Part shown: in pieces, positions 1 to 64,000 of the stretch
Position numbering within the stretch: the first letter of the stretch is position 1
How the letters are laid out: the number at the start of each line of letters is the position of its first letter
DNA from: Fidelibacterota bacterium
Lineage (GTDB): Bacteria > Fidelibacterota > UBA2242 > JAFGTP01
Assembly: GCA_016934035.1 (NCBI GenBank)
Contig: JAFGTP010000069.1
Coordinates: 6,073-70,072, forward strand
Reading direction: 5' to 3'
DNA length: 64,000 nucleotides
The notes under the pieces: generated by a model
What the model saw: only the letters and a program-made list of their open reading frames with translations
What the model was told of the DNA's origin: nothing
The model's database searches: none
Position numbers and translations under genes: made by a program

Positions 1-319
1 TATTGGCGCCCATAATAATGGGAATCGCCAGTTTGATCGCAGTCATTGAATCAGTGCCAAAAGCCCCGCCGGCCACAAATCCGACAACCAGTGATGTTGT
101 CATGGAAGAACTTTGGACCAATGCTGTGGTCAATATTCCGGTAATCAACCCGATAAAAGGATTTGATACCGTCTGCATAATGGCTTCGGCAGCACTGCTG
201 CCCATAGCTTCAAAAGAAGAACCGAAGAGTTTGATACTCAGCAGGAATAAATAAATCAAACTCAGCAACGCGGCAGCTTTAAATATTCCTGCAAAATTTC
301 CGGGTTTAAATTTTTGCAT
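1..319 (-). CDS. Na+/phosphate cotransporter family protein, N-terminal part (gene runs off the left edge of the window)
   Basis: Absent from the ORF track because it is truncated by the window edge. The reverse complement from the ATG at 319-317 reads MQKFKPGNFAGIFKAAALLSLIYLFLLSIKLFGSSFEAMGSSAAEAIMQTVSNPFIGLITGILTTALVQSSSMTTSLVVGFVAGGAFG... This aligns colinearly (about 70% identity by eye) with the N-terminus of the 1089..2198 protein. The + ORF 3..254 is its antisense shadow. Confidence 0.8.
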   Translation of the reverse strand, partial: MQKFKPGNFAGIFKAAALLSLIYLFLLSIKLFGSSFEAMGSSAAEAIMQTVSNPFIGLITGILTTALVQSSSMTTSLVVGFVAGGAFGTDSMTAIKLAIPIIMGAN

Positions 320-416
320 TTTTTGTCCAATCTTTTTTTAACTGCTAAAAATAACACTTTTCGGACAATATATACAAAAATAACAATGCCGGAAGGACCC
401 AATCGGGTCAGCAAAA

Positions 417-1085
417 TTATTCTTTTGCTTTAAAACCAATTCTCGGAAATGGATTGATGATGCTGGAGCAAATATTGTACAAATGGGCGCCAACGCGCTT
501 CAGGGAACGGACATACAAAGCAATCGACACAGCATCTTTTTTAGGAATTTTTACATCTTCCCTGATCAGAGAATCTTTGATGGCTTCACATTGGTTTGAA
601 ATTCCCTCTTTGTACATTGCCATCACAGCTTTGGCCAGATCGTCATCATCTTTTTCAAAAGCTGCCACAGTATTATCAAACATGGATTCAATTTTTTCTT
701 CAATGATTTTGACCGTGTCCTCAAAAGGCCTGATGTTTAAATTGCCTTCAGTCAATAATGCCAGGTCGGCAATATTTTTAGCATAATCTCCGATTCGTTC
801 GATATCAATAACAATGCTTGAAATGGCAAAACCGGAACCGATATCGACATTATCAGCCAGGGCAAAGTGGGTCAACAGTTTGCGGCGAATCGATCTTTCC
901 GATTTATTAATAATTTTATCCTCTTCGATCACATGGCGTGCAAAATCCAGATTCCCGTCTGACCTTAGGGAAGTTTTAGCATCCATAAACATTTGCTTGC
1001 CCAGCAAAAGGCTTTCAACTGACTTCTCAACAATCTGCTCCCGAAGGGGTTTTTTCTTCAGAATCTCAAAAAAATCATCAAACAT
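417..1085 (-). CDS. PhoU-domain protein (phosphate transport regulator-like)
   Basis: 222 aa, a typical PhoU size. It has the ..DIERIGDYAKNIADLA.. motif characteristic of PhoU repeats. It sits 3 nt downstream of a Na/Pi cotransporter gene on the same strand. Confidence 0.8.
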   Translation of the reverse strand: MFDDFFEILKKKPLREQIVEKSVESLLLGKQMFMDAKTSLRSDGNLDFARHVIEEDKIINKSERSIRRKLLTHFALADNVDIGSGFAISSIVIDIERIGDYAKNIADLALLTEGNLNIRPFEDTVKIIEEKIESMFDNTVAAFEKDDDDLAKAVMAMYKEGISNQCEAIKDSLIREDVKIPKKDAVSIALYVRSLKRVGAHLYNICSSIINPFPRIGFKAKE

Positions 1086-1088
1086 AGT

Positions 1089-2198
1089 TTACCTCATAAA
1101 ATAAATTAACAGCCCCGGGATCAGGAAGAAAACCACCACAATATATAAAATCGGAAAATATTTTTTCGTTTTGGAAATACTGGCGAATTTTATCGCTGCA
1201 TTCACCGGCAAATTCTTAAGCGGTAGAAATATGGAGATTCCCAGCAAATTGAATATCAGATGGGAAAAAGCAATGGTTATGGCCGTAATATTCCCGGTGG
1301 CCAGGGCCGCCAACAGAGCTGTAATTGTGGTCCCGATATTGGCGCCCAGGGTGTAGGGAAAAATCTGGTGAATGGTCACCACTCCGGCGGCAGCCAAAGG
1401 TATAGCCAGCGATGTTGTGATTGAACTGGATTGTACAATGGTAGTAAACAACATGCCAAGGACCAGCGCCCGTAGTGTTGTTTTAAAAATATATTTGTCA
1501 AACAAGATTTCAATTTTTTCCAGTACCATGGATTTCATCACTTTGACAATGTACCGTAAAGCAAAAAATAACAGCAGAATGGATATCATAATCCCGATCC
1601 AGGGTGTTGAAAAACTGTGCAAAATCAATTTTTCAACCGGTTTGATGATGGCACCAATGGGATTAAACATTTTAACACCGCCGATTCCGGCAAATCCCCT
1701 GGCAACAATCGAAGCCAGAAAGCCAATAACATTGAAGAAATATTGCAGAGGAAACAACACCAAAACAGTCAAAATATTAAAAAAATCATGGACAATACTG
1801 GCTGAGAAAGCTCTTTCAAATTCATCGGAATCACCGACGGAGCCAAAACTGACCAGTGTGTTGGTGACGCTGGTTCCAATATTGGCCCCCATAATAATCG
1901 GAATTGCCAGTTTAATGGCGATGTTCGGATCATCACCAAAAGCACCACCGGCCACAAACCCCACCACCAGCGAAGTTGTCAGCGATGAACTTTGCACCAG
2001 GGCTGTTGTTAATACACCGACCACCAGACCAATCAATGGATTGGAGACGGTATTCATGATGGCATGGGCTGCATCACTTCCCAGCATTTTGAAAGCACCA
2101 CCAAATAATTGAATACTCAACAGGAACAGATAAACCAATCCCAGTAAGGCAACACCCTTGAATGCTCCCGAGATTCTCCCAGTTTTTAACTCTAACAT
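1089..2198 (-). CDS. Na+/phosphate cotransporter family membrane protein (NptA-like, without a fused PhoU tail)
   Basis: 369 aa and polytopic. It carries two QSSS(L/I)TTS repeats (LVQSSSLTTSLVVGF and IVQSSSITTSLAIPL) typical of the Na/Pi cotransporter fold. Confidence 0.85.
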   Translation of the reverse strand: MLELKTGRISGAFKGVALLGLVYLFLLSIQLFGGAFKMLGSDAAHAIMNTVSNPLIGLVVGVLTTALVQSSSLTTSLVVGFVAGGAFGDDPNIAIKLAIPIIMGANIGTSVTNTLVSFGSVGDSDEFERAFSASIVHDFFNILTVLVLFPLQYFFNVIGFLASIVARGFAGIGGVKMFNPIGAIIKPVEKLILHSFSTPWIGIMISILLLFFALRYIVKVMKSMVLEKIEILFDKYIFKTTLRALVLGMLFTTIVQSSSITTSLAIPLAAAGVVTIHQIFPYTLGANIGTTITALLAALATGNITAITIAFSHLIFNLLGISIFLPLKNLPVNAAIKFASISKTKKYFPILYIVVVFFLIPGLLIYFMR

Positions 2199-2680
2199 AA
2201 TTTTCCTAATTTTAATTTACATTTCAATTTAACTAATTTTTCCCGGCCAGCAGACCATAATCCGCTGGTTTTCAGGGTTTTATATTTTACCAGTAAGGCT
2301 CAGTCAACTTCACAAAAAACGGTGTAATATACATCAAATTTACATAAACAAAATATGAACCTTGTGTTAATTTTCTGTAAACCAATTGTTAAAATCCTGT
2401 TTGTTTAATGAGTGTCCAAAAGCCACCAAAAGGACCCATTTATAATTTTTTTTAGAAACTACTCCGATACTTTTTTAGATGGTGAAAGAAAATTTGCAGT
2501 ATCCGTTTTGCGAGCAAGAAAGAGTCATCAGACCGTACGAACTGTCTATTCCAGGAGAAGAAATTGTACCTGAGCAGTCACAATTTGGGATTGTGTAATC
2601 AAAATAAATAAACATTGATATCGGCAACCCTGAAAAGTAAATTAAGCGAACTAACGTAAAAAAAAAGAAAGGACAGACTC

Positions 2681-3331
2681 ATGCTCAATTATATCTGGCT
2701 TGGTTTAATGCTCATTTCTCTGATTTTCGGAGCCATTACCGGCAATCTGAAAGCAGTTACGGACGCTGCAATTGAATACGCCGGGGTCGCAGTCGATATT
2801 TCCCTGGGGCTCATCGGTATCATGGCCTTCTGGCTGGGTATCATGAAAATTGCCGAAAAAGGCGGAATCATTCGAATTTTATCCCGGGCCATCAGGCCTC
2901 TGGCTAGAATTCTGTTTCCCGACATACCCAAAGACCACCCGGCCATCGGCTCCATGATGATGAATGTTGTTGCCAACTGGCTTGGCCTGAGTAACGCTGC
3001 CACACCGCTGGGATTGAAAGCAATGGAAGAACTTCAGGAATTAAATCCTGATAAAGAAACAGCCACCAATGCCCAGGTGATTTTTCTGGCCATCAATACA
3101 GCCTCCATTACAATCATTCCCATGACAGTGATTGCTTTGAGGACGAAAATAGCCCTGGAAAATAATTTAACCGGTGTCAATCCTTTTGAAGTCATCAGCA
3201 CCGGATTTTTTGCTTCCACCATTGCCTGCATTACCGCAGTCACAGCCGCTAAATTATTACAACGTTTACCCAACGTCAAAAAATCCAATCCGATGAATAA
3301 ACTTTCAAAAGCTGAGGTGGAAAATGAATAA
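2681..3331 (+). CDS. Nucleoside-recognition (Gate) domain membrane protein, SpmA-like
   Basis: 216 aa membrane protein with an MLNYIWLGLMLISL.. start and a GGI..L motif, like spore-maturation protein A family members. It overlaps the SpmB-like gene by 8 nt. Confidence 0.7.
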   Translation: MLNYIWLGLMLISLIFGAITGNLKAVTDAAIEYAGVAVDISLGLIGIMAFWLGIMKIAEKGGIIRILSRAIRPLARILFPDIPKDHPAIGSMMMNVVANWLGLSNAATPLGLKAMEELQELNPDKETATNAQVIFLAINTASITIIPMTVIALRTKIALENNLTGVNPFEVISTGFFASTIACITAVTAAKLLQRLPNVKKSNPMNKLSKAEVENE

Positions 3332-3881
3332 TGCCCAAAATTCCACCTTTGTGGACTTCATGCAGGGATTTTCAATCTACGCGATTCCCGTTATTTTATT
3401 GGTCGTTTTGACCCTGGCTATGATCAAAAAAATTAAGGTCTACGAAATATTCGTGGACGGCGCCAAAGAAGGTTTTCAGGTTGCGGTCCGCATTATTCCA
3501 TATCTTGTGGCGATCCTGGTCGCCATCGGAATGTTCCGGGCCTCAGGCGCCATGGGCTACCTGGTCAAATTTCTCTCTCCCGTTACTTCTCTGATCGGAA
3601 TGCCGGCAGAGGCCCTACCGGTTGCATTGATGCGGCCTTTATCCGGCAGCGGTACTTTGGGAATCGTCACGGAATTGATGAAAGAACACGGCCCGGACTC
3701 CTTTATCGGAAGATTAACCTCCACCATGTTTGGCAGTACGGAAACAACTTTTTATGTGCTGGCTGTATATTTTGGTTCGGTTGGAATCAAAAAGACCCGC
3801 CACGCCGTAGCAGCCGGATTGATCGGCGATGTGGCCGGAATGTTGGCAGCAGTGATGATTTGTCATATTGTATTTGGTTAA
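3324..3881 (+). CDS. Nucleoside-recognition (Gate) domain membrane protein, SpmB-like
   Basis: 185 aa membrane protein with ..RPLSGSGTLGI.. and ..STETTFYVLAVYFG.. motifs typical of SpmB-like proteins. It is coupled to the upstream gene. Confidence 0.7.
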   Translation: MNNAQNSTFVDFMQGFSIYAIPVILLVVLTLAMIKKIKVYEIFVDGAKEGFQVAVRIIPYLVAILVAIGMFRASGAMGYLVKFLSPVTSLIGMPAEALPVALMRPLSGSGTLGIVTELMKEHGPDSFIGRLTSTMFGSTETTFYVLAVYFGSVGIKKTRHAVAAGLIGDVAGMLAAVMICHIVFG

Positions 3882-3982
3882 AAATCCTCTTGCCCCTGGA
3901 GTCATGAAGGTATTCAAATTCATCGAGGCATAAAATCAAAAAAATGATATTCACCCGATTTGAGGGTTTACCGGGTCCTTTA

Positions 3983-4522
3983 TCAGTTTCCTCTTGAGAT
4001 ACTCACAATTTTTTGTCGCATATCCGTGAGGAACTTTCGGTTCTCCTCATCCCAGTAATCATTATAGGTCCAGCCCATTTTGTGGAATTTTCCATGCATG
4101 AAAAGCAGGGTGATCTCAGCAAAAATGCCTTCACCGACATGAATGCGGTGAGAAAAATCCTTACTGGAAAAAAGGACAAATTTCGACGGAGCCAGGTAAC
4201 CCGGATCAATATTCACAAATCGCTGCTTGTCTTTCGGTTCCTGAATCGTCAATTCCACCTCATTGGACCAAATTTTTGATTGATAGAGTTTTTCGACACT
4301 CCGGGGTTCCCGGAATACAATGAATTGTTTCTTCAGATTTTCCCCAAATTCTTTGACATAATAGTTTGTGAAATCCATAACCTTGAAAATGCGTCCCAGG
4401 CCCAGAGGCTCGCCAAATTTTTTTTGAAGCAGGTCCAGGGATTGATGATGGAGTTCTTCATTGGGAAACATGACTGCTGCAAAAGGATGCACCAGGGGTG
4501 CGGATTTTCGTATTTCACCCAT
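3983..4522 (-). CDS. DUF4416-family protein
   Basis: 179 aa. The ..VNIDPGYLAPSKFVLFSSKDFSHRIHVGEGIFAEITLLF.. block matches my recollection of the DUF4416 signature (N.DPGYL...K.VL.S.K...HRI.....I.AE.TL). Its start abuts the stop of the radical SAM gene (4522/4523). Confidence 0.6.
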   Translation of the reverse strand: MGEIRKSAPLVHPFAAVMFPNEELHHQSLDLLQKKFGEPLGLGRIFKVMDFTNYYVKEFGENLKKQFIVFREPRSVEKLYQSKIWSNEVELTIQEPKDKQRFVNIDPGYLAPSKFVLFSSKDFSHRIHVGEGIFAEITLLFMHGKFHKMGWTYNDYWDEENRKFLTDMRQKIVSISRGN

Positions 4523-5869
4523 TTATTGCTCCGGGTTTCGTATCTGTTCGTTGAATTTGATCATCATCTCTTTTAACTCCTGAAATTGCGCCACTGTCAA
4601 AATTTTCGAGGCACAGGGATAGATGGAATTATTGGTCAGGAGCGGATCAATGCCCTCATACATACACCCCTCTTCCAGGGCCCGGTCCCATTCTCTTGTG
4701 CCGGGAATTGGTGTAAAAGAAGCCAGCCTTGAGAGGGCGCCTGTTTCATAGACGAAGACCAGACTCTCCCGAACATCCTCAAAGCTCTGCCCGGGCAGAC
4801 CCATAATGAGATATGCCTCAATTTCCCGGCTTTTGTACCCAGCTTCTTTGAGATGACGGACAGCGCATATAAAATCTTCTCTGGAAACTTTACCGGAAGA
4901 GCTTTCCTGCCATTTGGAAACCACAGACTCCAGGCTGAGCCGAACCACTTTGAACCCGGCCATCTTCATCAATTGCGCCAGCTCTTCATCAATTTCCCGG
5001 GCAAACAAACCATTGGGACTATAAAATTCAAAGGGTTGCGGTCTTTTGATAATTTCCCGCAGCAAGGGTTTGATAAATTTTTCTTTTTGAACAAAAAGCG
5101 CATCATCATAAAAGGCATATTTTGTCACACCATATTTTGTATAATTAGTATCAATTTCCAGCAGCACATTATCCAGGCTTCTTCGATAAAAACCCGGATT
5201 CAATATATTGGTTGCACAAAAACTGCAGTTCATGGGGCAACCCCTGGACGTCATCAGAGGCAGATATTCAGGGTTTTCATAAAGGTCATAGGGCGGAAAC
5301 AGAGAATCATCAAATTCCGGTATCAGACCATCATCTCTGACCATGCCATGCAGAGTATCCAGAATTTTCAACACTTTTTTTTCACCATATCCGCTGACGA
5401 AGTAATCCGCATCAATGGCAAAATGTGCATGTTCTTTCCAGAGTGTGGCATAAATTCCGCCCAAGATAATCGGTACATTCTGGAAAACAGAGCGTAGAAG
5501 GGCAACGGATTTTTGGACACCAACATACCAGTAATTCATAAAACTGGTGACCAGAATAACGCTCGGCCTGGGTAATGAAGTGATATATTCCCGGATTTGA
5601 ACTTCCGTGGCGCCATAGAGAGCAAAATTTCTTGGAATTGTTTTTAATACGGCTGGCTTTTCAATCAAAGTCCGGATGTATTTTCCACGACCGCCGGAAG
5701 CATTCGAAGCCCATTTTTGACGGTCCAGAAAATCCAGCAGGGATATTTCATAATTGTATTTTCTCAGGAAAGCACCAATATACAGAAGCCCCAGGGGTTT
5801 GGACCAGAGGTCATAGGCAGCGAAATCTGCAATCCAGGGATTGACGAGTAGAATGTTAGGCTGGTCCAT
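4523..5869 (-). CDS. B12-binding-domain radical SAM protein
   Basis: 448 aa. It has a CX3CX2C cluster motif (SRGCPMNCSFCAT) preceded by an N-terminal Rossmann-like B12-binding-type region. Confidence 0.8.
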   Translation of the reverse strand: MDQPNILLVNPWIADFAAYDLWSKPLGLLYIGAFLRKYNYEISLLDFLDRQKWASNASGGRGKYIRTLIEKPAVLKTIPRNFALYGATEVQIREYITSLPRPSVILVTSFMNYWYVGVQKSVALLRSVFQNVPIILGGIYATLWKEHAHFAIDADYFVSGYGEKKVLKILDTLHGMVRDDGLIPEFDDSLFPPYDLYENPEYLPLMTSRGCPMNCSFCATNILNPGFYRRSLDNVLLEIDTNYTKYGVTKYAFYDDALFVQKEKFIKPLLREIIKRPQPFEFYSPNGLFAREIDEELAQLMKMAGFKVVRLSLESVVSKWQESSSGKVSREDFICAVRHLKEAGYKSREIEAYLIMGLPGQSFEDVRESLVFVYETGALSRLASFTPIPGTREWDRALEEGCMYEGIDPLLTNNSIYPCASKILTVAQFQELKEMMIKFNEQIRNPEQ

Positions 5870-5888
5870 AAGTGATCAAGGGTGTAAC

Positions 5889-8051
5889 TCAGAATATCAA
5901 TTCATCAAGATTATCATTGCCCTGATTGTTCCCGGCATGGGTGTTACAGGTTTCCACCGGTTCTGTTCCTCTGATAAAATATTCCTTTTCCAGGTCGGTG
6001 CAAAACCTGGAGGGCAATTTTTTGGATTCCTTGCAAATCTCGACCTGGATTATCCCGTCGGGAATTTCAAAAGCTTTGTCAGGCCATTGCATCAATTCAT
6101 GGGTTCGACGCATAAAATTGGCCCAAACCGGCAGGGCAGCCGTAGCGCCGGATTGTCCTTCTCCCAGCGGTACATTGGGATCATCTACCCCCACATATAC
6201 ACCGGCAATGATATAGGGCGAATATCCCACAAACCAGGCATCCACCCAATTGGTTGTGGTCCCGGTTTTTCCAGCGGCATTATGCCGAAAACCATATTTC
6301 CATTCCGAACTTTTTCCCGTACCATCTCTTTTGACTGTCTGCAACAGTGACGTTACCATAAAAGCAGTTTCTTCACTCAAAACCATTTCTTTTTCAGGGA
6401 CATATTCTTTAACAATATTACCATAACGGTCAACAATTCGTTTCATGGTATGAGGTTCTATCCAAATTCCTTTGTTGCAGAACGCCCCATAGGCTGCAAT
6501 GATTTCCATGGGAATGACCACACCGACTCCCAGAGCAATGGCATCAACCTTGGGAATTGGCGTCGTGATGTGCAGCCGTTTAGCTGTTTCTATGACCGCA
6601 CTGGGCGAGACCAATTCCTGAACGACCCGGGCTGCAATGATATTCAATGAACTTTTTATACCATCCCTTAAGGTTGTCGGGCCGCCGTAATCCCGATTGT
6701 AATTCTGCGGCGTCCAGCGAGTCCCATCAGGCATATCCAGCGTCAAGGGAGTATTAAGTAATTTTTTAGTTACCGGAATGCCATTGTCAACTGCTGTTCC
6801 GTAGACAATGGGCTTGAACACCGACCCCGGCTGGCGCTTCGCCTGGGTGGCCCGGTTGAACTCCGAATCTTCAAAATCACGGCCACCAACCATAGCCAAA
6901 ATTTCACCCGAATAGGGATCCATGGCCACAAAAGCGCCCTGGACCAGCAAGTGGTACTGCAGGCCCTTTTTCATCGGTCTTTCACCCCGAATCATTTCCT
7001 GCACTTCTGTCAGTGTAATCGTGGAATCTTTAATAATCTCCTGTAATTCCCGGGGATTCGCCAGCAGCCTTCGGTTCAGGATACCCTGCTGGTATTCAAT
7101 ATGTTTTTGAAATTCCTCTTCCGCAATTTTTTGCAGTCTTGTATCCAGTGTTGTATGAATGCTGAGCCCGTCGGTGTAGAGATTGACGCCCAGCTGATTG
7201 TCTTCAATTTGGATGATCCTGCGCACATCTTCGACAAAATAGGGAGCGATTTCCGTTTTTTCTTTTCTGGCAGGATAATGAATGGGCGAATTTTTTTCCA
7301 GATTGTACTGCTCATCATTGATGAAGCCCATTTCTTTCATTCGATAGAGCACATAATTTCTGCGACGAAATCCTTTGGTCGGATCCGAAGCCCAGGGTGA
7401 ATAATGTCCGGACTGGATCATTCCCGCCAGATGGGCGCATTCGGCAATGGTCATTTCTTTGGCATGTTTATTAAAAAATTTCAAGGAGGCAGCTTCTATT
7501 CCGTAAGCACCTCCCATATAACTGGAATTGAGATACATGTTGATGATCTCGTCTTTGGTATAGAGTTGTTCCATTTTCAGGGCAGTCAGCAATTCTTTGA
7601 TTTTCCTGGAAATGGACTTTTTCATACTGATTTGATTGTAAAGGATACGCGCCAGTTGCTGGGTAAAGGTACTGGCCCCCTGGCTAAAATCCCAGCGCAG
7701 AATATCTACCACCATGGCACGAACAAAATCTATAGTACTGAAGCCCCAATGGCTGTAAAAACGGGAATCTTCAATTGCCATAACTGCTTCCCGCATCCTT
7801 TGGGGAATTTTTTCATCGGGAAGGACAATCCGCTTCTGCTGGGCAAATTCTTCCAGAACCACCCCATCCACCGAATAGACTTTAGATATGACATCCGGTT
7901 TATAGCTTTGTAATTCAGTTAGATCAGGCAGGTATCGGGAATAAAAAAATAAAATTACCAGTATTGTCAATATTCCCGCCATATTCACAATAACAGCATA
8001 AAGAAAAGCCTTTCCCCAACTTAACAGGCCTTTTGTTTTTTCCTTTGACAT
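5889..8051 (-). CDS. mrcA: Class A penicillin-binding protein (PBP1A; glycosyltransferase + transpeptidase)
   Basis: 720 aa with an N-terminal TM anchor. It has GT51 motifs (AIEDSRFYSHWGF, STFTQQLAR) and transpeptidase SxxK (PGSVFKP) and KTGTT motifs. Confidence 0.9.
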   Translation of the reverse strand: MSKEKTKGLLSWGKAFLYAVIVNMAGILTILVILFFYSRYLPDLTELQSYKPDVISKVYSVDGVVLEEFAQQKRIVLPDEKIPQRMREAVMAIEDSRFYSHWGFSTIDFVRAMVVDILRWDFSQGASTFTQQLARILYNQISMKKSISRKIKELLTALKMEQLYTKDEIINMYLNSSYMGGAYGIEAASLKFFNKHAKEMTIAECAHLAGMIQSGHYSPWASDPTKGFRRRNYVLYRMKEMGFINDEQYNLEKNSPIHYPARKEKTEIAPYFVEDVRRIIQIEDNQLGVNLYTDGLSIHTTLDTRLQKIAEEEFQKHIEYQQGILNRRLLANPRELQEIIKDSTITLTEVQEMIRGERPMKKGLQYHLLVQGAFVAMDPYSGEILAMVGGRDFEDSEFNRATQAKRQPGSVFKPIVYGTAVDNGIPVTKKLLNTPLTLDMPDGTRWTPQNYNRDYGGPTTLRDGIKSSLNIIAARVVQELVSPSAVIETAKRLHITTPIPKVDAIALGVGVVIPMEIIAAYGAFCNKGIWIEPHTMKRIVDRYGNIVKEYVPEKEMVLSEETAFMVTSLLQTVKRDGTGKSSEWKYGFRHNAAGKTGTTTNWVDAWFVGYSPYIIAGVYVGVDDPNVPLGEGQSGATAALPVWANFMRRTHELMQWPDKAFEIPDGIIQVEICKESKKLPSRFCTDLEKEYFIRGTEPVETCNTHAGNNQGNDNLDELIF

Positions 8052-8083
8052 ATTTCCCCAAAATTAAAAAACTAAAACAATGG

Positions 8084-8884
8084 CTAATTTATAGCATTTA
8101 TAACATTTTTCATAAAATGATAATAGGGTTCCTTGATTTTATCTGCAGTTTCCTTGACTTCTTCATGGGTCAGGGGATTTTGGCTGATTCCCGCAGCCTG
8201 ATTGGTGACCAGTGAAATACCCAGAATTTCAAATCCCAATTCATGGGCCACCACGGCCTCCGGCAACGTCGACATACCAGCCAGGTCACCACCCAGAGCG
8301 CGAATGGCCCGAACTTCTGCTGGTGTTTCAAAACTTGGTCCCGTAGTCCAGCAGTAGATTCCCCGGGGTAGTTGGGTGCCCATTGCCCTGGCGGCCGCCT
8401 CCGCCCGGGTTTTCAGCTTTGCGGACAATAATTTCCGGTAATCCTTTTCCCACGGCAGGTCCACCTGACCAAAATTGATAAAGTCATCTATCAGCACAAA
8501 ATCTCCCGGTAAAAAATCAGGGTTGACACCACCGGCAGCATTGGTCAGGATCAATTTTTTGACGCCCAGTGATTGAAACAAATGGGCATAAAAGGTGATG
8601 GTATTCAGGTCTTTCCCTTCATAGTAGTGAGAGCGTCCTTTGGCAGCCAGGATAGGCGTCTTGCCGACCTTGCCAAAGATTAGTTTGCCTTGGTGTCCCG
8701 ATACTGTGGGCAGGGGATAATGAGGAATGGTGCTGATGTCGATTATTTTTTCAGTTTCAATTTTGTCCCCGAAATAGGCCAATCCGGACCCGAGCACAAT
8801 GGCAATTTCAGGAACAGAACCCGTTTGGTGTTTGATAAAATCACTGGCTTCCTTCACCTTTTCTTTGAATTTTTGATTGTTCAT
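8084..8884 (-). CDS. punA: Purine nucleoside phosphorylase (trimeric PNP family)
   Basis: 266 aa with GRSHYYEG, TNAAGG and GPSFETPAEVRAIRALGGDLAGMSTLPE motifs of the PNP/MTAP family. Its ATG overlaps the stop of the response regulator gene (TAATG at 8882-8886). Confidence 0.85.
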   Translation of the reverse strand: MNNQKFKEKVKEASDFIKHQTGSVPEIAIVLGSGLAYFGDKIETEKIIDISTIPHYPLPTVSGHQGKLIFGKVGKTPILAAKGRSHYYEGKDLNTITFYAHLFQSLGVKKLILTNAAGGVNPDFLPGDFVLIDDFINFGQVDLPWEKDYRKLLSAKLKTRAEAAARAMGTQLPRGIYCWTTGPSFETPAEVRAIRALGGDLAGMSTLPEAVVAHELGFEILGISLVTNQAAGISQNPLTHEEVKETADKIKEPYYHFMKNVINAIN

Positions 8885-9519
8885 TAAATTTTACCTGCTT
8901 CTTTCATCTTTTCATATACTTCCGGATAAAGTTCCTTCATGCAATCCGGGCAAATACCATGAGAAAAATCCGCTTCAGTATGAGCTGCTACATAATGTTC
9001 CACCTCCTGCCAGAACCCGTCATCATCCCGAATTTTTTTACAATTGGCACAGATGGGCACCAATCCTTTGAGGGTCTTAATTTCACGCAGGGCTTTTTGC
9101 AGTTCCGCATTCATTTTTTTCAGGCGATCTTTGGACAATTTCAATTCAAGATGGTTTCTTACGCGGGCCAGGAGTTCAATGGAATTAAAAGGCTTGGTCA
9201 CATAATCGACAGCCCCGAGTTCGATTCCCTGAATGACGTCTTCCTTTTCGGTTTTGGCGGTAAGGAATATCACCGGAATTTCAGCCAGTTCTTCATTTTT
9301 CTGAATCTCTTTGATCACATCGAACCCGCTGAGCCCGGGCATCATCACATCCAGAAGAATCAGGTCAGGTTTCGCATTTTCAAGTATTTTCAGGGCCTGT
9401 TCACCATTGAGTGCAGCTGATATTTTGTATCCTTCCTTATTAAGGATGTTTCCTAAAACCTGTAGGTTTTTGGGGACATCATCGACCATCAAAATGATGG
9501 GTTTTCTTTCTTCATCCAT
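8884..9519 (-). CDS. Response regulator (REC domain) with a coiled-coil linker and a Cys/His-rich C-terminal module
   Basis: The REC domain is ILMVDDVPKNL...DLILLDVMMPGLSGF...T(A)K. The C-terminus is VPICANCKKIRDDDGFWQEVEHYVAAHTEADFSHGICPDCMKELYPE. Confidence 0.85.
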   Translation of the reverse strand: MDEERKPIILMVDDVPKNLQVLGNILNKEGYKISAALNGEQALKILENAKPDLILLDVMMPGLSGFDVIKEIQKNEELAEIPVIFLTAKTEKEDVIQGIELGAVDYVTKPFNSIELLARVRNHLELKLSKDRLKKMNAELQKALREIKTLKGLVPICANCKKIRDDDGFWQEVEHYVAAHTEADFSHGICPDCMKELYPEVYEKMKEAGKI

Positions 9520-9540
9520 AATATCCTCGTTTTATTCGGA

Positions 9541-12500
9541 TTATTTTTTTTTCATCAGATTATCAAAATCCTTTAATATTTGCTGGTATCCATTAAGTAA
9601 TTTCGGCAATTTTTCCATATCAAAATTCTGAGCGCTTTCCATCACTTCATGACTCCACTCAACCAGCAGTCTTGTCTTGAGTGTTTCTCCCAGTTTTTTC
9701 ACATCCCCTGCAAACCGGGCGACTTCATCAAAAAGAAAACTATCCTTGACCTCCAGCCATCTTTTCCGGTATTCACCGGCCAAAGCCGGATATATTTTTC
9801 TGATATCCTCGAGATCCTGTGCTGTCAATTCCAAATTTTCATTGGGAACTTCCGGCACTTTGATTTGAATATCAGCCACTTCATTATAGGGGAGATATTT
9901 CATCATTTCCGTCAATATTTGCGCTTTTGAAACCGGTTTTCTCAAGTATCCGTTGCATCCCAGGGCCATGATCTCATGCTCTTCGGACTTCATGGCTGAG
10001 GCGGTAACAGCAACAATAGGAATGTGACGCAAATCTTCGTCGTTTTTTATAATACGGGTTGCTTCATAACCACTCATGACGGGCATTTTCATATCCATCA
10101 AAACAATATCGGGTTTATAATGCCGGACGAGTTCAACGGCTTCTTTTCCGTTTTCGGCTTCTATAATATTGATTTCTGTTTTATTTAATATTCCTTCCAG
10201 CATTTTTCTGTTTTGCAGAATATCATCAACAATCAGCACCGTCGAACCTGGAAAATAGATTTTTCCCAGCTCTATTTGTTTTGTTTTTTGGGTGGATTCG
10301 ATTTCTATTTCACGAATTTCCTTGAGCAAAATAAAAAAGGTGCTGCCTTTTCCCGGCTCACTTTCAATCCAAATGGAGCCGTTCATTTGTTCAACTATTT
10401 GTTTTGTAATTGCAAGTCCAAGGCCGGTACCGCCATATTTTCCATGGTCCTGGCCTTCCGATTGGGTAAAACTTTTAAATATCTCCTGATGCTGGTCAGC
10501 ACGGATGCCAATTCCCGTGTCGATGACCTGAATTTCGATGGTAAACAGACCCTCTGCATGGTCGTCAACTTTCACCAGAATCTTGATATATCCATCATCG
10601 GTGAATTTGGCTGCATTGCTCACCAGGTTGAAAAGCACCTGTTTTAAGCGTTTTTCATCAAACAGAATTCCTGCGGGCAATGCCGGGTCCATGGTCAGGA
10701 TGAGGTCCACCCCTTTGCTTTTAAGTTTCAAAGAAAAAATCTGCTGTATTTCCTTTATTAACCGGTGTAAACTCATGGGTTTGTGTTGGAGTTCCATCTT
10801 ACCGGCTTCGATTTTCGAAAGGTCCAGAATGTCATTAATCAGGGTCAGTAAAGCCTGGCCGCTGACCATGATGGATTTCAGATATTCCCGGGCAAGATGA
10901 CCTTCAACCAGATCGGAAAGCAACTCAGCAAAACCCAATATAGAATTCATAGGCGTTCGAATTTCGTGACTCATATTGGCCAGAAACTCACTTTTGGCAC
11001 GATTGGCCCGCTCGGCTTCTTCCTTGGCGGCTTTGAGCTTTTCTTCGGTCCGTTTGCGTTCGGTGATGTCCTCATAAATCCCTAAAACGGCAATCAGCTG
11101 GTTGTCGACAATGACCGGACTGGCATTGAGGGATATCCAGATTTGGGTTCCGTCTTTCTTCTTGCGCAGGACTTCCCGTCGGACAATTTCACCACTGTAA
11201 ACTTTTTTATTGATTTCTTCGCCTTCCACCAACATATTCGGAGCAATGATCAAATCATCGATTCTTCTGCCAAAAGCTTCTTCTATAGAATAGCCAAAGA
11301 GCCGTTCAAACTCAGGATTGATTTCAATAATTTTTTCTTCAAGGTTGAGAGTAACAATGGCCGTGGCGGAGCTTTTATAGAGGGCTTCAAAAAATTCTTT
11401 TTGTTTCCGGAAATTTTCTTCAACAATTTTCAGGTTGGTAATATCCAGAGAAAAACCCATGGTTCCCTGGACTTTTCCATCTTTGTCATAAAAGGGCATT
11501 TTGGAAGTTGAGGCCCAGCGAAAAGAACCATCCGGAAAAACTTCCTTGTTTTCATGCAACAATAAAGGTTTTTCAGTCCTGATGATTTCCTGTTCCTGGT
11601 CGAACCATTTTTGAGCGACCGTTGCATCAAAAAGATCAAAATCCGTGAGTCCCAATAATTGCGATGCATTTTCCAATTTAAATTTTTTGGCGTGTATCTG
11701 ATTGGTTCGAATAAAGCGCCCTTCCAGATCTTTAAAATATATGGCATCTGGAAAATTATCCATCAACGTATCAAAAAGATACCGTTCATAGGCCAGTTCT
11801 TTTTCCTGTTTGCGCCGTTCCGTAATATCGATGATATTGGCAATGGTTTGTCTGCCGCCTTCATGGTTCAGATTGCTGGTAAAGACCTCCACCGGGAATA
11901 TCGTCCCATCTTTCTTTTTGTAGAAGGAATAGGTCCTGAACTGATCATTTTCCGGGTTCGTGGCGATCCCTTTTTGCATATTGACATCGAATTCGGAGAT
12001 TTTTCTGCTTACCAGTTCATCATGATCATATTGCAACAGTTCACAGGCTTTTTTATTGACATGAATAATCGTGTCATTCTGGTCGAAAACAATAATCGCA
12101 TTGGGAGAATTTTCAATATAGGCCCTCTGCCGGGCTTCAGATTCCCGAATTCTCATTTCAATGGATTTTCTCAATGTAATATCGCGGCCGATCATCAGAA
12201 TCATTTTTTTATTGTTTTTCTGATTAAACATCGTTGATGAGACTTCAAAGTCTACCAGACGCCCGTCTGCCGTGATCAACTTTGTTTCATAGAAAAAATT
12301 TCTGGAAATACCGGTTTTTCTTTGTTGCATTCTTTCGATGTTGCTTTTATGATGGTCCAGGGGTACATAATCCAGAATATTTTTTCCGATTACTGATTCT
12401 TTTTCATAGCCCAGCATCTCCTGTACGACATTATTAGTATAGATAATGGTACCACTGATATCAATGATTAAAATGACATCCTGGGCTGTTTCTGCCAGCA

Positions 12501-14028
12501 GTCTGTATCTTTCTTCACTATCCTCCAGAGCCATTTCATTGGCTTTTTCCCGGGTAAAGTCACGAAAAGTGCCCTGCACGCCGGGTTCGCCGTTTTCCAG
12601 GGTAATCCGTGCACAACTGGAATTGATCCAGCGAATTTCACCCTCCCGGGTGAGAAGGCGAAAATCAAAGCTTTCATTTTTCCCCTGGAGTATTTTTTTA
12701 TATTTTAATTTCAAAAAATCAGTATCCTGTTCATAACTGATATTGAAAAAATTCTCACCAATCAGTCTGGGATAAATTTCTATATCCACTTTCTCATCAA
12801 ATATTCTGGCGGATTCTCCTAAGGATTTACTGGCAAAAATAAAATTTCCCTTTTGATCTGCCCGCCAGACCACCTCACTGAGGTTTTCGATTAATTTCTG
12901 AAATTTTTCCTTACTACTGGTGATCAGGGCTTCTTTTTTCAAAGAATCGGTAATATCCCTGTTGACTGACAATGTCAGTTTTCTCCCGCCCTGATAGACA
13001 TAGTTCATCATAACTTCAGTCCAATACCTGCTACCATCCTTTCGAATTTTCTGTTCAATAAACCGAATAGTCTCTCCTTTTTCCATTTTTTCCAGGTCAA
13101 TATTTTTATGCGGGTCCGAAACCGCCATATCTTTCGTGATGCTGAGATGGCTCAATTCTTCTTTTGAATAACCGGTTTGTTTGGTGGCGGCGTAATTGGC
13201 GTCAAGGATTTCATGGGTGTCCGGGCAGGTCAGAAAAATCGCATCCGGAAGATTTTCAAATAAATGTTTAAAGGATTGTTCCGCCCTGATTTTGTCTGTA
13301 ATATCAATTAAAGAAATGACAATTTCATTACTTTCAGAAATCAGGTTTCCTGTCAAAAGCACCCGCTTTATGTTACCTTTTGCAGAGATGAAGTCAAACT
13401 CGTATTGCTCCGGCACATTAGAGTCTCTGCTGAGCCGGGCAAAATAATTATTTCTGACCATATCCTGGTATTTTGGGGCCACAAACTGGAAAATATTATC
13501 GCAATCCAGGAGTTCCTGTTCCGAAATTTCCGTCAATTCCAGCATTCTCTCATTGGCCATGATAATCCGGGCATTCGCATCCATGATAAAAGTGGCTGTC
13601 CCCGTACTGTGAAAAATATTTTTATATCGGGCTTCTGATCTTTTGAGTTCCTGCTCCATTTCATGTTTAAAAAAGGCCATTTCCAGCGTAGCCCGAATGT
13701 CATCATTGGACACCGGTTTGTACAAATAACCGTAAGGTTTGGCCTCCAGGGCCTCTCGAATCAAAGATTGTTCGGAATGGGAAGTTAGAAATACAACAGG
13801 CAGATTATAATTTTCACCAATGATATAGGCGATTTCGATGCCGCTGATCTGATCAGATATACTGATGGAAACCAGTACAAGATTGACCTTGCCTTCATTT
13901 AAATATTTGAGTGTTTCCCTGCTGTTGGTTGCTATGCCGGCAACTTCATAACCCATATCTTTTAAAGTAAGCAGGAGATCATTGGCTATAATCAGTTCAT
14001 CTTCAACTATCAGTATTCGTTTCTGCAC
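9541..14028 (-). CDS. Hybrid sensor histidine kinase (REC - multiple PAS/PAC - HisKA - HATPase_c - REC - C-terminal helical tail)
   Basis: 1495 aa. It has an N-terminal REC-like domain, repeated PAS-type segments, an H-box (NMSHEIRTPMNSILGF), G-boxes (DTGIGI, GGTGLGLAI) and a second REC (VLIVDD...DIVLMDMKMPVMSGYE). Confidence 0.9.
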   Translation of the reverse strand: MQKRILIVEDELIIANDLLLTLKDMGYEVAGIATNSRETLKYLNEGKVNLVLVSISISDQISGIEIAYIIGENYNLPVVFLTSHSEQSLIREALEAKPYGYLYKPVSNDDIRATLEMAFFKHEMEQELKRSEARYKNIFHSTGTATFIMDANARIIMANERMLELTEISEQELLDCDNIFQFVAPKYQDMVRNNYFARLSRDSNVPEQYEFDFISAKGNIKRVLLTGNLISESNEIVISLIDITDKIRAEQSFKHLFENLPDAIFLTCPDTHEILDANYAATKQTGYSKEELSHLSITKDMAVSDPHKNIDLEKMEKGETIRFIEQKIRKDGSRYWTEVMMNYVYQGGRKLTLSVNRDITDSLKKEALITSSKEKFQKLIENLSEVVWRADQKGNFIFASKSLGESARIFDEKVDIEIYPRLIGENFFNISYEQDTDFLKLKYKKILQGKNESFDFRLLTREGEIRWINSSCARITLENGEPGVQGTFRDFTREKANEMALEDSEERYRLLAETAQDVILIIDISGTIIYTNNVVQEMLGYEKESVIGKNILDYVPLDHHKSNIERMQQRKTGISRNFFYETKLITADGRLVDFEVSSTMFNQKNNKKMILMIGRDITLRKSIEMRIRESEARQRAYIENSPNAIIVFDQNDTIIHVNKKACELLQYDHDELVSRKISEFDVNMQKGIATNPENDQFRTYSFYKKKDGTIFPVEVFTSNLNHEGGRQTIANIIDITERRKQEKELAYERYLFDTLMDNFPDAIYFKDLEGRFIRTNQIHAKKFKLENASQLLGLTDFDLFDATVAQKWFDQEQEIIRTEKPLLLHENKEVFPDGSFRWASTSKMPFYDKDGKVQGTMGFSLDITNLKIVEENFRKQKEFFEALYKSSATAIVTLNLEEKIIEINPEFERLFGYSIEEAFGRRIDDLIIAPNMLVEGEEINKKVYSGEIVRREVLRKKKDGTQIWISLNASPVIVDNQLIAVLGIYEDITERKRTEEKLKAAKEEAERANRAKSEFLANMSHEIRTPMNSILGFAELLSDLVEGHLAREYLKSIMVSGQALLTLINDILDLSKIEAGKMELQHKPMSLHRLIKEIQQIFSLKLKSKGVDLILTMDPALPAGILFDEKRLKQVLFNLVSNAAKFTDDGYIKILVKVDDHAEGLFTIEIQVIDTGIGIRADQHQEIFKSFTQSEGQDHGKYGGTGLGLAITKQIVEQMNGSIWIESEPGKGSTFFILLKEIREIEIESTQKTKQIELGKIYFPGSTVLIVDDILQNRKMLEGILNKTEINIIEAENGKEAVELVRHYKPDIVLMDMKMPVMSGYEATRIIKNDEDLRHIPIVAVTASAMKSEEHEIMALGCNGYLRKPVSKAQILTEMMKYLPYNEVADIQIKVPEVPNENLELTAQDLEDIRKIYPALAGEYRKRWLEVKDSFLFDEVARFAGDVKKLGETLKTRLLVEWSHEVMESAQNFDMEKLPKLLNGYQQILKDFDNLMKKK

Positions 14029-14557
14029 TATTGTCCTTTGAAGGTTTAAATTTGTCGATAATAAGTTTAATAATCATTATCGGCATGATGATATAAATGA
14101 TTCCGTTGATATACTGGTCACAGATATTGCTCGGCCAGGGAAAAGGTTCAAGGATAAAAAAATCCGTTGCTTTGCCGGTAAATAGAATTTCAAGAACATT
14201 GCCACCGGCACCCACTGTCAGCATTAAGATCACCTTGTAAAGTTTTTTATAAAAGGGGTTTTCTTCCCGAATCATGGATTTGGTGAGGGAATAGAGAAGC
14301 ACAAACAACATCAGCAATCCGAACATAGACCAGAGTTTGTGGTTTTCAATATTTCCAAAAATGTAGTGATACCCCGTATTGTGCGTCAGGTAAAAAGTCA
14401 GCCCTTTCAAAAAAGTTGCCGTTCTTTCCTGAAAATTCAAATAAGCATTAGCAAAATACTTGACAACAAAATCCAGAATCAAAAGAGCCAGCCCCCATCC
14501 GTAGGCAAAGATCAGATGTTTTTTGTTATTGATGATCATTTTCATCCTTTCAATCAA
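14003..14557 (-). CDS. Small polytopic membrane protein, divergent signal peptidase II (LspA)-like
   Basis: 184 aa with 4 predicted TM segments. LTHNTGYHYIFG resembles the LspA N.GAAFG block, and ATDFF...PSNICDQYI resembles the ..D....FN.AD..I block. The resemblance is weak. It overlaps the kinase start by 26 nt. Confidence 0.4.
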   Translation of the reverse strand: MIERMKMIINNKKHLIFAYGWGLALLILDFVVKYFANAYLNFQERTATFLKGLTFYLTHNTGYHYIFGNIENHKLWSMFGLLMLFVLLYSLTKSMIREENPFYKKLYKVILMLTVGAGGNVLEILFTGKATDFFILEPFPWPSNICDQYINGIIYIIMPIMIIKLIIDKFKPSKDNSAETNTDS

Positions 14558-14771
14558 AACTTATTTCTTTTATCAATTATTATACCATCGCTTACATCAC
14601 TCTTGGATTCATAAAAACAATTGACAGCCAAAACAGGCAGCATGAAGCACAAAGAGCAATTTTTTCCGCGACTAATTCTAAATCTCTATACCAAAAACCG
14701 AATATTTTATTAAATTTCATGAAATATAAATAACAATTTTCATAAACCAAAAACCAGAGCAGAAATAAAAT

Positions 14772-17585
14772 ATGGAAAGCAACACAATTAAAATAAAAGG
14801 CGCCCGGGAACACAACCTCAAAAATATCAATGTTGAAATACCCCGCAACCAACTGGTTGTGATCACAGGTGTATCAGGTTCGGGAAAATCCTCTCTGGCC
14901 TTTGATACCATCTATGCCGAAGGGCAGCGCCGGTATGTGGAATCTCTTTCATCCTACGCTCGCCAGTTCCTCGGATTGATGGAAAAGCCCGATGTGGATT
15001 TTATCGAGGGACTATCTCCGGCCATTTCAATTGAGCAAAAATCAACCTCCAGAAACCCTCGCTCAACAGTTGGGACTGTAACGGAAATTTATGATTATCT
15101 GCGCTTGCTCTATGCCCGCATTGGTAAACCTTTTTGTTACAAATGCGGCCGGCCGATTATCAGTCAAACCGTTCAGGAAATCGCCGACTCGATCCTCAAA
15201 TTTCCGGAGAACAGCAAACTGGTCCTGATGGCCCCCCTGGTTCGCGGACGAAAAGGAGAGTACAAAAACATCTATGACGAGATTCGAAAAGAGGGTTTTT
15301 TACGTCTCAGAATCGATGGCGAAATTACCGATGTCGATTCTCCGGTAGAACTGGATAAAAACAAAAAACACAATATCGAAGTGGTTATCGACCGGCTGGT
15401 CATTCGTGAAAGCATTTTCACCCGGCTAACAGAATCAGTGGAACTGGCGCTTAAAATCGGAAGCGGACTGATCATCGCAAAAATCGGAAATGAAGAACAC
15501 TTCTTCAGTGAAAATTACTCGTGCCCCCATTGCGAAATCAGTTTTGAAGAACTCACACCCCGTATGTTTTCTTTTAATTCGCCTTTCGGCGCCTGTCTGG
15601 ATTGTGATGGTTTGGGTTCCAAACTTGAAATGGACGAGTCTCTGATCATCCCCGATGGTTCCAAATCCCTGGCCCAAGGCGCTATTTTGCCTCTGGGTCC
15701 TCAGCCCCGCGGTAAATGGTACGCCTCTATATTGAAAGGCCTGGCAAAAGAATACCAGTTTGATTTTCACACTCCCTATGAAAAACTATCGGACAAAGCC
15801 CAAAAGGCACTCCTTTATGGAACAGAAAAATCCTTTTCTGTAAATTATTCATCCGATAAAATGCAGGGAAAATATACAACGCGCTTTGAAGGGGTGATGA
15901 ACAATTTAAAACGACGTTATACCCAGACCACTTCCCCTGGAATCCGTAAATGGATTGAACGGTTCATGTCCCAGAAGCCCTGTATGACCTGCAACGGCGA
16001 GCGTCTGAGGCCCGAGAGCCGCAGCGTCAAAATCAATGATATAGCCATTGGTGAACTGACCTCCTATTCAATTTCCGATGCCCTGGAGTTTTTTATGACC
16101 CTCAGCCTCAGCCAAACCGAAAAACAAATCGCCAAGCAGATCCTCAAAGAGATAAAAGAACGATTGCATTTTTTAGTCAATGTGGGCGTGGAATACCTGA
16201 CCCTCAACCGTTCCGCCCAGACCCTTTCCGGTGGTGAAGCCCAGCGCATTCGGCTGGCAACCCAGATCGGGTCCCAATTAACCGGTGTATTATACATTCT
16301 GGACGAACCCAGTATCGGCCTTCACCAGAGAGATAACACACGACTGATTCAAACACTTACAAAACTGCGAAATCTTGGCAACACGGTCATTGTTGTAGAA
16401 CATGACCAGGAAACCATCGAAGCAGCAGACCATGTACTGGACATCGGTCCGGCAGCCGGTATTGACGGCGGAAGAGTCATCGCCCAGGGATCACCTAAAG
16501 AAATCGCAAATAATCCGGAATCTCTGACCGGGCAGTACCTCTCCGGAAAAAAATTTATTCCCCTGCCCACCAGCCATCGCAAAGGAAATGGTAAGAAAAT
16601 TAAACTGACCGGGGCAGCCGGCAATAATCTCAAAGATATCGACGTCGTCATTCCATTGGGAAAATTTGTGTGCATCACCGGCGTTTCCGGATCAGGAAAA
16701 AGTTCACTGGTCAATGAAACCCTTTACCCAATTCTGCATAATAAACTGAACCATACCATTAAAACCACATTGAAATACAAAACCATATCCGGCATTGAAT
16801 ATATTGATAAAGTTATTGATATCGACCAGTCACCCATTGGCAGGACACCCCGCTCCAACCCGGCAACCTACACCGGTGTTTTTGATTTTATTCGGGAACT
16901 GTTCGCCTCAACCAAAGATGCCAAAATTCGCGGCTATAAAGCCGGCAGATTTTCCTTTAATGTCAAAGGCGGACGATGTGAAAATTGCGGAGGAGAAGGA
17001 ATCAAAAAAATAGAGATGCACTTCCTGCCCGACGTCTATGTACCCTGTGAAGTTTGCAAAGGGCACCGCTACAATCGCGAAACCCTGGAGATCAAGTTCA
17101 AAGGCAAATCCATATCCGATATTCTGGAAATGACGGTCCAGCAGGCCACGGATTTTTTTGATAAACTACCCAAAATTCGGGAAAAACTGGAGACCTTGCA
17201 AAAAGTCGGACTGGGATATATTCAATTGGGACAACAGGCAACTACGCTATCCGGCGGAGAAGCTCAGAGAATCAAACTGGCCACAGAACTCAGTAAAAAA
17301 AATACAGGGAATACTTTATATATCCTGGATGAACCCACAACCGGCCTTCATTTTGAAGATATCAAACTGTTGCTAAGTGTTTTAAACGACCTCGCTGACA
17401 AGGGAAACACCATTTTGGTCATCGAACACAACCTGGATATTATCAAATCCGCAGACCATATTATTGATCTTGGTCCCGAGGGAGGCAACAGAGGTGGACA
17501 GGTTCTGGTCACCGGTACCCCCGAACATGTCGCAAAAACCGCAAATTCCTACACCGGCCAATATTTGAAAAAAATATTCCACTGA
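14772..17585 (+). CDS. uvrA: Excinuclease ABC subunit A
   Basis: 937 aa. It has two ABC ATPase modules ([28 protein letters not shown]), LSGGEAQRI signatures and zinc-finger CxxC pairs. Confidence 0.97.
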
Positions 17586-17910
17586 TTTTGAATCGGCTTT
17601 TTTGTCATATTTTTAAAATGTTCAAACTATGAGAAATATAATAACAAACAGCCGGTATAATAGTATCCAAATAGATGATTTCAGCCCATTTTTGTCCCCT
17701 CTAAGGTCAGAGGTGAAAAATTTCTTCAAATAAAACAACAGAAATATCTTATTGTTAAAACAATTAGTTAAAAACAAGATTAAGAGGAGCAACAATTTTT
17801 TTTTATTTTTCCCCAAAATTAAAACTTGACATTTGAATTCCTGTCAATTAACATTATTACAACATTGTTCAATTATTATGGTTAATACGTACTTTTAAAG
17901 GAGGTAAAAT

Positions 17911-18141
17911 ATGGCAGAAAAAGTTGCAAAATGTGGTGTAAAGAAAGAAAAAGGTTTTTTATACTACTTGGACAAAAATGGTAATGTTTCTCGTTCAAAA
18001 ATGGCTCGCGGAGGAGAAAAAGGCGGTGGCGCTGAAGTCGTTTCCCAAACTGGCGTAAAAAGAGAAAAAGGGTTTCTCTATTTCATCGATAAAGACGGTG
18101 ATGTATCCAGAGCAAAAATGGCCAGAGGACGTAAAAAATAA
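17911..18141 (+). CDS. Small basic protein built from two tandem ~29-aa repeats
   Basis: 76 aa. Repeat 1 is KCGVKKEKGFLYYLDKNGNVSRSKMARGG and repeat 2 is QTGVKREKGFLYFIDKDGDVSRAKMARGR. A strong SD (GGAGG at 17900-17904) lies 6 nt before the ATG, and an intrinsic terminator follows directly downstream. Confidence 0.6.
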   Translation: MAEKVAKCGVKKEKGFLYYLDKNGNVSRSKMARGGEKGGGAEVVSQTGVKREKGFLYFIDKDGDVSRAKMARGRKK

Positions 18142-18167
18142 TTTTATGTTCTTTCCAATCGAAAATT

Positions 18168-18196
18168 AAAGACCCCTAACTAACGGGGTCTTTTTT
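18168..18196 (+). terminator. Rho-independent terminator after the small repeat protein gene
   Basis: The sequence is aaagacccc-taactaac-ggggtcttt followed by a T-run (18191-18196). Confidence 0.65.
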
Positions 18197-18214
18197 AATT
18201 ATGAGCATTATGTC

Positions 18215-21200
18215 ATGGAATTTGAAAAATTAAAAAAAAATGACCTGCTTTTCATTTCAATATCCTTTGTAATTTTCCTGATATCACTTATTTTTTCCCT
18301 CAAAACCCATAAAATTGCTTTTCCGGGACAATCCATAACCTTTGAATTATCCCGCGAAGAAGCCCTCCAAAAAGCGGATTCTCTGATGACACATTTAGGG
18401 ATTCATCCTGTCAGGTTTCAACACCATGCAATCACTTTTAGTTATCCTGAGAAAACAAAAATTTTTATCGAAAAAGAGTTGGGAATTAAAAAGTCACACA
18501 CTTTTTTTTCCAAAACCTTTAATATCTGGCAATGGTCAGTCCGTTTTTTTAACGACCTGGAAAAAGAAGAAGTCTTTATTAACTATACCACCTCCAAGGA
18601 ACTAAGGTATTTTGAACACACTCTGCCGGAGGAACAGGCTGTCAATTCTGTCTCCGATGAAAGGGCCGAACAATTGGCGCGAAATTTCATCGCCAGTTAT
18701 ACCCTTAACGATCTCGAAAAATGGCAACTGAAAGATAAATCAACAGAATCCAAAAAAGCCCGAGTGGACTATAGTTTTACATTCAAAAAAAATAATGTTG
18801 AGATTTACGGGGCCCATTTTGAAATAGAAATTGTCATTAAAGGCAACAAGGTCGGGCATTACCGGGAATATCTGAAACTGCCGGAATTCTGGGAACGAAA
18901 TTATCAGAAATTGAGATCACAAAATGAAATCACCTCTCTGATTGCTATGGTTGGTCTAATCCTGCTGGGTATCAGTTCCGCCGGCTTTTTTATATTTTTT
19001 GCAATTAAGCACCAGATCAATTTAAAAACAGGAATCATTTTTGGAACCATCACATTCAGTATTTACATGATTTCCCAACTCAATACGCTTCCGCTCTCAT
19101 TATACTGGTATTCGACGGAAAAAAGCCTGAGTAATTTCTATACAGATATCCTGATCAGCGATATTTTTAGTGCGCTTCTCTACAGTATTGCCGTATTTTT
19201 TCTGGCTTCCTCGGGTGACGCTCTTTATCATTCGGTTTTCCCACAAAAAATTTCTCTCCTTTCCTCCTTTTCCCGGCAGGGTATGAAAACCAAAGAGTTT
19301 TTTTTCGGCAGCGTGACCGGTTTTACAGCAGCTTTTCTTTTTATCGCCTTTCAGATCATCTTTTACTGGTTGGCTGAAAAATTCGGAGCCTGGTCACCGG
19401 CCCAGGTTACTTACAGTGAAATACTCAACACACGATTTCCCTGGATTTATATTCTCTTTGCGGGCTTTATCCCTGCTGTGACTGAAGAATTCTGCTTTCG
19501 CTTCTACGGAATACCGCTATTTAAAAAATTTACCCATTCCAAAGTCTTTGCTATTTTGATAACAGCCCTGGTATGGGGTTTTGCACATTCAAATTATCCC
19601 AATCAGCCATTTTGGATACGCGGACTGGAAGTCAGTTTATTTGGAATTGCGACGGGATATATTTTAATTCGTTTTGGTATTGCGGCCACGCTGATATGGC
19701 ATTATACGGTCGATGCCTTTCTGACTTTTTTAATGTTTTGCAAAACGGGAAAAACATCTATTATCCTCTCCTCTGCCATCGCCGCTTCCATTGCCTTATT
19801 TTTTATTATTTACACGCTGTTTTTTTATTTTAAAAATAAAGGATTTTTGATAAAACCTCATATTGAAGGGCCAAAACAGGAAACCCCTGAAAACTTCGAA
19901 ACAGAGGAATTGCTGGAAACAATTCCCCATGTTTCCAATGCTGTTCCACCTTATTCAAAGCACCAGGTTTTCATGACTCTGCTGATCACGCTGGTCTTTT
20001 TTTCAGCCTTATTTATTCCACTTAAAAAACCTGGCAACTACATTAAATATCAAGTCCCGGAACAGGATGTTCTTGCTACCGCAAAGGCTTTTTTAAACCA
20101 TCAGGGGTTCGATCCGGAACGATTTCGAACATCCATGGATATTATCACCGATTGTAATTCAAACTGTCTCAAATATATAATAGACCACACTTCGATTGAT
20201 TCCGCAAACTTCATAGCGTCCAATTACCTTCCAAATCTTGTGTCCTACAAGGTCCGCTTTTTCAATGAAAATGAAAAAGAGGAATTTCATGTTTATGTCC
20301 ATCCCATGGATAATGAAGTAACCGGCTTTAATCATGTTCTTGAAGAAACCGCCATGTCTTACAATCTGCCTCAGGAACTGGCCCTGATTCGAGTCGAACA
20401 ATTCATCGCCGAACAGGATTTTGATCTGGCGGATTTTGACCGGGTCGAGTCCTATTCCGAAACCCTGCCTCATCGCACGGACCACACTTATATTTATGAA
20501 AGCAAGCCCGGCTATGCCGCCAATATAGCCGATGGTCGGTTAAGAGTCTCGATAACCGTCAAAGGCGATGAACTGGGATCATTCCAGCGGTGGTACAAAA
20601 TCCCGGAAAAATGGGAAATCGACCAAAATAAAGAATCCAATTTAGATTCTATTCGTAAAATTCTTCAATTTTTCCTGCTTCCCGTTCTTTTTTTGCTTTT
20701 GCTTTTAAAATATAAACATCATTTTAATTTTAATTGCATACCCTGGAAAGTTCTGATTATCATCACATCCGGTCTGTTTATAATTTTATTTGCAAGCAAT
20801 CTCCTGAATATTAAACACCAGATGATTTATTACAACACCACCTGGAGTATAAAAAATTTCATCCTTTCGGTAATATTAAGCAATTTGTTGACTGCTTTCT
20901 TCAACTCGCTTCTCCTGTTTCTGATTCTACTGCTGGGTTTTGCATTTTACGGAAGCAATGATATTATCAAAGACTTAAAACAGAGCCAATCTTCCGGCTT
21001 TGACATTTTGCTCTCTTCCCTGGTATCAGCCCTGGGACTGATTGCCATTTTCGTTCTTCAGGCTTATTTCAAAGGAATATTTCCTCAGACCATGGCCCAA
21101 CCGACCCTATTTATTCCCGACTTTCTGGTTGAAGATTTTTTTCTTCTGAAAATATTGATCAAAATCTTCCTGTTCAGCATTCTGGCAGCCATACTCACCT

Positions 21201-21562
21201 ATACTTTTGGTTCCATTATTTTTGAAAATAAAATACTGCTAGGCTCTACCTTTCTGATCGTTTTGGCAGCACTGCCGATAAAAATTGATACCATGCCGGA
21301 ATTTTTGTTTAACTATTTATCCATTGTAATTGTAATTTTGTGGATGTATTTTTGCCACAGGTTTTGGCTTCAAAAAAATTTATTGGCCTATCTGATGACA
21401 GGGGCCTGTTTTTTTACAATTTTCACCGGCCAGTCCATGATATCAACCGGAAGCACAAAAGCAGTGGTCGGTGGCTATTTCCTTATCGGGCTTTTTTCCC
21501 TGCTGATTGTCTGGCTGCTGATCAAAGACCGAACCAATTGGTATGAGAGAATTTTAAAATAA
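18215..21562 (+). CDS. Large polytopic membrane protein with one CPBP (CAAX-protease-like) intramembrane metalloprotease domain
   Basis: 1115 aa. CPBP motifs are PAVTEEFCFRFYG (about 19484-19510) and LVWGFAHS (about 19575-19595). The architecture is internally duplicated, with two ectodomain-plus-TM-bundle modules. Confidence 0.7.
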   Translation: MEFEKLKKNDLLFISISFVIFLISLIFSLKTHKIAFPGQSITFELSREEALQKADSLMTHLGIHPVRFQHHAITFSYPEKTKIFIEKELGIKKSHTFFSKTFNIWQWSVRFFNDLEKEEVFINYTTSKELRYFEHTLPEEQAVNSVSDERAEQLARNFIASYTLNDLEKWQLKDKSTESKKARVDYSFTFKKNNVEIYGAHFEIEIVIKGNKVGHYREYLKLPEFWERNYQKLRSQNEITSLIAMVGLILLGISSAGFFIFFAIKHQINLKTGIIFGTITFSIYMISQLNTLPLSLYWYSTEKSLSNFYTDILISDIFSALLYSIAVFFLASSGDALYHSVFPQKISLLSSFSRQGMKTKEFFFGSVTGFTAAFLFIAFQIIFYWLAEKFGAWSPAQVTYSEILNTRFPWIYILFAGFIPAVTEEFCFRFYGIPLFKKFTHSKVFAILITALVWGFAHSNYPNQPFWIRGLEVSLFGIATGYILIRFGIAATLIWHYTVDAFLTFLMFCKTGKTSIILSSAIAASIALFFIIYTLFFYFKNKGFLIKPHIEGPKQETPENFETEELLETIPHVSNAVPPYSKHQVFMTLLITLVFFSALFIPLKKPGNYIKYQVPEQDVLATAKAFLNHQGFDPERFRTSMDIITDCNSNCLKYIIDHTSIDSANFIASNYLPNLVSYKVRFFNENEKEEFHVYVHPMDNEVTGFNHVLEETAMSYNLPQELALIRVEQFIAEQDFDLADFDRVESYSETLPHRTDHTYIYESKPGYAANIADGRLRVSITVKGDELGSFQRWYKIPEKWEIDQNKESNLDSIRKILQFFLLPVLFLLLLLKYKHHFNFNCIPWKVLIIITSGLFIILFASNLLNIKHQMIYYNTTWSIKNFILSVILSNLLTAFFNSLLLFLILLLGFAFYGSNDIIKDLKQSQSSGFDILLSSLVSALGLIAIFVLQAYFKGIFPQTMAQPTLFIPDFLVEDFFLLKILIKIFLFSILAAILTYTFGSIIFENKILLGSTFLIVLAALPIKIDTMPEFLFNYLSIVIVILWMYFCHRFWLQKNLLAYLMTGACFFTIFTGQSMISTGSTKAVVGGYFLIGLFSLLIVWLLIKDRTNWYERILK

Positions 21563-21570
21563 ACCTATCC

Positions 21571-21600
21571 AAAATGCTGTCTACCTGGACAGCATTTTTT
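21571..21600 (+). terminator. Rho-independent terminator after the CPBP gene
   Basis: The sequence is aaaatgctgtc-tacctg-gacagcatttt followed by Ts. Confidence 0.65.
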
Positions 21601-21614
21601 ATTTAAGGACCCAA

Positions 21615-23027
21615 ATGAATCAGCCCATAAAAAAGAAAGATATTCTGGATTTAAAAATTGTGGACTTGAGTTTCCATGGCAAAGGTATCGCTAAATTTGA
21701 CCATTACACTATCTTTGTGGATGATGGTATACCCGGACAAAAAGTTAAGGCCAGAATCAACCGTGCCAAAAAATCCTATGCCGAAGCCAGCATTGTTCGG
21801 ATTCTGGAGAAAAGTGATTTCGAAATTGTTCCACCCTGTAAATACCATGACTATTGCGGAGGCTGCAAGCACCAAAACATTCCCTATGCTTTTCAATTGA
21901 AATTTTTCCATCAACAAATTACAGAACTCTATCGAAGACTCGGTGGATTTTCCGAAGTGACCGTCAACGAGGTTATCGGTTCTGAAAACATCTACCATTA
22001 TCGGAACAAAATGGAATTTTCCTTTTCTCCCCACCGCTGGCTCATCACCGGATTTGAAGAAGAAAAACCGAAGGATTTTGCACTGGGATTGCGGGCCCCG
22101 GGAAACTTCTGGAAATCCATCGATCTGGACCAGTGCCTGATTGCTCCTGAAGAATCCGCCAAAGTGATGGAACTGGTTCGAAATTTTGCCCTGGCCCATC
22201 ATCTCACCCCTTATGATCAGCATCAGCACCAGGGTTTTCTTCGCCATCTGATGATCCGCAAAGGTTTTAACACCGGTCAATTGATGGTCAACATTGTGAC
22301 AGCGCAAAATACCCCAGAAATCTTTCAGCCCCTTGTCCATCAAATCCTTCAGGAATTTCCAGATATTACCAGCATCATGCACACCGTAGCCACCAACAAA
22401 AGCGGCACAACCATTCCTGAAATCCAAAACCTCCTGTATGGCAGGGATTTTATCGAAGATAAACTGGGAGCCCTGATTTACAAAATTTCTGCCGCATCCT
22501 TTTTTCAGACAAACACTAAAATGGCTGAAACCCTTTATGAGGAAGTCCGTAAAACAGCCGCTATTCAAAAGCATGAAAATGTCTGGGACCTATACTGTGG
22601 CACCGGATCCATCGGCCTTTTTGTAGCACCCCATGCCCGCTCTGTGACGGGAATCGAAGTCCTCAAAGAAGCCGTCCACGATGCTGTCATCAATGCCCGC
22701 AACAACCATATAACCAATGTGGAATTTTTACACGGAAATCTCGATACACTTTTTGAAAAACAGCCGGAGTTGCCGGCAAACCTGCCAAAACCCGATGTCC
22801 TGATCGTTGATCCGCCCAGAGGTGGTCTGCACCCCAAACTGGTGGCCCAAATCATATCCCTGGCTCCAAGACGAATCGTTTACGTCTCCTGCAATCCAGC
22901 CACCCAGGTCAGAGATATAAAAATGCTTTATGATGGTGGAAACTACCAAATCGATTCCATTCAGCCGGTAGACATGTTTCCCCATACCCCACACATCGAA
23001 GTTGTCACAGGAATAAGCAAAAGATAA
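21615..23027 (+). CDS. rlmD: 23S rRNA (uracil-C5)-methyltransferase, RlmD/RumA family (TRAM + Fe-S + SAM MTase)
   Basis: 470 aa. It has an N-terminal TRAM-like domain, a Cys cluster (PPCKYHDYCGGCKHQ), the FFQTN motif, the SAM-binding DLYCGTGSIGL motif and a VDPPRGG motif. Confidence 0.85.
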   Translation: MNQPIKKKDILDLKIVDLSFHGKGIAKFDHYTIFVDDGIPGQKVKARINRAKKSYAEASIVRILEKSDFEIVPPCKYHDYCGGCKHQNIPYAFQLKFFHQQITELYRRLGGFSEVTVNEVIGSENIYHYRNKMEFSFSPHRWLITGFEEEKPKDFALGLRAPGNFWKSIDLDQCLIAPEESAKVMELVRNFALAHHLTPYDQHQHQGFLRHLMIRKGFNTGQLMVNIVTAQNTPEIFQPLVHQILQEFPDITSIMHTVATNKSGTTIPEIQNLLYGRDFIEDKLGALIYKISAASFFQTNTKMAETLYEEVRKTAAIQKHENVWDLYCGTGSIGLFVAPHARSVTGIEVLKEAVHDAVINARNNHITNVEFLHGNLDTLFEKQPELPANLPKPDVLIVDPPRGGLHPKLVAQIISLAPRRIVYVSCNPATQVRDIKMLYDGGNYQIDSIQPVDMFPHTPHIEVVTGISKR

Positions 23028-23139
23028 TCAGGATAAAATTCAAATGGAAAAGGCCTGTTTTCAATTTTACATGGGTTTTTTTTCATAAAAATTTACTTTC
23101 AGGCCCTTGATAATAATCCATAAGACTGCTCTGAATTAA

Positions 23140-23177
23140 GGGCTTTAGCCTGGTATCTGATTCAAGGGCTAAAGCCC
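23140..23177. terminator. Perfect 11-bp-stem hairpin between convergent genes (possible bidirectional terminator or REP-like element)
   Basis: gggctttagcc (23140-23150) and ggctaaagccc (23167-23177) are exact reverse complements separated by a 16-nt loop. There is no flanking T-run. Confidence 0.4.
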
Positions 23178-23229
23178 GATAATTCATGATGGGTCAAAAA
23201 TCATTTCGATGACTTTACTATCTTTTCTT

Positions 23230-23838
23230 CTACATATTCAGCATATAATTTAAATGCTGGTCAACCATCGCCATTACTTCAGGATAATCGGCAACATAAC
23301 GGCGGTTGATGTAGGAAATTAGGACACCGACAATAAAAAACCTGATTTGCTCCTGCAGCAGGGCTGCACCTTCCGGCTCGATGACTTTTTCCTGAATCAT
23401 GACTTCCCAATCTTCTTCCATCAATGATGGCAAAAAAGTGTCAATCTTTTCAATAGTCGGCTGACGGTGGGCCAGGTCCGTTGTTTTTTCAATATAAAAC
23501 AACTCAAAAATACCGGGATACTGAACAAAATATTTGAAATAAGCCCGATTGATCTGAACCAGTCGTTCTCTGCCCGGCTTCATATTTTTAACCTCATCAC
23601 TGATAAATTCCCGGCATTCCTGCTGAAAATCCAGCACACACTCAAACACCAGGTCTTTCACATCTTTGAAATAATTATACAACGTTGCATAGGAATATCC
23701 AGCCCGGTCCGCCACATTTCTGACACTGATATTTTTCAAACCCTCACTTCGCAAAATTTCCCGGGTTGCCTGCAGGAAATAGGTTCTCATTCTCTGTTCT
23801 TGTATCTGTTTGTTATTCATCTTCAACTCCGTTAACAT
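23230..23838 (-). CDS. TetR/AcrR family transcriptional regulator
   Basis: 202 aa. The N-terminal HTH is ..ISVRNVADRAGYSYATLYNYFKDVKDL.. The true start may be an internal Met. Confidence 0.85.
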   Translation of the reverse strand: MLTELKMNNKQIQEQRMRTYFLQATREILRSEGLKNISVRNVADRAGYSYATLYNYFKDVKDLVFECVLDFQQECREFISDEVKNMKPGRERLVQINRAYFKYFVQYPGIFELFYIEKTTDLAHRQPTIEKIDTFLPSLMEEDWEVMIQEKVIEPEGAALLQEQIRFFIVGVLISYINRRYVADYPEVMAMVDQHLNYMLNM

Positions 23839-23873
23839 TATTTATATATTTAACACTGTTAATTTAATTAACA
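23832..23873. promoter_or_regulatory. Candidate TetR operator array (three TTAACA motifs at exact 18-bp spacing plus one inverted copy)
   Basis: TTAACA occurs at 23832, 23850 and 23868. TTAACAcTGTTAA is a palindrome at 23850-23862. The array lies in the divergent tetR / DUF2179 intergenic region. Confidence 0.3.
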
Positions 23874-24120
23874 CCAATTACTGAAACAAGAAATATTTAT
23901 CCCAATTTTTTCCCACCATCTCAATCAAAAAAATTCTAACCCTCATTTTGAATTGTCGCCGGCAACCATTTCCTCTGAAAAATCGATATGAACAATTCAG
24001 GGCACACTGACAAGCTGTTGTCTGCTCCAAAGGAAGAAAATAAATTAAAATTCGTTTTTAGATGTTCACTTTGTTAAATTATATACTTGTAAACTAATCA
24101 GCGATGTAAGGTTTGAAATC

Positions 24121-24906
24121 ATGAAAATTAAACAATTTATACTAATTCTTTTCATATTCGCCATTCCCCTTCTGAGTCAGGCGGGTCCCGATGAATCGAC
24201 CCTGCTGTCGAAGCAGCCCTTAACTGGCACGAAACATACTGACAGTTCCTCAATCCAAAATTTTTCTGCCTCTGAAAGTCTTCCTTTATCATCCGATATA
24301 TCGGAGGCGAAAAATCCAATAACCCCAAGGTCCTTTTTCTTTATTTATATCCTTATACCGATATTGATATGCCTCGCCAGAATTATAGATGTTTCTCTGG
24401 GTACATTGCGTATTATTTTAGTTTCTAAAGGAGCAAAAATTGTTGCGCCGATTCTGGGTTTCTTCGAGTCTCTGATCTGGTTGATTGCCATCGGTCAGGT
24501 AATGCAAAATCTGACTAATGTCATTAACTACATTTTTTATGCTTTGGGTTTTGCACTGGGTAACTATATTGGTATCATGCTGGAGCAAAAACTGGCATTG
24601 GGTCTGGTTGTCGTCCGAATCATCACTCGTAAAAATGCCTCAGAATTTATTGCTTCCATGAAAAAAATAAAGTTTGGACTAACCGTAATTGATGCCCATA
24701 ATGGTGATGAAAATGTAAACTTAATTTTCACCGTAATCAAGCGGACCAATTTACCCCAGGTGATTTCTCGAATCAGAAAATTTAATCCCCATGCCTTTTA
24801 TTCAGTAGAGGACGTACGGTCAGTTAAAAACGCAATTTTCCCAACCAATACCCTGCGCCAGGGATTCAGATTGAGTTCGCTTTTCAATCCCCGTAAGTCA
24901 AAATAG
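24121..24906 (+). CDS. DUF2179/UPF0316-family membrane protein with an N-terminal signal and extension
   Basis: 261 aa. The core VSLGTLRIILVSKGAKIVAPILGFFESLIWLIAIGQV...GFALGNYIG...PHAFYSVEDVRSV matches the UPF0316 pattern. An extra leader of about 70 aa carries a signal peptide. Confidence 0.7.
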   Translation: MKIKQFILILFIFAIPLLSQAGPDESTLLSKQPLTGTKHTDSSSIQNFSASESLPLSSDISEAKNPITPRSFFFIYILIPILICLARIIDVSLGTLRIILVSKGAKIVAPILGFFESLIWLIAIGQVMQNLTNVINYIFYALGFALGNYIGIMLEQKLALGLVVVRIITRKNASEFIASMKKIKFGLTVIDAHNGDENVNLIFTVIKRTNLPQVISRIRKFNPHAFYSVEDVRSVKNAIFPTNTLRQGFRLSSLFNPRKSK

Positions 24907-24997
24907 TCTTTCGTCCAGATGAAATTTTCTTGTGATTTTGATAGCATAATCAGTTATATTACACTGTTTATGATACCATTTTATCGAGGAGAAAATA

Positions 24998-27900
24998 TTG
25001 AAATTACGAAAATATATCACTATCTCTCTGCTATTCACACTGCCCCTATTTTCATCTGCAATTGAGCAGGGCCTGCTTTCACCCCAACCTGTCGGCAACA
25101 GGATTATTGCGACGGATATTCAACGTTCACAACTCTACCTGGTAGAAAACAATGAGGCCAGGCCTGTTCTGGCAGAACGAGGATGCGGCGCCTATTTTAC
25201 CCTGTCTCCCGACAAAGAAAAAATCGGTATCAAAATCATCAATGACCAGGGGCTGGAACTCCCTGCAATTTTCAACCTGACTAATCGTCAATTGCAGCAG
25301 CTTCACGCTCCTTCCAAAGCGGTTGGCCAGGTATCCTTCTCCGACGATGGACGTTCCGCCTGGACAGTCGGGAATACACTCTATATTTCTGACGGCCGAA
25401 AATATGATCTCGGCACCTATGCCAACCTCGCCCCAATCTCGCCAAATGGCCGATACGTTGCTTTTAATGACAATGACGACCAGATTTTCATACTCGATCT
25501 GGAAACAGTCGCCAAAACCAAAGTTACCGAACAGGAATTCAGCTATTACCATCCTCAATGGTCTCCAGACAGCCGGCAATTGATGATCATCCGGTTTGAT
25601 GGCCAAATTTGTATTTTCTCCAACGGGAAACTCACAGCCCTAGGCGAAGGCCATTCACCGGTTTGGCAGAATAATGAGACCATCCTTTTTTACAAAAAAG
25701 AAATCCACAACATGATTTTAATGAACACCGATATCTATGCCATTAAAAGTGACGGAAGCAAGGAGACAAAACTGACACACACCCCCGATAAAATGGAGGT
25801 TGACCCGATTTTCGATGAAGCAGCCGAAGCTGTAGTTTACAGTACCCTCAACACAAATTCCATCGAATCCCTATCAGTTAACCATACTCTCCTAAAAGCC
25901 ACAGCACTGACGTTTCAACTCAAAGAAAATGAACCGGCCTATTTTACCCCGCTTCGGCAGGTAACAGAATCAATTTTGGATGTGCCCTACCTCCATCAGG
26001 TATACGATGTTCCGGACTGGTACTGGGGCTATTACGCCTGCGCTCCGACCACAGCAGCCATGGTCCTGGCCTATTTCAATATTCTGCCGGAATGGGAAAC
26101 GACCTGTTCATCGCCCACCCGCCACAAAAGCAATTACGGACGCTACATCTGTGAAAAATATCGATACAATGAATGGTACTATGCCGACGGGTCCAAGCCC
26201 AATGGATATGCTGCAGGCTATGGTGGTTACGGATATATGTGGGGGACCGGCGGCAGCCCGAATTCACGTATGCTGAAATACTATGAAAAGCACGGATTGA
26301 CAGGATCCCAAAGCTGGAATGCCCAAGGAAAATGGAGCGAGGCGGTCAGTGAAATATCCAATGGCTTTCCCTATTCCATGTGTGTCTGGCTAACCGGCAG
26401 CGGTCACCTGGTACTGGGTCGGGGAATTGTCGCTGACAAACATTCAATTGTCGTCAATGATCCCTATGGCAATCGAAACACCCCCGGCTATCCCTCTTAC
26501 GATGGAGCGGGAGCCATTTACGACTGGCCGGGATACAACCACGGCAACATCAATCTCGCCTTGCAGGGAAGCGGATTACCCTGGGTAGTGACCGCCCATT
26601 ATGAAAGGCCGGTAGCCTGCGACTCTCTGATTGATGACAAACAATTCGGACAGGGATTTCACCTGAACACACAGGAACCAGCCTCCATGATCGGATATGC
26701 CGATAAAAAAGCAGGTTATAAAGGCCATCACTGGATCATGCTGACCCGGACAACGCAAAGTCTCCAGTATGCAGAATGGTGCCCCACTTTAAACCTGGAC
26801 GGGAATTACGAATTGTTTGTTTATATTCCGGAAGGCTCAGGAAAAACCCAGAATGCCCTCTACAAAATATACAACGGCGAAAAATGGGAACTTTACTCGC
26901 TGAACCAATCTTTTGTCAACAACGACTGGGCTTCCTTGGGTATTTATTCCCTTGAAGCAGGACAAAACACAAAAATCCGGCTGATGGATTCAACCAGCAG
27001 TGAAGGTGAAATTCTGGTGATAGATGCTTTAAAATGGTGCTATGTTGGCGATTGGCAGATGGATTTTACAGCCCGGAAAGTCTCGGGACCTCTTCCCCAC
27101 ACCGCTGTCTTTCAGGAACAGATTGAGTACGAGTCTCCAAATTGCGATTACTACTGGGATTTTGGCGACGGTACAGTAAGTGATTTGCCAAACCCGGCCC
27201 ACACCTACAAAACACCCGGCAGTTATGATGTCACCCTGACCCTGTTCATAGGCCCGAAGGAATACCGGATAATGAAAGAAAATTTTATTGAGGTATCTGA
27301 TTATGAGACCGGAGATTTTACCCTTGAAACGCCAGGTCTGGATGGGACTATCGACGACCAGTCACCCACTTTCTGCTGGGAAATGTGCAGCAACACCCAA
27401 TATCTGTTTTACCTTGGGACAACTTCTGATTTTTCAAATATTTCGCCCTTGTTATTAGATACAAATACCTATGTCTGGCCGGACACGCTGGCAGACAACT
27501 GTGAATACTTTTGGCGGGTTCGGGCGCTGGCCGGCGACGATACATTAACCTCCAATGTGGGATATTTTCAGATTAACAAAACCAACGACAATCCCAGCAC
27601 CTTTGCCCTGGTTTATCCACCATCAGAAACCGTATTAAAAAATGAAGTCTGCATATTTCAGTGGGAAAAATCCGGCGACAGCGACCTATACGATGCTGTG
27701 ACCTACACCCTGCATCTCTGGACAGATGGCGACAGTGCCCTGATATATACTGGCAATAAAAGTTTTTGTACCGATACATTGGCCGACAATACCACCTGTT
27801 ATTGGCGGATTACGGCCTGGGATGAAAATGGAGGTTTCACCATCAATAACGGCGACAAATCCAGATTTTATGTCAATCGAACCAACGATGCGCCTTCCAA

Positions 27901-28489
27901 AGTCCGGTTACTGACACCGGAAAACGGCGGCACCAGCAATGGCCAATATCCGCAATTTTCCTGGACCCCTGCGATGGATATCGATCCGCTGGACACGGTC
28001 ACTTACGAAATTTACATTTTTAAAAAAGGCCGGGAAACCAGTGGCGTTACTCGCTCACTGGACACAACTTTCTATGATCAGCAAAAAATATCCTCCGATG
28101 ACCAGTACGGGTTTACGGTGACAGCCTGGGATAAAGAGGGCGCTTACAGCCAATCGGATACCAGTTACTTTTTCCTCAGTACCACAAGCGTCACAGACGC
28201 CATCGAAATACCACTGGTGTTCCGTCTCTTTCAGAACTATCCTAACCCCTTTAATCCATCCACAAAAATAGCCTATGACCTGCCGATGAATGCCCGGGTC
28301 CGGCTGAATATTTATGATATCAACGGAAATTTGATGGAAACGCTAGTCGATGGGCCGAGACAATCCGGACATTACACCCACCTCTGGGAGCCTGCAAGCA
28401 TCAGCTCTGGTGTCTATTTTTACAAAATCACTGTTCAGGTGGAAGGTTATGATCAAGAGCAGGTTCGAAAATGTCTCCTGATAAAATAG
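24998..28489 (+). CDS. Secreted multidomain protein: TolB-like beta-propeller repeats, C39-like cysteine peptidase domain, PKD domain, repeated Ig/Fn3-like modules, T9SS C-terminal sorting domain
   Basis: 1163 aa with a TTG start and a signal peptide. It has SP(D/N)G..(I/V)AF propeller-type repeats, GYYACAPTTAAMVLAYF (C39_2-like), YYWDFGDGTVSDLPNPAHTYKTPGSYDVTLT (PKD) and the C-terminal FRLFQNYPNPFNPSTKIAYDLP...SGVYFYKI. Confidence 0.8.
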   Translation: MKLRKYITISLLFTLPLFSSAIEQGLLSPQPVGNRIIATDIQRSQLYLVENNEARPVLAERGCGAYFTLSPDKEKIGIKIINDQGLELPAIFNLTNRQLQQLHAPSKAVGQVSFSDDGRSAWTVGNTLYISDGRKYDLGTYANLAPISPNGRYVAFNDNDDQIFILDLETVAKTKVTEQEFSYYHPQWSPDSRQLMIIRFDGQICIFSNGKLTALGEGHSPVWQNNETILFYKKEIHNMILMNTDIYAIKSDGSKETKLTHTPDKMEVDPIFDEAAEAVVYSTLNTNSIESLSVNHTLLKATALTFQLKENEPAYFTPLRQVTESILDVPYLHQVYDVPDWYWGYYACAPTTAAMVLAYFNILPEWETTCSSPTRHKSNYGRYICEKYRYNEWYYADGSKPNGYAAGYGGYGYMWGTGGSPNSRMLKYYEKHGLTGSQSWNAQGKWSEAVSEISNGFPYSMCVWLTGSGHLVLGRGIVADKHSIVVNDPYGNRNTPGYPSYDGAGAIYDWPGYNHGNINLALQGSGLPWVVTAHYERPVACDSLIDDKQFGQGFHLNTQEPASMIGYADKKAGYKGHHWIMLTRTTQSLQYAEWCPTLNLDGNYELFVYIPEGSGKTQNALYKIYNGEKWELYSLNQSFVNNDWASLGIYSLEAGQNTKIRLMDSTSSEGEILVIDALKWCYVGDWQMDFTARKVSGPLPHTAVFQEQIEYESPNCDYYWDFGDGTVSDLPNPAHTYKTPGSYDVTLTLFIGPKEYRIMKENFIEVSDYETGDFTLETPGLDGTIDDQSPTFCWEMCSNTQYLFYLGTTSDFSNISPLLLDTNTYVWPDTLADNCEYFWRVRALAGDDTLTSNVGYFQINKTNDNPSTFALVYPPSETVLKNEVCIFQWEKSGDSDLYDAVTYTLHLWTDGDSALIYTGNKSFCTDTLADNTTCYWRITAWDENGGFTINNGDKSRFYVNRTNDAPSKVRLLTPENGGTSNGQYPQFSWTPAMDIDPLDTVTYEIYIFKKGRETSGVTRSLDTTFYDQQKISSDDQYGFTVTAWDKEGAYSQSDTSYFFLSTTSVTDAIEIPLVFRLFQNYPNPFNPSTKIAYDLPMNARVRLNIYDINGNLMETLVDGPRQSGHYTHLWEPASISSGVYFYKITVQVEGYDQEQVRKCLLIK

Positions 28490-28518
28490 GAACCGATACT
28501 GAAATACATCGCCCGGGA

Positions 28519-29151
28519 TTACTTCTCACAGCCGTATAAAAGCATCTCTTCATCCAATTCTTTGAAAATGCGAAACCCGGTATTCCGCAGAAAATTTGAA
28601 ATTTCACTATGCTGAGGAAGCAAATGGCTGATGACCGTGCTTTTTTGTCGCTGGTGGATTTCATTGGTTTTTTTTCGGCCGTCAGGGTGGATGATATAAT
28701 AATGGCCGCCGGGTTTCAAAACACGAAAGGCCTCACGAACCACTTTCAACCTGTCGTTAAAGTGGGGAAACACACAATAATTCAACACGATATCCACGGA
28801 GCAGTCCAGCAGGGGAAGATTTTCCGCATTTCCTAAAAACAATAAGTCATATTGAAATTTTACCAGGGAAAGCATTTTTGCGGAAAGATCCATGCCCAGA
28901 ATTTTAGCCTGGGGAAATCTTCGGAACAAAAAGGGAAAAAGCCCGCCGGTACCACAACCCACATCCAGAATGACTTCCGGACTTTCACACTGAATCATGT
29001 CCACTACTTTGGATGCATTGCGAACATCTCTTTGGGAAAAATGCCAATGGAGAGATTTTTCATCGAAAAATTTGATTATGTCCTGGTATTCATTCAAACA
29101 CATAAAAATCCAAATATTTGATACCCATTGCAGAAGAACCCCAAAAGGCAT
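28519..29151 (-). CDS. Class I SAM-dependent methyltransferase
   Basis: 210 aa with motif I ILDVGCGTGGLF and the post-I motif ILGMDLS. The start may be an internal Met (MCLNEY..). Confidence 0.8.
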   Translation of the reverse strand: MPFGVLLQWVSNIWIFMCLNEYQDIIKFFDEKSLHWHFSQRDVRNASKVVDMIQCESPEVILDVGCGTGGLFPFLFRRFPQAKILGMDLSAKMLSLVKFQYDLLFLGNAENLPLLDCSVDIVLNYCVFPHFNDRLKVVREAFRVLKPGGHYYIIHPDGRKKTNEIHQRQKSTVISHLLPQHSEISNFLRNTGFRIFKELDEEMLLYGCEK

Positions 29152-29174
29152 TTTAATAAGATTACCAATAATTT

Positions 29175-31040
29175 CTAATTATTTAGAGTCAACCCTATTG
29201 TAAACATTCGACCCGGCATGGGAAATCCCTTCATCATTTCATATTCCTTATCTAAGAGATTATCAACACGACCATTGAGGCTGAGATATGAATTCAGAAT
29301 ATAACTTGTATGGAAATCCAGAAGAAAATAGTCATCGGTCTTAACAATGGTGTTGGTGTAATTATAGGGATTTTCTAGACTGTGCAACCCACCGACAAAC
29401 TGGGCATCCAGGCGGGCAAAAAGTTTTTCAGGCAGGTTAAACCGGACACCCAGATTCAGTTTGCTCTCCGGACTGTTGGTCAGAGTTTTGGAAAAATCAT
29501 TAAAGGAACAGGCCAGATGAATACCCCAAAAGGGAGGCAGCAGAAGTTCACTTTCAAACTCAACACCCTGGATATTAACTTTTCCGACATTCCGGTAAAG
29601 CGGGCCGGCCACAAAAGTTTTTTCAATCAGGTTTGTCAGGTCTGTTTTATGGACAGTGATTCCGGCATGAAACCACTCTGCAATTGCTTTTTCAACTGAA
29701 GCTTCAAGGGTCTCTGACACTTCGGCTTCCAGGTCTTCCGTTGATGGCAGAAAGAGATACATTTCATTGATAGTCGGGTTTCGATAACCTTTTGAATAGC
29801 GCAACTTAAAGTTGTAATTCCTCGGTAACTTGACAATAGCCCCGGCAGCAGGCACCCATTGGTCTCCGATTACTGAATGGTCCGTGTACCGTATCCCGGC
29901 TTCGAAAATGATTCTGTCCAGAAAGCGATGGTGTAAATTTACAAGGCCGCTTACCTCTGCAACATCGTGTTCTTTCCAGTCAGGCCAGGCGCCGTTGACA
30001 ATTGCCTTACCTCCAGACTGACGGGCATCAAATCCGACCGTTAGGTTGCTTTCAGCGGCATAATGAAAAGTTTCCGTCACAATCAAACCTGTCATAAAAT
30101 CATCGGATTCATAATTGCTCCCATCCAGAATCTCATGATGACCGAAATTGTGATGCAATTTTAAATTTCCGGTCATTTTCCCATGGCTGTGGACCAGGGA
30201 CAAATCCCCTCCGGTTCGCAGAATATTGAACACATGATCCGTAAAGGGGCTGGTGATCTGGCCCGGGTCCCAGACTTCATAATCCGATGAATAAAAATTC
30301 ATTTTAGCTTTCAAATTTTGCGAAAATCGAACATTGGCAACCAGATTCAGGTTTAAAGATTCATAATCGTCGCATCCTTGTTCCCGAAAACCTTCACTGG
30401 TTATGTACCCGCCACTGATTGAATAGCCAAAATTAGCGATGCCGCAGGAATGGGTCAGGCTGATATTTTGTGTGTTAAAACTGGAATATTTAATAGGAAC
30501 TTTTATTCTGAATTCCTTTTCAGCGATGTCTTTGGTAATAATATTGATGACTCCGCCCATGGCATTGGAGCCATAAAGTACCGACGCTGGCCCCCGAACC
30601 ACTTCAATGCGTTCGATATTGCCGGCAAGATAAGCATCGCCCAGCGGATGTCCGAAAAGCCCCATTACATCGGGACGTCCGTCGATCATGACCAACACCT
30701 GGGTGTTGGGAAAGGCCCCAACTCCCCGCATGGAAATTGTTCCGCCGGAACCACTGCCAACACCATAGCCGATGTTGGTGCGATTGGAAACAAAAAGCCC
30801 CGGCACATTTTCCGACAACAGATCCAATAAAGGTTGCTGCTCCTTGTCCTGCAGCACACTGGCATTCAAAACCGATATGGAAAGAGGTAAATCCTTGATT
30901 CGATTCATTGTCCGGGTGCCTGTCACCACGATTTGATCAAAATAGACAACATCCAGGGTATCTGTATAACCCATGGCCATGGTGGCAAATATCAGGATTG
31001 CCGAAAAAGATTTTCTAAAATTCATTCCAATTCTCCTCAT
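29175..31040 (-). CDS. TonB-dependent outer-membrane receptor
   Basis: 621 aa with a signal peptide. The plug region is DQIVVTGTRT...KDLPLSISVL, followed by ..GGVINIITK.. and a beta-barrel-type alternating C-terminus. Its ATG overlaps the nikR stop by 4 nt. Confidence 0.85.
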   Translation of the reverse strand: MRRIGMNFRKSFSAILIFATMAMGYTDTLDVVYFDQIVVTGTRTMNRIKDLPLSISVLNASVLQDKEQQPLLDLLSENVPGLFVSNRTNIGYGVGSGSGGTISMRGVGAFPNTQVLVMIDGRPDVMGLFGHPLGDAYLAGNIERIEVVRGPASVLYGSNAMGGVINIITKDIAEKEFRIKVPIKYSSFNTQNISLTHSCGIANFGYSISGGYITSEGFREQGCDDYESLNLNLVANVRFSQNLKAKMNFYSSDYEVWDPGQITSPFTDHVFNILRTGGDLSLVHSHGKMTGNLKLHHNFGHHEILDGSNYESDDFMTGLIVTETFHYAAESNLTVGFDARQSGGKAIVNGAWPDWKEHDVAEVSGLVNLHHRFLDRIIFEAGIRYTDHSVIGDQWVPAAGAIVKLPRNYNFKLRYSKGYRNPTINEMYLFLPSTEDLEAEVSETLEASVEKAIAEWFHAGITVHKTDLTNLIEKTFVAGPLYRNVGKVNIQGVEFESELLLPPFWGIHLACSFNDFSKTLTNSPESKLNLGVRFNLPEKLFARLDAQFVGGLHSLENPYNYTNTIVKTDDYFLLDFHTSYILNSYLSLNGRVDNLLDKEYEMMKGFPMPGRMFTIGLTLNN

Positions 31041-31447
31041 TGATGAGAATCATTTCCCGTCAAAGTAAAGGTTAATTTCCCATGCTTCACACCCCGAAGG
31101 GCCACCATCAGGTCTGCTAATTTCCGGATTTCAGAACATTTGCCTTTCAGGACAGCCACTTCCAGACAATTGTGGTGGTCCAGGTGAATGTGTAGTTTTG
31201 AAAGCACACTTCCATGATGGTTGTGTTGAATTTCATCCAGCTTTCGACTCAGGTCCGGTGTGTGGTGATCAAAAACCAAAGTCAGGGTCCCGGCCACAAT
31301 CGCATCAGAGTTGATTTGATCCTTCAGCAATGAATCCCGAATCAGGTCCCGCAAAGCTTCAGAGCGGTTTGCATAGCCTTTTTCTTTTATGCTGAGATCA
31401 AATTTTTCCAATAGTTCGTCTGGAAGAGAGACACCAAATCGTTTCAT
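31037..31447 (-). CDS. nikR: Nickel-responsive regulator NikR (ribbon-helix-helix + metal-binding domain)
   Basis: The probable start is MKRFGVSLPDELLEKFD (the track ORF starts 7 codons earlier, at 31468). The N-terminus is RHH. The C-terminal HIHLDHHNCLEVAVLKG resembles the NikR His/Cys nickel site. Confidence 0.8.
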   Translation of the reverse strand: MKRFGVSLPDELLEKFDLSIKEKGYANRSEALRDLIRDSLLKDQINSDAIVAGTLTLVFDHHTPDLSRKLDEIQHNHHGSVLSKLHIHLDHHNCLEVAVLKGKCSEIRKLADLMVALRGVKHGKLTFTLTGNDSHQ

Positions 31448-31618
31448 CACATCCCTCACTGGTAACACGAATAATTAATTTGTAACACTCAACAGGAAAG
31501 ATAAAAAAAAATATTTTTAAAACATAATTATTATAAAGATTTTTTTGAGCACCCCTATTGATTCTGACAGGCGAAGTAGGTCCCTTCGATATAGATTAGA
31601 AAAAATTACAAGGAGATA

Positions 31619-32803
31619 TCAATTGGTATAGATAAAATTATATTTCTGAAACCTGCCATCGGAAAAATTCCAGAGGATTTCCGTACACAGGTCCTTTTCA
31701 TAGGTGAATGAAATTTCAGCGTTTAGTCCTGTTTGATCCCGAAAATAGCCTCTTTTAATTTCCTGACCGGGTGTATGTTCAAACAGAATTACACCGCTGA
31801 GCCAGCCATCAAACTGACTTAACACGGCTTTAACCAGTTGATTTTCAGCATCGTAAAAATAATATTCATATCCCGCCAAAGATTTGTCGATGATACAGTT
31901 CCGGGCTACCAGATTCTTCCGTTCATCGTAATGATAGGTAAAATAGGCCCTGCGGCGGTCCGAATAGCTGCGATAGGATTGAGACAGTTTTCCTTCGCCG
32001 TCATATTCAAAGTGTGTGATTGTTGAAACTGAATCGGACCGGACATAGTTTTTGATTTTCAATAATCCATTTTCATTGTATTGATAAAAAGAGGCCCCAT
32101 TGATCTCACCATTAAAGCTGTAGTCCTCCTTCAAAATCCGGACACCATGAGGCACCTGCAGAAAGGGACTGGAATAAAAGTTTTTCGGTAATTTCAAATT
32201 TTCATACTGATAAAGAAATTTTTGGCCCCATTTTCCAGCAAAATCCCAGGTTTCTTCAATCAGGTTTCCCCAAGGGTCATAGCGGTAGTCCACATCAGCC
32301 ACGGCTTTTTCCTGATGAAATAACTGAGCGGATACCAGCCGTTTTTCCGTATTATAGCGGAATTTCATTTGCCCGGTCAGCCAGCCTTTATAATGGTCCA
32401 AATCAGCTGAGGCCAGCAACCCTTCTTCATACTGGCAGGTTGCAGAGCCGGACCGGCCATCGGAACTGCTGAAGTACTCAGCGATTTTGTCTCCGTTTTT
32501 AGTGTAGGTCATGCGTTCAAAGGAGGTCAGGGAATCAGAAAAATCCCGGTACACAGAAAGTATGTTTCCATTGGCATTATGCTCGTAGTAATTGACCGAA
32601 TGACGAGAGCCATCCTTCAGCGACCAAAACCCCCGGGTCAAAATGCCCTTTTCATTATAGAGGAACTTCGTCTGACCCTCTTCGCCACTGGTATTGGAAT
32701 AAAACGAACGAATAATTCGAAAGCCATCAGCGGATTTTCCAAAGGGCTGGGCCTGACAAAAACCAAAAGCTATGAAGCCGATCATCAGGATTTTTTTAAA
32801 CAT
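31619..32803 (-). CDS. Secreted protein made of YD/RHS-like repeats
   Basis: 394 aa with a signal peptide. It has repeated Y.YD..G.L-type units (YRYDPWGNLIEE, FEYDGEGKLSQS, YHYDERKNLVAR, YFYDAENQLVKA). Confidence 0.55.
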   Translation of the reverse strand: MFKKILMIGFIAFGFCQAQPFGKSADGFRIIRSFYSNTSGEEGQTKFLYNEKGILTRGFWSLKDGSRHSVNYYEHNANGNILSVYRDFSDSLTSFERMTYTKNGDKIAEYFSSSDGRSGSATCQYEEGLLASADLDHYKGWLTGQMKFRYNTEKRLVSAQLFHQEKAVADVDYRYDPWGNLIEETWDFAGKWGQKFLYQYENLKLPKNFYSSPFLQVPHGVRILKEDYSFNGEINGASFYQYNENGLLKIKNYVRSDSVSTITHFEYDGEGKLSQSYRSYSDRRRAYFTYHYDERKNLVARNCIIDKSLAGYEYYFYDAENQLVKAVLSQFDGWLSGVILFEHTPGQEIKRGYFRDQTGLNAEISFTYEKDLCTEILWNFSDGRFQKYNFIYTN

Positions 32804-32821
32804 TTCACCTCCCTTTAATCT

Positions 32822-32850
32822 AAAAAGTCCTGAAGGGGCAGGACTTTTTT
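32822..32850. terminator. Bidirectional intrinsic-terminator-like hairpin
   Basis: The sequence is aaaa-agtcctg-aagggg-caggact-ttttt. It lies downstream of the minus-strand M29 / small-protein unit and 19 nt upstream of the YD-repeat gene start. Confidence 0.55.
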
Positions 32851-32987
32851 AGAGTTTATATAGTGCGATTTGAGGGTCATTTACTAGGATAATTTGGCGC
32901 AATCAGTAAAAGGTTTCAATCAATCCTAAACAAAAGAGTTAAAAAATGACACAAAATGAAAATAAAAAGAATGAAATTAAAAAAATA

Positions 32988-33212
32988 TCAATCATAATGA
33001 TAATGGTCCAGCATTTTGAAGTAGGTTCCCTGATCAATGGCCAGCCGGTGTCCACATTTGCAAACCATTTGATTATCAAGCACTTCAAAGTAAACTACCT
33101 GAATTTTAGATTTGTAGGCCCGCAACAGGCTGCCTTTTCCTTCTTTCAGGTACCTGAAAACCTTCTGATTGCATTTTTTGCAACGAATAGTCATAACTTT
33201 AGAATCAGACAT
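32988..33212 (-). CDS. Small Cys-pair (zinc-ribbon-like) protein, hypothetical
   Basis: 74 aa with CKKC...CKC Cys pairs. It lies 60 nt downstream of the M29 aminopeptidase gene on the same strand. I recognised no family. Confidence 0.4.
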   Translation of the reverse strand: MSDSKVMTIRCKKCNQKVFRYLKEGKGSLLRAYKSKIQVVYFEVLDNQMVCKCGHRLAIDQGTYFKMLDHYHYD

Positions 33213-33272
33213 GGCAGTGCCCTAAAAGACCTTTCTGAAAAATGTTCAGTCATCAGCAATATGTTCCGGGGT

Positions 33273-34463
33273 CTATTTTATTTTCCAGATATTGTCTTCG
33301 GAAAAAATCTCAACATTATCGAGAAATACACGCCGGCCAGAGCCGCCATACCGAAAATCAACCACAATATCCACATGTTGCGAGGATTCATTACATACTC
33401 CTGTCCGAATCAATTCTTCCAGCCAGATTTTTCCTTGCGGTGTATTCAGCTCACTGACAAAGCATTCCGGATAGGATTCACCGATGGCGATATGCAGGGT
33501 GCCGCCGACTTTTTCCACAAACAAAGGATGTTTCAGCGCCGTATGCAGGCCTTTGTTCATACCCAGAGCGACCTCACCGATTCGATGGGAGCCCTTGTCG
33601 GTTTCAATGATCATTTTCAATGTGTCAAATTCCTTTTGAGCTGAATACTCCACAATCTGACCGTCTTTTATTTTCAAATAAATGCCCTGAATGGTGACAC
33701 CGTTGAAAAAAACTGGCAGGTCAACAAAGATTTCGCCATTGACGGAATTGGCATTTGGTGAGGTGAAGACCTCGCCATCAGGAAAATTGGAGTGGCCAGT
33801 GCATTTGATAATATTGCGGCCGGAAATGTCCATAACCATCGTCAATTCTTTGCCTGTTTCAGGATTTTCCGTGATTATTTTAATTTCATCAGACCGGTCC
33901 ATCAGTTGGTAAATCGGTTCTTCGATCTCTTCCAGAAATTTCGGATCTGTGAGGGAGGTGGAAACCACAATTTTCGTGTATTCCTGGAGGGTCATGTTTT
34001 CCATTTTTGCAAACGCTTCGGTAGGAAAAAGCGTCAGCACCCAGGGTTTGCTGAGACGGATCTTTTTAAAAGGCATATCAGCCCTGTTAATGGCACTGTT
34101 GAGTTCTTCCGGCAGATTGGCAAAGAGTTCCGGGGATTCGGCCCCCAGGATTTCAATGTATTTGGTCATATTTTCATATCGCTGCTGGTGCCATTCGGGT
34201 GTGTTTTCAATCTGCTCTGGTGTTCCATGTTTGGCAATGGAAGCGCCCCAGACCTGTCCACGATTATTGTCCGGCGCCACCAGGTTGATGTCCGCCTGGG
34301 CTCCGGCTGCAAAAATTTTGTCCTGCAGTACGGACATTAGCGGCCAGGTGATGTATTCCCCTTTGAGCATGATAATGTCATCTTTTTTGATTCCCCCCAG
34401 GGAATGATTGAGCAGATAATCAGCCCAGATATCCAGGTCAGATTGTTTAATATGTGGTCTCAT
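33273..34463 (-). CDS. M29-family (AmpS/PepS-like) aminopeptidase
   Basis: 396 aa. The overall pattern, with ..IGEVALGMN.. and ..GGTLHIAIGESY.., resembles thermophilic metalloprotease (M29) signatures. Confidence 0.75.
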   Translation of the reverse strand: MRPHIKQSDLDIWADYLLNHSLGGIKKDDIIMLKGEYITWPLMSVLQDKIFAAGAQADINLVAPDNNRGQVWGASIAKHGTPEQIENTPEWHQQRYENMTKYIEILGAESPELFANLPEELNSAINRADMPFKKIRLSKPWVLTLFPTEAFAKMENMTLQEYTKIVVSTSLTDPKFLEEIEEPIYQLMDRSDEIKIITENPETGKELTMVMDISGRNIIKCTGHSNFPDGEVFTSPNANSVNGEIFVDLPVFFNGVTIQGIYLKIKDGQIVEYSAQKEFDTLKMIIETDKGSHRIGEVALGMNKGLHTALKHPLFVEKVGGTLHIAIGESYPECFVSELNTPQGKIWLEELIRTGVCNESSQHVDIVVDFRYGGSGRRVFLDNVEIFSEDNIWKIK

Positions 34464-34633
34464 CTATCCTCCTTTTTTCACCCGGTCCGGCAGACAAAGT
34501 GATTTTGTTCCGCTATTTAGTTTTTTTATTCCATTGATAACTCTTTTTGAAAATTTTTTATTCCTCTTTTGTTCCAACGAATTATATTATAGCGATAAAA
34601 TTTGTTAATTGTTAATTAAAAAGGGAGAGAAAA

Positions 34634-36022
34634 ATGGCAAAACGTGTGTTTGTATCGATTTTAATCAGCATCATGACAACCTTTCTGTTTGCTGAAAACG
34701 GCTTGAGTATGAAACAGGTTGAAAAACTGGCACAGTCCGTCCAGTTGGAAGGGACCAACAAACTCATTTACAATGCAGTCACCAACAATGACATCAATGA
34801 ACTGGCACTGGATCGCCAGGTGATGAACCAGTACAGTACGCTTGTCAATTTCAAACTCGACGTCAAAGGAATCACCAACCAAAAATCCACCGGCCGGTGC
34901 TGGATGTTTGCGGCGCTCAATACCATACGTCCGCTGGTCATCGAAAAATACGAGTTGTCTTCCTTTGAATTTTCCCAGAATTACCTGTTTTTCTACGACA
35001 AACTGGAAAAAGCCAATATGTTTCTCGATGAAATGATCAATCTGACCAAAGAGGACCTGATGAACCGCGATGTGGAAGAACTCATCGGCGACCCCATACC
35101 CGACGGCGGCTGGTGGAACTATGCCGTTGACCTGATCGGAAAATATGGCGTCGTACCCAAAGAAATTATGCCCGAAACTATCAGCAGCGAATCCAGCCGC
35201 ATGCTCAATTCCATCCTTTCCAAACTGCTGAAACACAATGCCATGGAATTGCGCAACCTGGCTGATAAAGGCGCCAAAAAGGACAAACTCCTGGCCCGTA
35301 AAAATGAAATGCTGGAAGATGTCTACCGGGTACTCGTACTGAACCTTGGAAAACCGGTGACAGAATTTGACTGGCGCTTTGAAAACAAAGACAAGGAGAT
35401 TCGGACATTGCACTTCACACCGCAGGAATTTTACAAAGAAGCCGTCGGCCTGGACCTTTCGGAATATGTCACTGTCCTGGAACACCCGGTATATGAATTT
35501 AATGACCATTACACCATCGAATACTGCCGCGGCATGTCCAATGTGCCGGACATGGATTTTGTCAATATCAGTTCCGGAGACTTCAAAGAATGGACAAAGA
35601 ACGCCCTGCAGGATTCACTGCCGGTCTGGTTCGCCGCCACTTCCGGGCCGGGAATGTCCCGGGAAAACGGCATCATGGATCCGAACCTGTACGATTATGA
35701 AACCTTATTCGATATTGAAATGACTTTCACAAAAAAAGAAGCCCTTCAATATGGCTGGGGTATTCCCAATCACGCCATGGTTTTTGTCGGCATGGACCTT
35801 GACGACAACGGAAATGTCAGCAAATGGCTGGTGGAAAATTCCTGGGGAAAAGAACGGGGCGACGGCGGCTACTACACCATGAGCAGCGACTGGTTTGACA
35901 AGTTCGTGTTCAATGTGATCCTGCCGAAAAAATACCTGCCTGAAAATGTTCAACAATTGCTGAAAAAAAAGACCCAGAAAATCCCTTCCTGGGACCCTAT
36001 GAGAGAGACTTTTCTGAAATAA
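34634..36022 (+). CDS. pepC: Aminopeptidase C / bleomycin hydrolase family (C1B cysteine peptidase)
   Basis: 462 aa. The catalytic Cys block is NQKSTGRCWMFAALN. A His block (PNHAMVFVG) and ..VENSWG.. follow. An N-terminal signal-like segment is present. Confidence 0.85.
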   Translation: MAKRVFVSILISIMTTFLFAENGLSMKQVEKLAQSVQLEGTNKLIYNAVTNNDINELALDRQVMNQYSTLVNFKLDVKGITNQKSTGRCWMFAALNTIRPLVIEKYELSSFEFSQNYLFFYDKLEKANMFLDEMINLTKEDLMNRDVEELIGDPIPDGGWWNYAVDLIGKYGVVPKEIMPETISSESSRMLNSILSKLLKHNAMELRNLADKGAKKDKLLARKNEMLEDVYRVLVLNLGKPVTEFDWRFENKDKEIRTLHFTPQEFYKEAVGLDLSEYVTVLEHPVYEFNDHYTIEYCRGMSNVPDMDFVNISSGDFKEWTKNALQDSLPVWFAATSGPGMSRENGIMDPNLYDYETLFDIEMTFTKKEALQYGWGIPNHAMVFVGMDLDDNGNVSKWLVENSWGKERGDGGYYTMSSDWFDKFVFNVILPKKYLPENVQQLLKKKTQKIPSWDPMRETFLK

Positions 36023-36046
36023 TTTTTTTACGGATCAAGATTTTAT

Positions 36047-36085
36047 AAAACCTCGCCGGATGGAAATTCCCGCGAGGTTTTTTTT
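36047..36085 (+). terminator. Rho-independent terminator after pepC
   Basis: aaaacctcgc...gcgaggtttt followed by a T8 run (36078-36085). Confidence 0.65.
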
Positions 36086-36637
36086 ACGGCCTGTTTTCTT
36101 AATGACGATGAATACTGCAGATGCTGGCTTTTGATTCCACAGGTCGCACTTCGTGACGGAAATGATGCACTGGCAGGAACTCTCCGCCAGGGCATGCCGC
36201 TCAGCCGCCGGAATAGGAGTCTGAACCTGTGATTTGCAGCTATAAAACTGAAATGGATATGGGGAATTTCTAACTGGATTTCAGAATTAGTTCTTTTAAT
36301 TTTAAATAAAATACGATAAAATCTGACATTATTTGAATGGAAACGATATTGTGAGGTGTGGGTAATGTTCGCATTCACTTTTTATTTAGATGCTAAAGTA
36401 AATAAATTTAATATAGAATAGACGCAATGCGTATATAATGAGTTGTGGGCAAGGCTAAAAAGACAGAAACGACATGAAAAAAATGTTTGCCAAAAAAGAA
36501 AATAAAAAGCCATCTCACATTGCACACATTTGCAAATTGCACGAGCCACCCAAATACCTAAATTTGCCAAAGAGTGCAATTTTTGCCTGCGCTCAACTGA
36601 ATATGAATAGACAACAATATAAATTGGAATTGAATTA

Positions 36638-39265
36638 ATGAAATTATCACTCGCACGATTAGAGACCTTCTTGGAAGAAGCATGTGAAAGCTTACGTGGA
36701 AACATGGATGCTTCAGAATATAAGGAATACATTATTGCCATGTTATTCCTGAAAAGAGTAAATGACCAGTTTGAAGTTCATCGCGAAACAAGAAGAAAAA
36801 ATCTTGTTGAAAAAAGAAATATAACAAACCCCGAAATACTCTACACTGAATTAGAACGAGAAAACGCACCGGAATACGATTTCTTTGTTCCCATCGCTGC
36901 CCGATGGAAAAAGTTTGAAGGCGACCCTGAAACAGACGAAGATGGAAATACAATCAATTACATAAAAGACTTACAGGAAGAAATTGGCGACCACCTGAAT
37001 ATCGCACTTGCTGCTTTAGAAGATGCCAACCTTGACAAACTAGACGGTGTTTTAAAATCCATCAACTTTAATCGCAGTATCGGTAAAAACAATAAACAAA
37101 TTACCGACGAAGATTTACGGGAACTGATTCGGGAGTTCAACAAAAAGAAACTCACAGACAACAATCTGGAATTTCCTGACTTGATGGGAGCCGCTTACGA
37201 ATACCTGATTAAATACTTTGCCGACAGTGCCGGTAAAAAAGCCGGAGAATTCTACACACCCAACGAAGTCGTGCGTTTACTGGTAAATATTCTGGAACCT
37301 GCCGAAGATGCCGAGATTTACGACCCAACAGTTGGTAGTGGCGGCATGTTGATTGAAAGTAAAAACTATGTGGAAAGTCGCTATGGTTCTGCCCGAAACC
37401 TTTCGCTGTATGGACAGGAGAAAAGCGGCACGGTTTGGAGTTTAAGTAAAATGAACATGCTGTTCCACGGCATTTATGACAGCAACATTGTTAACGGCGA
37501 TACACTGATGAATCCCTTGCATAAAAAACAAGGTGAATTACAAACTTTTGACATTGTGATTGCCAATCCGCCTTTCTCGCAAAACTACAGCAAAGACGGC
37601 ATGAAGTTCAAAGAACGTTTTAATCATTGGATGCCTGTGAAAGGCAAAGCCGATTTTATGTTCGTGCAGCATATGGTGGCTTCTACCAACAATGCCGGAC
37701 GTATGGCAGTAGTGATGCCTCACGGTGTATTGTTCCGCGGTGGTGAAGAACGCGAATTCCGCAAATGGCTCATCAACAAAGGCTATCTGGAAGCAGTCAT
37801 TGGCATGCCACCGGGCTTGTTTTACGGAACCGGAATTCCGGCTTCTGTAATTGTAGTAAATAAAAAAGATGCCCACCTGCGTGAAAATATATTGTTCATC
37901 AATGCCGACCGTGAATACAAAGAAGGTAAAAACCAGAATAAACTGCGCCCCGAAGACATTGAGAAAATCTCTTTTGTGTATAAGCACAAAGAACAGATTG
38001 ATAAATACAGCCGTTTGGTGAGCAAACAAGAACTGGCAGATGAAGAGTACAACCTGAACATCCGCCGCTTTGTGGACAATGCCCCGCCTGCCGAATCCCA
38101 CGACGTACATGCCCATTTAAAAGGTGGTATTCCTATAGATGAAGTGGATGCCTTGAATCATGCGTTTTCATCGTATCCCGGACTACGCGATAAACTGTTT
38201 ACCGAATCAAAAGAAAACTACTTGCGTTTTACCGATGCCGTTGCAGAAAAAGAAGATATTAAAAAACTACTGGACGAAAGCCCCGAAGTACAAACCACGT
38301 TTGCTAATTACACAAAAGGGTTGGAAAAATGGTGGAGCGAGGCCGTTGTTGATTTTAAAAAACTGCCCGAAGAAAACAACGTGTTTGAATTGTATGGCAA
38401 ATTTTCCGACAGCTTTGCACAAGCTCTTTTCAGTTTGCCTTTTGGTGAAGAGAACAATGGTGCAATACTGGACAAATATCAAAGCCACGGCGCGTTGGCT
38501 GCTTATTGGGACGAACTGAAAACCGACCTGAAAAGTGTGGCTGCCAGCGGCTGGAATGCCGAACTGATACCCGATGATGAAATTCTGCAAAGCCAGTTCC
38601 CCGAAGTGCTGAAAGAACTGCACGACAACCAAAACCGCAAGGAAGAACTGGACGCCCTGTTTGCCGAAGTAAACGAACTGGAAGAAGGCCTTTGGACCGA
38701 AGAAGAATACGATGTGTGGCCCAAAACCGAACTCAAAGAGCACAAAGATGCCATTAAAGCCGATAAGGGCGAACTGCGAGAACTAACCAAGGAAATCAAA
38801 AATCTGAACCGCAGGATAGCCGCCTATAAAAAAGCCGGGCAGGAAAAAGGTAGAGACGCATTACAATGCGTCTCCAATGTTAAGACGCGATTCATCGCGT
38901 CTCAACGATTATCAGAACAAATTGCCGCTGATGAAGCCCGTTTTGCCAAACACAGTGAGTTAGAAGCCGAACTGCGCGAATGCAAAAAAGTAATCAAGCA
39001 GATAAAAGACCGCAAACAGCAACTGGTGGATGAAGCCCGCTTAAAAATAACACCCGAAGAAGCCAAAGACTTAATTCTTGACCGCTGGAACCGTACCCTG
39101 CACCAGACCATATACGGCTACCTGCAGGCCCATACCCGCCAACTGCTGCAAAACATTGAAAAACTGTGGGACAAATACACCACTACCCTAAGCAGCATTT
39201 TAAGCAAGCGCGAAGAAGAAACCCAATTACTCAACCAATTCTTACATGAACTCGGCTATGAATAA
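36638..39265 (+). CDS. hsdM: Type I restriction-modification system methyltransferase subunit HsdM, with a long coiled-coil C-terminal extension
   Basis: 875 aa. It has an HsdM_N-like start (..[20 protein letters not shown]..), the SAM motif [12 protein letters not shown] and the catalytic IVIANPPFS motif. About 390 aa of charged helical sequence lie after the MTase core. Confidence 0.92.
38853..38902. repeat. Two adjacent perfect hairpin repeats (AGACGC-N-GCGTCT cores) inside the hsdM reading frame
   Basis: The first hairpin is gagacgcatt-ac-aatgcgtctc (38853-38874; 10-bp stem). The second is agacgcgat-tc-atcgcgtct (38883-38902; 9-bp stem). They are translated in frame as ..[19 protein letters not shown].. 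Confidence 0.7.
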
Positions 39266-39279
39266 AATAAGGAAAACAA

Positions 39280-39389
39280 GTCTGAATACTTCGGCAGTCT
39301 CAGCACAAAGCCTTGATTCAATCGGATTGCAGGCTTGCCATGATATCGAATCATGTAATCAGGAAAATCAGGAAAATCATGGTTCAGAC
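39280..39389. repeat. 110-bp insert-like segment bounded by 7-bp inverted repeats (GTCTGAA...TTCAGAC) in the hsdM-hsdS spacer
   Basis: gtctgaa at 39280-39286 and ttcagac at 39383-39389. An internal direct repeat, atcaggaaa x2, lies at about 39358-39375. No coding potential is evident. Confidence 0.4.
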
Positions 39390-39417
39390 ATTTTTAACGG
39401 AGTTGGGCTATGAGTGA
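39385..39417 (+). pseudogene. Vestigial 3' end of a second (replaced) hsdM allele overlapping the hsdS start
   Basis: Frame 39385-39417 reads QTFLTELGYE-stop. The intact hsdM ends QFLHELGYE-stop (39236-39265). Nucleotide differences are mostly at synonymous positions. The relic stop TGA (39415-39417) lies 3 nt past the hsdS ATG (39410-39412). Confidence 0.55.
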
Positions 39418-40729
39418 GTGGAAAGAAAGTAAATTAAAAGAGGTAGTTGATATTCGGGTAAGTAATGTTGATAAAAAGATTTATCCAAATAAGAGTTTAG
39501 TTAAACTTTGTAATTACATGGATGTTTATAAAAATGATTACATATCTTCTAAAATATCATTTATAAATGGTTCAGCAGATAAAAATGAGATTTTACGATT
39601 TGGATTACAAATCAATGATGTAATTATTACTAAAGATTCTGAAACACCTGATGATATTGCAGTTTCTTCAGTCGTGTCTGAGAAAATTGAGAATCTTGTT
39701 TGTGGTTATCATTTGGCAATTCTTAGACCGAATCAGGATGAAGTTGATGGCAGATTTTTAATGTTTATGTTCAAGTTACCAGCAATAAAAAACTATTTTT
39801 TTAGTGTAGCAAATGGTAGTACAAGATATGGGCTTACAATTGGAAATATTGAAAATGCTAAATTAAGGTTTCCACCCCTTCCCACCCAACGCCGCATCGC
39901 CCGCATCCTGTCCACCGCCGATGCGGTGATCGAAAAAACACAAGCCGCCATTGCCAAATACAAAGCCATCAAACAAGGCATGCTGCAGGATTTGTTTACC
40001 CGCGGCATCGACACCCAAACTAGCAAACTGCGCCCCAAATACCAAGACGCCCCGGAACTCTATAAAGAAAGCAAACTGGGCTGGATTCCGAAGGAGTGGG
40101 AAGTGGAAATATTTGGAGAACAAGTAGAATTAGTTCACGGTCATCAATTTAGAAATTATGATTTTACAGAATTTGGTTTTCCTATTGTTAAGATAGGACA
40201 AGTAAAACCTGAAAATTTAAATTTAAGTGATTGTTCATGCGTCTCTTTTGATAGGATAGATGAATTTATAAATGAGATTATTGGTAACGGCGATGTGCTT
40301 ATGGCTCTTACAGGAGCCACACTTGGAAAGGCTTGTTTAGTGCATGGTCTGAATGGAATAGTACTTCAAAACTATCGTGTTGGTAGGTTTGAACCAAAAA
40401 TTAGAGAAAAAGATATTGATAAAACATTCCTATACTACATATTAATTGCTGGTGAACTACTGAATCAAATTTTCAGCAAAGTAAATTCTGGTGCACAAGG
40501 CAATATTGGTAAAGCAGATTTTGAGAAGGCAACTTTCAAAAAACCTAAATTCAACGAGCAACTACTAATTGCTCAAAGATTGCAATCAATCGATAATAAA
40601 ATCCAAACCGAACAAACCTACCTGCACAAATTGCAGCAGATAAAAGCCGGTTTAATGGCTGATTTGCTCAATGGGAAGAAAGAAGTAATTATAACTGATC
40701 AAGAAATTTTAACAGAAAGAAATAATTAA
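39410..40729 (+). CDS. hsdS: Type I restriction-modification system specificity subunit HsdS (two TRDs + two conserved repeats)
   Basis: 439 aa. The conserved central region is ..LRFPPLPTQRRIARILSTADAVIEKTQAAIAKYKAIKQGMLQDLFTRGI.. The C-terminal repeat is ..EQLLIAQRLQSIDNKIQTEQTYLHKLQQIKAGLMADLLNGK.. Confidence 0.9.
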   Translation: MSEWKESKLKEVVDIRVSNVDKKIYPNKSLVKLCNYMDVYKNDYISSKISFINGSADKNEILRFGLQINDVIITKDSETPDDIAVSSVVSEKIENLVCGYHLAILRPNQDEVDGRFLMFMFKLPAIKNYFFSVANGSTRYGLTIGNIENAKLRFPPLPTQRRIARILSTADAVIEKTQAAIAKYKAIKQGMLQDLFTRGIDTQTSKLRPKYQDAPELYKESKLGWIPKEWEVEIFGEQVELVHGHQFRNYDFTEFGFPIVKIGQVKPENLNLSDCSCVSFDRIDEFINEIIGNGDVLMALTGATLGKACLVHGLNGIVLQNYRVGRFEPKIREKDIDKTFLYYILIAGELLNQIFSKVNSGAQGNIGKADFEKATFKKPKFNEQLLIAQRLQSIDNKIQTEQTYLHKLQQIKAGLMADLLNGKKEVIITDQEILTERNN

Positions 40730-40730
40730 A

Positions 40731-42449
40731 ATGACCAATATTTCAAGTGGTTTAAAGTCAATAAACGAACTTCTGAATTACGATTTTTTCATACCTTACT
40801 ATCAACGTGGCTTTCGTTGGGATAACAACCAGGTAAATGATCTTTTAAATGACATTTATGATTTCTATAAAAAGAAGAAATTATCAGAAAATGAGTTCTA
40901 TTGTTTACAACCCATTGTTGTTACACCAACTGATGGGAAATATACTTTAATCGATGGACAGCAACGTCTAACGACTATTTATATTATCATGGCTGTGTTA
41001 GATGAAGTGATGAGAATGTTAGGCAAAACCAAGTTTTCACTTGAATATCAAACCAGAGAAGATAGCGAAGTGTTTCTTAAAGACATCGACTACATAAAAA
41101 GAGATGATAATATAGATTACTTCCACATGTGCCAAGCTAAAGAAACGATTGAAGATTGGTTTTCAAAAAAAGACGGTGGGGTAAAAGTAAATCTTTTAAA
41201 CACACTCTTAAATGAAGAAGGAAATAATGTTCGGATTATATGGTATGAAGTTGATAGTACGATCGATCCAATTAATCTTTTTACCAATTTAAATATGGGG
41301 AAAATACCTCTGACAAACGCAGAATTGATTAAGGCTCTTTTTCTGAATAGAGATAATTTTATTGATGAGAAAAATGAGAAAGCCAAACAATTACGCCAAC
41401 TTGAAATTGCGTCCGATTGGGACAGAATAGAACAAACGTTGCGAGAAGAGGAATTTTGGTATTTTCTACAAGATGACAATAATCATTATGATAATCATAT
41501 AGAAATTATCTTCGACCTAATCTCAGAAAATATGGTTAAAAGAGGCACAAAAGAACATTACGACAAATATTATACATTTAGATTTTTCCATGAAAAATTT
41601 AAACAAAAATCAGATATTGAAGAAAATTGGAAGGAAATTAAAAATTATTTTCAAACCTTTAGAGACTGGTTTAAAAATAAAGAACTTTACCATTTAATTG
41701 GATTTTTAATTACTACGGATGTTAGTTTGAAATATCTGTATGAAGAATCAAAAATACACACGAAGAAAGAATTTAAAAAGTTTTTAATAGAAGCAGTAAA
41801 AAAACAAATTAGTTCAGTTAAAATAGAAGAACTCACATATCAGGAAGATAAAAGTGTTTTAAGAAATGTTCTCTTACTATTTAATATTGTGACTATTTTA
41901 CAAAATGAAAAAACTAATTTGAGATTCCAATTCGGAAGATACAAAAACGAAAATTGGGATATAGAACATATTCACGCTGTAAAATCGGAGATGCCCACTT
42001 CAAGAGTTGAGCAATTAGACTGGCTGAGGCAAGTTAAGGATTATACTGATGATTCAGATTTGCTCAAGCAAGTGACCGATTATCTGGAAACTCAAGCGCA
42101 AGATAGAAAATATGATTTTGAAGAACTGTACGATTTAGTAATAAAAAAATATAGCGAAGAAGGAAGAGATGAAGATATTAATGATATTTCAAATCTTACT
42201 TTACTCGATTCGGGAACAAACCGTGGATATAAAAATGCTGTATTTCCAATTAAAAGGAAAACAATTATCGAAAAGGATGAGACCGGCACATTTATTCCCC
42301 TCTGTACAAAAAATGTATTTCTTAAATATTATACAAGAAAGCTGGAACAGATGAGTCTATTGGGAAAAGAAGACAGAATGGCATATAAAACAATTCTTGT
42401 GAAAACTATAAATGATTTTTTAAACCTTAACAATAAAACAGAAGAATAA
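40731..42449 (+). CDS. GmrSD-family protein (N-terminal DUF262 ParB-like NTPase domain + C-terminal DUF1524 His-Me-finger nuclease domain)
   Basis: 572 aa. DUF262 motifs are FIPYYQRGFRW, LIDGQQRLTT (40953-) and FTNLNMGKIPLTNAELIKA. DUF1524-like motifs are NWDIEHIHA (about 41955-41978) and NLTLLDSGTNRGYKN. The ATG lies 1 nt after the hsdS stop. Confidence 0.8.
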   Translation: MTNISSGLKSINELLNYDFFIPYYQRGFRWDNNQVNDLLNDIYDFYKKKKLSENEFYCLQPIVVTPTDGKYTLIDGQQRLTTIYIIMAVLDEVMRMLGKTKFSLEYQTREDSEVFLKDIDYIKRDDNIDYFHMCQAKETIEDWFSKKDGGVKVNLLNTLLNEEGNNVRIIWYEVDSTIDPINLFTNLNMGKIPLTNAELIKALFLNRDNFIDEKNEKAKQLRQLEIASDWDRIEQTLREEEFWYFLQDDNNHYDNHIEIIFDLISENMVKRGTKEHYDKYYTFRFFHEKFKQKSDIEENWKEIKNYFQTFRDWFKNKELYHLIGFLITTDVSLKYLYEESKIHTKKEFKKFLIEAVKKQISSVKIEELTYQEDKSVLRNVLLLFNIVTILQNEKTNLRFQFGRYKNENWDIEHIHAVKSEMPTSRVEQLDWLRQVKDYTDDSDLLKQVTDYLETQAQDRKYDFEELYDLVIKKYSEEGRDEDINDISNLTLLDSGTNRGYKNAVFPIKRKTIIEKDETGTFIPLCTKNVFLKYYTRKLEQMSLLGKEDRMAYKTILVKTINDFLNLNNKTEE

Positions 42450-42450
42450 T

Positions 42451-44682
42451 ATGAGAAACATCGGTAAAAAAACCAGTTTTTTTGAGATATTTGATAAAGG
42501 AAATCAAAAAGTTGAAATCCCTATAATTCAGAGAGACTACGCACAAGGTAGGATTTCGGAAATCGAAGTGCGAATTAATTTTCTGAAGTCAATAAAAAAA
42601 AGTTTTGAATCTAATGAGCCAATACATCTTGACTTTATATATGGTAGTATTGAGAATAATGTTTTTATCCCGCTTGATGGTCAACAGCGATTAACTACTT
42701 TGTTTCTTTTGCACTGGTATTTAGCAGCAAGAGAAGAAAGATTAGAAGAATTCAATAAGATATTTAGAAAAGACAATGAGTCACGTTTTACTTATGAGAC
42801 CAGGATATCATCAAGAGAGTTTTGCAATGCTTTGGTATCAAATAAGATTGAATTTCCAAAGAGTAAAGATGAATTTATAAGTGAGATAATAAAGGACTCA
42901 TCCTGGTATTTCATGTCGTGGGATAACGACCCAACAATTTCTGCTATGCTCATCATGTTGGATTCAATACATAATCTGTTTTTTGATATAACTGATAAAT
43001 ATGACAAATTAATAGATCCTGGACAATTTATTAGTTTTCAGTTTATTGAGTTAAAAGATTTTGGTTTAAGCGATGAACTTTACATAAAAATGAATGCACG
43101 GGGTAAAGAGCTAACATATTTTGAAAACTTCAAAGCGAAATTTTCTAAAATCCTGGAGCAACAAGACAATGAGAACGGTACTTCTCTAAAGGATGAATTT
43201 TCAATTAAAATCGATACATGCTGGACAGATTTGTTTTGGCCCTTTAAGGATCCTTCAACAAATATTATAGATGATAAAATAATGAATCTGATCCGGGTTA
43301 TTATTACAAATTATTATTCACTCCGCGATGATGTTGATTTTCATGTAATAAATGAATTGACCAATAATAAAGTAAAATATTCATACTATAAATATGAAGA
43401 ACTAAGTTGTTTTGATGAGGTGACTAATAAATATATCATTGCTTATTTAAATTGCTTATTAGGAGAAAATAATGTATTTCGGTATTACTTGGAAGATAAG
43501 GGTTTAGTGGATGAGTTGGGAATATTTAAAAACGTTATTAACCATAATATATCATATCCAGTTAGAATTCAGTTTTACGCATTGTATCAATATTTAATTG
43601 AAGGATATTCAAAAGAACAATTGTTTGACTGGATGAGAGTCATAAGGAATTTGACAGAAAATACACGCATTGATGAAATAAAAGATTATATCGATGCTCT
43701 TAGATCTGTTAGTATGCTCCTTAACCAAAGTGAAAATATCCTTGAATACTTAACCGATAATAACAATGAAGTCAGTGGTTTTTCTACAATCCAGGTAAAA
43801 GAAGAAAGAATAAAGGCAATTCTATTATTAAGAGATGATAATTGGAGAGAAGCAATTATTGATATTGAGAATCATACCTATTTTTATGGTCAAATCGGTT
43901 TCTTACTGAATTTCTCCAAAATAGAAGATTACTTTGAAACAGACCATACGCTGAATTGGTCTGTAGATGAAAACGACAAATATTTTGAAGAATTTAAAAT
44001 TACTATCGATAAAGCGAAATCTGTATTTAATGAAAATGGTATTAATGACTTTAATGATTTTATTTTTGAACGGGCTTTACTAAGTATTGGTGATTATTTG
44101 TTGAGGAAAGGAAGTAACCGTAGTTTTGGAATAAATGGAAAAGAAAGAGATATTAGTTGGAAACGGTTACTCCGCGATAATGATAGAAGCCGTGATTACC
44201 TTAGAGTTCTTTTTTCGAAAATAAGCAGTGATTCTGTTTTTGATGATTTGAAAACTATTATTCAAAATTCAGATATAAATGATTGGAGAAGGTATTTTAT
44301 AGAATTTCCGGAACTTATATCAGTCTGCGGTTACAATAAATACATTAGGTTTAATAGTGAAAAAGACATATTACTTTTAGAAAAAACACAGACAAATGGT
44401 AGGCATAGGGAATATTACACTTACGCTCTTGCTACCCGGCTTAGGAAAGCTGAGAATTCAGTAAACTATATTAAAGGGTATTCTGTTGACCATTTTAAGT
44501 ATATCAAAAGGATAAATAATATTAGTGTAGATATCAAATTTGATTATTTTTATGATCGTGGCCGTTGTTATAAAATTGAATACAATAAAGAAGTGTACTT
44601 CTTTGATGACGATATTGAAATATTAGACTTCTTATTAAAAAATCAAATTATTAAAACTAATTCAACTTACGAGGGTAAGTAA
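42451..44682 (+). CDS. DUF262-domain protein with a large unassigned C-terminal region (divergent GmrSD-family paralog?)
   Basis: 743 aa. DUF262 motifs are EIPIIQRDYAQGR, PLDGQQRLTT (42676-) and YIKMNARGKELTYFENFKA. The C-terminal region of about 500 aa has no clear motif. Only a weak DIENH (43861-43875) plus LLSIGDYLLRKGSNRS trace is present. The ATG lies 1 nt after the upstream stop. Confidence 0.7.
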   Translation: MRNIGKKTSFFEIFDKGNQKVEIPIIQRDYAQGRISEIEVRINFLKSIKKSFESNEPIHLDFIYGSIENNVFIPLDGQQRLTTLFLLHWYLAAREERLEEFNKIFRKDNESRFTYETRISSREFCNALVSNKIEFPKSKDEFISEIIKDSSWYFMSWDNDPTISAMLIMLDSIHNLFFDITDKYDKLIDPGQFISFQFIELKDFGLSDELYIKMNARGKELTYFENFKAKFSKILEQQDNENGTSLKDEFSIKIDTCWTDLFWPFKDPSTNIIDDKIMNLIRVIITNYYSLRDDVDFHVINELTNNKVKYSYYKYEELSCFDEVTNKYIIAYLNCLLGENNVFRYYLEDKGLVDELGIFKNVINHNISYPVRIQFYALYQYLIEGYSKEQLFDWMRVIRNLTENTRIDEIKDYIDALRSVSMLLNQSENILEYLTDNNNEVSGFSTIQVKEERIKAILLLRDDNWREAIIDIENHTYFYGQIGFLLNFSKIEDYFETDHTLNWSVDENDKYFEEFKITIDKAKSVFNENGINDFNDFIFERALLSIGDYLLRKGSNRSFGINGKERDISWKRLLRDNDRSRDYLRVLFSKISSDSVFDDLKTIIQNSDINDWRRYFIEFPELISVCGYNKYIRFNSEKDILLLEKTQTNGRHREYYTYALATRLRKAENSVNYIKGYSVDHFKYIKRINNISVDIKFDYFYDRGRCYKIEYNKEVYFFDDDIEILDFLLKNQIIKTNSTYEGK

Positions 44683-44713
44683 AATTCCAGCTTCAAGAGA
44701 AAATATTTTATTC

Positions 44714-44746
44714 TTTGTCGTAAATATTTACTAAATTTGCGACAAA
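44714..44746. promoter_or_regulatory. Candidate operator / internal promoter region upstream of the AbiEi-like gene
   Basis: The inverted repeat tttgtcg (44714-44720) / cgacaaa (44740-44746) flanks the perfect palindrome TAAATATTTA (44721-44730). It sits in the only sizeable spacer (78 nt) inside the operon. Confidence 0.3.
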
Positions 44747-44760
44747 AATGGATACATAAA

Positions 44761-45390
44761 ATGCAAAAAAGCCTTGAAAAACAAATACTTACAAAATTCA
44801 AAAAAGCGGGACGGGGTACGCTCTTTTTCGCTGAAAATTTTCATTCACTTGGCAATACCAAAGCCGTCAATAAAACACTGGAGCGGCTGGTGGATAAGGG
44901 CGAGTTACTGCGTGTCGCAACCGGTATTTATGTCCGTCCCAAAAAAGATGCGGTTATTGGCATTATTACACCCGGAATTGAGGACATTGCCAAAGCCATT
45001 GCCAAAAGAGACCGCGCCCGAATTGTGCCCACCGGTATTTATGCCCTTAACAAACTGGGACTATCCACCCAGGTGCCTTTGAATATTGTGTACCTAACCG
45101 ATGGTGCTGCCCGGAAAATCAAGGTGGGGAAAAATACCATCACCTTTAAAAAAACCACACCCAAAAATGTTGCTGCTGTGGGAGAAATCAGCAAACTGGC
45201 TATTCAGGCGCTGCGCACGATAGGCAAAGACAATGTAACAAAAGCAGAAATAGAAAAAATTCAGACGCTGCTCAAAAAAGAAAAACCTACCCGCCTGGAA
45301 CAGGATATTCGTCTTGCCCCGGTGTGGATAAAAGAAATCATGAAACCCGTATTGGAAAATTTAACCAATGAATCAAAAAGCACTCAGTGA
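44761..45390 (+). CDS. AbiEi-like antitoxin / transcriptional regulator (DUF6088-type wHTH)
   Basis: About 209 aa from ATG 44761 (the track ORF begins at TTG 44737). ..AVNKTLERLVDKGELLRVATGIYVRP.. resembles the AbiEi N-terminal winged-helix. It overlaps the AbiEii-like gene by 23 nt. Confidence 0.6.
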   Translation: MQKSLEKQILTKFKKAGRGTLFFAENFHSLGNTKAVNKTLERLVDKGELLRVATGIYVRPKKDAVIGIITPGIEDIAKAIAKRDRARIVPTGIYALNKLGLSTQVPLNIVYLTDGAARKIKVGKNTITFKKTTPKNVAAVGEISKLAIQALRTIGKDNVTKAEIEKIQTLLKKEKPTRLEQDIRLAPVWIKEIMKPVLENLTNESKSTQ

Positions 45391-46381
45391 ATGGCTTAAA
45401 CTGCCGGACGAAACAAAAAAAAATATATTTACAGAGATCAGTAAAAAAACAGGACTGCCTGCCATTGCTGTAGAAAAGGACTGGTGGGTGGTCAAAACAC
45501 TGGAAGTGGTTTTTAATACGGATATTGCCGATCACACCGTGTTTAAAGGCGGCACATCATTAAGCAAAGCCTGGGGCCTCATCGAACGCTTTTCCGAAGA
45601 TATAGATCTGGCATTGGACAGGAAGTTTTTAGGTTTTGACAAAGAAATTACCGGCTCACAGGTAAAAAAACTGCGGCAGCATTCATTCAAGTTTATATCT
45701 GAAGAATATTATCCCAAATTAGAGGAAGCCTTTCATCATTACGGATTGACGGAAGTTGAATTGCAATTAACAGAACCTTCTGCCAATGACCAGGACCCGC
45801 TGATTATAGAAACGCACTATCCCGGACTTATCGAAAATTCAGACTACATTCATTCACGCGTCCTAATCGAAATAGGCAGCCGTTCACTAAAGGAACCATT
45901 TACCGTCAGGGAATTCAATACTATGGTGGGAGAACATTATCCGGATAAATCCTTTGCGGATTCTGTCATTTCTATACCTACCGTAAATCCGGAAAGAACA
46001 TTTCTGGAAAAAATCTTTCTGTTGCATGAAGAATTTCAAAAACCTTTAGACAGAATAAAGGTTGATCGTTTAAGCCGGCATCTGTATGATGTTGAAAAAC
46101 TGATGGATACCGAATATGCTGAAAAAGCCTTATCCGATCCAAATCTGTACAAACATCTTGTAGAACACAGACGAACCATGACACCGGTCAGGGGAATCGA
46201 TTATGCCTGTCACGCACCGACTAAAATAAATCCGGTTCCGCCTGATAATTTATTTAATGCTTGGAAAAAAGATTATTTACAAATGCAGGAAAATATGATT
46301 TATGGTGAATCCCTGCCGTTTGATAAACTTCTGGATAGAATTCGTGAGTTAAAAGAACGAATCAATAAAATAAAACTATAA
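45368..46381 (+). CDS. AbiEii/AbiGii-family nucleotidyltransferase toxin
   Basis: 337 aa. ..VFKGGTSLSKAWGLIERFSEDIDLAL.. is the hallmark NTase block of AbiEii-type toxins. RHLYDV lies in the C-terminal half. Confidence 0.8.
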   Translation: MNQKALSEWLKLPDETKKNIFTEISKKTGLPAIAVEKDWWVVKTLEVVFNTDIADHTVFKGGTSLSKAWGLIERFSEDIDLALDRKFLGFDKEITGSQVKKLRQHSFKFISEEYYPKLEEAFHHYGLTEVELQLTEPSANDQDPLIIETHYPGLIENSDYIHSRVLIEIGSRSLKEPFTVREFNTMVGEHYPDKSFADSVISIPTVNPERTFLEKIFLLHEEFQKPLDRIKVDRLSRHLYDVEKLMDTEYAEKALSDPNLYKHLVEHRRTMTPVRGIDYACHAPTKINPVPPDNLFNAWKKDYLQMQENMIYGESLPFDKLLDRIRELKERINKIKL

Positions 46382-46393
46382 GAGATAAAAATT

Positions 46394-49300
46394 ATGGCAG
46401 AATATGTTAATGTAGAAAAACCATTTTTAGATAAACTTCGCTTGTTGGGCTGGCAGGTTATCGATCAGGGCATCGGCATTCCACAGGAACCACAAAAAAG
46501 CCTGCGCGAAACTTTTAAACAAGTGGTTTTGCCCGAAGAATTTAAAAAAGCCATAAAAAAAATAAACACCACAGCCGAGGGCTCTGAATGGTTAACCGAC
46601 AGGCAGTTGGATGAACTACTGCGTGAGATTCAGAATTTCCCCGGTAAAAGCCTGCACGAAGCCAATAAAGAAATTCACCGCCTTTTGCTCAAAGGTACAT
46701 CGGTAGCCAAAAATGAACTTACAGGCGAGCAAGACCCAAGCGTGCGTTTGGTGGATTTTAAAAACTACGACAATAACTCTTTTATTGCCATAAACCAGTT
46801 TCGTTTAATCACGCCAGGAGCCAGCCGTCAGGGTATTATTCCTGATATTGTACTGTTCTTAAACGGTATGCCCATTTGTGTGGTAGAAGCCAAAGACTTT
46901 GATGTGGCAGAACCATTAAGCGAAGCATTTTTGCAGGTTACACGCTACGCCAACACTCGTGATGACGATTATGGGTATAAAGAAGGCGAAGAGCGTTTGT
47001 TTCATTACAATATGTTCAGCATCATCACCCACGGTACCGAAGCAAGGGTTGGAACCATCAGCGCCGAATTTGATTTTTACAACAACTGGGTGGACATTTT
47101 CCCCGAAGAATACAAAGTTGTGGATTTTCCGCCTGATGAAGAACGCCAGGAAGTATTGATTCATGGTATGCTGAACAAGGAAATCCTGATTGATATTCTG
47201 AAACATTTCACCCTGTTTATTGAAATCAAAAAAGGTGTGGAAGTAAAAATTGTTGCCCGTTACAATCAATACCGTGCTGTCGGCAAAATAATTAATAGTC
47301 TTCGTGCAGGTCGTACACCAATGGAAAGAGGAGGAGTGGTTTGGCATACACAGGGCAGCGGTAAAAGTCTATCCATGGTTTTTCTGATCCGAAAACTGCG
47401 TTCACTGGATGATTTGAAGGACTTAAAAATCATTTTCATTGTTGACCGAATCGATTTGGAAGACCAGCTTTCAGAAACAGCAGCCATGACCGGCGAACCT
47501 GTGAGAATCATTAGCCGAAGAAACAAACTGAACGAATTAAGCGACGACACCGGCGATGTAAATATGGTGATGATTCACAAATTTTTAGACGAGAAAAATA
47601 TTTCAGCACAATCGCTTATCGAAGCGGGCATGGTGCCAAAATTTGAAACATTTGAAACCATCAACAACAGCGATCGCATTTTATTATTGATAGATGAAGC
47701 CCACCGGACACAAGGCGGCGATATGGGTGACAATTTGTTTTCTGCTTTCCCCAATGCCACACGGATCGGTTTTACAGGAACGCCGCTTTTAACTGAACGC
47801 CACGAAATCAAAACCCATGAGCGATTTGGCGGTTTTATTGATTTCTACAAATTTGACAAAGCCGTGAAAGACCGCGCCACCGTTGAAATAAAATACATCG
47901 GAAAAGTTTCAAAAGACAAACTGGACGACAAAGATGCCTTTGATACCGAATTTGAAGATATGTTTGAAAAACAGTCTCAGGCAGAAAAAGAAGAAATTCA
48001 ACGCCGCTATGGTTCATTCATCGCTTATCTGGAATCAAAAGACCGTATTGCAAAAATTGCCAAAAACATTGTTGAGCATTATCACAAAGATATTTTGGTG
48101 AATGGTTTTAAAGCCCAGGTTGTGGCATCGAGTATTGTTGCCGCTGTACGGTATAAATATGAATTGGAAATTGCCATAAAAAATAAAATAGACGAATTAA
48201 AATCATTGCCCGAAAATGAAAAAGACAATGAACTGATCCAACAGTTGGAATTTTTGAAAGTGGCATCTATTGTGTCAAGCCTTGGCAACAACGAGCCGGG
48301 ATACATCAGCAAAGCCCGTCGTGAAGCCAAAGAAATGAATGCCATAGAGAATTTCAAAGCAGACTTTAATCCTGAAAAACCGGAAACCGGAATTGGTTTT
48401 ATCTGCGTTTGCGACCGTTTGCTTACCGGTTTTGACGCCCCGGTTGAACAGGTGATGTATTTGGATAAAAGTTTAAGAGAGCATGATTTGTTCCAGGCTA
48501 TTACGCGGGTTAACAGAACGAAACACGGTAAATCCTTTGGTTTAATTGTTGACTATTTTGGTGTAACCAAACATTTAGCAGATGCCTTAAGTATATACAC
48601 AGACAAAGACAAATTGCAATGGGAAGATTTTCAGAAAGTCTTCCGGGATGTGGATAAAGAAATTCCGATACTTGAAGCACGGTATAAACGTCTGCTCGAT
48701 TTATTTACCGGTAATAAACTCAAAGACATTGAAAAATTTCTAAAACAAAAATTCACTGACGAAATCGAAGAATTTGAGTTTGCAGAATCCTGCATTGAAA
48801 CTGCAAAGAATGTAAAATTCAGAGCAGAACTACTCACCTATACAAAAAGTTTCTTCGATAGCCTTGATTTACTTTTTAATATTCAAGCAGGAACTGAATA
48901 CTGGATTCCTGCAAAACGTTTGGGATACATTATCTGGCGAATAAAAGACCGCTACAAAGATGAAACCATGGATTTGAAATGGGCTTCTGAAAAAGTCCGA
49001 AAACTCATTGACAAACATTTGCTGTCCATAGGCATTGACACGAAAGTACAACAGGTTTCAATTCTTTCAGATGAATTTGGTAAAAAGGTGGATTACCTGA
49101 ACAAAACGCCAAAATCGAAAGCATCAGAAATGGAACATGCCATTCGCTGGCACATCAAAGTAAATCTTGAGAAAGATCCGACACTTTACAGTCATTTCAA
49201 AGACCGCCTGGAATCCATCTTAAATTCTTACAAAGAAAATTGGGAAACCATCGTTGACGAGTTGCAAAAGTTGCGCGAAGAAATGGCAGAAGGACGTAAA

Positions 49301-49606
49301 CCAACCACTCCAGGCATATCTGGAATTGAAGCACCATTTTTCGATTTGCTGAAAAGTAGCGTTAAAAGTGAGAACGAAGCAGAAATCAAGAAAACAAAAG
49401 AACTGATTCATACCTTAATGCCAATACTGCATGAAACCGCAGAAATAAGAAACTTCTGGACAAAAGCAGCGGAACGTAAAAGAGTGGAAGGATTAATTGA
49501 AGATGAAATACATTATTCAGGTGTAGAAGTGTTATCAAATAAAGCTGCTGAATTGACAACTGAACTAATGAAACTTGCCAAAAACAGAGAGTCAGACTTG
49601 AGATGA
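46394..49606 (+). CDS. hsdR: Type I restriction enzyme R subunit HsdR (nuclease + SF2 translocase)
   Basis: 1070 aa. The N-terminal PD-(D/E)xK-like region is ..PDIVLFLNGMPICVVEAK.. Walker A is HTQGSGKSLSMVF, the DEAH box is LLLIDEAHRTQ, and FTGTP and QAITRVNR motifs are present. Confidence 0.93.
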   Translation: MAEYVNVEKPFLDKLRLLGWQVIDQGIGIPQEPQKSLRETFKQVVLPEEFKKAIKKINTTAEGSEWLTDRQLDELLREIQNFPGKSLHEANKEIHRLLLKGTSVAKNELTGEQDPSVRLVDFKNYDNNSFIAINQFRLITPGASRQGIIPDIVLFLNGMPICVVEAKDFDVAEPLSEAFLQVTRYANTRDDDYGYKEGEERLFHYNMFSIITHGTEARVGTISAEFDFYNNWVDIFPEEYKVVDFPPDEERQEVLIHGMLNKEILIDILKHFTLFIEIKKGVEVKIVARYNQYRAVGKIINSLRAGRTPMERGGVVWHTQGSGKSLSMVFLIRKLRSLDDLKDLKIIFIVDRIDLEDQLSETAAMTGEPVRIISRRNKLNELSDDTGDVNMVMIHKFLDEKNISAQSLIEAGMVPKFETFETINNSDRILLLIDEAHRTQGGDMGDNLFSAFPNATRIGFTGTPLLTERHEIKTHERFGGFIDFYKFDKAVKDRATVEIKYIGKVSKDKLDDKDAFDTEFEDMFEKQSQAEKEEIQRRYGSFIAYLESKDRIAKIAKNIVEHYHKDILVNGFKAQVVASSIVAAVRYKYELEIAIKNKIDELKSLPENEKDNELIQQLEFLKVASIVSSLGNNEPGYISKARREAKEMNAIENFKADFNPEKPETGIGFICVCDRLLTGFDAPVEQVMYLDKSLREHDLFQAITRVNRTKHGKSFGLIVDYFGVTKHLADALSIYTDKDKLQWEDFQKVFRDVDKEIPILEARYKRLLDLFTGNKLKDIEKFLKQKFTDEIEEFEFAESCIETAKNVKFRAELLTYTKSFFDSLDLLFNIQAGTEYWIPAKRLGYIIWRIKDRYKDETMDLKWASEKVRKLIDKHLLSIGIDTKVQQVSILSDEFGKKVDYLNKTPKSKASEMEHAIRWHIKVNLEKDPTLYSHFKDRLESILNSYKENWETIVDELQKLREEMAEGRKPTTPGISGIEAPFFDLLKSSVKSENEAEIKKTKELIHTLMPILHETAEIRNFWTKAAERKRVEGLIEDEIHYSGVEVLSNKAAELTTELMKLAKNRESDLR

Positions 49607-50286
49607 AATTAGAAGGAATTAACATAAAAGTTGAGAAAACAGACCGCCGCAAAACGGTAAGTATTTTTATAGAACGGGATGGCTCTGTTCGGGTTTTGGC
49701 ACCTTCAACTACCAGTGATGAGAAAATTGAAGAAGCGGTAAAAGCCAGGCAATATCAAATATTTTCAAAACTCGCCAAATGGCAGGAACTCAATGAGGGT
49801 AGAGTCAACCGTAAATTTGTAAACGGTCAATCGTTTTTATACTTCGGTAGAAATTACAGACTTTCAATTGTAGAAAAACAAGATGTTCCATTAAAACTAA
49901 TAAAAGGCTACTTAATACTTGATAAAAACAAACTTGATAAAGCAGACGAAGTATTCAGGCAATTTTATAAGGAGAAAGGAAAAAAGAAAATTGAAGAACG
50001 GTTGAAATTAATTGCAGAGAAATTTGAACAAAAACCGACTTCAATTAAAGTTATGGAATTGCAAAATCGTTGGGCATCCTGGTCACCAAAACATGGGCTG
50101 AATTTTCACTGGAAATGTGCTATGGCACCTGTTCCGGTAATTGACTATATCATAACCCATGAAATGGTGCATTTAAAATATCCAAATCATTCTCCGGAAT
50201 TCTGGAACGAACTGGATAAAAAAATGCCTGACTATAAAGAATATGAAAACTGGTTAAAACAAAATGGTGTTAAAATGTCAATATAG
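49603..50286 (+). CDS. DUF45 / YgjP-like (M48-related) zinc metallohydrolase
   Basis: 227 aa. It has the HExxH motif in ITHEMVHLKYPNHSPEFW. The ATGA start/stop overlaps hsdR (49603-49606). Confidence 0.8.
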   Translation: MKLEGINIKVEKTDRRKTVSIFIERDGSVRVLAPSTTSDEKIEEAVKARQYQIFSKLAKWQELNEGRVNRKFVNGQSFLYFGRNYRLSIVEKQDVPLKLIKGYLILDKNKLDKADEVFRQFYKEKGKKKIEERLKLIAEKFEQKPTSIKVMELQNRWASWSPKHGLNFHWKCAMAPVPVIDYIITHEMVHLKYPNHSPEFWNELDKKMPDYKEYENWLKQNGVKMSI

Positions 50287-50596
50287 CCAGCCCAATTGTA
50301 GGCACATTTGCAATTCGCATGAGCCTCCGCTCAATCCTAAAATTGTAAAAGAGCCTCCAATGCCAACGCACGGCAGACAGAAACGAAGTAGCAAATTGAA
50401 AGGAAAATGACTGGAAAGTGCTTCGAAATGCCAAACGTTTCATATACGTGGCCGTTATCTACAATATCATCGCAAGAGAAAATCGCCCGGACCTCCGGCC
50501 AAGGGGCGAGAAAATTGAGTATAAAGTCATCATTTACATTGTTACTGAATATTAAATGCATAATTTTCCTTTTTAGGTAGATATAAGGTTTTTTAA

Positions 50597-50944
50597 ATGT
50601 TAATTGGAAAAATCGAAACAATGGGTTGCTGCGGTGCATACTGTGGAAAGTGCAAAGAGTTAGAAAAAAAATTATGTACCGGTTGTAAAATTGGATATCA
50701 AGATAAGAAAAGAGATATCAAAAAAGTAAAATGCAAAATTAAAAAATGTTGCATTTTGAAAAAGTTAGATTCATGTGCAGATTGCTATGAATATGACAAT
50801 TACGTAATAATAAATGAATTTTACAGTAAAAATGGCTATAAATATAAAAAATACAAAGAAGCATTGGATTTTATAAAAAAGAATGGCTATCAAACATTCT
50901 TTAAAATAACTGAAAAATGGAATATGCAATATGGAAAGTATTAA
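50597..50944 (+). CDS. Cys-rich DUF3795-like protein
   Basis: 115 aa (107 aa if translation starts at ATG 50621, MGCCGAYCGKC..). The pattern CCGAYCGKC...CTGC...KC.IKKCC...CADC is typical of DUF3795. Confidence 0.6.
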   Translation: MLIGKIETMGCCGAYCGKCKELEKKLCTGCKIGYQDKKRDIKKVKCKIKKCCILKKLDSCADCYEYDNYVIINEFYSKNGYKYKKYKEALDFIKKNGYQTFFKITEKWNMQYGKY

Positions 50945-50954
50945 GGAAAAGAAA

Positions 50955-51725
50955 ATGAAAGTAACTGCGTTTGTTGGAAGTGCTAGAAAGAAACATACTT
51001 ACAATACATGTGAAATGCTATTAGAAAAATTAAAATCCTTTGGGAATATAGAAACAGAAATTGTTTGTCTGCAAAATTTCAATTTGCAAGTTTGTAAAGG
51101 ATGCATAGCTTGTCTTGACAGAGGAGAAGAATATTGTCCCTTAACAGATGATAGAGATCTTTTAATAAATAAAATGAAAGAATCGGATGGGGTAATATTT
51201 GCCACGCCAAATTATAGTTTTAATGTATCAGCCTTAATGAAAATATTTCTTGATCGACTTGCATATTTTGGTCACAGGCCAGCATTTTTCGGAAAGACTT
51301 TTACCAGTATAGTTGTGCAAGGAATATTTGGCGGAGAGAAAATTGTTAAATATTTGGATTTTCTAGGAAATGCTATTGGATATAATGTAGTGAAAGGATC
51401 TCTTATAAAATCACTTGAACCTATGACAGAAAAGAATCAAAAGAAGAATGAAATAGCGATAGAGAAACAAGCTAAGAAGTTTTATAAACAATTGATTAAA
51501 AAAGGATTTAAAAACCCTTCTTTGCTTGAATTATTTATATTTAGAATGTCTAGAAGCAGTATAAAAACAATGTTAAATGAAAATTATAGAGATTATGAAT
51601 ATTTCAAGAAAAATGGATGGTTTGATTCAGATTTCTATTATCCAATAAAAATAAATATATTAGAAAAGATGTTTGGAGATATTTTTGATAAAATATCTGT
51701 GAAAGCTGCTAAAAACCGTAAATGA
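50955..51725 (+). CDS. Flavodoxin-like fold NAD(P)H-dependent FMN reductase / iron-sulfur flavoprotein-like protein
   Basis: The start MKVTAFVGSARKKHTYN.. is preceded by AGGA. The track ORF begins at 50931, overlapping the upstream gene. It has CKGCIACL...EYCP Cys motifs and ..SDGVIFATPNYSFNVSALMKIFLDRL.. Confidence 0.65.
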   Translation: MKVTAFVGSARKKHTYNTCEMLLEKLKSFGNIETEIVCLQNFNLQVCKGCIACLDRGEEYCPLTDDRDLLINKMKESDGVIFATPNYSFNVSALMKIFLDRLAYFGHRPAFFGKTFTSIVVQGIFGGEKIVKYLDFLGNAIGYNVVKGSLIKSLEPMTEKNQKKNEIAIEKQAKKFYKQLIKKGFKNPSLLELFIFRMSRSSIKTMLNENYRDYEYFKKNGWFDSDFYYPIKINILEKMFGDIFDKISVKAAKNRK

Positions 51726-51836
51726 TTTGTATCAATAAGAAATGATTTTAGTCCGGCCTTGGCGTTGCCGTGCGGCATGGACAAGAAGCGATGATACTGG
51801 TGGATAACAGAGGATAAAGGAGTGTGTGCTAAATTT

Positions 51837-51846
51837 GGGGGGGGGG
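51837..51846. repeat. G10 homopolymer tract in an intergenic region
   Basis: Ten consecutive G (51837-51846), immediately preceded by TAAATTTG. The tract lies 138 nt upstream of the nucleoside-hydrolase-like gene ATG. Confidence 0.9.
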
Positions 51847-51984
51847 TAAATGGTTTACCAAGTGCATCACTCGCTGGCAAGATTCCTATTGGTTGATAGG
51901 TTCGCAGCTTCGAAAACCCCAACTTTTCATACCGCCAATCGTTAGTAAGCATTTAAAAAAAAATGAATTATCAAGGATTACATC

Positions 51985-52968
51985 ATGAAAAAAAAATTAA
52001 CAGTGCTTTTAACATTTTGTTTAAGTGTAAACATGTTTTCTCAACCGAAATTAATTTTTGATACTGATTTTGGCGGAGATGCTGATGATTTGGGCGCCTT
52101 AGCAATGTTGCATCATTTTATCGACAGAAAAGAGTGCGAATTGCTGGCAATTATGTCCTGGTCAACGGAAAAGTATACGGTTTCAGCAATTGATGCGGTA
52201 AATAGATTTTATAAGCATCCTGATATTCCTATTGGTGCAAGAAAGGGAGATGTTGATTACAGAGACTGGAACTATAATAAACCCATTACAGATTATCTTC
52301 CTTTTGAATTAACCTACAATGATGGTCCTGATGCAACCTGTTTATATCGAAAGATTTTGTCCGAAAACGCTGATGCCAGTATTATAATTGTTACAGTCGG
52401 GCCATTGGCAAATATAAAAAATCTCATCGAGTCACAGCCAGATTCTTTATCTGAGTACAATGGAAAAGAACTGATAGAGAAAAAAGTGAAGAAATTTGTC
52501 ATAATGGGAGGACAATTCCCGGAAGGAATGAAAGAATGGAATTTTGATGGTAATATGCAGGGGGTAACAAAATTTGTGATTCAAAATATCAATGTGCCCA
52601 TAATTTTTACCGGATATGAAGTGGGAGTGGATATAAAAACGGGTCAATCCCTCAATAGATTAGATAAAAAATCGCCCTTGTATATTGGATTCATGTATTT
52701 TAGTCAAAATGCACCCTGGATGAAAGCAGACTTCAAAGGGAATATACTGAATAATTCATCCTATGACCAGACCGCGGTTCTTTATGCGGTGAGAAATGGT
52801 GACGGTGTCTACTGGGATAGGATCGGCGGGGGGAAATGTATTCCTGATGATTTTGGTGGTAATAAATGGGTGAAAAGTGAGAACTCAAATCATTTCTACT
52901 TAAAATTGAAAATGGATAATAAAAAAGCTGGCAGACTGATAGAATCATTAATGCTCGGTGAATTTTAG
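51985..52968 (+). CDS. Secreted inosine/uridine-preferring nucleoside hydrolase-like protein
   Basis: 327 aa with a signal peptide. The N-terminal aspartate cluster FDTDFGGDADDLGALAML matches the DxDxxxDD nucleoside-hydrolase fingerprint. Confidence 0.65.
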   Translation: MKKKLTVLLTFCLSVNMFSQPKLIFDTDFGGDADDLGALAMLHHFIDRKECELLAIMSWSTEKYTVSAIDAVNRFYKHPDIPIGARKGDVDYRDWNYNKPITDYLPFELTYNDGPDATCLYRKILSENADASIIIVTVGPLANIKNLIESQPDSLSEYNGKELIEKKVKKFVIMGGQFPEGMKEWNFDGNMQGVTKFVIQNINVPIIFTGYEVGVDIKTGQSLNRLDKKSPLYIGFMYFSQNAPWMKADFKGNILNNSSYDQTAVLYAVRNGDGVYWDRIGGGKCIPDDFGGNKWVKSENSNHFYLKLKMDNKKAGRLIESLMLGEF

Positions 52969-53075
52969 ATAAAAAACCTTTGCTGATAATCCATATCGCA
53001 ACCAGGTGTGACATTAGTAAATTCAAGGGTTGTAGTCCGCTTCGGTTGGGGAAGGTTGATAAAATCAGTGCCGGT

Positions 53076-55256
53076 TTATTCCACAAACAAATGTCTGAAA
53101 ATGATCGGCTTCTGATTAATAAATGAAATCTTCACAAAATAGATACCCGCCGGAAAATCCTGAATGGAAATTCTGCCGGCCTGCTGCAAGCCGGTGGATG
53201 CAGTGTAAACCATCCGGCCCTGTAAATTGTAGATTTTTATCTCTCTCATCTGGTGATCGGCTTCAATATTAAGAAAGAACCTGGCAGGATTCGGGAAGGC
53301 GCTGAATTTTATAGTCCGCGACACCATTGGATTATCGGGGTTGCTGTCCGTAGCGACATGACTTCGTAATTGAGGAATATATTCATCCAGCCAATGGATC
53401 CTGGTCTCGATCCAGGTTTTGAGTTTATTAATTTCCTGTTCATAGGTATATGAAGGCGGATCGGTTTCCGGGGTCATATAACCCTGGTCAATGGGCCAGA
53501 GTTCAAAATGTCGCTCTTTCACGTCATCCACCAGGGCCACAACAGAATCAATATAAGAATTGATATTGTCCGGATCCAAAAAGCCTTCCCGCAATTCAAA
53601 ATATCGATTGATCAATTGGTCAGTAAATTCCTCATCCTGAAGCAGGCGATTGTACCAGTATGGCGGACTGGGCCAGCAGGGATAATGACTATAAGACCAG
53701 CCGGAACCATCCTTTATCGCAAAAATTCCCTCGCTAATGTTTTTCCATGCCCAGTCAAAATCCCAGACCGGGCCGGCATGTAACAATCCGCCTTTGCTAT
53801 CTTTGTCCTTGTAAAAAAACCGGCTTTTTTTGTAGCCATCGACATTTCTGGATACTTCGCTGACCAGGAAATAATCGATGAAACTGTTGACATCCAGATA
53901 TTTGCGGTAACCATTTTCCGGATCTGCGAAATCCTCACTTCGCAGGGATCCTTCAAGATTATTGATGAAATTTTGTATATAGTCTTTCTGTTCATCAGCC
54001 AGTTCATCGGGTTTTGGGTCGTGGTAAACGAAATAAACCTTGTTCTCCGGATGATCAATGGCTGTGTAGTCTGATAAAAAACTATCGTCGTCAGAATAAT
54101 AATCGATTTTGATGATATAGCCGCCGGTGAGGTCATCTCCGGAAATCTCATCGGGCTCCAGTTTTGAAACGTCCACCCTGTTTTTGTCCCGTTTGATTTT
54201 TTCTGTGAACAGGTAAATTCCCCGGTAAGTATTATTGACAAACACTTCACACAATTTGGATCGGGGAGCATAATGCCCCATGGATCGAAACATCTCAAAA
54301 GCCAGAGAGTTCCTGACAAAGGCCTTATCATTGTAATTGGGAATCAGGATCCAGTCATTCTCTTTTGCGAATCCCAGTAGTGAAATATTGAGATTTTCGC
54401 CCGCTTCATCCCTGGTTTCTATACCATAGGGTTTTTGTGGAAAAGTGGCAGAATAAGAGCCTCTGATTTCAATACCGATATTTCCATCATAATGTTTGAT
54501 TGAATCAGATGGATGATTCAATTCTCCTTCGCCATGATAGGTGATTTTTAAATTGGCATCAATCTTGGCTTCATCGGGAATGTATTCGCCATCAGTATCG
54601 ATCATGAAAATCGGCAATGGCGATGCCGCGAAATCTTCAAATTGAACATCTGTGCCCACAAGTTCCGGCAGTATTAAAAAGTCTGAACTGGAAGTCCCCA
54701 TATTCACGCCATGAATGGCCAGCAGGTTTTCACCGGGAACCAGATACCGTATATAATTGGAAATATCTATGGTAACTTCTGAAGTGGCCTCATTATTACT
54801 GGGTGCGCTGTAATTCCAGGCTGCAAACCGGGAGGCATTCATGATGGTGCATTCATGGCCATTGATATAAGCAATAAACCCGTCGTCATATCTTATTTTT
54901 AATTGCAGGACCAGAATTTTTTCCAGGGTTTGAGCACTCAGATTGAAGGGAATTCGAATATAACACCCGGTATTGGCATTACCGCCGTCATCGTGCATTT
55001 CATCACCCACATCCAGACTGATAAACTGCTCGTATCCGGTGCCTTTTTCATAGCCGATTCCGCCCGGAAGTCCTTCACAAATTTTCCAGTCGGAATCATC
55101 ATAATCCAGCTTCGACCGCCATGCTGTGCCACTGTCTTCATGGGGGACAAATGCTTTTTTGGTGGCTTGCTTTTCCACTAAAGTGATGGTAGTTCCTGCC
55201 ATTAATGGGAGTATTAAAATTAAGATAGTGACAAGTATAGCAATGGATTTTTGCAT
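53076..55256 (-). CDS. CotH-family (atypical kinase fold) secreted protein with T9SS C-terminal sorting domain
   Basis: 726 aa with a signal peptide. The central ..IEIRGSYSATFPQKPYGIE...NDKAFVRNSLAFEMFRSMGHYAPRSKLCEVFVNNTYRGIYLFTEKIKRD.. resembles CotH. The C-terminus is FSAFPNPARFFLNIE...AGIYFVKISF. Confidence 0.65.
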   Translation of the reverse strand: MQKSIAILVTILILILPLMAGTTITLVEKQATKKAFVPHEDSGTAWRSKLDYDDSDWKICEGLPGGIGYEKGTGYEQFISLDVGDEMHDDGGNANTGCYIRIPFNLSAQTLEKILVLQLKIRYDDGFIAYINGHECTIMNASRFAAWNYSAPSNNEATSEVTIDISNYIRYLVPGENLLAIHGVNMGTSSSDFLILPELVGTDVQFEDFAASPLPIFMIDTDGEYIPDEAKIDANLKITYHGEGELNHPSDSIKHYDGNIGIEIRGSYSATFPQKPYGIETRDEAGENLNISLLGFAKENDWILIPNYNDKAFVRNSLAFEMFRSMGHYAPRSKLCEVFVNNTYRGIYLFTEKIKRDKNRVDVSKLEPDEISGDDLTGGYIIKIDYYSDDDSFLSDYTAIDHPENKVYFVYHDPKPDELADEQKDYIQNFINNLEGSLRSEDFADPENGYRKYLDVNSFIDYFLVSEVSRNVDGYKKSRFFYKDKDSKGGLLHAGPVWDFDWAWKNISEGIFAIKDGSGWSYSHYPCWPSPPYWYNRLLQDEEFTDQLINRYFELREGFLDPDNINSYIDSVVALVDDVKERHFELWPIDQGYMTPETDPPSYTYEQEINKLKTWIETRIHWLDEYIPQLRSHVATDSNPDNPMVSRTIKFSAFPNPARFFLNIEADHQMREIKIYNLQGRMVYTASTGLQQAGRISIQDFPAGIYFVKISFINQKPIIFRHLFVE

Positions 55257-55507
55257 AATGGTCCTTAATAATGCCGATAATATATGAAAAAAAATATTTA
55301 ATCCTGTTTAATTTTTAAAATATTTATAAAATTGTCCGGCAAAACAATCTGCTGATTTTTCTGACTATCTCTAGACATTAATTTTGAAAATCAGTATCAA
55401 TAACCGTGGTCTTTTTAAATGCACCGGGCAATTTTTTTCTTGAATCCTGTCGTTTCATTAAATAACTTGGATTGTTAATGGCAAATAATAATCGGAAGAG
55501 AATTATA

Positions 55508-56722
55508 ATGAAAAAATTCGTAATTTTTGCTATATGCGCCTTAGTAGCAATTACCTCATGTGATAGAAATAAAGGAATTGAAGCCCAAATAGATCCTCCT
55601 AATCCAATTGATATTATATGGGAAAAACTCGAGAAACCAGATGTTAAGTACAAATACGATTGGGGTGATACCTGTATTGTTTCAATGGATTATAATGACG
55701 GTAAATGGATAGGCTTGACTCAGTGGAAAAATGTAAAATTGAGTGCAAGTAATGTAGAATTTCAACCAATTTAATTTGTTCTGGAAAACAATGAAGTAAA
55801 AAAAACTGGTAATGCAAAGCCAATATATAATAGAGGTTCTGATCCCAGAGTAAAATTTAGAAATGAAACTCCTGCCATATTTTATAACGAAACTAAGAAT
55901 GAATTTTCTGGTGATACTTACCAAAGAATTTTAGGAGACATTGACTATGAATCAAAAAGCATTATCAATAAAAAAATACTACCAAGAGGTGATACAAATG
56001 AGTTTGGTGTTGATGAATTAGGTAACATTTATATTCCAACTTTTCCCAAAACAAGATTTCGTTTCAAAGATCTAATATTCCTAAAGGCATCAAAAGGGCT
56101 GGGGATCAAAGACAAAATTTTTCCAAAGTTATATAAAAAAGGACTCAAATTAAAACATCCGGAATTTACAATTGATAAGTATAACTCTGCTCTGGAAAAA
56201 ATAGATAGTTTCGGACGATGGAATTATTGGGGAAATATATCTGATAGAGACTCACTTTTCAAAGATATGGTTCTGAATGTACGTCATGTTAATTATTACT
56301 TAAATCATATTTATACAGTTTCTAAACTTTTTGGCTATATTGAAAAATATGATTTAGAGGGTAATTTTGTAAATCATTTAGATCTGCATTCAATCACACC
56401 TCTGTTTCATCCCGGTAAGGGATATTTAGGCGGACCAATTCCCAATACTAAAATTTGCAACGGGAAACTGTTTATTATGTCGGGTATTCCTGCTGATAAA
56501 ATAAAAAATTATGTGGATATACCGGATAATATTTCCTTTGTAATTTGCTTAATCAAAGTTGATGTATCAAAGGAAGATATGGTTCTGGAAAAAGTCTATT
56601 ATTATTTTCCACAAGAAAGAGAAGAAGTGATGATAAAGGGCGTTTTCTCATTTGTTATGCTGGATGAAAATACTTTTGTTCAATCCACTGCAAAGTCATT
56701 AGAATTATATAATTTGAAATAA
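55508..56722 (+). pseudogene. Lipoprotein gene (beta-propeller-like?) interrupted by a single in-frame TAA at 55772-55774
   Basis: The lipoprotein signal is MKKFVIFAICALVAITSC. Frame 2 is open from 55508 to 56722 except for one TAA. The 164 codons after the stop (55775-56266) contain no stop and no ATG/GTG/TTG. Confidence 0.6.
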
Positions 56723-56872
56723 AATAGAGAGAACACTGATGAACGAAAAATTCAAATGCCAAAGTAAACAAAAGTGGCTGGCGTTCCTTTTTCCATTATT
56801 GCCATTTCTAACATTATTTATTGAACCTTTTTAAATGGACACTGATTATTCATGCGTTAATATACATAGGGG

Positions 56873-57112
56873 TTGGATATTATTTTTCAAAAATTCAACC
56901 TTGTTTATGCTGAAGTGAAGGATGGGAAAATCTATTTCTTTGCCGGCATTGGCTTGTATGATCCAAATTTTTTGGATTTATCACAAATCAATTTGGTAGA
57001 AAAAACAGCCCCTTCCCTATTGCTGATTAACTATGATGATAATAAAAAACTATCTATTGAAGCACCACGAAATGTGATTGACCAGATGAAAGAGTATTTC
57101 AGGCAGAAGTGA
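56873..57112 (+). CDS. Hypothetical small protein
   Basis: 79-aa ORF with a TTG start. It is AT-rich, and I recognised no motif. Confidence 0.3.
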   Translation: MDIIFQKFNLVYAEVKDGKIYFFAGIGLYDPNFLDLSQINLVEKTAPSLLLINYDDNKKLSIEAPRNVIDQMKEYFRQK

Positions 57113-57413
57113 GTTTTTATAATAGGCGAAAACAAGTATTTTAAAATTGACATTCATTGCTTGATTTTTAACACAGTACATTCTGAGCGGCTTTTTATAA
57201 CATATTATCTCTCATTTACACAATTCTAAGCGAAGAATCTTTTCGGTCGGAGCTTCGATCTTTAGAGATTCCCCAATCGTTTCACTCTTTCGGAATGACA
57301 GTGTCCTGAATAGTCTTGCCAAGTCTATAAATTAAGCTGTAAATATAGATAAATTTACCTCAGTGTAATTCTCTACGAACTTAGCGACCTCTGCGTTTAA
57401 ATCGTTTTTAGAA

Positions 57414-58595
57414 TCACTCAAACTGCTTCACAATCCGATCCAGCGCTTCTTTCAACAATGGCCCTGGACTGGGCAGGCAAATCCGCTGAAAATGCTCACT
57501 GCCTTTTCCAAAAACTTTTCCGTCTTCTAAAGTGACATTGGCATCAACATAGATTTTTTTGTGAACTTCTTCCGGTGACAAGCCATAGCCACTGAAATCC
57601 AGCCAGGCCATATAAGTCCCTTCCGGCCGGCGATATTTCACTTTGGTGAGTTTCTCAGCCAGGTATTTTTCCAGCAGATCAAAATTACCATCAATATAAA
57701 CCTTCAATTGTTCCAGCCAGTCTTCACTCTCGTTGTAGGCGGCGATCAGGGTTGCAATGCCAAAAGGCGATGGTGAAGCCATTCCCAGAGTATTTTGAAA
57801 TTTTTCACGGAGTTCTTTGTTTTTGATGACGATGTTGGAAACATGAAGCCCGGCCACATTAAAGGTCTTGTTGATGGCCGTACCGATGACAATATTGTCA
57901 GTGTCAGCCACATTTGCAATGGACGTGAATGTCTGATCGCAACGAATGAGGTCACCATGAATTTCATCAGCAATGAGGAGAACATTGTTTTCACGACAAA
58001 TTTGTGCAATTCTTCTCAACTCATCAGCATTCCAGATTCTGCCAACAGGATTATGGGGTGAACATAAGATCATCATTGTATTTTTGAGGTCTTTGGCTTT
58101 TTCCTCTAGGTCAGCAAAATCCATTGTGTAATAACAATCTGCATTGATCAATTCATTATTGACGACATTCCGGTTATTTTCTTCGATGGCTTTGGTGAAG
58201 GGCGCGTAAACCGGCCGCTGAATGATGATGCCGTCGCCGGGTTTTGTAAATGCCCTGACAGCAACATTCAGCGCATGAACTGTTCCCGGACAATAGACAA
58301 TCTCTTCAGGATGAATTTTCCAGTTCATTCTGCGGCTGAACCAGTTGATAAGGGCGCCATAATAATCCGGTGAAGTGTAATGGGCTGTATAGCCGAACAT
58401 ACGCTGGTCGATTTTTTTGCGCAAGGCAGCAAGAACAGCAGGGGGGCAGGCAAAGTCCATATCCGCCACCCACAATGAAATGGTTTGTTCGTCGAACCGT
58501 TCCGTGATGCCGATTTTTTTCAGCAGATCCCCGGCGTCCCATTTTATTGAATTTGTGCCTCTTCTGTTTATAATCTCATCAAAATTGTATTGCAT
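57414..58595 (-). CDS. PLP-dependent C-S lyase / aminotransferase, MalY/PatB family
   Basis: The probable start is MQYNFDEIINRRGTNSIKWD (preceded by GAGGG; the track ORF starts 30 codons earlier). The PLP-lysine block is ..AINKTFNVAGL.. Confidence 0.85.
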   Translation of the reverse strand: MQYNFDEIINRRGTNSIKWDAGDLLKKIGITERFDEQTISLWVADMDFACPPAVLAALRKKIDQRMFGYTAHYTSPDYYGALINWFSRRMNWKIHPEEIVYCPGTVHALNVAVRAFTKPGDGIIIQRPVYAPFTKAIEENNRNVVNNELINADCYYTMDFADLEEKAKDLKNTMMILCSPHNPVGRIWNADELRRIAQICRENNVLLIADEIHGDLIRCDQTFTSIANVADTDNIVIGTAINKTFNVAGLHVSNIVIKNKELREKFQNTLGMASPSPFGIATLIAAYNESEDWLEQLKVYIDGNFDLLEKYLAEKLTKVKYRRPEGTYMAWLDFSGYGLSPEEVHKKIYVDANVTLEDGKVFGKGSEHFQRICLPSPGPLLKEALDRIVKQFE

Positions 58596-58728
58596 CTTTC
58601 CCTCTGAATTTAAATTTCGAAAAATTAATGACCTGCCAAGTATGAAACAAATAAATATTTTTCCCAAAAGTTTCTTGACTCTCACCTTACGTCATAGCTT
58701 AACTTATCCACGAATGTAAAAAGGCGAG

Positions 58729-59496
58729 ATGAAAATGGAAGAAAAATATTCAGTGAAAAAACTATCAAAACAGGCGGGCGTCAGTATTCGGACTTTGCAT
58801 CATTACGATGACATCGGACTGCTGAAGCCTGCCGTCCGTACCGAAGCCGGCTACAGAATGTACGGAGACAAGGAAATGTTAAAATTGCAACAAATCCTTT
58901 TTTTTAAAGAGTTGGAGTTTCCCTTGACGGAAATACAAAAAATCCTCAATTCCGGGGAATTTGAAACCCTGGAAGCCCTGGCCCATCATAAAAAAGTATT
59001 GAAAGCAAAACAAAAAAGAATTTCCACGCTCATCTCAACCATTGATCAAACCCTTGAAAAACTCAAAAAAGGAGAAAATATGAAAATTGATGAATTATAC
59101 AAAGGATTCTCCCGCCAGGAAGCGGAAGGCCTGCGTCAGGAAGCCCTGAAAAAGTGGGGCGAAAAAGTCACACATTCCGAAGAACATCTGACAAGCCTAG
59201 GGAAAGAAAAAGTCAACAGACTGCAAACAGAATTTAAGGCACTCTGGATGAAACTGTCACAAATGACAAAAATGGATCCGACCAGTGAACCGGTGCAGCA
59301 TGAAATTGAATATCATTACAAAATGGTGCAGCAGTTCTGGGGCCCCAGGAACCCCGTCACCCGGGAAGCTTATATCGGCCTGGGTGAAATGTATGTTCAC
59401 GATGACCGGTACACATCGGTTGAGGGAAGGAATAACCCGGAAATGGGAGCGTTTTTGAATAGGGCAGTGAAATATTTTGCCGAACACTCTCTGTAA
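58729..59496 (+). CDS. MerR-family transcriptional regulator with TipAS-like C-terminal domain
   Basis: 255 aa. The HTH YSVKKLSKQAGVSIRTLHHYDDIGLLKP is followed by a coiled coil and a C-terminal effector domain. Confidence 0.8.
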   Translation: MKMEEKYSVKKLSKQAGVSIRTLHHYDDIGLLKPAVRTEAGYRMYGDKEMLKLQQILFFKELEFPLTEIQKILNSGEFETLEALAHHKKVLKAKQKRISTLISTIDQTLEKLKKGENMKIDELYKGFSRQEAEGLRQEALKKWGEKVTHSEEHLTSLGKEKVNRLQTEFKALWMKLSQMTKMDPTSEPVQHEIEYHYKMVQQFWGPRNPVTREAYIGLGEMYVHDDRYTSVEGRNNPEMGAFLNRAVKYFAEHSL

Positions 59497-59521
59497 TTAT
59501 CCCAAAGTGCCCCGGAAAAAT

Positions 59522-60301
59522 TTAAAATTTCTTAAAAGAAGACCTTCCGGGTGACTCAAAATCGGGATAATCTACCACCATTTTCAAAGCTTCGTTGGCA
59601 GCCACATAGCCGAAGATTCCCGTAATCATCGGCAGGCTGCCAACAGGCAGTCTCTCTCTTCCCGACTGATAATAATTTTCTTCGGTTTCTTCGGCAACAG
59701 TTTCCCGATTGATCAACTCCGTTGAATAAACACAGTGAACACCGGAATAAATGCCACGGTTACGCAGCCGCTTGCGAACAAATTTAGCGAGGGGACACAT
59801 TTGGGTCTGAGAGATGTCGCCGGTGGTGATTTTGGTGGGGTCAACCTTGCGCGCGGCGCCCATGCAGGAGACAATTTTCATCTGGCGCGTGACGGCTTCA
59901 TAGAGAACATTTACCTTGGGATTGAGAGAATCAATGGCGTCAACAATAACATCAGTAGGCTGGGCAAAAACTTCTGCAAAATTTTCAGCATGACACAGCA
60001 GATCAAAAATTTCCACTTGAATGCCGGGGTCAATCTGGGCAATTCTTTCGGCAGCTGCCACAGTTTTTTTTCGGCCCAGGTTGGGTTCGATGGCTAAAAG
60101 TTGCCGGTTAAAATTGCTCTCACTGATGACATCAAAATCAACGATTCGCAAAGCACCGACACCGCATCGAGCCAGGGCTTCCACCACATGGGACCCGACT
60201 GCCCCCAGGCCAATGACGGTTATGTGGGTTTGATGGAGCCGGTCAATGGCTTCCCTGCCCAGCAGCAATTCTGTCCGTTTATGTCTTTCCCGGTTAATCA
60301 T
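59522..60301 (-). CDS. tcdA: tRNA threonylcarbamoyladenosine dehydratase (ThiF/E1-like)
   Basis: 259 aa. It has the Rossmann motif VIGLGAVGSHVVEALARCGVGALRIVDFD..SNFNRQ. Confidence 0.75.
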   Translation of the reverse strand: MINRERHKRTELLLGREAIDRLHQTHITVIGLGAVGSHVVEALARCGVGALRIVDFDVISESNFNRQLLAIEPNLGRKKTVAAAERIAQIDPGIQVEIFDLLCHAENFAEVFAQPTDVIVDAIDSLNPKVNVLYEAVTRQMKIVSCMGAARKVDPTKITTGDISQTQMCPLAKFVRKRLRNRGIYSGVHCVYSTELINRETVAEETEENYYQSGRERLPVGSLPMITGIFGYVAANEALKMVVDYPDFESPGRSSFKKF

Positions 60302-61068
60302 GGGTCCTTCAGAAAAGTATCGCTGTTTTCTGCCAGTTGCTCTTTCAAAATATTCGGGGCAATATTGAGGATTTCAGCCATTTTTTCCAAAACAAAAATC
60401 AGGTTTGCCGGCACATTGATTTTGTGGCCGCTGTTTTTGAGGACTTGAGGCAATAAATCCGGCGAGTCAGTTTCCAGTAATATTCGATTAAACGGTATAA
60501 GATGAATCTGCTCTTTCAATTTCTTCGAAGAATTCAGCAGGGTCCCGGAAAAGGAAAAAAAGATTTTGGGCAAGGCGGCCAGTTCCCGGGTCATTTCCGG
60601 GGAGGCGGAAAAAGAATGAAGCAACACCTTGACATCAGAAAATTGACGAAGGAAAGGAAGCAGTAGATGAGAAGCCCGCACATTGTGAATGCTGACCGGC
60701 CGGCCATATTTTCGGCCCAGAAGCATCTGTTTTTCAAAAAAAAATTTCTGTAGTTCCAGGGTTTCTCTGCAAAAATAGAGGTCTAGTCCGATTTCTCCGA
60801 TCATACATTTGGGGACCTGTTTCAGCAATCTTTCCAACTTTACAATCCAGTCCGGTGACGATTTTTCAACAAACCAGGGATGCACGCCAACAGCCGGCAG
60901 AATTTCCGAATACCGCTCTGACAATTTCAGCACCTGGCTCCAGTCCTCTTCCCCTGTTCCACAGCAGATAAAGCGGAAAATGTCTTTGTTCCGGGCCTGA
61001 AGGAGCAGCTTTTCTATTTCTGGTAGAATTTTAGGGTCTTGGAGATGGCAGTGGTGGTCTGTCAGCAT
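60298..61068 (-). CDS. tatD: TatD-family metal-dependent hydrolase
   Basis: 256 aa with LTDHHCHL at the N-terminus, ..GEIGLD.. and ..LLETDSP.. motifs. It overlaps tcdA by 4 nt. Confidence 0.85.
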   Translation of the reverse strand: MLTDHHCHLQDPKILPEIEKLLLQARNKDIFRFICCGTGEEDWSQVLKLSERYSEILPAVGVHPWFVEKSSPDWIVKLERLLKQVPKCMIGEIGLDLYFCRETLELQKFFFEKQMLLGRKYGRPVSIHNVRASHLLLPFLRQFSDVKVLLHSFSASPEMTRELAALPKIFFSFSGTLLNSSKKLKEQIHLIPFNRILLETDSPDLLPQVLKNSGHKINVPANLIFVLEKMAEILNIAPNILKEQLAENSDTFLKDP

Positions 61069-61071
61069 GGA

Positions 61072-62928
61072 TTAAAGTGTTCCTTTTCTCACCCGTTCCG
61101 CCAGCAGAATCAGATTTCTCAGGTCCTCTTTTGATTTTGCTTTTTTCCAGTTTTCGATAAAATTTTTGTTCTGAATAATCTGGGCAATGGACATCAGGGC
61201 CCTCAGATGGAAAGTCCGCTGGTCTTCTGATCCCAGCAGTGCAAAAATCACATGGGCCGGTGGTTTTTTTTCGTCAAATATGATGCCCGCCCTGGATCGT
61301 GCGATGACAATATCAAAGAGCTGCTCCCCTTCCACGATAATATGAGGTATTGCCAGGCCGTCATAAATGGCCGTACTGAATTTGTCTTCCCGGGCCTGAA
61401 ACCGATCAAAAACACACTGGCGGTCTATTTGAAACTTTTTGGATATTTGAATTGAAAGGTCCTGAAAAAAAGCCTCACGGGTCATTCCCTCTTCCAGTTC
61501 GATAATATTTGCCTGGTTGATGATCTCATCAAATTTGTCCACCACGATATTGTCTCGTTGCATGAGTATGTCGCGCAATTCATTGGTCAATGTTGGGGTC
61601 ACAATTTTTTTAGATACGACATTTTGGACAATGTGCAGCAGCGCTGATTGTTTTTCATTTCTGGACTTGGAGTAGAAAAAATACCAGACCAGAGAAATCG
61701 TAAAGAAAAACAGGGTAATAAAAAGCGGCAATGCACCCATTTCTATGATGAGAAAAATATAAATAAATAATCCGGCTATCTGTACAAAGGGGTACAGGTT
61801 TGATTTGTAGGAAGGCCTGTAGGTCCCGATTTTACTTTCCCGCATCAGAATAACCGAAAGATTCACAAGAAAAAACAGGATCAGCATCATGGTGGACGCC
61901 ACTTTTACCAGGTTTTCCAAGTTTAAAAACAAAATGGAAATAATCATGAAAGAAGAAGTTACAAGAATGGAATAAACCGGCGTATGAAATTTAATACTGA
62001 CTTTACCCAGCGTTGCCGGAATGAGATGATCTTCGGCCATGGCCAGGGGAATTCTGGAAGACGCCATTAGTCCGGCATTTCCCGTGGTGATGAAAGCGAG
62101 CATCGCAGCAATCGAAAGGACCCAGTAACCGGCAGGGCCATAGTATTCGGATGCTGACCTGGAAATCGGGTTCAGGGTCGCAGACATTTCATCGTGAGTC
62201 AGTAGCCCGACAGTAATGCTGATGACCAGCAGATAAACCACTGATATGACCAGATAGGCAGATACCATTCCAATATAAATATTTTTAGTCGGGTTCCGGA
62301 TTTCCTCGGCAATGGAGGCGACTTTGGTCAATCCCCCATAGGAGATAAAAATCAAACCGGTGACGGTGAAAACCGCTTTCCAGCCATAAGGCGTAAAAGG
62401 AACGTAATGATTGATATGGATCTTGGTAATATTGCCTGCAATGAAAACCACAAGGATTCCAAGCAGTGCAAAAACCATCAGGACCTGAAAACGGCCGCTT
62501 TCCTTGATGCCGACTATATTGATAAGGGTAAAAAATAAAGTAAATCCGATGGCAATATATTTGACAAAAACCGGGTCCGACGATGGCAAAAGAGGCTGAA
62601 GAAAAAGACCAATTCCAATAAGGGCAAAGGCGCTCTTGAGACTGAGCGAGAACCAGGAAGCGTACCCAGCGAAAGTGCCCAGCAGCGCTCCCAGACTGCG
62701 GTGGACAAAAAAATAGGTACCGCCGGATTTCGGCATGGCAGTCGCCAGCTCCACCTTTGAAATAATGGCCGGAATCATTAAAAAGGACCCGAACAGGTAG
62801 GACAAAATGATGGCAGGGCCAACTTTGGAATAAACCACAGCCGGCAGCACAAAGAGCCCAGAACTGACCATAGCGCCGGCAGCTACGCAAAAAACTTCCA
62901 GTGAACCCAAATCCTTTTTTAAAGCCAT
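61072..62928 (-). CDS. APC-superfamily amino acid permease fused to a C-terminal PTS EIIA(Ntr/Fru)-type domain
   Basis: 618 aa with about 12 TM segments. The cytoplasmic tail ..FSTAIYDGLAIPHIIVEGE...HVIFALLGSEDQRTFHLRALMSIAQI.. resembles PTS_EIIA_2 with its active-site His. Confidence 0.7.
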   Translation of the reverse strand: MALKKDLGSLEVFCVAAGAMVSSGLFVLPAVVYSKVGPAIILSYLFGSFLMIPAIISKVELATAMPKSGGTYFFVHRSLGALLGTFAGYASWFSLSLKSAFALIGIGLFLQPLLPSSDPVFVKYIAIGFTLFFTLINIVGIKESGRFQVLMVFALLGILVVFIAGNITKIHINHYVPFTPYGWKAVFTVTGLIFISYGGLTKVASIAEEIRNPTKNIYIGMVSAYLVISVVYLLVISITVGLLTHDEMSATLNPISRSASEYYGPAGYWVLSIAAMLAFITTGNAGLMASSRIPLAMAEDHLIPATLGKVSIKFHTPVYSILVTSSFMIISILFLNLENLVKVASTMMLILFFLVNLSVILMRESKIGTYRPSYKSNLYPFVQIAGLFIYIFLIIEMGALPLFITLFFFTISLVWYFFYSKSRNEKQSALLHIVQNVVSKKIVTPTLTNELRDILMQRDNIVVDKFDEIINQANIIELEEGMTREAFFQDLSIQISKKFQIDRQCVFDRFQAREDKFSTAIYDGLAIPHIIVEGEQLFDIVIARSRAGIIFDEKKPPAHVIFALLGSEDQRTFHLRALMSIAQIIQNKNFIENWKKAKSKEDLRNLILLAERVRKGTL

Positions 62929-63013
62929 GGAGCCCTCATAAAAAATTAATGATCTTTTCCTTTTATTAAATTTACAGGTTATTGCAAATAAAGCAATCCC
63001 TAATGGAATAAGA

Positions 63014-63484
63014 CTAAACCTGGCCGATTATCACGACGTAATTTTTCCCATATTTTTTGGCACATTTCGGGCAGGTGGTGTACCACATATACCATTTTTT
63101 TATTTCCAGGTCCAGGCGCTTCGCATGGGCCTCGAAATCCTGACACCATTTGCCGGTTGCGGAATAGGGGCCTTCATAAACTTTGGAAAAAAACTTGCCG
63201 GAAATCGTTGTGTTTTCAGCCCCCGGCATTTCTTTGTCAACAGCGAGATAAACATCCATATTCCATTTGGACGTATGGTCAGACAGACATAATCCATCTG
63301 GAAATTCACCTTTTTCAATCTCGATTTTCGACACCAGTTTTTTCATGGTACTGCCGAAATTTATCGGTATATTGAAAAATGTGAATACTTTCCCTCGGAT
63401 AAATTTCTTATCCTGCCATTCAAAGACATGATCATTCCAGGGTGCCGGATCAAACTTTGGGCAACATTCATCTGAATTCATCAT
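63014..63484 (-). CDS. Conserved-looking hypothetical protein with terminal Cys pairs
   Basis: 156 aa with an N-terminal ..ECCPKFDPAPW.. and a C-terminal ..TTCPKCAKKYGKNY.. I recognised no family with confidence. Confidence 0.4.
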   Translation of the reverse strand: MMNSDECCPKFDPAPWNDHVFEWQDKKFIRGKVFTFFNIPINFGSTMKKLVSKIEIEKGEFPDGLCLSDHTSKWNMDVYLAVDKEMPGAENTTISGKFFSKVYEGPYSATGKWCQDFEAHAKRLDLEIKKWYMWYTTCPKCAKKYGKNYVVIIGQV

Positions 63485-63756
63485 TTCCTCCTTTATCTAC
63501 ACTACCTATGGATAAAATATCAATCATAACAATAAGTTTTTCAAGGGATTGACCAGGAATTGAAATTTAATAAAATTAATAAATGAAAGACATTACCTAA
63601 AAATTAATAACCACACTATAAAAAATAACCTGTTTTTATAAAACAAAACTCAAAAAAGTACATCGAAAAAAAAGTAAGGAAAATAATTAAAATAAATTTT
63701 AGTAATTACCGGTTTTTCGGCCTGATGAAATAAAGCAGTAGCATTTTATTATAATT

Positions 63757-63787
63757 AAAAGTCACCCAAAAAATTTGGGTGACTTTT
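63757..63787. terminator. Intrinsic terminator hairpin (perfect 10-bp stem, A/T-flanked)
   Basis: The sequence is aaaa-gtcacccaaa-aaa-tttgggtgac-tttt. It lies 8 nt downstream of the minus-strand partial peptidase gene stop (63795-63797). Confidence 0.7.
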
Positions 63788-63794
63788 AATTTCA

Positions 63795-64000
63795 TTATTG
63801 GGCCCGTTTTACTTTCACCGGATCAGCCGGTTGCGGCAATATCTTGACCTCGTCGGTTTTCAGTAAATCCAGGGCTGTTTCAACAGCTTTTTCCAGTTGC
63901 GGGTCATGTCCCATGTTCACCAGTTTTGGGGTCATTTCAACCTCAATATCAGGGGCAATGCCTTTATTTTCAACATCCCACTCGCCATCCGTGTTATAAA
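63795..64000 (-). CDS. C-terminal end of a peptidase-like protein (S41/tricorn-like?), gene continues past the right edge
   Basis: The reverse-complement frame reads ..YNTDGEWDVENKGIAPDIEVEMTPKLVNMGHDPQLEKAVETALDLLKTDEVKILPQPADPVKVKRAQ-stop. The ..E(N/G).G(I/V).PDIEV.. block is reminiscent of S41-family C-termini. It is absent from the ORF track because it is truncated. Confidence 0.45.
   Translation of the reverse strand, partial: YNTDGEWDVENKGIAPDIEVEMTPKLVNMGHDPQLEKAVETALDLLKTDEVKILPQPADPVKVKRAQ

Follow-up and report, generated by a model that had tools for sequence, protein, structure and literature searches.

Gene content and integrity of the locus

The window (the whole stretch of 64,000 nucleotides analysed here) contains a real and intact Type I restriction-modification operon whose hsdS-hsdR slot carries two extra immune modules. 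Our ORF calls gave eight open reading frames, all on the + strand, and reproduced exactly the coordinates and junctions listed in a first-pass annotation of this DNA. The functions attached to the genes, here and below, are those predicted from homology.

36638..39265, + strand: hsdM, Type I m6A DNA methyltransferase subunit, 875 aa, NPPF at residue 310
39410..40729, + strand: hsdS, specificity subunit, 439 aa, two target-recognition domains
40731..42449, + strand: DUF262a, first gene of the DUF262 module, 572 aa, N-terminal DUF262 ParB-like NTPase/sensor and C-terminal DUF1524 His-Me nuclease
42451..44682, + strand: DUF262b, second gene of the module, 743 aa, N-terminal DUF262 and an orphan C-terminal region of ~450 aa
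44761..45390, + strand: abiEi, antitoxin/transcriptional autorepressor, 209 aa from the ATG at 44761
45368..46381, + strand: abiEii, DUF1814 nucleotidyltransferase toxin, 337 aa, 23-nt overlap with abiEi
46394..49606, + strand: hsdR, restriction/translocase subunit, 1070 aa, GSGKS at residue 321 and DEAH at residue 434
49603..50286, + strand: DUF45, YgjP-like (SprT/M48-type) zinc metalloprotease, 227 aa, HEMVH at residue 186

The successive intergenic gaps from hsdM to DUF45 measure 144, 1, 1, 78, -23, 12 and -4 nt, the last being an ATGA overlap through which DUF45 is predicted to be translationally coupled to hsdR. All eight frames are full length and have intact catalytic motifs (NPPF, GSGKS/DEAH, DGQQR in both DUF262 proteins, His-Me, hGGx15DhD and HExxH), neither frameshifts nor IS elements were found in the eight-gene locus, and no terminator-like sites were found on the + strand between its genes.

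Pfam and PADLOC searches bore out the family assignments previously proposed, including DUF262 and AbiEii. HsdM matches N6_Mtase (1.6e-102) and HsdM_N (1.1e-21) in Pfam and MTase_I (1.2e-227) in PADLOC, while HsdS contains two stretches of Methylase_S (Pfam) and matches Specificity_I over residues 1-429 (1.1e-79, PADLOC). The domains HSDR_N, SWI2_SNF2, ResIII and T1R_D3 were identified in HsdR by Pfam, and the protein scores 441 bits with TIGR00348 against a cutoff of 284. The DUF45 protein, in which the HExxH motif is present, matches the YgjP-like family (3.9e-55, Pfam), and its annotated homologs carry the names SprT family or M48 family metallopeptidase.

A conserved backbone with a variable slot

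Comparison with 80 metagenome loci encoding close HsdR relatives (nearly all of them 70-93% identical in this protein) yielded a common backbone, hsdM-hsdS-slot-hsdR-DUF45. HsdM identity to these loci ranges between 57 and 90%, the sole exception being the divergent L160 at 42%. DUF45 lies directly 3' of hsdR in 55 of 57 related loci, with a 4-nt overlap in 49 of these 55, as the proposed coupling of the two genes would have it, and it takes the same position after hsdR on Acinetobacter and Nostoc plasmids. The tight packing seen in the window is a property of the hsd lineage, for the junctions of the 80 related loci are tight as well. The exception is the 144-nt hsdM-hsdS spacer, which is atypical, these genes overlapping by 8 or 20 nt in the relatives.

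Of the 54 loci in which both hsdS and hsdR could be seen, 21 have nothing in the slot and 33 carry cargo, in over 20 architectures, all of them of defence families (GmrSD, McrBC, AbiE, Schlafen/AlbA-HATPase, PD-(D/E)XK, RhuM, AIPR and others); the idea that the hsd operon serves as a scaffold for further immunity genes thus found ample support. Cargo is encoded on the backbone strand throughout, one 65-aa ORF excepted. Empty slots leave a spacer of 1-17 nt between hsdS and hsdR in nearly all cases (71 nt in one), and cargo-hsdR junctions are mostly 1-8 nt. Taken together, these comparisons identify the hsdS-hsdR junction of this lineage as a cargo hotspot.

The anticipated co-occurrence of the inserted genes with hsd genes elsewhere was also recovered. 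AbiE recurs in the hsd slots of L091, L128, L142 and L152 (and in partial views of L097, L147, L161 and L162), and a DUF262 pair in those of L010, L020, L021, L050, L137 and probably L102, while single-gene GmrSD proteins (612 aa, matched over their full length by HEC-06/Orf5) fill the same slot in six related loci. Apart from the window, the four-gene stack of DUF262 pair plus AbiE was found in just one metagenome contig, L001, which is identical; the stack is a combinatorial variant.

The slot contents would be of mosaic origin, because AbiE identity follows that of the backbone (AbiEi 62-90%, AbiEii 64-82% and HsdR 76-93% among related loci) whereas the DUF262 pair diverges. The same-slot pair of L137 is merely 32-33% identical to that of the window, whose closest relatives (L165, L082 and L083) all lie outside hsd loci, and the GC content of the window pair is 30%, against 40-44% in hsdM and hsdR.

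A palindromic element on both sides of the cassette

A ~65-nt repeat, predicted to form hairpins, brackets the hsd cassette.

36518..36581, + strand: left copy, ~65-nt two-helix palindrome, core CACATTTGCAAATTGCACGAGCC at 36525-36547
50296..50360, + strand: right copy, core CACATTTGCAATTCGCATGAGCC at 50303-50325, 17 nt past the DUF45 stop

The core has two matches in the window against 0 expected, and in many relatives the same element is present 5' of hsdM and 3' of DUF45. Pairing amounts to 91%, compared with 28-46% in slid controls; nine pairs change on both sides, and the covariation score was reached by none of 500 shuffles. An Rfam search with the element gave no match.

The DUF262 pair

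DUF262a matches GmrSD_N (4.5e-31, Pfam), and its C-terminus scanned alone gave GmrSD_C at 25.6 bits, above the 23-bit cutoff. Its N-terminal motifs (QR, and DGQQR at residues 75-79) and its nuclease motif (W409-D-x-E-H413 ... N488 ... N497-R498) are invariant across 35 homologs. In DUF262b the motifs are QRD, DGQQR (residues 76-80) and KMNxRG, and GmrSD_N (4.8e-21) is the sole Pfam match. Neither DUF1524 nor another nuclease domain was detected in DUF262b by Pfam scans of the whole protein and of its C-terminus, the PADLOC and NCBIfam models gave zero matches, and comparison of its AF2 model (pLDDT 88.7) with PDB folds returned nothing at E<0.001. The hhalign alignment of DUF262b with the DUF262a family is confined to residues 1-289. 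A search with the C-terminal domain (E<=1e-10) gathered 782 representatives of 50%-identity clusters; in full-length matches the domain begins around residue 300, in proteins of ~700-870 aa, and we found no known relatives of it.

All 70 loci compared, from many phyla, have a DUF262a homolog directly 5' of a DUF262b homolog; the median junction measures -4 nt. The two genes constitute one conserved obligate module with the nuclease domain only in the first gene. The earlier description as two DUF262/GmrSD genes was therefore correct as to GmrSD_N, present in both, but not as to two GmrSD enzymes. In over 90% of loci the pair stands by itself, with WYL/WCX regulators and other defence genes among its neighbours; it is embedded in an hsd locus in 3 of 48 well-flanked loci, L020 being a fourth by Pfam.

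The closest parallel in design is TgvAB of the Vibrio cholerae island VPI-2, in which two adjacent DUF262 proteins are likewise encoded between hsdS and hsdR (Vizzarro et al. 2024, PMC11411939; Gomez & Waters 2024, 10.1101/2024.04.05.588314). In both systems one protein is a DUF1524 His-Me nuclease, the other joins DUF262 to an unrelated C-terminus, and DGQQR is kept in the two proteins; the ratio of copies outside to inside Type I loci is also similar (~17:1 for TgvAB and ~15:1 for the window family, from the 3/48 well-flanked loci). However, TgvA and TgvB score 12-72 bits with the window-family profiles, in the DUF262 domain only, whereas family members score 170-550 bits, identity is 21-30% within that domain only, and the hallmark motifs of the window family were not found in the TgvAB hit tables. 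The nuclease-bearing gene is first in the window and, judging from locus tags and gene names, apparently second in tgvAB. The pair thus shares the TgvAB design while belonging to a different sequence family. One locus, L028, holds a true TgvB homolog alongside a window-type pair.

Single-protein GmrSD-family enzymes are often embedded in defence clusters (BREX, Hma and Type I). Eco94GmrSD, BrxU, SspE and PADLOC HEC-05/06 share the domain logic of DUF262a, a DUF262 NTPase/sensor followed by a DUF1524 His-Me nuclease, but the window module includes an obligate second DUF262 protein. The PADLOC models HEC-06, Orf5 and SspE cover only about the first 100 residues of DUF262a and leave DUF262b unmatched.

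The AbiE pair and its predicted operator

AbiEi matches DUF6088 (5.8e-78, Pfam) and AbiEi (2.7e-71, PADLOC), and is 62-90% identical to the proteins of abiEi genes 5' of hsdR in related loci; translation might instead begin at a TTG further upstream (44737). AbiEii matches AbiEii in Pfam (4.5e-34) and PADLOC (5.1e-102), and its hGG-x15-DhD signature, as defined in PMC3985639, reads G62-G63 ... D79-I-D81. A candidate regulatory site precedes the pair.

44714..44746, + strand: predicted abiE operator/promoter, palindrome TTTGTCGTAAAT-N9-ATTTGCGACAAA

The palindrome overlaps a promoter-like box, TAAATTTG (44732-44739), of the TAnnTTTG type, a Bacteroidota-type consensus that may not be that of Marinimicrobia. 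It is kept 5' of abiEi in L091, L128, L152, L142, L097/L147 and L098, its arms co-vary among relatives (GTCGC/GCGAC, GTCAC/GTGAC, GTCCC/GGGAC), and three relatives have a tandem double copy where the window has one. The prediction agrees with the known autoregulation by AbiEi (PMC3985639), whose own promoter contains the inverted repeats that it binds (PMC3985639, PMC7319586).

The window pair resembles AbiE of Streptococcus agalactiae and Lactococcus in several respects: it is bicistronic with overlapping genes, its promoter contains a palindromic operator, its antitoxin is COG5340-type, and hGGx15DhD is present in its DUF1814 toxin (PMC3985639, PMC7319586). It differs from them in that its antitoxin is of the DUF6088 subfamily and that it sits inside a Type I operon, feeding directly into hsdR.

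Discussion

The reading that we favour, with a probability of roughly 0.75, is an intact Type I cassette with an exchangeable hsdS-hsdR slot, in which two independent defence modules are stacked head to tail. It builds on the gene identities, intact motifs, conserved backbone, cargo variability, DUF262 pairing and conserved operator described above. The cassette of this Marinimicrobia MAG comprises hsdM-hsdS-hsdR and the coupled DUF45/SprT-type metalloprotease. The first module is the DUF262a-DUF262b operon, phylum-spanning and normally autonomous, whose proteins, by analogy with TgvAB, may function jointly as a modification-dependent (Type IV-like) restriction enzyme and cut hypermodified phage DNA on which the Type I enzyme fails; a modified base as target is only a guess because the pair is so distantly related to TgvAB. 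The second is AbiEi/AbiEii, an abortive-infection pair of the type IV toxin-antitoxin class that would repress its own promoter.

A promoter 5' of hsdM would drive hsdM, hsdS and, across 1-nt junctions, the DUF262 pair, while read-through and the abiE promoter would together drive abiEi, abiEii, hsdR and DUF45. Since AbiE comes with an operator palindrome, conserved among relatives, and a promoter of its own, transcription of the locus as one simple unit, as first suggested, is unlikely. Nor did we find any sign of the cross-regulation between defence layers raised at the same time, the DUF262 pair standing mostly alone. The first interpretation is thus supported in part.

An integrated composite system, in which the embedded proteins and the Hsd complex are linked by physical contact or regulation and the eight genes form one co-regulated machine, is improbable. 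For instance, AbiE or the DUF262 pair might be set off when HsdR is stalled or inhibited, and one of the components might be processed by DUF45. The tight same-direction junctions (1, 1, 12 and -4 nt), the cargo of relatives lying almost always within 1-8 nt of hsdR, the nearly invariable DUF45-hsdR coupling, and an hsdR that lacks a visible spacer for its own promoter and lies behind the AbiEi-controlled one all speak for it, as does the single promoter controlling the whole RRDM island of EPEC (PMC12255303). However, the DUF262 pair is solitary in over 90% of its loci, the same backbone has an empty slot in 21/54 loci and unrelated cargos in the rest, AbiE retains its own operator, and no conserved cargo-specific change was seen in the Hsd proteins, HsdR identity not being grouped by cargo type. 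Moreover, TgvAB by itself protects E. coli, its Type I host system being dispensable (PMC11411939). Still, the consistently tight, co-oriented cargo junctions could reflect selection for co-expression, and some functional coupling of cargo with the Hsd proteins may exist.

Less probable still is a decaying or partly silenced island, an evolutionary accident in which successive insertions disrupted hsd expression by polarity and left no current layered function. The atypical hsdM-hsdS spacer, the 5.7 kb of cargo between hsdS and hsdR and the finding of the stack only once, the identical contig aside, would fit such a history, but the eight frames are full length with intact motifs, frameshifts and IS elements are absent, and relatives with larger cargos of up to seven genes (L094, L158) keep hsdR-DUF45 intact. 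Least probable of all are two independent single-protein GmrSD-type enzymes of different specificities, for although DGQQR is intact in both proteins, single-gene GmrSD proteins occupy the same slot in relatives and clustering of DUF262 genes in the neighbourhood of GmrSD genes is known (PMC4619093), DUF262b has no detectable nuclease domain, the a-then-b order with overlapping junction holds in 70/70 loci, and of the analogous TgvA and TgvB neither is active without the other (PMC11411939).

Returning to the reading of independent stacked modules, its design has precedents. The EPEC RRDM island, rptR-hsdM-hsdS-darT-darG-hsdR-M48 metallopeptidase, similarly holds a toxin-antitoxin/abortive-infection module between hsdS and hsdR and a zinc metallopeptidase gene right after hsdR, and in the view of its authors the site is probably a hotspot at which defence systems recombine (PMC12255303). 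The toxin-antitoxin pair there is DarTG rather than AbiE, and the window slot holds an additional second system; the 0.6 kb 5' of the window hsdM contain no + strand ORF of at least 60 aa, such as one for an RptR-like regulator, and none of the E. coli genomes resembles the locus at the DNA level.

Accessory defence genes within Type I operons also include the R-linked ORFs rloA-H of Campylobacter jejuni hsd loci and prrC of the E. coli prr locus, which unlike the window cargo are single genes of different families. To our knowledge neither stacked multi-system cargo nor a terminal DUF45 has been described for rlo or prrC loci. Of the Campylobacter Rlo proteins, RloF belongs to the DUF262 family and is encoded between hsdS and hsdR (cited in PMC4619093). 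The view that no described system is alike therefore stands for the exact stack but not for the design, which TgvAB in VPI-2 (PMC11411939), EPEC DarTG (PMC12255303) and RloF (cited in PMC4619093) had already exemplified.

The locus is hence a fresh combination of a documented design and not a new kind of system; what is new are the two cargos stacked in one slot, the uncharacterised family of DUF262 pairs and the ~65-nt repeat bracketing the cassette. Slot content would turn over by recombination between the conserved flanks, and the modules would act independently, so that layered immunity in this organism may result from their co-location and co-inheritance rather than from physical or regulatory coupling.

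Gene content of the operon

The locus consists of eight co-oriented open reading frames between 36638 and 50286 on the + strand, in the order hsdM - hsdS - DUF262a - DUF262b - abiEi - abiEii - hsdR - DUF45, with gaps of 144, 1, 1, 78, -23, 12 and -4 nt, the 78-nt value presuming that abiEi starts at the ATG at 44761. The first-pass annotation had read these genes as stacked and possibly cross-regulated immunity layers within one Type I restriction-modification (R-M) operon. All of its open reading frames were found at the coordinates claimed and each family identity was upheld by profile searches (Pfam, PADLOC, NCBIfam), while the interpretation was borne out in part only.

Profile matches and motifs of the eight gene products (genes all on the + strand)
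HsdM: N6_Mtase (1.6e-102) and HsdM_N; NPPF at residue 310, as in Type I methyltransferases
HsdS: Methylase_S in two stretches; PADLOC Specificity_I over 1-429 of 437 profile positions, as for a subunit with two TRDs
DUF262a (40731-42449): GmrSD_N (DUF262); DGQQR intact
DUF262b (42451-44682): GmrSD_N (DUF262); DGQQR intact
AbiEi: DUF6088; PADLOC AbiEi (2.7e-71)
AbiEii: PADLOC (5.1e-102); hGG-x15-DhD
HsdR: HSDR_N, SWI2_SNF2, ResIII and T1R_D3; TIGR00348 at 441 bits against a cutoff of 284 bits; GSGKS and DEAH
DUF45: YgjP-like/DUF45 metallopeptidase (3.9e-55); HEMVH

The catalytic motifs listed are unbroken across the operon, and HsdR is predicted to combine the N-terminal nuclease and SF2 translocase of Type I R-M. 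NCBIfam held no model for DUF262a, DUF262b, AbiEii or DUF45. Exact-sequence look-up returned no record for hsdM and placed the identical DUF262a on only one other contig, of 7.7 kb, where the gene order is the same. GC content reaches the operon minimum in the DUF262 pair (30%), against 34-35% in hsdS and DUF45 and 40-44% in hsdM and hsdR; because hsdS and DUF45 are also low, we dropped low GC as proof of a recent transfer of the pair and regard it as suggestive only.

Neither a tRNA nor an integrase gene adjoins the locus, and its flanks hold ordinary chromosomal peptidase, flavoprotein and T9SS genes, so that classic island integration is unsupported. The missing Shine-Dalgarno sequences and the neighbouring T9SS-sorted protein fit an organism of the FCB group. 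Further low-GC stretches (31-37%) lie downstream of the cassette at 50300-53000, with small DUF3795-like, FMN-reductase and nucleoside-hydrolase-like genes, and at 55000-57000. Upstream are an ORF containing RHS repeats (31619-32803, - strand; weak Pfam match) and very large ORFs at 9541-14028 (- strand), 18215-21562 and 24998-28489 (both + strand).

Variable cargo between hsdS and hsdR

With HsdR as query, a scan of metagenomes yielded 80 loci, nearly all with an HsdR 70-93% identical to that of the window. These relatives share a backbone of hsdM (~886 aa), hsdS, a slot at the hsdS-hsdR junction, hsdR (~1079 aa) and DUF45 (227 aa). Among the 54 loci having both hsdS and hsdR, the slot is empty in 21, leaving a spacer of 1-17 nt (71 nt in one locus), and is filled in 33, which display more than 20 architectures. 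Cargo genes have the strand of the backbone, with the exception of one 65-aa ORF, and lie mostly 1-8 nt from hsdR; their families include single-gene canonical GmrSD (full-length PADLOC Orf5/HEC-06), Schlafen/AlbA_2-HATPase, PD-(D/E)XK and PLD nucleases, RhuM, AbiEi/AbiEii, McrBC, AIPR and helicases. In 55 of 57 loci the gene after hsdR is DUF45, which overlaps hsdR by 4 nt in 49 of these; annotated DUF45 homologs go by the names SprT family or M48 family metallopeptidase.

Annotated plasmids from other phyla have this design too: hsdM-hsdS-[NucS-like]-[Abi]-hsdR-SprT in Acinetobacter johnsonii and hsdS-[DarT fragment, RT]-hsdR-SprT in Nostoc. Several cargos are stacked in the window and the Acinetobacter plasmid, and likewise in L094 and L158, two related loci with a seven-gene insert. 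That insert (L094:239-9989; L158:3-8620) spans ~9.8 kb, encodes proteins of 222 to 633 aa and is the largest cargo observed. On the Klebsiella pneumoniae IncF plasmid pBM343.1 (NZ_CP063940.1, 5111-17000; locus L167), a Type I locus ends with SprT/DUF45 and two adjacent DUF262 genes come next; because a DUF45 homolog occurs in 355 Klebsiella plasmid records, clinical plasmids may often have such an arrangement.

The window locus as a mosaic

AbiE is the sole slot cargo in four of the related loci (L091, L128, L142 and L152), with partial views in L097, L147, L161 and L162, and its identity to the window module (AbiEi 62-90%, AbiEii 64-82%) follows that of the backbone (HsdR 76-93%). The slot of locus L137 also holds a DUF262 pair, just 32-33% identical to that of the window and acquired separately. 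A pair in the slot recurs (L010, L020, L021, L050, L137); the stack of pair plus AbiE was found, besides the window, only in the identical contig L001.

The AbiE module is bicistronic, with the gene of a COG5340-type antitoxin 5' of that of a DUF1814 toxin and a 23-nt overlap between them; residues 60-81 of AbiEii read FKGG-x15-DID, corresponding to nucleotidyltransferase motifs I and II, defined as hG[GS]x9-15DhD (PMC3985639). The spacer upstream of abiEi contains the following element.

44714-44746, + strand locus: predicted abiE operator, palindrome TTTGTCGTAAAT-N9-ATTTGCGACAAA, within the 78-nt spacer

The palindrome overlaps a TAAATTTG box and is kept upstream of abiEi in seven related loci, in some as two tandem copies, and its arms co-vary through compensatory changes among relatives. 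AbiEi autorepresses abiE by binding inverted repeats in the promoter (PMC3985639, PMC7319586), a design that the predicted promoter palindrome of the window matches. Judged from sequence, AbiE carries its own control region, with this predicted operator, in the 78-nt spacer. We infer that hsdR and DUF45 are probably expressed from read-through together with the abiE promoter; only 12 nt separate abiEii from hsdR, hsdR and DUF45 overlap by 4 nt, and the promoter/terminator scan revealed no + strand terminator-like site between the genes of the operon. The Sigma-70 part of the scan (62 promoter-like sites versus 57 expected) was uninformative, and its model is a poor fit for an FCB-group organism that lacks Shine-Dalgarno sites.

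The DUF262a-DUF262b pair

The two DUF262 genes had been taken for two GmrSD enzymes, a view that the analysis does not bear out: they form a single two-gene module in which a nuclease domain was detected in DUF262a only. DUF262a (572 aa) has a DUF262 domain and a C-terminal His-Me nuclease; its C-terminus scanned alone matched GmrSD_C at 25.6 bits (cutoff 23 bits), and E-H413, N488 and N497 are invariant. QR(G/D) and DGQQR are invariant in both DUF262 families, as in GmrSD proteins, and the FTRxN/KMNxRG region is also kept, with conservation of at least 90% at some positions.

In DUF262b (743 aa) the DUF262 domain is followed by ~450 residues that gave no Pfam, PADLOC, NCBIfam or solved-structure match despite a confident AF2 model (pLDDT 88.7). 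The C-terminus searched against Pfam at E <= 10 returned nothing, profile searches against PDB gave spurious matches only, and Foldseek with the whole-chain model, whose weak top matches were BrxU and the SspE C-terminal domain, found no PDB entry below E = 0.9. When the two families were compared with hhalign, only N-terminal residues 1-289 of the b family aligned with the a family. The comparison was aimed at a degenerate DUF1524 in DUF262b, for which Pfam, PDB and hhalign gave no signal beyond residue 289, and ENH475...N556...R566, noticed by eye as a cryptic His-Me finger, was dropped. Searched alone, the C-terminal domain, which begins near residue 300, retrieved 782 representatives of 50%-identity clusters at E<=1e-10, full-length matches being ~700-870 aa long. 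A new sensing or regulatory role is conceivable for this orphan domain, which might recognise a DNA modification other than glc-hmC.

Scanning one genome per species gave 80 loci, in Bacteroidota, Clostridia, Actinomycetota, Pseudomonadota, Campylobacterota, Spirochaetota, Chlorobiota, Acidobacteriota and further groups. A DUF262a homolog lies directly 5' of the DUF262b homolog in every one of the 70 loci with enough upstream DNA, the median junction being a 4-nt overlap; plasmid copies of the genes are annotated merely as "DUF262 domain-containing protein".

The pair is normally autonomous and found outside hsd loci. A Pfam census of its two nearest upstream genes gave WYL (7), WCX (6), RNase_T (6), Methylase_S (4) and AbiEii (2), and of the two nearest downstream genes HSDR_N (4), PDDEXK_4 (3) and YgjP-like (2), other neighbour families being scattered on both sides. 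In the genome scan it lies between hsdS and hsdR only in Psychrobacter (L010), Flavobacterium (L020), Maribellus (L021) and Gillisia (L050), and in the first and last of these DUF45 is present as well after the hsd locus. Even the closest relatives of the window pair, 63-72% identical in DUF262b and with DUF262a partners at 73-83%, lie outside hsd loci. Downstream of the nearest of all (L165:142-4497; DUF262b 72% identical) come the genes of a shorter, third GmrSD_N protein of 378 aa and of a HEPN RiboL-PSP protein instead of hsdR.

Comparison with TgvAB

The Type I cluster of VPI-2 contains TgvAB, a GmrSD-like Type IV system of two proteins; both are required, the system by itself is active against glc-hmC phages in E. 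coli, and its occurrences outside Type I loci outnumber those inside 17-fold (PMC11411939; 10.1101/2024.04.05.588314). The window likewise has adjacent DUF262 genes with DUF1524 in one only. Membership was assessed by scoring TgvA, TgvB and eight homologs listed in the supplement of that paper against profiles of the a and b families: they reached 12-72 bits, confined to the DUF262 domain at 21-30% identity, against 170-550 bits for genuine family members, and the hallmark motifs of the window's pair family were not found in the supplementary tables (PMC11411939). On these sequence grounds, orthology of the pair to VC1767/VC1766 was rejected. Gene order appears to differ too, the nuclease gene coming first in the window pair and second in tgvAB, as deduced for the latter from locus tags and gene names. 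A Flavobacterium MAG contig (L028) encodes a true TgvB homolog at 306-2276 (475 bits to Cytophaga TgvB) and, ~6 kb downstream at 8200-12100, a pair of the window's family, which indicates that the two systems are distinct and able to coexist. Because the scores are confined to DUF262, the hallmark motifs are missing from those tables and L028 has both systems, the pair is a TgvAB analogue from another sequence family.

A structured repeat bounding the cassette

Three non-coding features lie at the cassette ends or between hsdM and hsdS.

36518-36581, upstream end of the hsdM...DUF45 cassette: bracket element, ~65 nt
50296-50360, downstream end of the cassette: second copy of the bracket element, in the same orientation
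39266-39409: 144-nt non-coding hsdM-hsdS spacer with a short tandem repeat, AATCAGGAA AATCAGGAA

The window has two copies of the bracket element's core where 0 are expected. The element stands at both cassette ends in relatives that differ in their outer flanks, among them L086, L110, L113, L116, L118 and L130, and is present in others as well. It folds into two helices with 91% pairing, compared with 28-46% in slid controls; nine pairs are altered on both sides and the covariation score was attained in none of 500 shuffles, counts that lean towards structure since the structure was derived from the same related sequences as were tested. Rfam gave nothing relevant over 36-51 kb of the window and no match to the element, and no obvious recombinase lies near it or is associated with it. 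Candidate roles for the element are recombination (as an att-like site), action as an operator or insulator, and the formation of paired stem-loops at mRNA ends. The hsdM-hsdS spacer is atypical of the lineage, since 42 of the 45 related loci show an hsdM-hsdS overlap instead, of 8 or 20 nt in nearly every case, and it may be the scar of an hsdS allele replacement.

Discussion

The locus is a Type I R-M operon that carries defence cargo internally and ends in a metalloprotease gene, which is a known design. Its precedents are TgvAB in VPI-2, the EPEC darTG island and RloF, all embedded likewise. Among the neighbours of GmrSD homologs, Type I genes show the strongest enrichment, and RloF sits between hsdS and hsdR in Campylobacter (PMC4619093). 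The EPEC island has the order rptR-hsdM-hsdS-darTG-hsdR-M48, at a site flagged as a recombination hotspot (PMC12255303); the window resembles it in placing its cargo in the hsdS-hsdR slot and an M48/SprT/DUF45 peptidase directly 3' of hsdR, and differs from it in that a small RptR repressor gene as first ORF was not found (no + strand ORF of at least 60 aa in 36023-36637, a weak test that judges by ORF length alone). A blastn search with the window hsdR-DUF45 against E. coli genomes, aimed at the EPEC island, returned no match. No new principle is therefore at stake, embedded defence genes in Type I loci being documented and, in two cases, experimentally tested; what is noteworthy is the presence of two cargos in one slot, the uncharacterised DUF262 pair family and the bracketing repeat.

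Cross-regulation between the layers, as first proposed, found no evidence, and the comparative data speak against obligate coupling. Most likely the operon combines three layers that work independently and share only their location and inheritance. Type I restriction would act on unmethylated DNA; the pair would serve as a two-protein, NTP-dependent, modification-dependent nuclease, with DUF262a as effector and DUF262b as co-sensor or regulator; and AbiE growth arrest would provide a backstop. The tight coupling of DUF45 to hsdR suggests, as a speculation, that DUF45 controls HsdR or counters anti-restriction proteins. We give roughly one chance in three to the joint reading that the pair is a phylum-spanning two-protein restriction system distinct from TgvAB and that the cassette is a bounded mobile or regulatory unit.

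Three tractable targets emerge: the two-gene DUF262 family, which is large and has no characterised member, the structured repeat bounding the cassette, and the HsdR-coupled DUF45/SprT metalloprotease, near-universal in the lineage. One Type I backbone, roughly 80-90% identical across loci, with an empty slot or any of more than 20 cargos constitutes a natural experiment in cargo swapping. In this lineage, whatever gene occupies the slot upstream of hsdR-DUF45 can be regarded as a candidate immune gene, offering a route to the discovery of defence genes.

Follow-up and report, generated by a model that had tools for sequence, protein, structure and literature searches.

Described DUF262 restriction systems

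Proteins of the single-chain GmrSD type (Eco94GmrSD/EcoCTGmrSD, BrxU, SspE, HEC-06 and DndI) join a DUF262 domain through a linker to a DUF1524 domain, and they act as single proteins in the form of homodimers. Genes of this family are often embedded in type I RM, BREX or Hma loci. In TgvAB, a published two-gene relative that is itself embedded in a type I operon, the DUF262-only protein TgvA works with the DUF262+DUF1524 protein TgvB against glucosylated hmC. The full TgvAB operon is 10- to 100-fold more protective than the pair alone, and this advantage is left unchanged by the restriction-inactivating hsdR mutation K172A; the authors suggest an expression artefact. Both proteins are likewise required in the type IV system GmrS1/GmrSD2 of E. 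coli ECOR17, described with the "two-gene GmrSD" clusters CLS_003/004 (PMC12373910).

A further two-protein system, GrwAB, was described and validated in 2025 and cuts phage DNA with modified bases (PMC12137116). It restricts Tevenvirinae, which carry glucosyl- or arabinosyl-hmC, and Queuovirinae, which carry 7-deazaguanine. Neither GrwA alone nor GrwB alone gives protection, whereas GrwAB protects 10^4 to 10^5-fold. Specifically, defence is abolished by the mutations R81A, H431A, N521A and N530A in GrwA, and by R86A in GrwB. The formation of a GrwAB complex is a model only (PMC12137116).

A tandem DUF262 gene pair between hsdS and hsdR

The 64-kb stretch of DNA analysed here (the window) includes a type I RM operon in which two genes, A and B, are embedded between hsdS and hsdR, with an AbiE pair next (Table 1). 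NCBI holds a protein identical to B as a DUF262 protein from a Candidatus Marinimicrobia MAG. The first-pass annotation of this DNA reported two consecutive open reading frames, each with its ATG 1 nt past the preceding stop, and we find both intact, with the same coordinates and the same lengths. The genes were also said to be translationally coupled. Tight junctions are conserved among 64 related pairs, in which B starts at -4 nt from the A stop in 27 cases and at -1 nt in seven, and the junction lies within -8 to +15 nt in 53. This conservation supports coupling, which is itself deduced from the spacing.

Table 1. Features of the tandem gene pair and its operon (positions in the window)
Feature	Position	Strand	Details
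hsdM, 875 aa	36638..39265	+	Pfam N6_Mtase E 1.6e-102, HsdM_N; PADLOC MTase_I E 1e-227
hsdS, 439 aa, two target-recognition domains	39410..40729	+	Pfam Methylase_S, 2 stretches; PADLOC Specificity_I E 1e-79
hsdS stop (TAA, 40727-40729), 1 nt, ATG of A (40731)	40727..40733	+	
Gene A, grwA-like, 572 aa	40731..42449	+	DUF262 NTPase, helical linker, DUF1524 His-Me nuclease
DUF262 (GmrSD_N) domain of A, aa 14-205	40770..41345	+	YQR (24-26), DGQQR (75-79), NMGK..LTNAELIKA
His-Me (DUF1524) nuclease core of A, aa ~405-512	41943..42266	+	WDIEH(413), N488-LTLLD, TN(497)RGYKN(502)
A stop (TAA, 42447-42449), 1 nt, ATG of B (42451)	42447..42453	+	
Gene B, grwB-like, 743 aa	42451..44682	+	DUF262 NTPase, then ~500 aa without recognised domain
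DUF262 domain of B, aa 12-231	42484..43143	+	IPIIQRDY, DGQQR (76-80), KMNARGK..FENFKA
C-terminal region of B, aa 440-743	43768..44679	+	Helical subdomain + alpha/beta subdomain
abiEi (DUF6088) + abiEii toxin-antitoxin pair	44737..46381	+	Pfam DUF6088 E 5.8e-78, AbiEii E 4.5e-34; PADLOC
hsdR, 1070 aa	46394..49606	+	Pfam HSDR_N, SWI2_SNF2, ResIII, T1R_D3-like; PADLOC REase_I E 1e-113
YgjP-like metallopeptidase gene, overlaps hsdR stop	49603..50286	+	Pfam YgjP-like E 3.9e-55

The shifted base composition that had been noticed from hand counts of GC is also evident at the level of whole genes, and the counts themselves (23.3%, 26.7%, 53.3% and 50.0%) were reproduced exactly on recount. The GC content of A and B combined is 29.7% (A 30.0%, B 29.5%), compared with a window mean of 40.7% (SD across 2-kb windows, 4.3 points), and the pair forms the lowest-GC 4 kb of the window. 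Gene-level values for the neighbours are 43.6% for hsdM, 34.9% for hsdS, 43.3% for abiEi, 39.0% for abiEii and 39.8% for hsdR. One other gene of the window, FMN_red (50931-51725), is as low as the pair, at 28.6% GC.

Proteins A and B are full-length homologs of GrwA and GrwB

Both genes open with DUF262 motifs, as had been read from the letters, and Pfam GmrSD_N is recovered in A with an E-value of 4.5e-31 and in B with 4.8e-21. The motifs are FIPYYQRGFRW, DGQQRLTT and NMGKIPLTNAELIKA in A, and IPIIQRDYAQGR, DGQQRLTT and NARGKELTYFENFKA in B; the third DUF262 pattern as first written fits B exactly, but is offset by one residue in A.

Protein A had been described as a complete fusion. Although Pfam GmrSD_C scores below threshold in A (E 1.1e-3, 19 bits versus a cut-off of 23), this description stands because the nuclease residues E412, H413, N488, N497 and N502 are at least 95% conserved among 70 relatives and align with the His-Me residues of GrwA, in the same motifs as its H431, N521 and N530. 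The spacing between the two asparagines of the core is 9 in all 70 relatives. Thus A combines on one polypeptide the DUF262 motifs (QR, DGQQR and FxxxN) and the H...N...N signature of DUF1524 that mark a single-chain GmrSD enzyme, whose architecture it shares. Protein B falls outside that class, as a DUF1524 or other nuclease domain was sought in B by Pfam, hhalign and Foldseek and was not found. GmrSD_N is the only Pfam match of B, and hhalign of its C-terminal region against the DUF1524 region of A gives a probability of 0.2%.

GrwA and GrwB reference sequences were taken from the WASA-type VSP-II island of V. cholerae, locus L081-L083. Its genes follow the layout published for WASA VSP-II, with RadC, two DUF2787 genes, a 603-aa protein that joins DUF262 and DUF1524, an 821-aa protein with DUF262, a further protein of 651 aa, a transposase, an integrase and rpoD. 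The two DUF262 proteins carry the published mutated residues at the exact positions (R81, H431, N521 and N530 in one, R86 in the other), which identifies them as GrwA and GrwB.

Protein A (residues 8-564) aligns by BLASTP with GrwA (9-597) at 40% identity over 595 aa (E 3e-150; phmmer 447 bits), and B (5-686) aligns with GrwB (4-736) at 36% identity over 744 aa (E 1e-128; phmmer 397 bits). The alignment of B reaches beyond DUF262, with the last ~55 aa of the protein outside it. All residues essential in GrwAB have a match, R79 (the equivalent of GrwA R81), H413, N488 and N497 in A and R80 (the equivalent of GrwB R86) in B, and the surrounding motifs are alike. The two loci also agree in arrangement, such that the fusion gene is first and the partner gene second, co-oriented and overlapping or abutting, and in the domain architecture of both proteins (DUF262, linker and DUF1524 in one, DUF262 and extended domains in the other). 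They differ in host (a Candidatus Marinimicrobia MAG here, Vibrio for GrwAB), in the length of B, which is 78 aa shorter (743 versus 821 aa), and in setting, given that the V. cholerae pair lies beside a Shedu gene in VSP-II rather than between hsdS and hsdR and ahead of an AbiE pair.

Judged by these alignments, the A-B pair is a known kind of system and joins the published GrwAB. It had been put forward as an undescribed system, a claim that is not supported. The accompanying proposal of a two-component arrangement of effector and partner fits the experiments on the homolog, in which each protein alone fails to protect. At 36-40% identity, the substrate specificity of A-B may differ from that of GrwAB.

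The pair is inherited as a unit across many phyla

BLASTP finds no match between A and B, and hhalign aligns only their N-terminal domains (98% probability, E 8e-14). This pattern points to ancient, divergent DUF262 paralogs and agrees with the earlier view that the pair is not a simple duplication. Relatives of B are encoded by at least 587 GTDB species in many phyla; CPR lineages are represented by, for example, Saccharibacteria and Peregrinibacteria. The expectation that the two genes travel together is borne out: in all 77 loci with upstream DNA, the gene directly preceding B is A-like and has the same orientation, and the pairwise identities of A and of B are correlated (r = 0.87). The pairing and gene order of the family are essentially invariant. 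Decay of B as a redundant copy was also looked for, but 73 of 80 loci encode a full-length B, and its NTPase motifs are intact. The QR, DGQQR and FENxKA motifs are invariant in 34 homologs and at least 95% conserved in 74.

The suggestion that the pair was acquired as a separate cassette likewise gains support, because in 86% of 58 loci the flanks have a higher GC content than the pair, and because the pair occurs in several settings. Approximately one in five related pairs lies in a type I operon, with two different hsdM/hsdR lineages represented. The remaining ~80% lie outside type I loci, and the pair is found in many defence contexts other than RM.

Alternative readings

We put at about 85% the probability that A and B together make up a modification-dependent (type IV) restriction enzyme of the GrwAB type, a heteromer whose genes form a cassette inserted between hsdS and hsdR. 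This assignment rests on full-length homology, intact catalytic motifs, strict pairing with co-evolution, and tight junctions. TgvAB offers the closest match in setting, as it too is a two-protein DUF262 system between hsdS and hsdR, with DUF1524 on one partner and absent from the other. Its logic is also the same, given that both proteins are required, that both DGQQR motifs are needed and that the targets are modified cytosines, although these likenesses extend to A-B by analogy. However, the gene order is opposite, with the DUF262-only tgvA first, and TgvA has no counterpart to the extended C-terminal domains found in B and GrwB; the GrwAB authors regard GrwB and TgvA as distinct outside DUF262 (PMC12137116). 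In comparisons with the first 400 aa of TgvA and TgvB, A matches at the DUF262 level only (22-29% identity, E 1e-8 to 1e-14; for TgvB 27%, E 2e-11), B matches with E about 0.01, and homology past DUF262 was not found for either protein. The A and B family motifs are also absent from the stored TgvAB homolog tables. We rejected membership in the TgvAB family on the basis of these DUF262-level matches and the far stronger, full-length homology to GrwAB, and it is the least probable reading of all. GmrS1/GmrSD2 and the CLS_003/004 clusters resemble the present pair by description, in combining a ParB_n-only protein with a ParB_n-nuclease protein, but again the DUF262-only gene is described as first (PMC12373910).

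The remaining alternatives accept the gene content and assign B or the pair another role. Because single-chain GmrSD, BrxU, SspE and HEC-06 work alone, and A holds everything that such an enzyme has, A might be self-sufficient and B an independent DUF262 enzyme next to it whose C-terminal region, with conserved E473, H652 and E654 and no known fold, is an unrecognised effector. This is very unlikely, as independent genes would not be expected to lie side by side in all 77 loci, to overlap at their junctions and to show correlated identities, and the failure of GrwA or GrwB to protect alone argues the same way. Single-chain enzymes also have no counterpart to the strictly co-inherited, nuclease-less DUF262 partner seen here. 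A His-Me-like motif picked out in B by eye (H475, D548) was rejected, since these residues are N and A in the functional GrwB and thus are not required. We give even less credence to a host-modification sensor in the manner of SspE or DndI, perhaps one that reads m6A deposited by the neighbouring type I methylase and acts on DNA in which the mark is lacking or disturbed. The pair does directly follow hsdM and hsdS, and the best PDB sequence matches of A are the phosphorothioate sensors DndI (9jfl, E 6.6e-7) and SspE (E 2e-3), but these matches span only ~85 N-terminal DUF262 residues, and most related pairs lie outside type I loci. Moreover, GrwAB needs no partner modification system to work in E. 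coli, and the escape mutants isolated against it, in DpdA, lose the phage modification (PMC12137116).

Somewhat easier to entertain, but still unlikely, is a guard function in which A is the real enzyme and B is needed only against GmrSD inhibitors such as IPI*-like proteins. This possibility has been raised for TgvAB and for GrwAB by their authors, and it would explain the large, fast-evolving C-terminal region of B (mean pairwise identity 34.5% for B versus 39.8% for A). Yet GrwA alone protects against none of the tested BASEL phages, including families without known GmrSD inhibitors, and the NTPase motif of GrwB is essential, as shown by R86A (PMC12137116). The DUF262 motifs of B are also invariant, which suggests an enzymatic role inside a complex.

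Proposed mechanism and implications

In the GrwAB-type model, A would act like a single-chain GmrSD protein: a helical linker joins its DUF262 NTPase/sensor, at the N-terminus, to a DUF1524 His-Me nuclease at the C-terminus, which would cut the DNA. Its obligatory partner, by analogy, would be B, which has an active-looking DUF262 NTPase of its own and ~500 further residues without a nuclease signature. The two proteins most likely form a complex, as modelled for V. cholerae GrwAB, and from that homolog we infer a need for both genes and modified DNA as the target; the strict pairing (77 of 77 loci) and the correlated identities (r = 0.87) are consistent with this. By binding and hydrolysing NTP, the two DUF262 domains would license the nuclease of A on invading DNA with hypermodified bases, such that unmodified host DNA would be spared. 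Unmodified DNA would be covered by the surrounding type I system, and the operon would thus attack both classes of phage genome.

For annotation, the names grwA-like and grwB-like, for the components of a two-protein type IV restriction enzyme, should replace "DUF262 domain-containing protein", and the pair should not be listed as a new system. With PADLOC v2.0.0 the pair goes undetected: the HEC-06, SspE and mREase_IV models reach only ~100 residues at the N-terminus of A, and no model hits B. The breadth of the family and its near-invariant pairing and order extend the published description of GrwAB, and the hsdS-hsdR niche, with ~20% of pairs and at least two type I lineages, is unmentioned in that paper (PMC12137116).

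The C-terminal 300 aa of B mark where the unexplained part of the mechanism lies. The AlphaFold2 model of this region is confident (pLDDT 92.5, pTM 0.89), and Foldseek finds no match to it in PDB or BFVD at E <= 1e-3. Its conserved residues are E473, G480, Q481, R541, G547, Y549, W570, H652 and E654, and the polar ones among them (E473, Q481, R541, H652 and E654) leave room for a second catalytic activity. There is a slim chance that, in pairs nested in type I operons, these domains couple to the HsdR translocase or to HsdM/HsdS, or that they read a modification not yet known as a restriction target. If so, the operon would be one integrated enzyme for modified and unmodified DNA, rather than two co-regulated systems.

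Other genes of the operon

Within this operon, the abiEi and abiEii genes form a second system that is independent of A-B. A YgjP-like gene follows hsdR in at least 10 related loci.

A tandem DUF262 gene pair with homology to GrwAB

Two adjacent genes in the window, called A and B here, each encode a DUF262 NTPase domain and are separated from their upstream neighbors by a single base. A single nucleotide separates the TAA stop codon of hsdS (40727-40729) from the ATG of A, and the TAA stop codon of A (42447-42449) is spaced in the same way from the ATG of B. The DUF262 motifs QR, DGQQRLTT and N..GK..LT..E..KA are present in both proteins, and both match the Pfam model GmrSD_N (E values of 4.5e-31 for A and 4.8e-21 for B). 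The first-pass annotation had described these same reading frames, junctions and signatures, and its four hand counts of GC content (23.3%, 26.7%, 53.3% and 50.0%) are exact on recount.

Features of the type I operon and its surroundings, in window coordinates
Feature	Position	Strand	Length	Description
Intergenic region	36023-36637		615 nt	upstream of hsdM
Two ORFs	36043-36741	-	111 and 119 aa	overlap the intergenic region
hsdM	36638-39265		875 aa	operon member
hsdS	39410-40729			operon member directly upstream of A
A (grwA-like)	40731-42449	+	572 aa	DUF262, linker, DUF1524 His-Me nuclease
B (grwB-like)	42451-44682	+	743 aa	DUF262, about 500 aa with no recognized domain
abiEi/abiEii	44737-46381			AbiEi (DUF6088)/AbiEii toxin-antitoxin pair between B and hsdR
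hsdR	46394-49606			operon member
YgjP-like metallopeptidase gene	49603-50286			4-nt overlap with hsdR stop
FMN reductase gene	50931-51725			unrelated to the pair
CotH-kinase-domain gene	53076-55256	-	726 aa	C-terminal Por/T9SS sorting domain
Low-GC stretch	55000-57000			no long ORF

The annotation had also named the pair as its best candidate for an undescribed system. This proposal fails because the pair is a homolog of GrwAB, a two-protein modification-dependent restriction enzyme from VSP-II of the V. cholerae WASA lineage (PMC12137116). In that system, GrwA is encoded first and carries DUF262, a linker and DUF1524, whereas GrwB is encoded second and carries DUF262 followed by multiple unknown C-terminal domains (PMC12137116). 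Gene order and architecture are the same in the window. To locate the GrwAB sequences, the published residue numbers were compared with the spacing patterns in our fetched loci, and the best-fitting B protein (from locus L033) was used as a query. Searches with the B protein of Vibrio halioticoli and with two large clusters had yielded Acinetobacter members and none from V. cholerae. The L033 query retrieved the V. cholerae member P0458, present on 330 contigs (accessions including AFC57365.1 and AWB73058.1), whose locus is VSP-II, beside rpoD and dnaG. The genes there encode RadC, two DUF2787 proteins, a 603-aa DUF262+DUF1524 protein, an 821-aa DUF262 protein, a 651-aa protein, a transposase and an integrase, a gene order that matches the layout published as 'LAT-1'. 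R81, H431, N521 and N530 all occur in the 603-aa protein, and R86 occurs in the 821-aa protein. All of the residues mutated in PMC12137116 are thus present, so these two proteins are GrwA and GrwB. The 651-aa protein encoded after grwB (L081-L083:12833-14788) has no precomputed Pfam match and, judged by its position, should be the published GHKL-Shedu protein VcSduA, a putative assignment.

Over 595 aa, protein A shares 40% identity with GrwA (E 3e-150); for B and GrwB, the figure is 36% over 744 aa (E 1e-128). These identities place the window pair in the GrwAB family. A second published two-gene DUF262 system, TgvAB from V. cholerae VPI-2, is likewise embedded in a type I locus and was weighed as an alternative ortholog. 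However, when compared with residues 1-400 of TgvA and TgvB (Table S3, PMC11411939), A and B resemble them at the DUF262 level only, and the motifs of the A and B families are absent from the TgvAB homolog tables. Moreover, the DUF262-only gene comes first in TgvAB, whereas the DUF262+DUF1524 gene comes first in the window. Orthology to TgvAB was therefore rejected in favor of GrwAB.

Conservation of the pair

B relatives were sought in one genome per GTDB species; at least 587 species proved positive, and 80 loci were fetched. An A-like gene (phmmer E values from 1e-83 to 1e-229) lies directly upstream of B on the same strand in all 77 loci with DNA upstream of B. In 73 of the 80 loci B retains its full length, so it is not a copy in decay. 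Across 64 loci, the pairwise identities among A proteins and among B proteins correlate with r = 0.87. The two genes overlap or abut: the start of B falls between -8 and +15 nt of the A stop in 53 of 64 pairs, with offsets of -4 nt in 27 and -1 nt in 7. The first-pass reading of a two-component arrangement is thus upheld: the genes travel together, the second is not degenerate, and both are needed in the GrwAB homolog. A few loci (L002, L025, L026, L036, L051 and L077) have A or B broken into two ORFs, perhaps through a frameshift or an error in assembly.

The hosts include Bacteroidota, Pseudomonadota, Bacillota, Verrucomicrobiota, Planctomycetota, Acidobacteriota, Spirochaetota, WOR-3, Saccharibacteria and Peregrinibacteria. 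GC content of the pair is on average 4.3 points lower than that of its flanks, and it is lower in 86% of 58 loci (Wilcoxon p 7e-9); the window pair, at -11 points, lies furthest out among them. A and B have GC contents of 30.0% and 29.5%, respectively, compared with 40.7% for the window and 39-49% for its housekeeping genes, and they form the lowest-GC 4 kb in the window. The FMN reductase gene equals the pair in this respect (28.6% GC), and the stretch at 55-57 kb is also low (32-35%). The defense cassette is therefore not alone in its low GC within this window.

A nuclease-bearing subunit and a partner with no recognizable nuclease

BLASTP detects no similarity between A and B. In profile-profile comparison (hhalign), the N-terminal DUF262 domains alone align (98% probability, E 8e-14), and the middle and C-terminal parts do not. 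A and B are not recent duplicates. Although the Pfam GmrSD_C match in A is below threshold, each of E412, H413, N488, N497 and N502 is conserved in at least 95% of 70 relatives, and an N-to-N spacing of 9 is kept in all 70. A thus carries a His-Me nuclease.

No nuclease is recognizable in B. By eye, its segments 'IENH..GQIGF' and 'GDYLL.KG.NRSF' resembled 'EH' and 'NLTLLD..TNRGY' of A, which raised the prospect of a hidden DUF1524 domain. This idea was rejected on several grounds. The C-termini of B and A align with a probability of only 0.2% (hhalign), and none of 34 B homologs matches GmrSD_C in Pfam even at E 1. Furthermore, H475 is kept in only 62 and N556 in 47 of 74 relatives, and in functional GrwB the positions of H475 and D548 are occupied by N and A. 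What B does conserve in its C-terminal region is a set of nine residues (E473, G480, Q481, R541, G547, Y549, W570, H652 and E654) that, read by eye, GrwB carries as well.

AlphaFold2 models of B have a pLDDT of 88.5 at full length and, for aa 440-743, a pLDDT of 92.5 and a pTM of 0.89. Searches of the PDB with full-length B, and of the PDB and BFVD with its C-terminal domain, found no similar fold at E <= 1e-3; only at E of about 1-2 did BrxU and the C-terminal domain of SspE surface. In PDB sequence searches, B had no match and A matched only over short DUF262 stretches. NCBIfam had no match for the pair, and PADLOC gave only partial N-terminal matches to A.

Predicted function

When V. cholerae GrwAB is expressed in E. 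coli, neither GrwA nor GrwB alone protects, whereas the two together give 10^4 to 10^5-fold protection against Tevenvirinae with glucosyl- or arabinosyl-hmC and Queuovirinae with 7-deazaguanine, and escapers map to the DpdA transglycosylase (PMC12137116). Defense is abolished by GrwA R81A, H431A, N521A or N530A and by GrwB R86A, and a GrwAB complex has been modelled (PMC12137116). By homology, A would be the nuclease-bearing subunit and B its obligatory NTPase partner. Together they would act on modified invading DNA, and at 36-40% identity the modifications recognized may not be those of GrwAB. Nesting in a type I operon would join restriction of unmodified DNA by the type I enzyme with restriction of modified DNA by A and B, a pairing logic already suggested for BrxU/BREX and TgvAB.

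The authors of the GrwAB paper count 471 homolog pairs, in about 1% of genomes, and make no mention of type I embedding (PMC12137116). Our observations on niche and lineage are incremental on a known system; the points of interest are the wide spread of the family, its occurrence in type I operons and a partner domain without a structural match.

The type I niche

The pair lies inside a single co-oriented, densely packed operon. Among related loci, the gene downstream of B encodes an HsdR in 13 of 70, and hsdM or hsdS lies upstream in a similar fraction. The type I systems hosting these pairs form two hsdM/hsdR lineages: hsdM and hsdR of L008 are 50-54% identical to those of the window, and those of the other type I loci are 26-31% identical. 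Across these same loci A and B hold 34-48% identity to the window pair, which favors repeated insertion or exchange of the cassette. Other pairs neighbor BREX (BrxL), KAP NTPases, OLD/AAA_15-21 ATPases, UvrD helicases, WYL proteins and Fic proteins.

Because an AbiE pair is nested between B and hsdR, the type I operon holds two embedded systems. A Methylococcales MAG (L062, with its AbiE pair at 2953-4538) repeats the order A-B-abiEi-abiEii-hsdR, with only 31-32% identity to the window for the AbiE proteins and 36% for hsdR. At least 10 related type I-embedded loci (e.g. L008, L017, L020, L031, L033, L038 and L058) also have a homolog of the YgjP-like gene after hsdR. The window hsdM product runs about 390 aa past the end of its N6_Mtase domain (aa 181-482); this extension has no Pfam domain and is covered by long PADLOC MTase_I models. 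The AT-rich region upstream of hsdM (about 37% GC) may be the promoter or regulatory region of the operon, and the two minus-strand ORFs that overlap it have no Pfam match.

Housekeeping-type genes flank the operon, with pepC and an M29 peptidase gene upstream and FMN reductase and nucleoside hydrolase genes downstream. Within the window, no tRNA, integrase or transposase gene was found beside the island. NCBI lists a protein identical to B among those of a Candidatus Marinimicrobia MAG, annotated as a DUF262 protein, and this attribution, together with the CotH-kinase-domain protein and its Por/T9SS sorting domain, fits a host from the FCB (Fibrobacteres-Chlorobi-Bacteroidetes) group.

Follow-up and report, generated by a model that had tools for sequence, protein, structure and literature searches.

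The window, that is, the whole stretch of 64,000 nucleotides analysed here (Fidelibacterota bacterium, contig JAFGTP010000069.1, positions 6,073 to 70,072), contains a Type I restriction-modification (R-M) operon with other systems embedded between its hsdS and hsdR genes. One of them is a two-gene cassette, whose second gene encodes the 743-aa protein studied here; the AbiE toxin-antitoxin pair that follows is a second embedded system and lies outside the cassette. Scans of the window for tRNA and Rfam families returned nothing. The features are as follows.

36638-40729, plus strand: hsdM (36638-39265) and hsdS (39410-40729), upstream part of the host operon (Pfam N6_Mtase, HsdM_N and Methylase_S; PADLOC MTase_I and Specificity_I)
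40731-42449, plus strand: GrwA-like gene, 572 aa, DUF262 and DUF1524 His-Me nuclease, by homology to Vibrio cholerae GrwA
42451-44682, plus strand: GrwB-like gene, 743 aa, single ORF with ATG start, by homology to V. cholerae GrwB
42484-43143, plus strand: DUF262/GmrSD_N domain of the GrwB-like protein, residues 12-231 (Pfam, E=4.8e-21)
43246-43587, plus strand: less conserved helical region, residues 266-379, with predicted secondary structure of helices throughout
43588-44445, plus strand: conserved family-specific C-terminal core, residues 380-665, from conservation and an AF2 model
43855-43893, plus strand: motif 1, IIDIENHTYFYGQ, residues 469-481 (E473 kept in 74/75 homologs, H475 in 62/75, G480 in 74/75 and Q481 in 70/75)
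44077-44124, plus strand: motif 2, LLSIGDYLLRKGSNRS, residues 543-558 (N556 kept in 48/75)
44446-44679, plus strand: variable β-rich C-terminal tail, residues 666-743, with the lowest conservation and many indels
44737-46381, plus strand: AbiEi (44737-45390) and AbiEii (45368-46381) toxin-antitoxin pair (Pfam DUF6088 and AbiEii; PADLOC AbiEi and AbiEii)
46394-50286, plus strand: hsdR (46394-49606) and a YgjP-like metallopeptidase gene (49603-50286), downstream part of the host operon (Pfam HSDR_N, SWI2_SNF2, T1R_D3-like and YgjP-like)

Two DUF262 proteins encoded side by side

The gene at 42451-44682 is overlapped by no second ORF of at least 80 aa on either strand. Its product has more than 8000 database matches, the best 120 of which are mostly near full length with identities of 41-100%, and the ORF is therefore far beyond chance. 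As described in an earlier note on this DNA, the 743-aa protein begins with a DUF262 domain (about the first 230 aa there, residues 12-231 in Pfam), which was its only family match in that database. The domain carries the motifs QR (27-28), DGQQR (76-80, nt 42676-42690) and YxxxN (211-215), and their residues, including R80, are kept in all 75 homologs aligned. Conservation ahead of the tail is lowest in the helical region (residues 266-379), after which the core comprises a helical part (380-530) and an α/β part (535-665). Tails of the type found here (666-743) are longer in many homologs, and most matches of an exhaustive search end near residue 665. The family splits into two sub-types; the protein from the window belongs to the shorter one, of about 720-800 aa, marked by ‘GxNxSFL’.

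The 572-aa product of the preceding gene has a DGQQR motif of its own (residues 75-79, nt 40953-40967), followed by NWDIEHIHA (408-416, nt 41952-41978) and NLTLLDSGTNRGYKN (488-502, nt 42192-42236). The DUF1524 pattern that had been noticed earlier in this paralog is thus present, with 75 residues between H413 and N488, and R79, H413, N488 and N497 are kept in 75 of 75 homologs, even if the Pfam GmrSD_C match itself stays under the gathering score (19.2 vs 23 bits). Single-chain enzymes of the GmrSD family (Eco94GmrSD, BrxU, SspE and HEC-06) combine an N-terminal DUF262 domain, with QR, DGQQR and (F/Y)xxxN motifs, with a helical region behind it. Their complete architecture is found in the GrwA-like protein. 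The GrwB-like protein shares the N-terminal motifs and the subsequent helical region, but differs in lacking the DUF1524 His-Me domain and any PADLOC match, and in its presumed need for a second protein.

The stop codon of the GrwA-like gene lies 1 nt ahead of the ATG of the GrwB-like gene. In all 82 related loci whose upstream DNA is available, a GrwA-like gene directly precedes, with a modal overlap of 4 nt. Across 70 of the gene pairs, pairwise identities of the two proteins correlate with r=0.86, the maximum of 1000 label permutations being 0.15. The two genes, which lie next to each other or overlap and diverge together, make up an obligate, tightly linked cassette. Its GC content is 30%, as compared with 40-44% for hsdM and hsdR, which marks the cassette as an insert.

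Relationship to GrwAB, TgvAB and the Type I operon

GrwAB is a two-protein restriction enzyme encoded in the VSP-II LAT-1 region of the V. cholerae WASA lineage (Nat Microbiol 2025, PMC12137116). Neither GrwA nor GrwB protects alone, and defence is abolished by the substitutions R81A, H431A, N521A and N530A in GrwA and by R86A in GrwB (PMC12137116). The V. cholerae enzyme is directed at 7-deazaguanine and at hydroxymethylcytosine that is glucosylated or arabinosylated, phages that escape it map to DpdA, a modification enzyme, and the system is functional in E. coli without Type I genes (PMC12137116).

The V. cholerae reference was recovered by homolog search and cluster look-up as a locus with 603-aa and 821-aa genes, next to a phage-type integrase gene, rpoD and dnaG. 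R81, H431, N521 and N530 of the first product and R86 of the second fall on DGQQR, WDIEHI, GNLTLL, STNRSY and DGQQR, respectively; since all five published mutant residues match exactly and the genomic context agrees, we take this locus as GrwAB. The GrwA-like protein is 40% identical to GrwA over 595 aa (E=1e-149), with R79, H413, N488 and N497 corresponding to R81, H431, N521 and N530. The GrwB-like protein is 36% identical to GrwB over 744 alignment columns (query residues 5-686, E=5e-128), and its R80 aligns with GrwB R86. Both systems have the same gene order, with a DUF262+DUF1524 gene first and a tightly coupled gene for a DUF262 protein with a long C-terminus behind it; all five residues essential by mutagenesis, together with the C-terminal signature residues of GrwB, occur in the cassette from the window. 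The two differ in that the GrwB-like protein, which is of the ‘GxNxSFL’ sub-type, has 78 aa fewer and a tail unlike that of V. cholerae GrwB, and in that its cassette sits inside a Type I R-M operon by an AbiE pair, whereas the V. cholerae cassette is beside a Shedu gene. The host is not V. cholerae either, and because identity to the tested protein is 36%, the substrate range may differ from that of V. cholerae GrwAB.

We consider it probable (roughly 80%) that the two proteins together form, as GrwA-type and GrwB-type subunits, a GmrSD-like restriction system of the modification-dependent class (Type IV). Most likely, the GrwB-like protein serves as a partner subunit: no nuclease site can be recognised in it, its set of DUF262 NTPase motifs is intact, and it would work with the neighbouring nuclease rather than with the Type I enzyme. 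Among its readings, the earlier note had a new C-terminal effector or recognition domain next to a highly divergent or inactivated nuclease module, and it had named as evidence against novelty either a confident match to a well-characterised domain or poor conservation with disorder. No known domain was matched, and the region is neither disordered nor poorly conserved; the claim of novelty falls for another reason, namely that the whole protein is a full-length homolog of the described GrwB. It is a new GrwB-like protein of an already described kind, and no new principle follows from the locus.

A second V. cholerae system invites comparison. TgvAB, from VPI-2, is also a two-protein GmrSD-like Type IV system (J Bacteriol 2024, PMC11411939; PMC11014532). 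It requires a DUF262-only partner along with a DUF262+DUF1524 nuclease and, as does our cassette, interrupts a Type I operon between its hsdS and hsdR genes; the gene order of TgvAB is reversed, with the partner gene first, and relatedness to the GrwB-like protein, over the part compared, is limited to the DUF262 domains. BLASTP against residues 1-399 of TgvA (Table S5, PMC11411939) gave E=0.01 over 38 aa only. An identity with TgvAB, suggested by the synteny hsdM-hsdS-X-Y-hsdR, was rejected, as similarity to the first 399 aa of TgvA and TgvB does not go beyond the level of DUF262 and the genes stand in the opposite order. Outside DUF262, the authors of the GrwAB study regard GrwB and TgvA as distinct (PMC12137116).

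The position of the GrwB-like gene between hsdS and hsdR, in one co-oriented string of genes, would also suit a subunit of the Type I enzyme encoded around it, with an accessory, specificity or regulatory role. The 82 loci yielded 77 non-redundant complete gene pairs, and 14 of these show the arrangement hsdM-hsdS-A-B-hsdR, with a co-oriented downstream gene recognisable as hsdR; the count was made by tblastn with the Hsd proteins of the window, which very divergent Type I families may escape, and is a lower bound. The other 63, however, have no recognisable hsdR downstream, and examples of their neighbours are Hachiman, reverse-transcriptase/OLD, SIR2 and ordinary genes. Moreover, the V. cholerae cassette lies outside a Type I operon and works alone in E. 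coli (PMC12137116), and GC content marks the cassette of the window as inserted. A role as Type I subunit is thus extremely unlikely, and of the two partnerships put forward in the earlier note, the one with the neighbouring enzyme is supported (obligate cassette and GrwA/GrwB homology), while the one with the Type I complex is not.

Under the GrwAB-type reading, the cassette would be a self-contained module dropped into the Type I R-M operon, where it would cover modified phage DNA. Such DNA can escape restriction aimed at unmodified DNA. GrwAB-type cassettes, like TgvAB, are repeatedly nested in Type I R-M operons, and this nesting fits a split of labour in which the Type I enzyme deals with unmodified and the cassette with modified phage DNA.

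The His-Me-like trace in the C-terminal region

A different possibility, at any rate for the sub-type considered here, is a C-terminal nuclease of the His-Me (DUF1524-like) class that has diverged strongly but stayed active, in which case two nucleases would be encoded by the cassette. The case for it starts from local likeness: DIENH in the GrwB-like protein resembles DIEH in its neighbour, and LL-x-KGSNRSF resembles LL-x-SGTNRGY, with 81 residues from His to Asn in the former vs 84 (H413 to N497) in the latter. LLSIGDYLLRKGSNRS lies where the earlier note had placed it; IIDIENHTYFYGQ starts at 43855, and not two codons later at 43861. Across the 75 homologs E473 is conserved in 99%, H475 in 83% and N556 in 64%, with N556 invariant in a close set of 47. 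In an unconstrained hhalign alignment, the C-terminal half of the GrwB-like family runs collinear over 240 columns with the linker plus DUF1524 of the neighbour's family, and KGSNRS is paired with SGTNRS. With E=0.59 and a probability of 0.09, though, this alignment falls short of significance, and it places the catalytic His of the neighbour opposite R453 rather than H475.

Several other comparisons also argue against a nuclease. No Pfam match to GmrSD_C or HNH was found in the GrwB-like protein at E values up to 10, nor among 47 family members at E up to 0.1, where one member had a single chance-level match to AHH. In a His-Me finger the catalytic His stands at the end of strand β1, β2 follows, and the metal-binding Asn or His is in a helix. 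In the AF2 model, IIDIENHTYFYGQ spans the end of a helix and coil with no strand, H475 falling in the coil after helix 463-473, whereas LLSIGDYLLRKGSNRS forms a β-hairpin (551-553 and 556-558); the sole ββα element of the model (551-553, 556-558 and 570-575) contains no His. No co-variation between H475 and N556, which would have hinted at an active site confined to a sub-family, was seen, and outside the DUF262 domain no His or Asn is invariant across the 75 homologs. The functional V. cholerae GrwB reads E-R-N at the position of IIDIENHTYFYGQ, with Asn in place of H475 and Ser in place of N556, so that the candidate His-Me residues are dispensable in a working system. Finally, GrwA H431A alone abolishes defence (PMC12137116), which means that no second nuclease compensates.

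An active nuclease in this region is therefore unlikely, and the trace does not stand as the meaningful vestige suggested before; judged from these comparisons, it is no feature of the family. Some kind of functional site around residues 473-481 is nevertheless conceivable, because E473 and H475 are so well conserved.

A conserved GrwB-specific module

The C-terminal stretch of about 500 aa is real and conserved, with a confidently predicted fold, and has no recognisable catalytic domain. The earlier note had found no family for the part behind DUF262, and this was borne out in Pfam, NCBIfam, PADLOC, PDB sequences and the Foldseek libraries. Residues 231-743 and 431-743, scanned alone against Pfam at E up to 10, gave no meaningful match, and nothing meaningful was obtained for the C-terminus from NCBIfam, PADLOC or PDB sequences (phmmer and PDB profile search). 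The sole PDB sequence match of the protein was marginal (E=0.17), to SspE, and fell in the DGQQR segment. The PDB profile search matched a hydrophilic helix, repeatedly but weakly, to a designed TIM barrel, and this match was discarded.

Structure prediction, also proposed at the outset, gave a confident fold for residues 380-743 (pLDDT 94.7, pTM 0.91). Foldseek searches, with the full model against PDB and the C-terminal model against PDB and BFVD, yielded nothing at E<0.3 and no His-Me structure, the best relevant match being the C-terminal domain of SspE (E=2.9, TM 0.25, rank 14); these negatives are weak, because the full-length model also failed to find solved DUF262 structures.

Alignment of homologs, the other analysis put forward in the earlier note, did reveal conserved C-terminal residues, concentrated in the core 380-665: W394, R396, N400, Q448, E451, E452, K455, W465, E473, G480, Q481, R541, A542, G547, Y549, W570 and W612. 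Each is kept in at least 70 of the 75 homologs and in V. cholerae GrwB. Of these, E451, E452, K455, E473, Q481, R541 and W570 correspond to E478, E479, K482, E500, Q508, R569 and W604 of V. cholerae GrwB. In the exhaustive search the core occupied the same C-terminal position whether the matching protein was long or was a shorter, apparent fragment; no fusion of the C-terminal module to other domains was found, and the top matches were all GrwB-like proteins or fragments thereof.

By analogy with published GrwAB, the GrwA-like and GrwB-like proteins would act as a complex whose cleavage has to be licensed by both DUF262 NTPase domains, and the His-Me finger of the GrwA-like protein would cut invading DNA with hypermodified bases. 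We infer that the core serves to dock to the nuclease subunit or to regulate it, and/or contributes to reading the DNA modification, and that the variable tail may tune specificity. More specifically, and tentatively, the core, fused only to this DUF262 subtype, could possibly be an unclassified fold that reads hypermodified bases or gates the partner nuclease in response to them. If so, it would determine which substrates GrwAB-type enzymes attack, and the near-invariant cluster Q448/E451/E452/K455/E473/Q481/R541/W570 would be its putative functional site.

Alternatively, the GrwB-like subunit could serve mainly as a guard or decoy against phage inhibitors of the IPI* type, instead of as DNA sensor or nuclease activator. 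The authors of the GrwAB and TgvAB studies named this possibility, and an arms race would be consistent with the variable tail and the existence of two sub-types. It is very unlikely, given that GrwA alone fails to protect even where the phage has no known inhibitor, that the NTPase arginine of GrwB is essential (PMC12137116), and that the core is strongly conserved across phyla, unlike a fast-evolving decoy.

How GmrSD-like enzymes recognise modified DNA, and why TgvAB and GrwAB need a second DUF262 protein, are the questions behind this comparison. The comparative data define a GrwB-specific module, with a conserved core (380-665), a variable tail and two sub-types, and its near-invariant residues now have counterparts assigned in the V. 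cholerae protein, which can be studied experimentally.

A paired gene within a Type I operon

The target, a 743-aa GrwB-like DUF262 protein, is encoded by an ORF with an ATG start, and no competing ORFs of at least 80 aa were found at this gene on either strand. It belongs to a co-oriented string running from hsdM to a YgjP-like peptidase gene, flanked by genes of housekeeping appearance. The string and two further features flanking the island are as follows:

31619-32803, - strand: ORF matching RHS repeats weakly and below threshold, flanking the island
36638-39265, co-oriented with the target: hsdM
next, co-oriented: hsdS
40731-42449, co-oriented: 572-aa GrwA-like gene (DUF262+DUF1524), the upstream neighbour
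42451-44682, + strand: target gene
44737-46381, co-oriented: AbiEi and AbiEii genes
46394-49606, co-oriented: hsdR
49603-50286, co-oriented: YgjP-like peptidase gene
53076-55256, - strand: CotH-kinase protein with a C-terminal secretion-system sorting domain (Por_Secre_tail), flanking the island

No tRNA genes or Rfam families were found within the 64-kb window.

We collected 85 related loci. In all 82 that retain upstream DNA, comprising 77 complete and non-redundant pairs, the target homolog is directly preceded upstream by a homolog of the 572-aa gene, the commonest junction being a 4-nt overlap. Across 70 pairs, the pairwise identities of one protein correlate with those of the other (r=0.86, against a maximum of 0.15 in 1000 label permutations), and therefore both genes travel and diverge together. 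The grwA-like and grwB-like genes are an obligate two-gene cassette.

Given its place in the string, the target might be taken for an accessory subunit of the Type I system, which we regard as extremely improbable. A recognisable same-strand hsdR is located downstream of only 14 of the 77 cassettes, and the others adjoin Hachiman, reverse-transcriptase/OLD, SIR2 or ordinary genes, so that the pair is independent of Type I genes. The two cassette genes have a GC content of 30% (GC3 26%), compared with 43.6% for hsdM, 39.8% for hsdR, 43% for AbiEi and 40.7% for the whole window. The cassette (40731-44682) is a compositionally foreign insert within the Type I operon and not a component of it.

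Correspondence to GrwAB of Vibrio cholerae

TgvAB was rejected as an identity for the pair, as the window proteins have only DUF262 in common with TgvA and TgvB, each compared over its first 399 residues (Table S5, PMC11411939); moreover, in TgvAB the DUF262-only partner comes first, unlike in the window cassette. The published pair that fits is GrwAB, a two-protein restriction system. GrwA is built of DUF262, a linker and DUF1524, both proteins are needed for defence, and defence is lost in the GrwA variants R81A, H431A, N521A and N530A and in GrwB R86A (PMC12137116).

The V. cholerae reference was found by searching from a gammaproteobacterial homolog as seed; a subsequent cluster look-up returned an 821-aa protein on 330 contigs. 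Its locus contains a 603-aa gene (GmrSD_N+GmrSD_C), the 821-aa gene and a 651-aa gene without Pfam match, together with genes for transposases and for a phage-type integrase, and with rpoD and dnaG, in agreement with the published LAT-1 module (three genes, plus a transposon with a frameshift, beside the island's integrase). In the 603-aa protein R81 lies in DGQQR, H431 in WDIEHI, N521 in GNLTLL and N530 in STNRSY, and residue 86 of the 821-aa protein is the R of DGQQR. Since all five published mutant positions match, these proteins are GrwA and GrwB.

The upstream protein is 40% identical to GrwA over 595 residues (E=1e-149), its R79, H413, N488 and N497 aligning to R81, H431, N521 and N530. 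The target is 36% identical to GrwB over 744 alignment columns (E=5e-128, target residues 5-686), with R80 aligned to R86; all residues proven essential are thus conserved in the cassette. V. cholerae GrwB also has every conserved C-terminal signature residue of the target family. The target adds a distant new member to a family published in 2025, and its gene does not represent a new kind of system; it differs from V. cholerae GrwB in phylum, in sub-type and in being Type I-embedded. Among proteins of solved structure, the GrwA-like protein is best matched by PDB 9jfl chain B (‘DUF262 domain-containing protein’, E=6.6e-7), over the N-terminal ~80 residues only.

The C-terminal module of the GrwB-like protein

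GmrSD_N/DUF262 is the sole Pfam match of the target (residues 12-231, E=4.8e-21). The ~500 residues after it had no meaningful match in Pfam (E up to 10), NCBIfam or PDB sequences, the last queried with the single sequence and with a 47-sequence profile. PADLOC gave zero matches anywhere in the protein, and a Pfam scan of 47 family members no consistent match outside DUF262. These searches bear out the ORF of the earlier note and its C-terminal ~500 aa of no known family; its sense of something uncharacterised was also correct, as the module is unexplained in the literature too.

The region is a real, folded and conserved module. More than 8000 relatives were retrieved with the target, and the best 120 of these share 41-100% identity with it, for the most part over nearly the full length. 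Invariant residues are scattered across the C-terminal part in a 47-relative alignment; W394, R396, N400, N404, Q448, E451, E452, K455, W465, E473, G480, Q481, R541, A542, G547, Y549, W570 and W612 are kept in at least 90% of 75 genome-derived homologs. Conservation is moderate to high at ~380-665 and drops in the tail, which also varies in length. AlphaFold2 modelled the whole target with pLDDT 89.6 and residues 380-743 with pLDDT 94.7 and pTM 0.91, as a helical part to ~530, then an alpha/beta part and finally a beta-rich tail.

An exhaustive HMMER search with residues 380-743 against 1.84 billion cluster representatives (E up to 0.001) yielded 1150 matches, most of which stop near residue 665. 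In the 150 matches listed the region keeps its C-terminal position, within proteins of mostly 700-870 aa or within what look like shorter fragments. When residues 267-743 were used in a word-indexed search, the region was found behind DUF262 only. Foldseek gave a best E of 0.36 for the full model against PDB and the C-terminal model against PDB and BFVD, the sole match to a relevant protein being the SspE C-terminal domain (E=2.9, TM 0.25). These negatives are weak and call for caution, because the full-length model (md88e2f23255c) also missed the solved DUF262 structures SspE and BrxU in PDB; profile search detects SspE weakly.

Across the collected loci two GrwB-like sub-types are told apart at positions aligned to target residues 553-560 and 650-655: that of the target (~720-800 aa, G-x-N-x-S-F-L) and that of V. 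cholerae GrwB (~820-870 aa, x-R-x-N-L and H-Y-H-x-E-L). The tail beyond ~665 differs between the sub-types and inside each.

A faint His-Me finger had been suspected in this region. Both target motifs behind that suggestion exist (residues 469-481 and 543-558), as do the DUF1524-like motifs of the neighbour (residues 408-416 and 488-502), one coordinate alone being off, by two codons. The local resemblance is real (DIENH versus DIEH, KGSNRSF versus SGTNRGY, similar spacing) and would suit an active cryptic nuclease in the target's own sub-type. As a family feature the trace fails: H475 is present in 62 and N556 in 48 of 75 sequences, without co-variation, and experimentally active V. cholerae GrwB has Asn and Ser at these positions. 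In the GrwA-like family, by contrast, H413, N488 and N497 are kept in 75/75. Profile-profile comparison of the target-family C-terminal half with the neighbour-family linker+DUF1524 half gave E=0.59 and paired the neighbour's catalytic His with target R453, not H475, which in the model comes after a helix and not at a strand end. We therefore consider such a nuclease improbable. Because E473 is almost invariant, segment 473-481 is probably functionally important; a His-Me active site there is unlikely.

Predicted mechanism and Type I setting

By analogy with the published GrwAB genetics, the GrwA-like and GrwB-like proteins would work together, both DUF262 NTPase sites would be needed, the GrwA-like His-Me finger would be the effector, and DNA bearing hypermodified bases would be the target of the cassette. 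The GrwB-specific core (380-665) may dock to or gate the nuclease subunit and/or help to read the modification; specificity may be tuned by the 554-560 loop together with the variable tail, which define the two sub-types. That residues 380-665 form a new fold with a modification-reading or nuclease-gating role is a tentative proposal (probability roughly 0.3), and a role of the target as a guard against phage inhibitors seems very unlikely.

Nesting inside a Type I operon, for which TgvAB and BrxU/BREX offer parallels, would widen cover to phages whose modified DNA evades restriction of unmodified DNA. Within this operon hsdS is also low in GC (34.9%), and HsdM is unusually long (875 aa), with ~390 residues beyond N6_Mtase lacking a Pfam match. 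The AbiEi/AbiEii toxin-antitoxin pair separates the grwB-like gene from hsdR, a nesting also seen in a Methylococcales MAG (locus L064, 2932-4532); in the closest Type I relative (locus L013) the grwB-like gene overlaps hsdR directly, without the pair. The YgjP-like metallopeptidase gene has a 4-nt overlap with the hsdR 3' end; of the 14 Type I-embedded loci, 10 carry a homolog of it downstream of hsdR.
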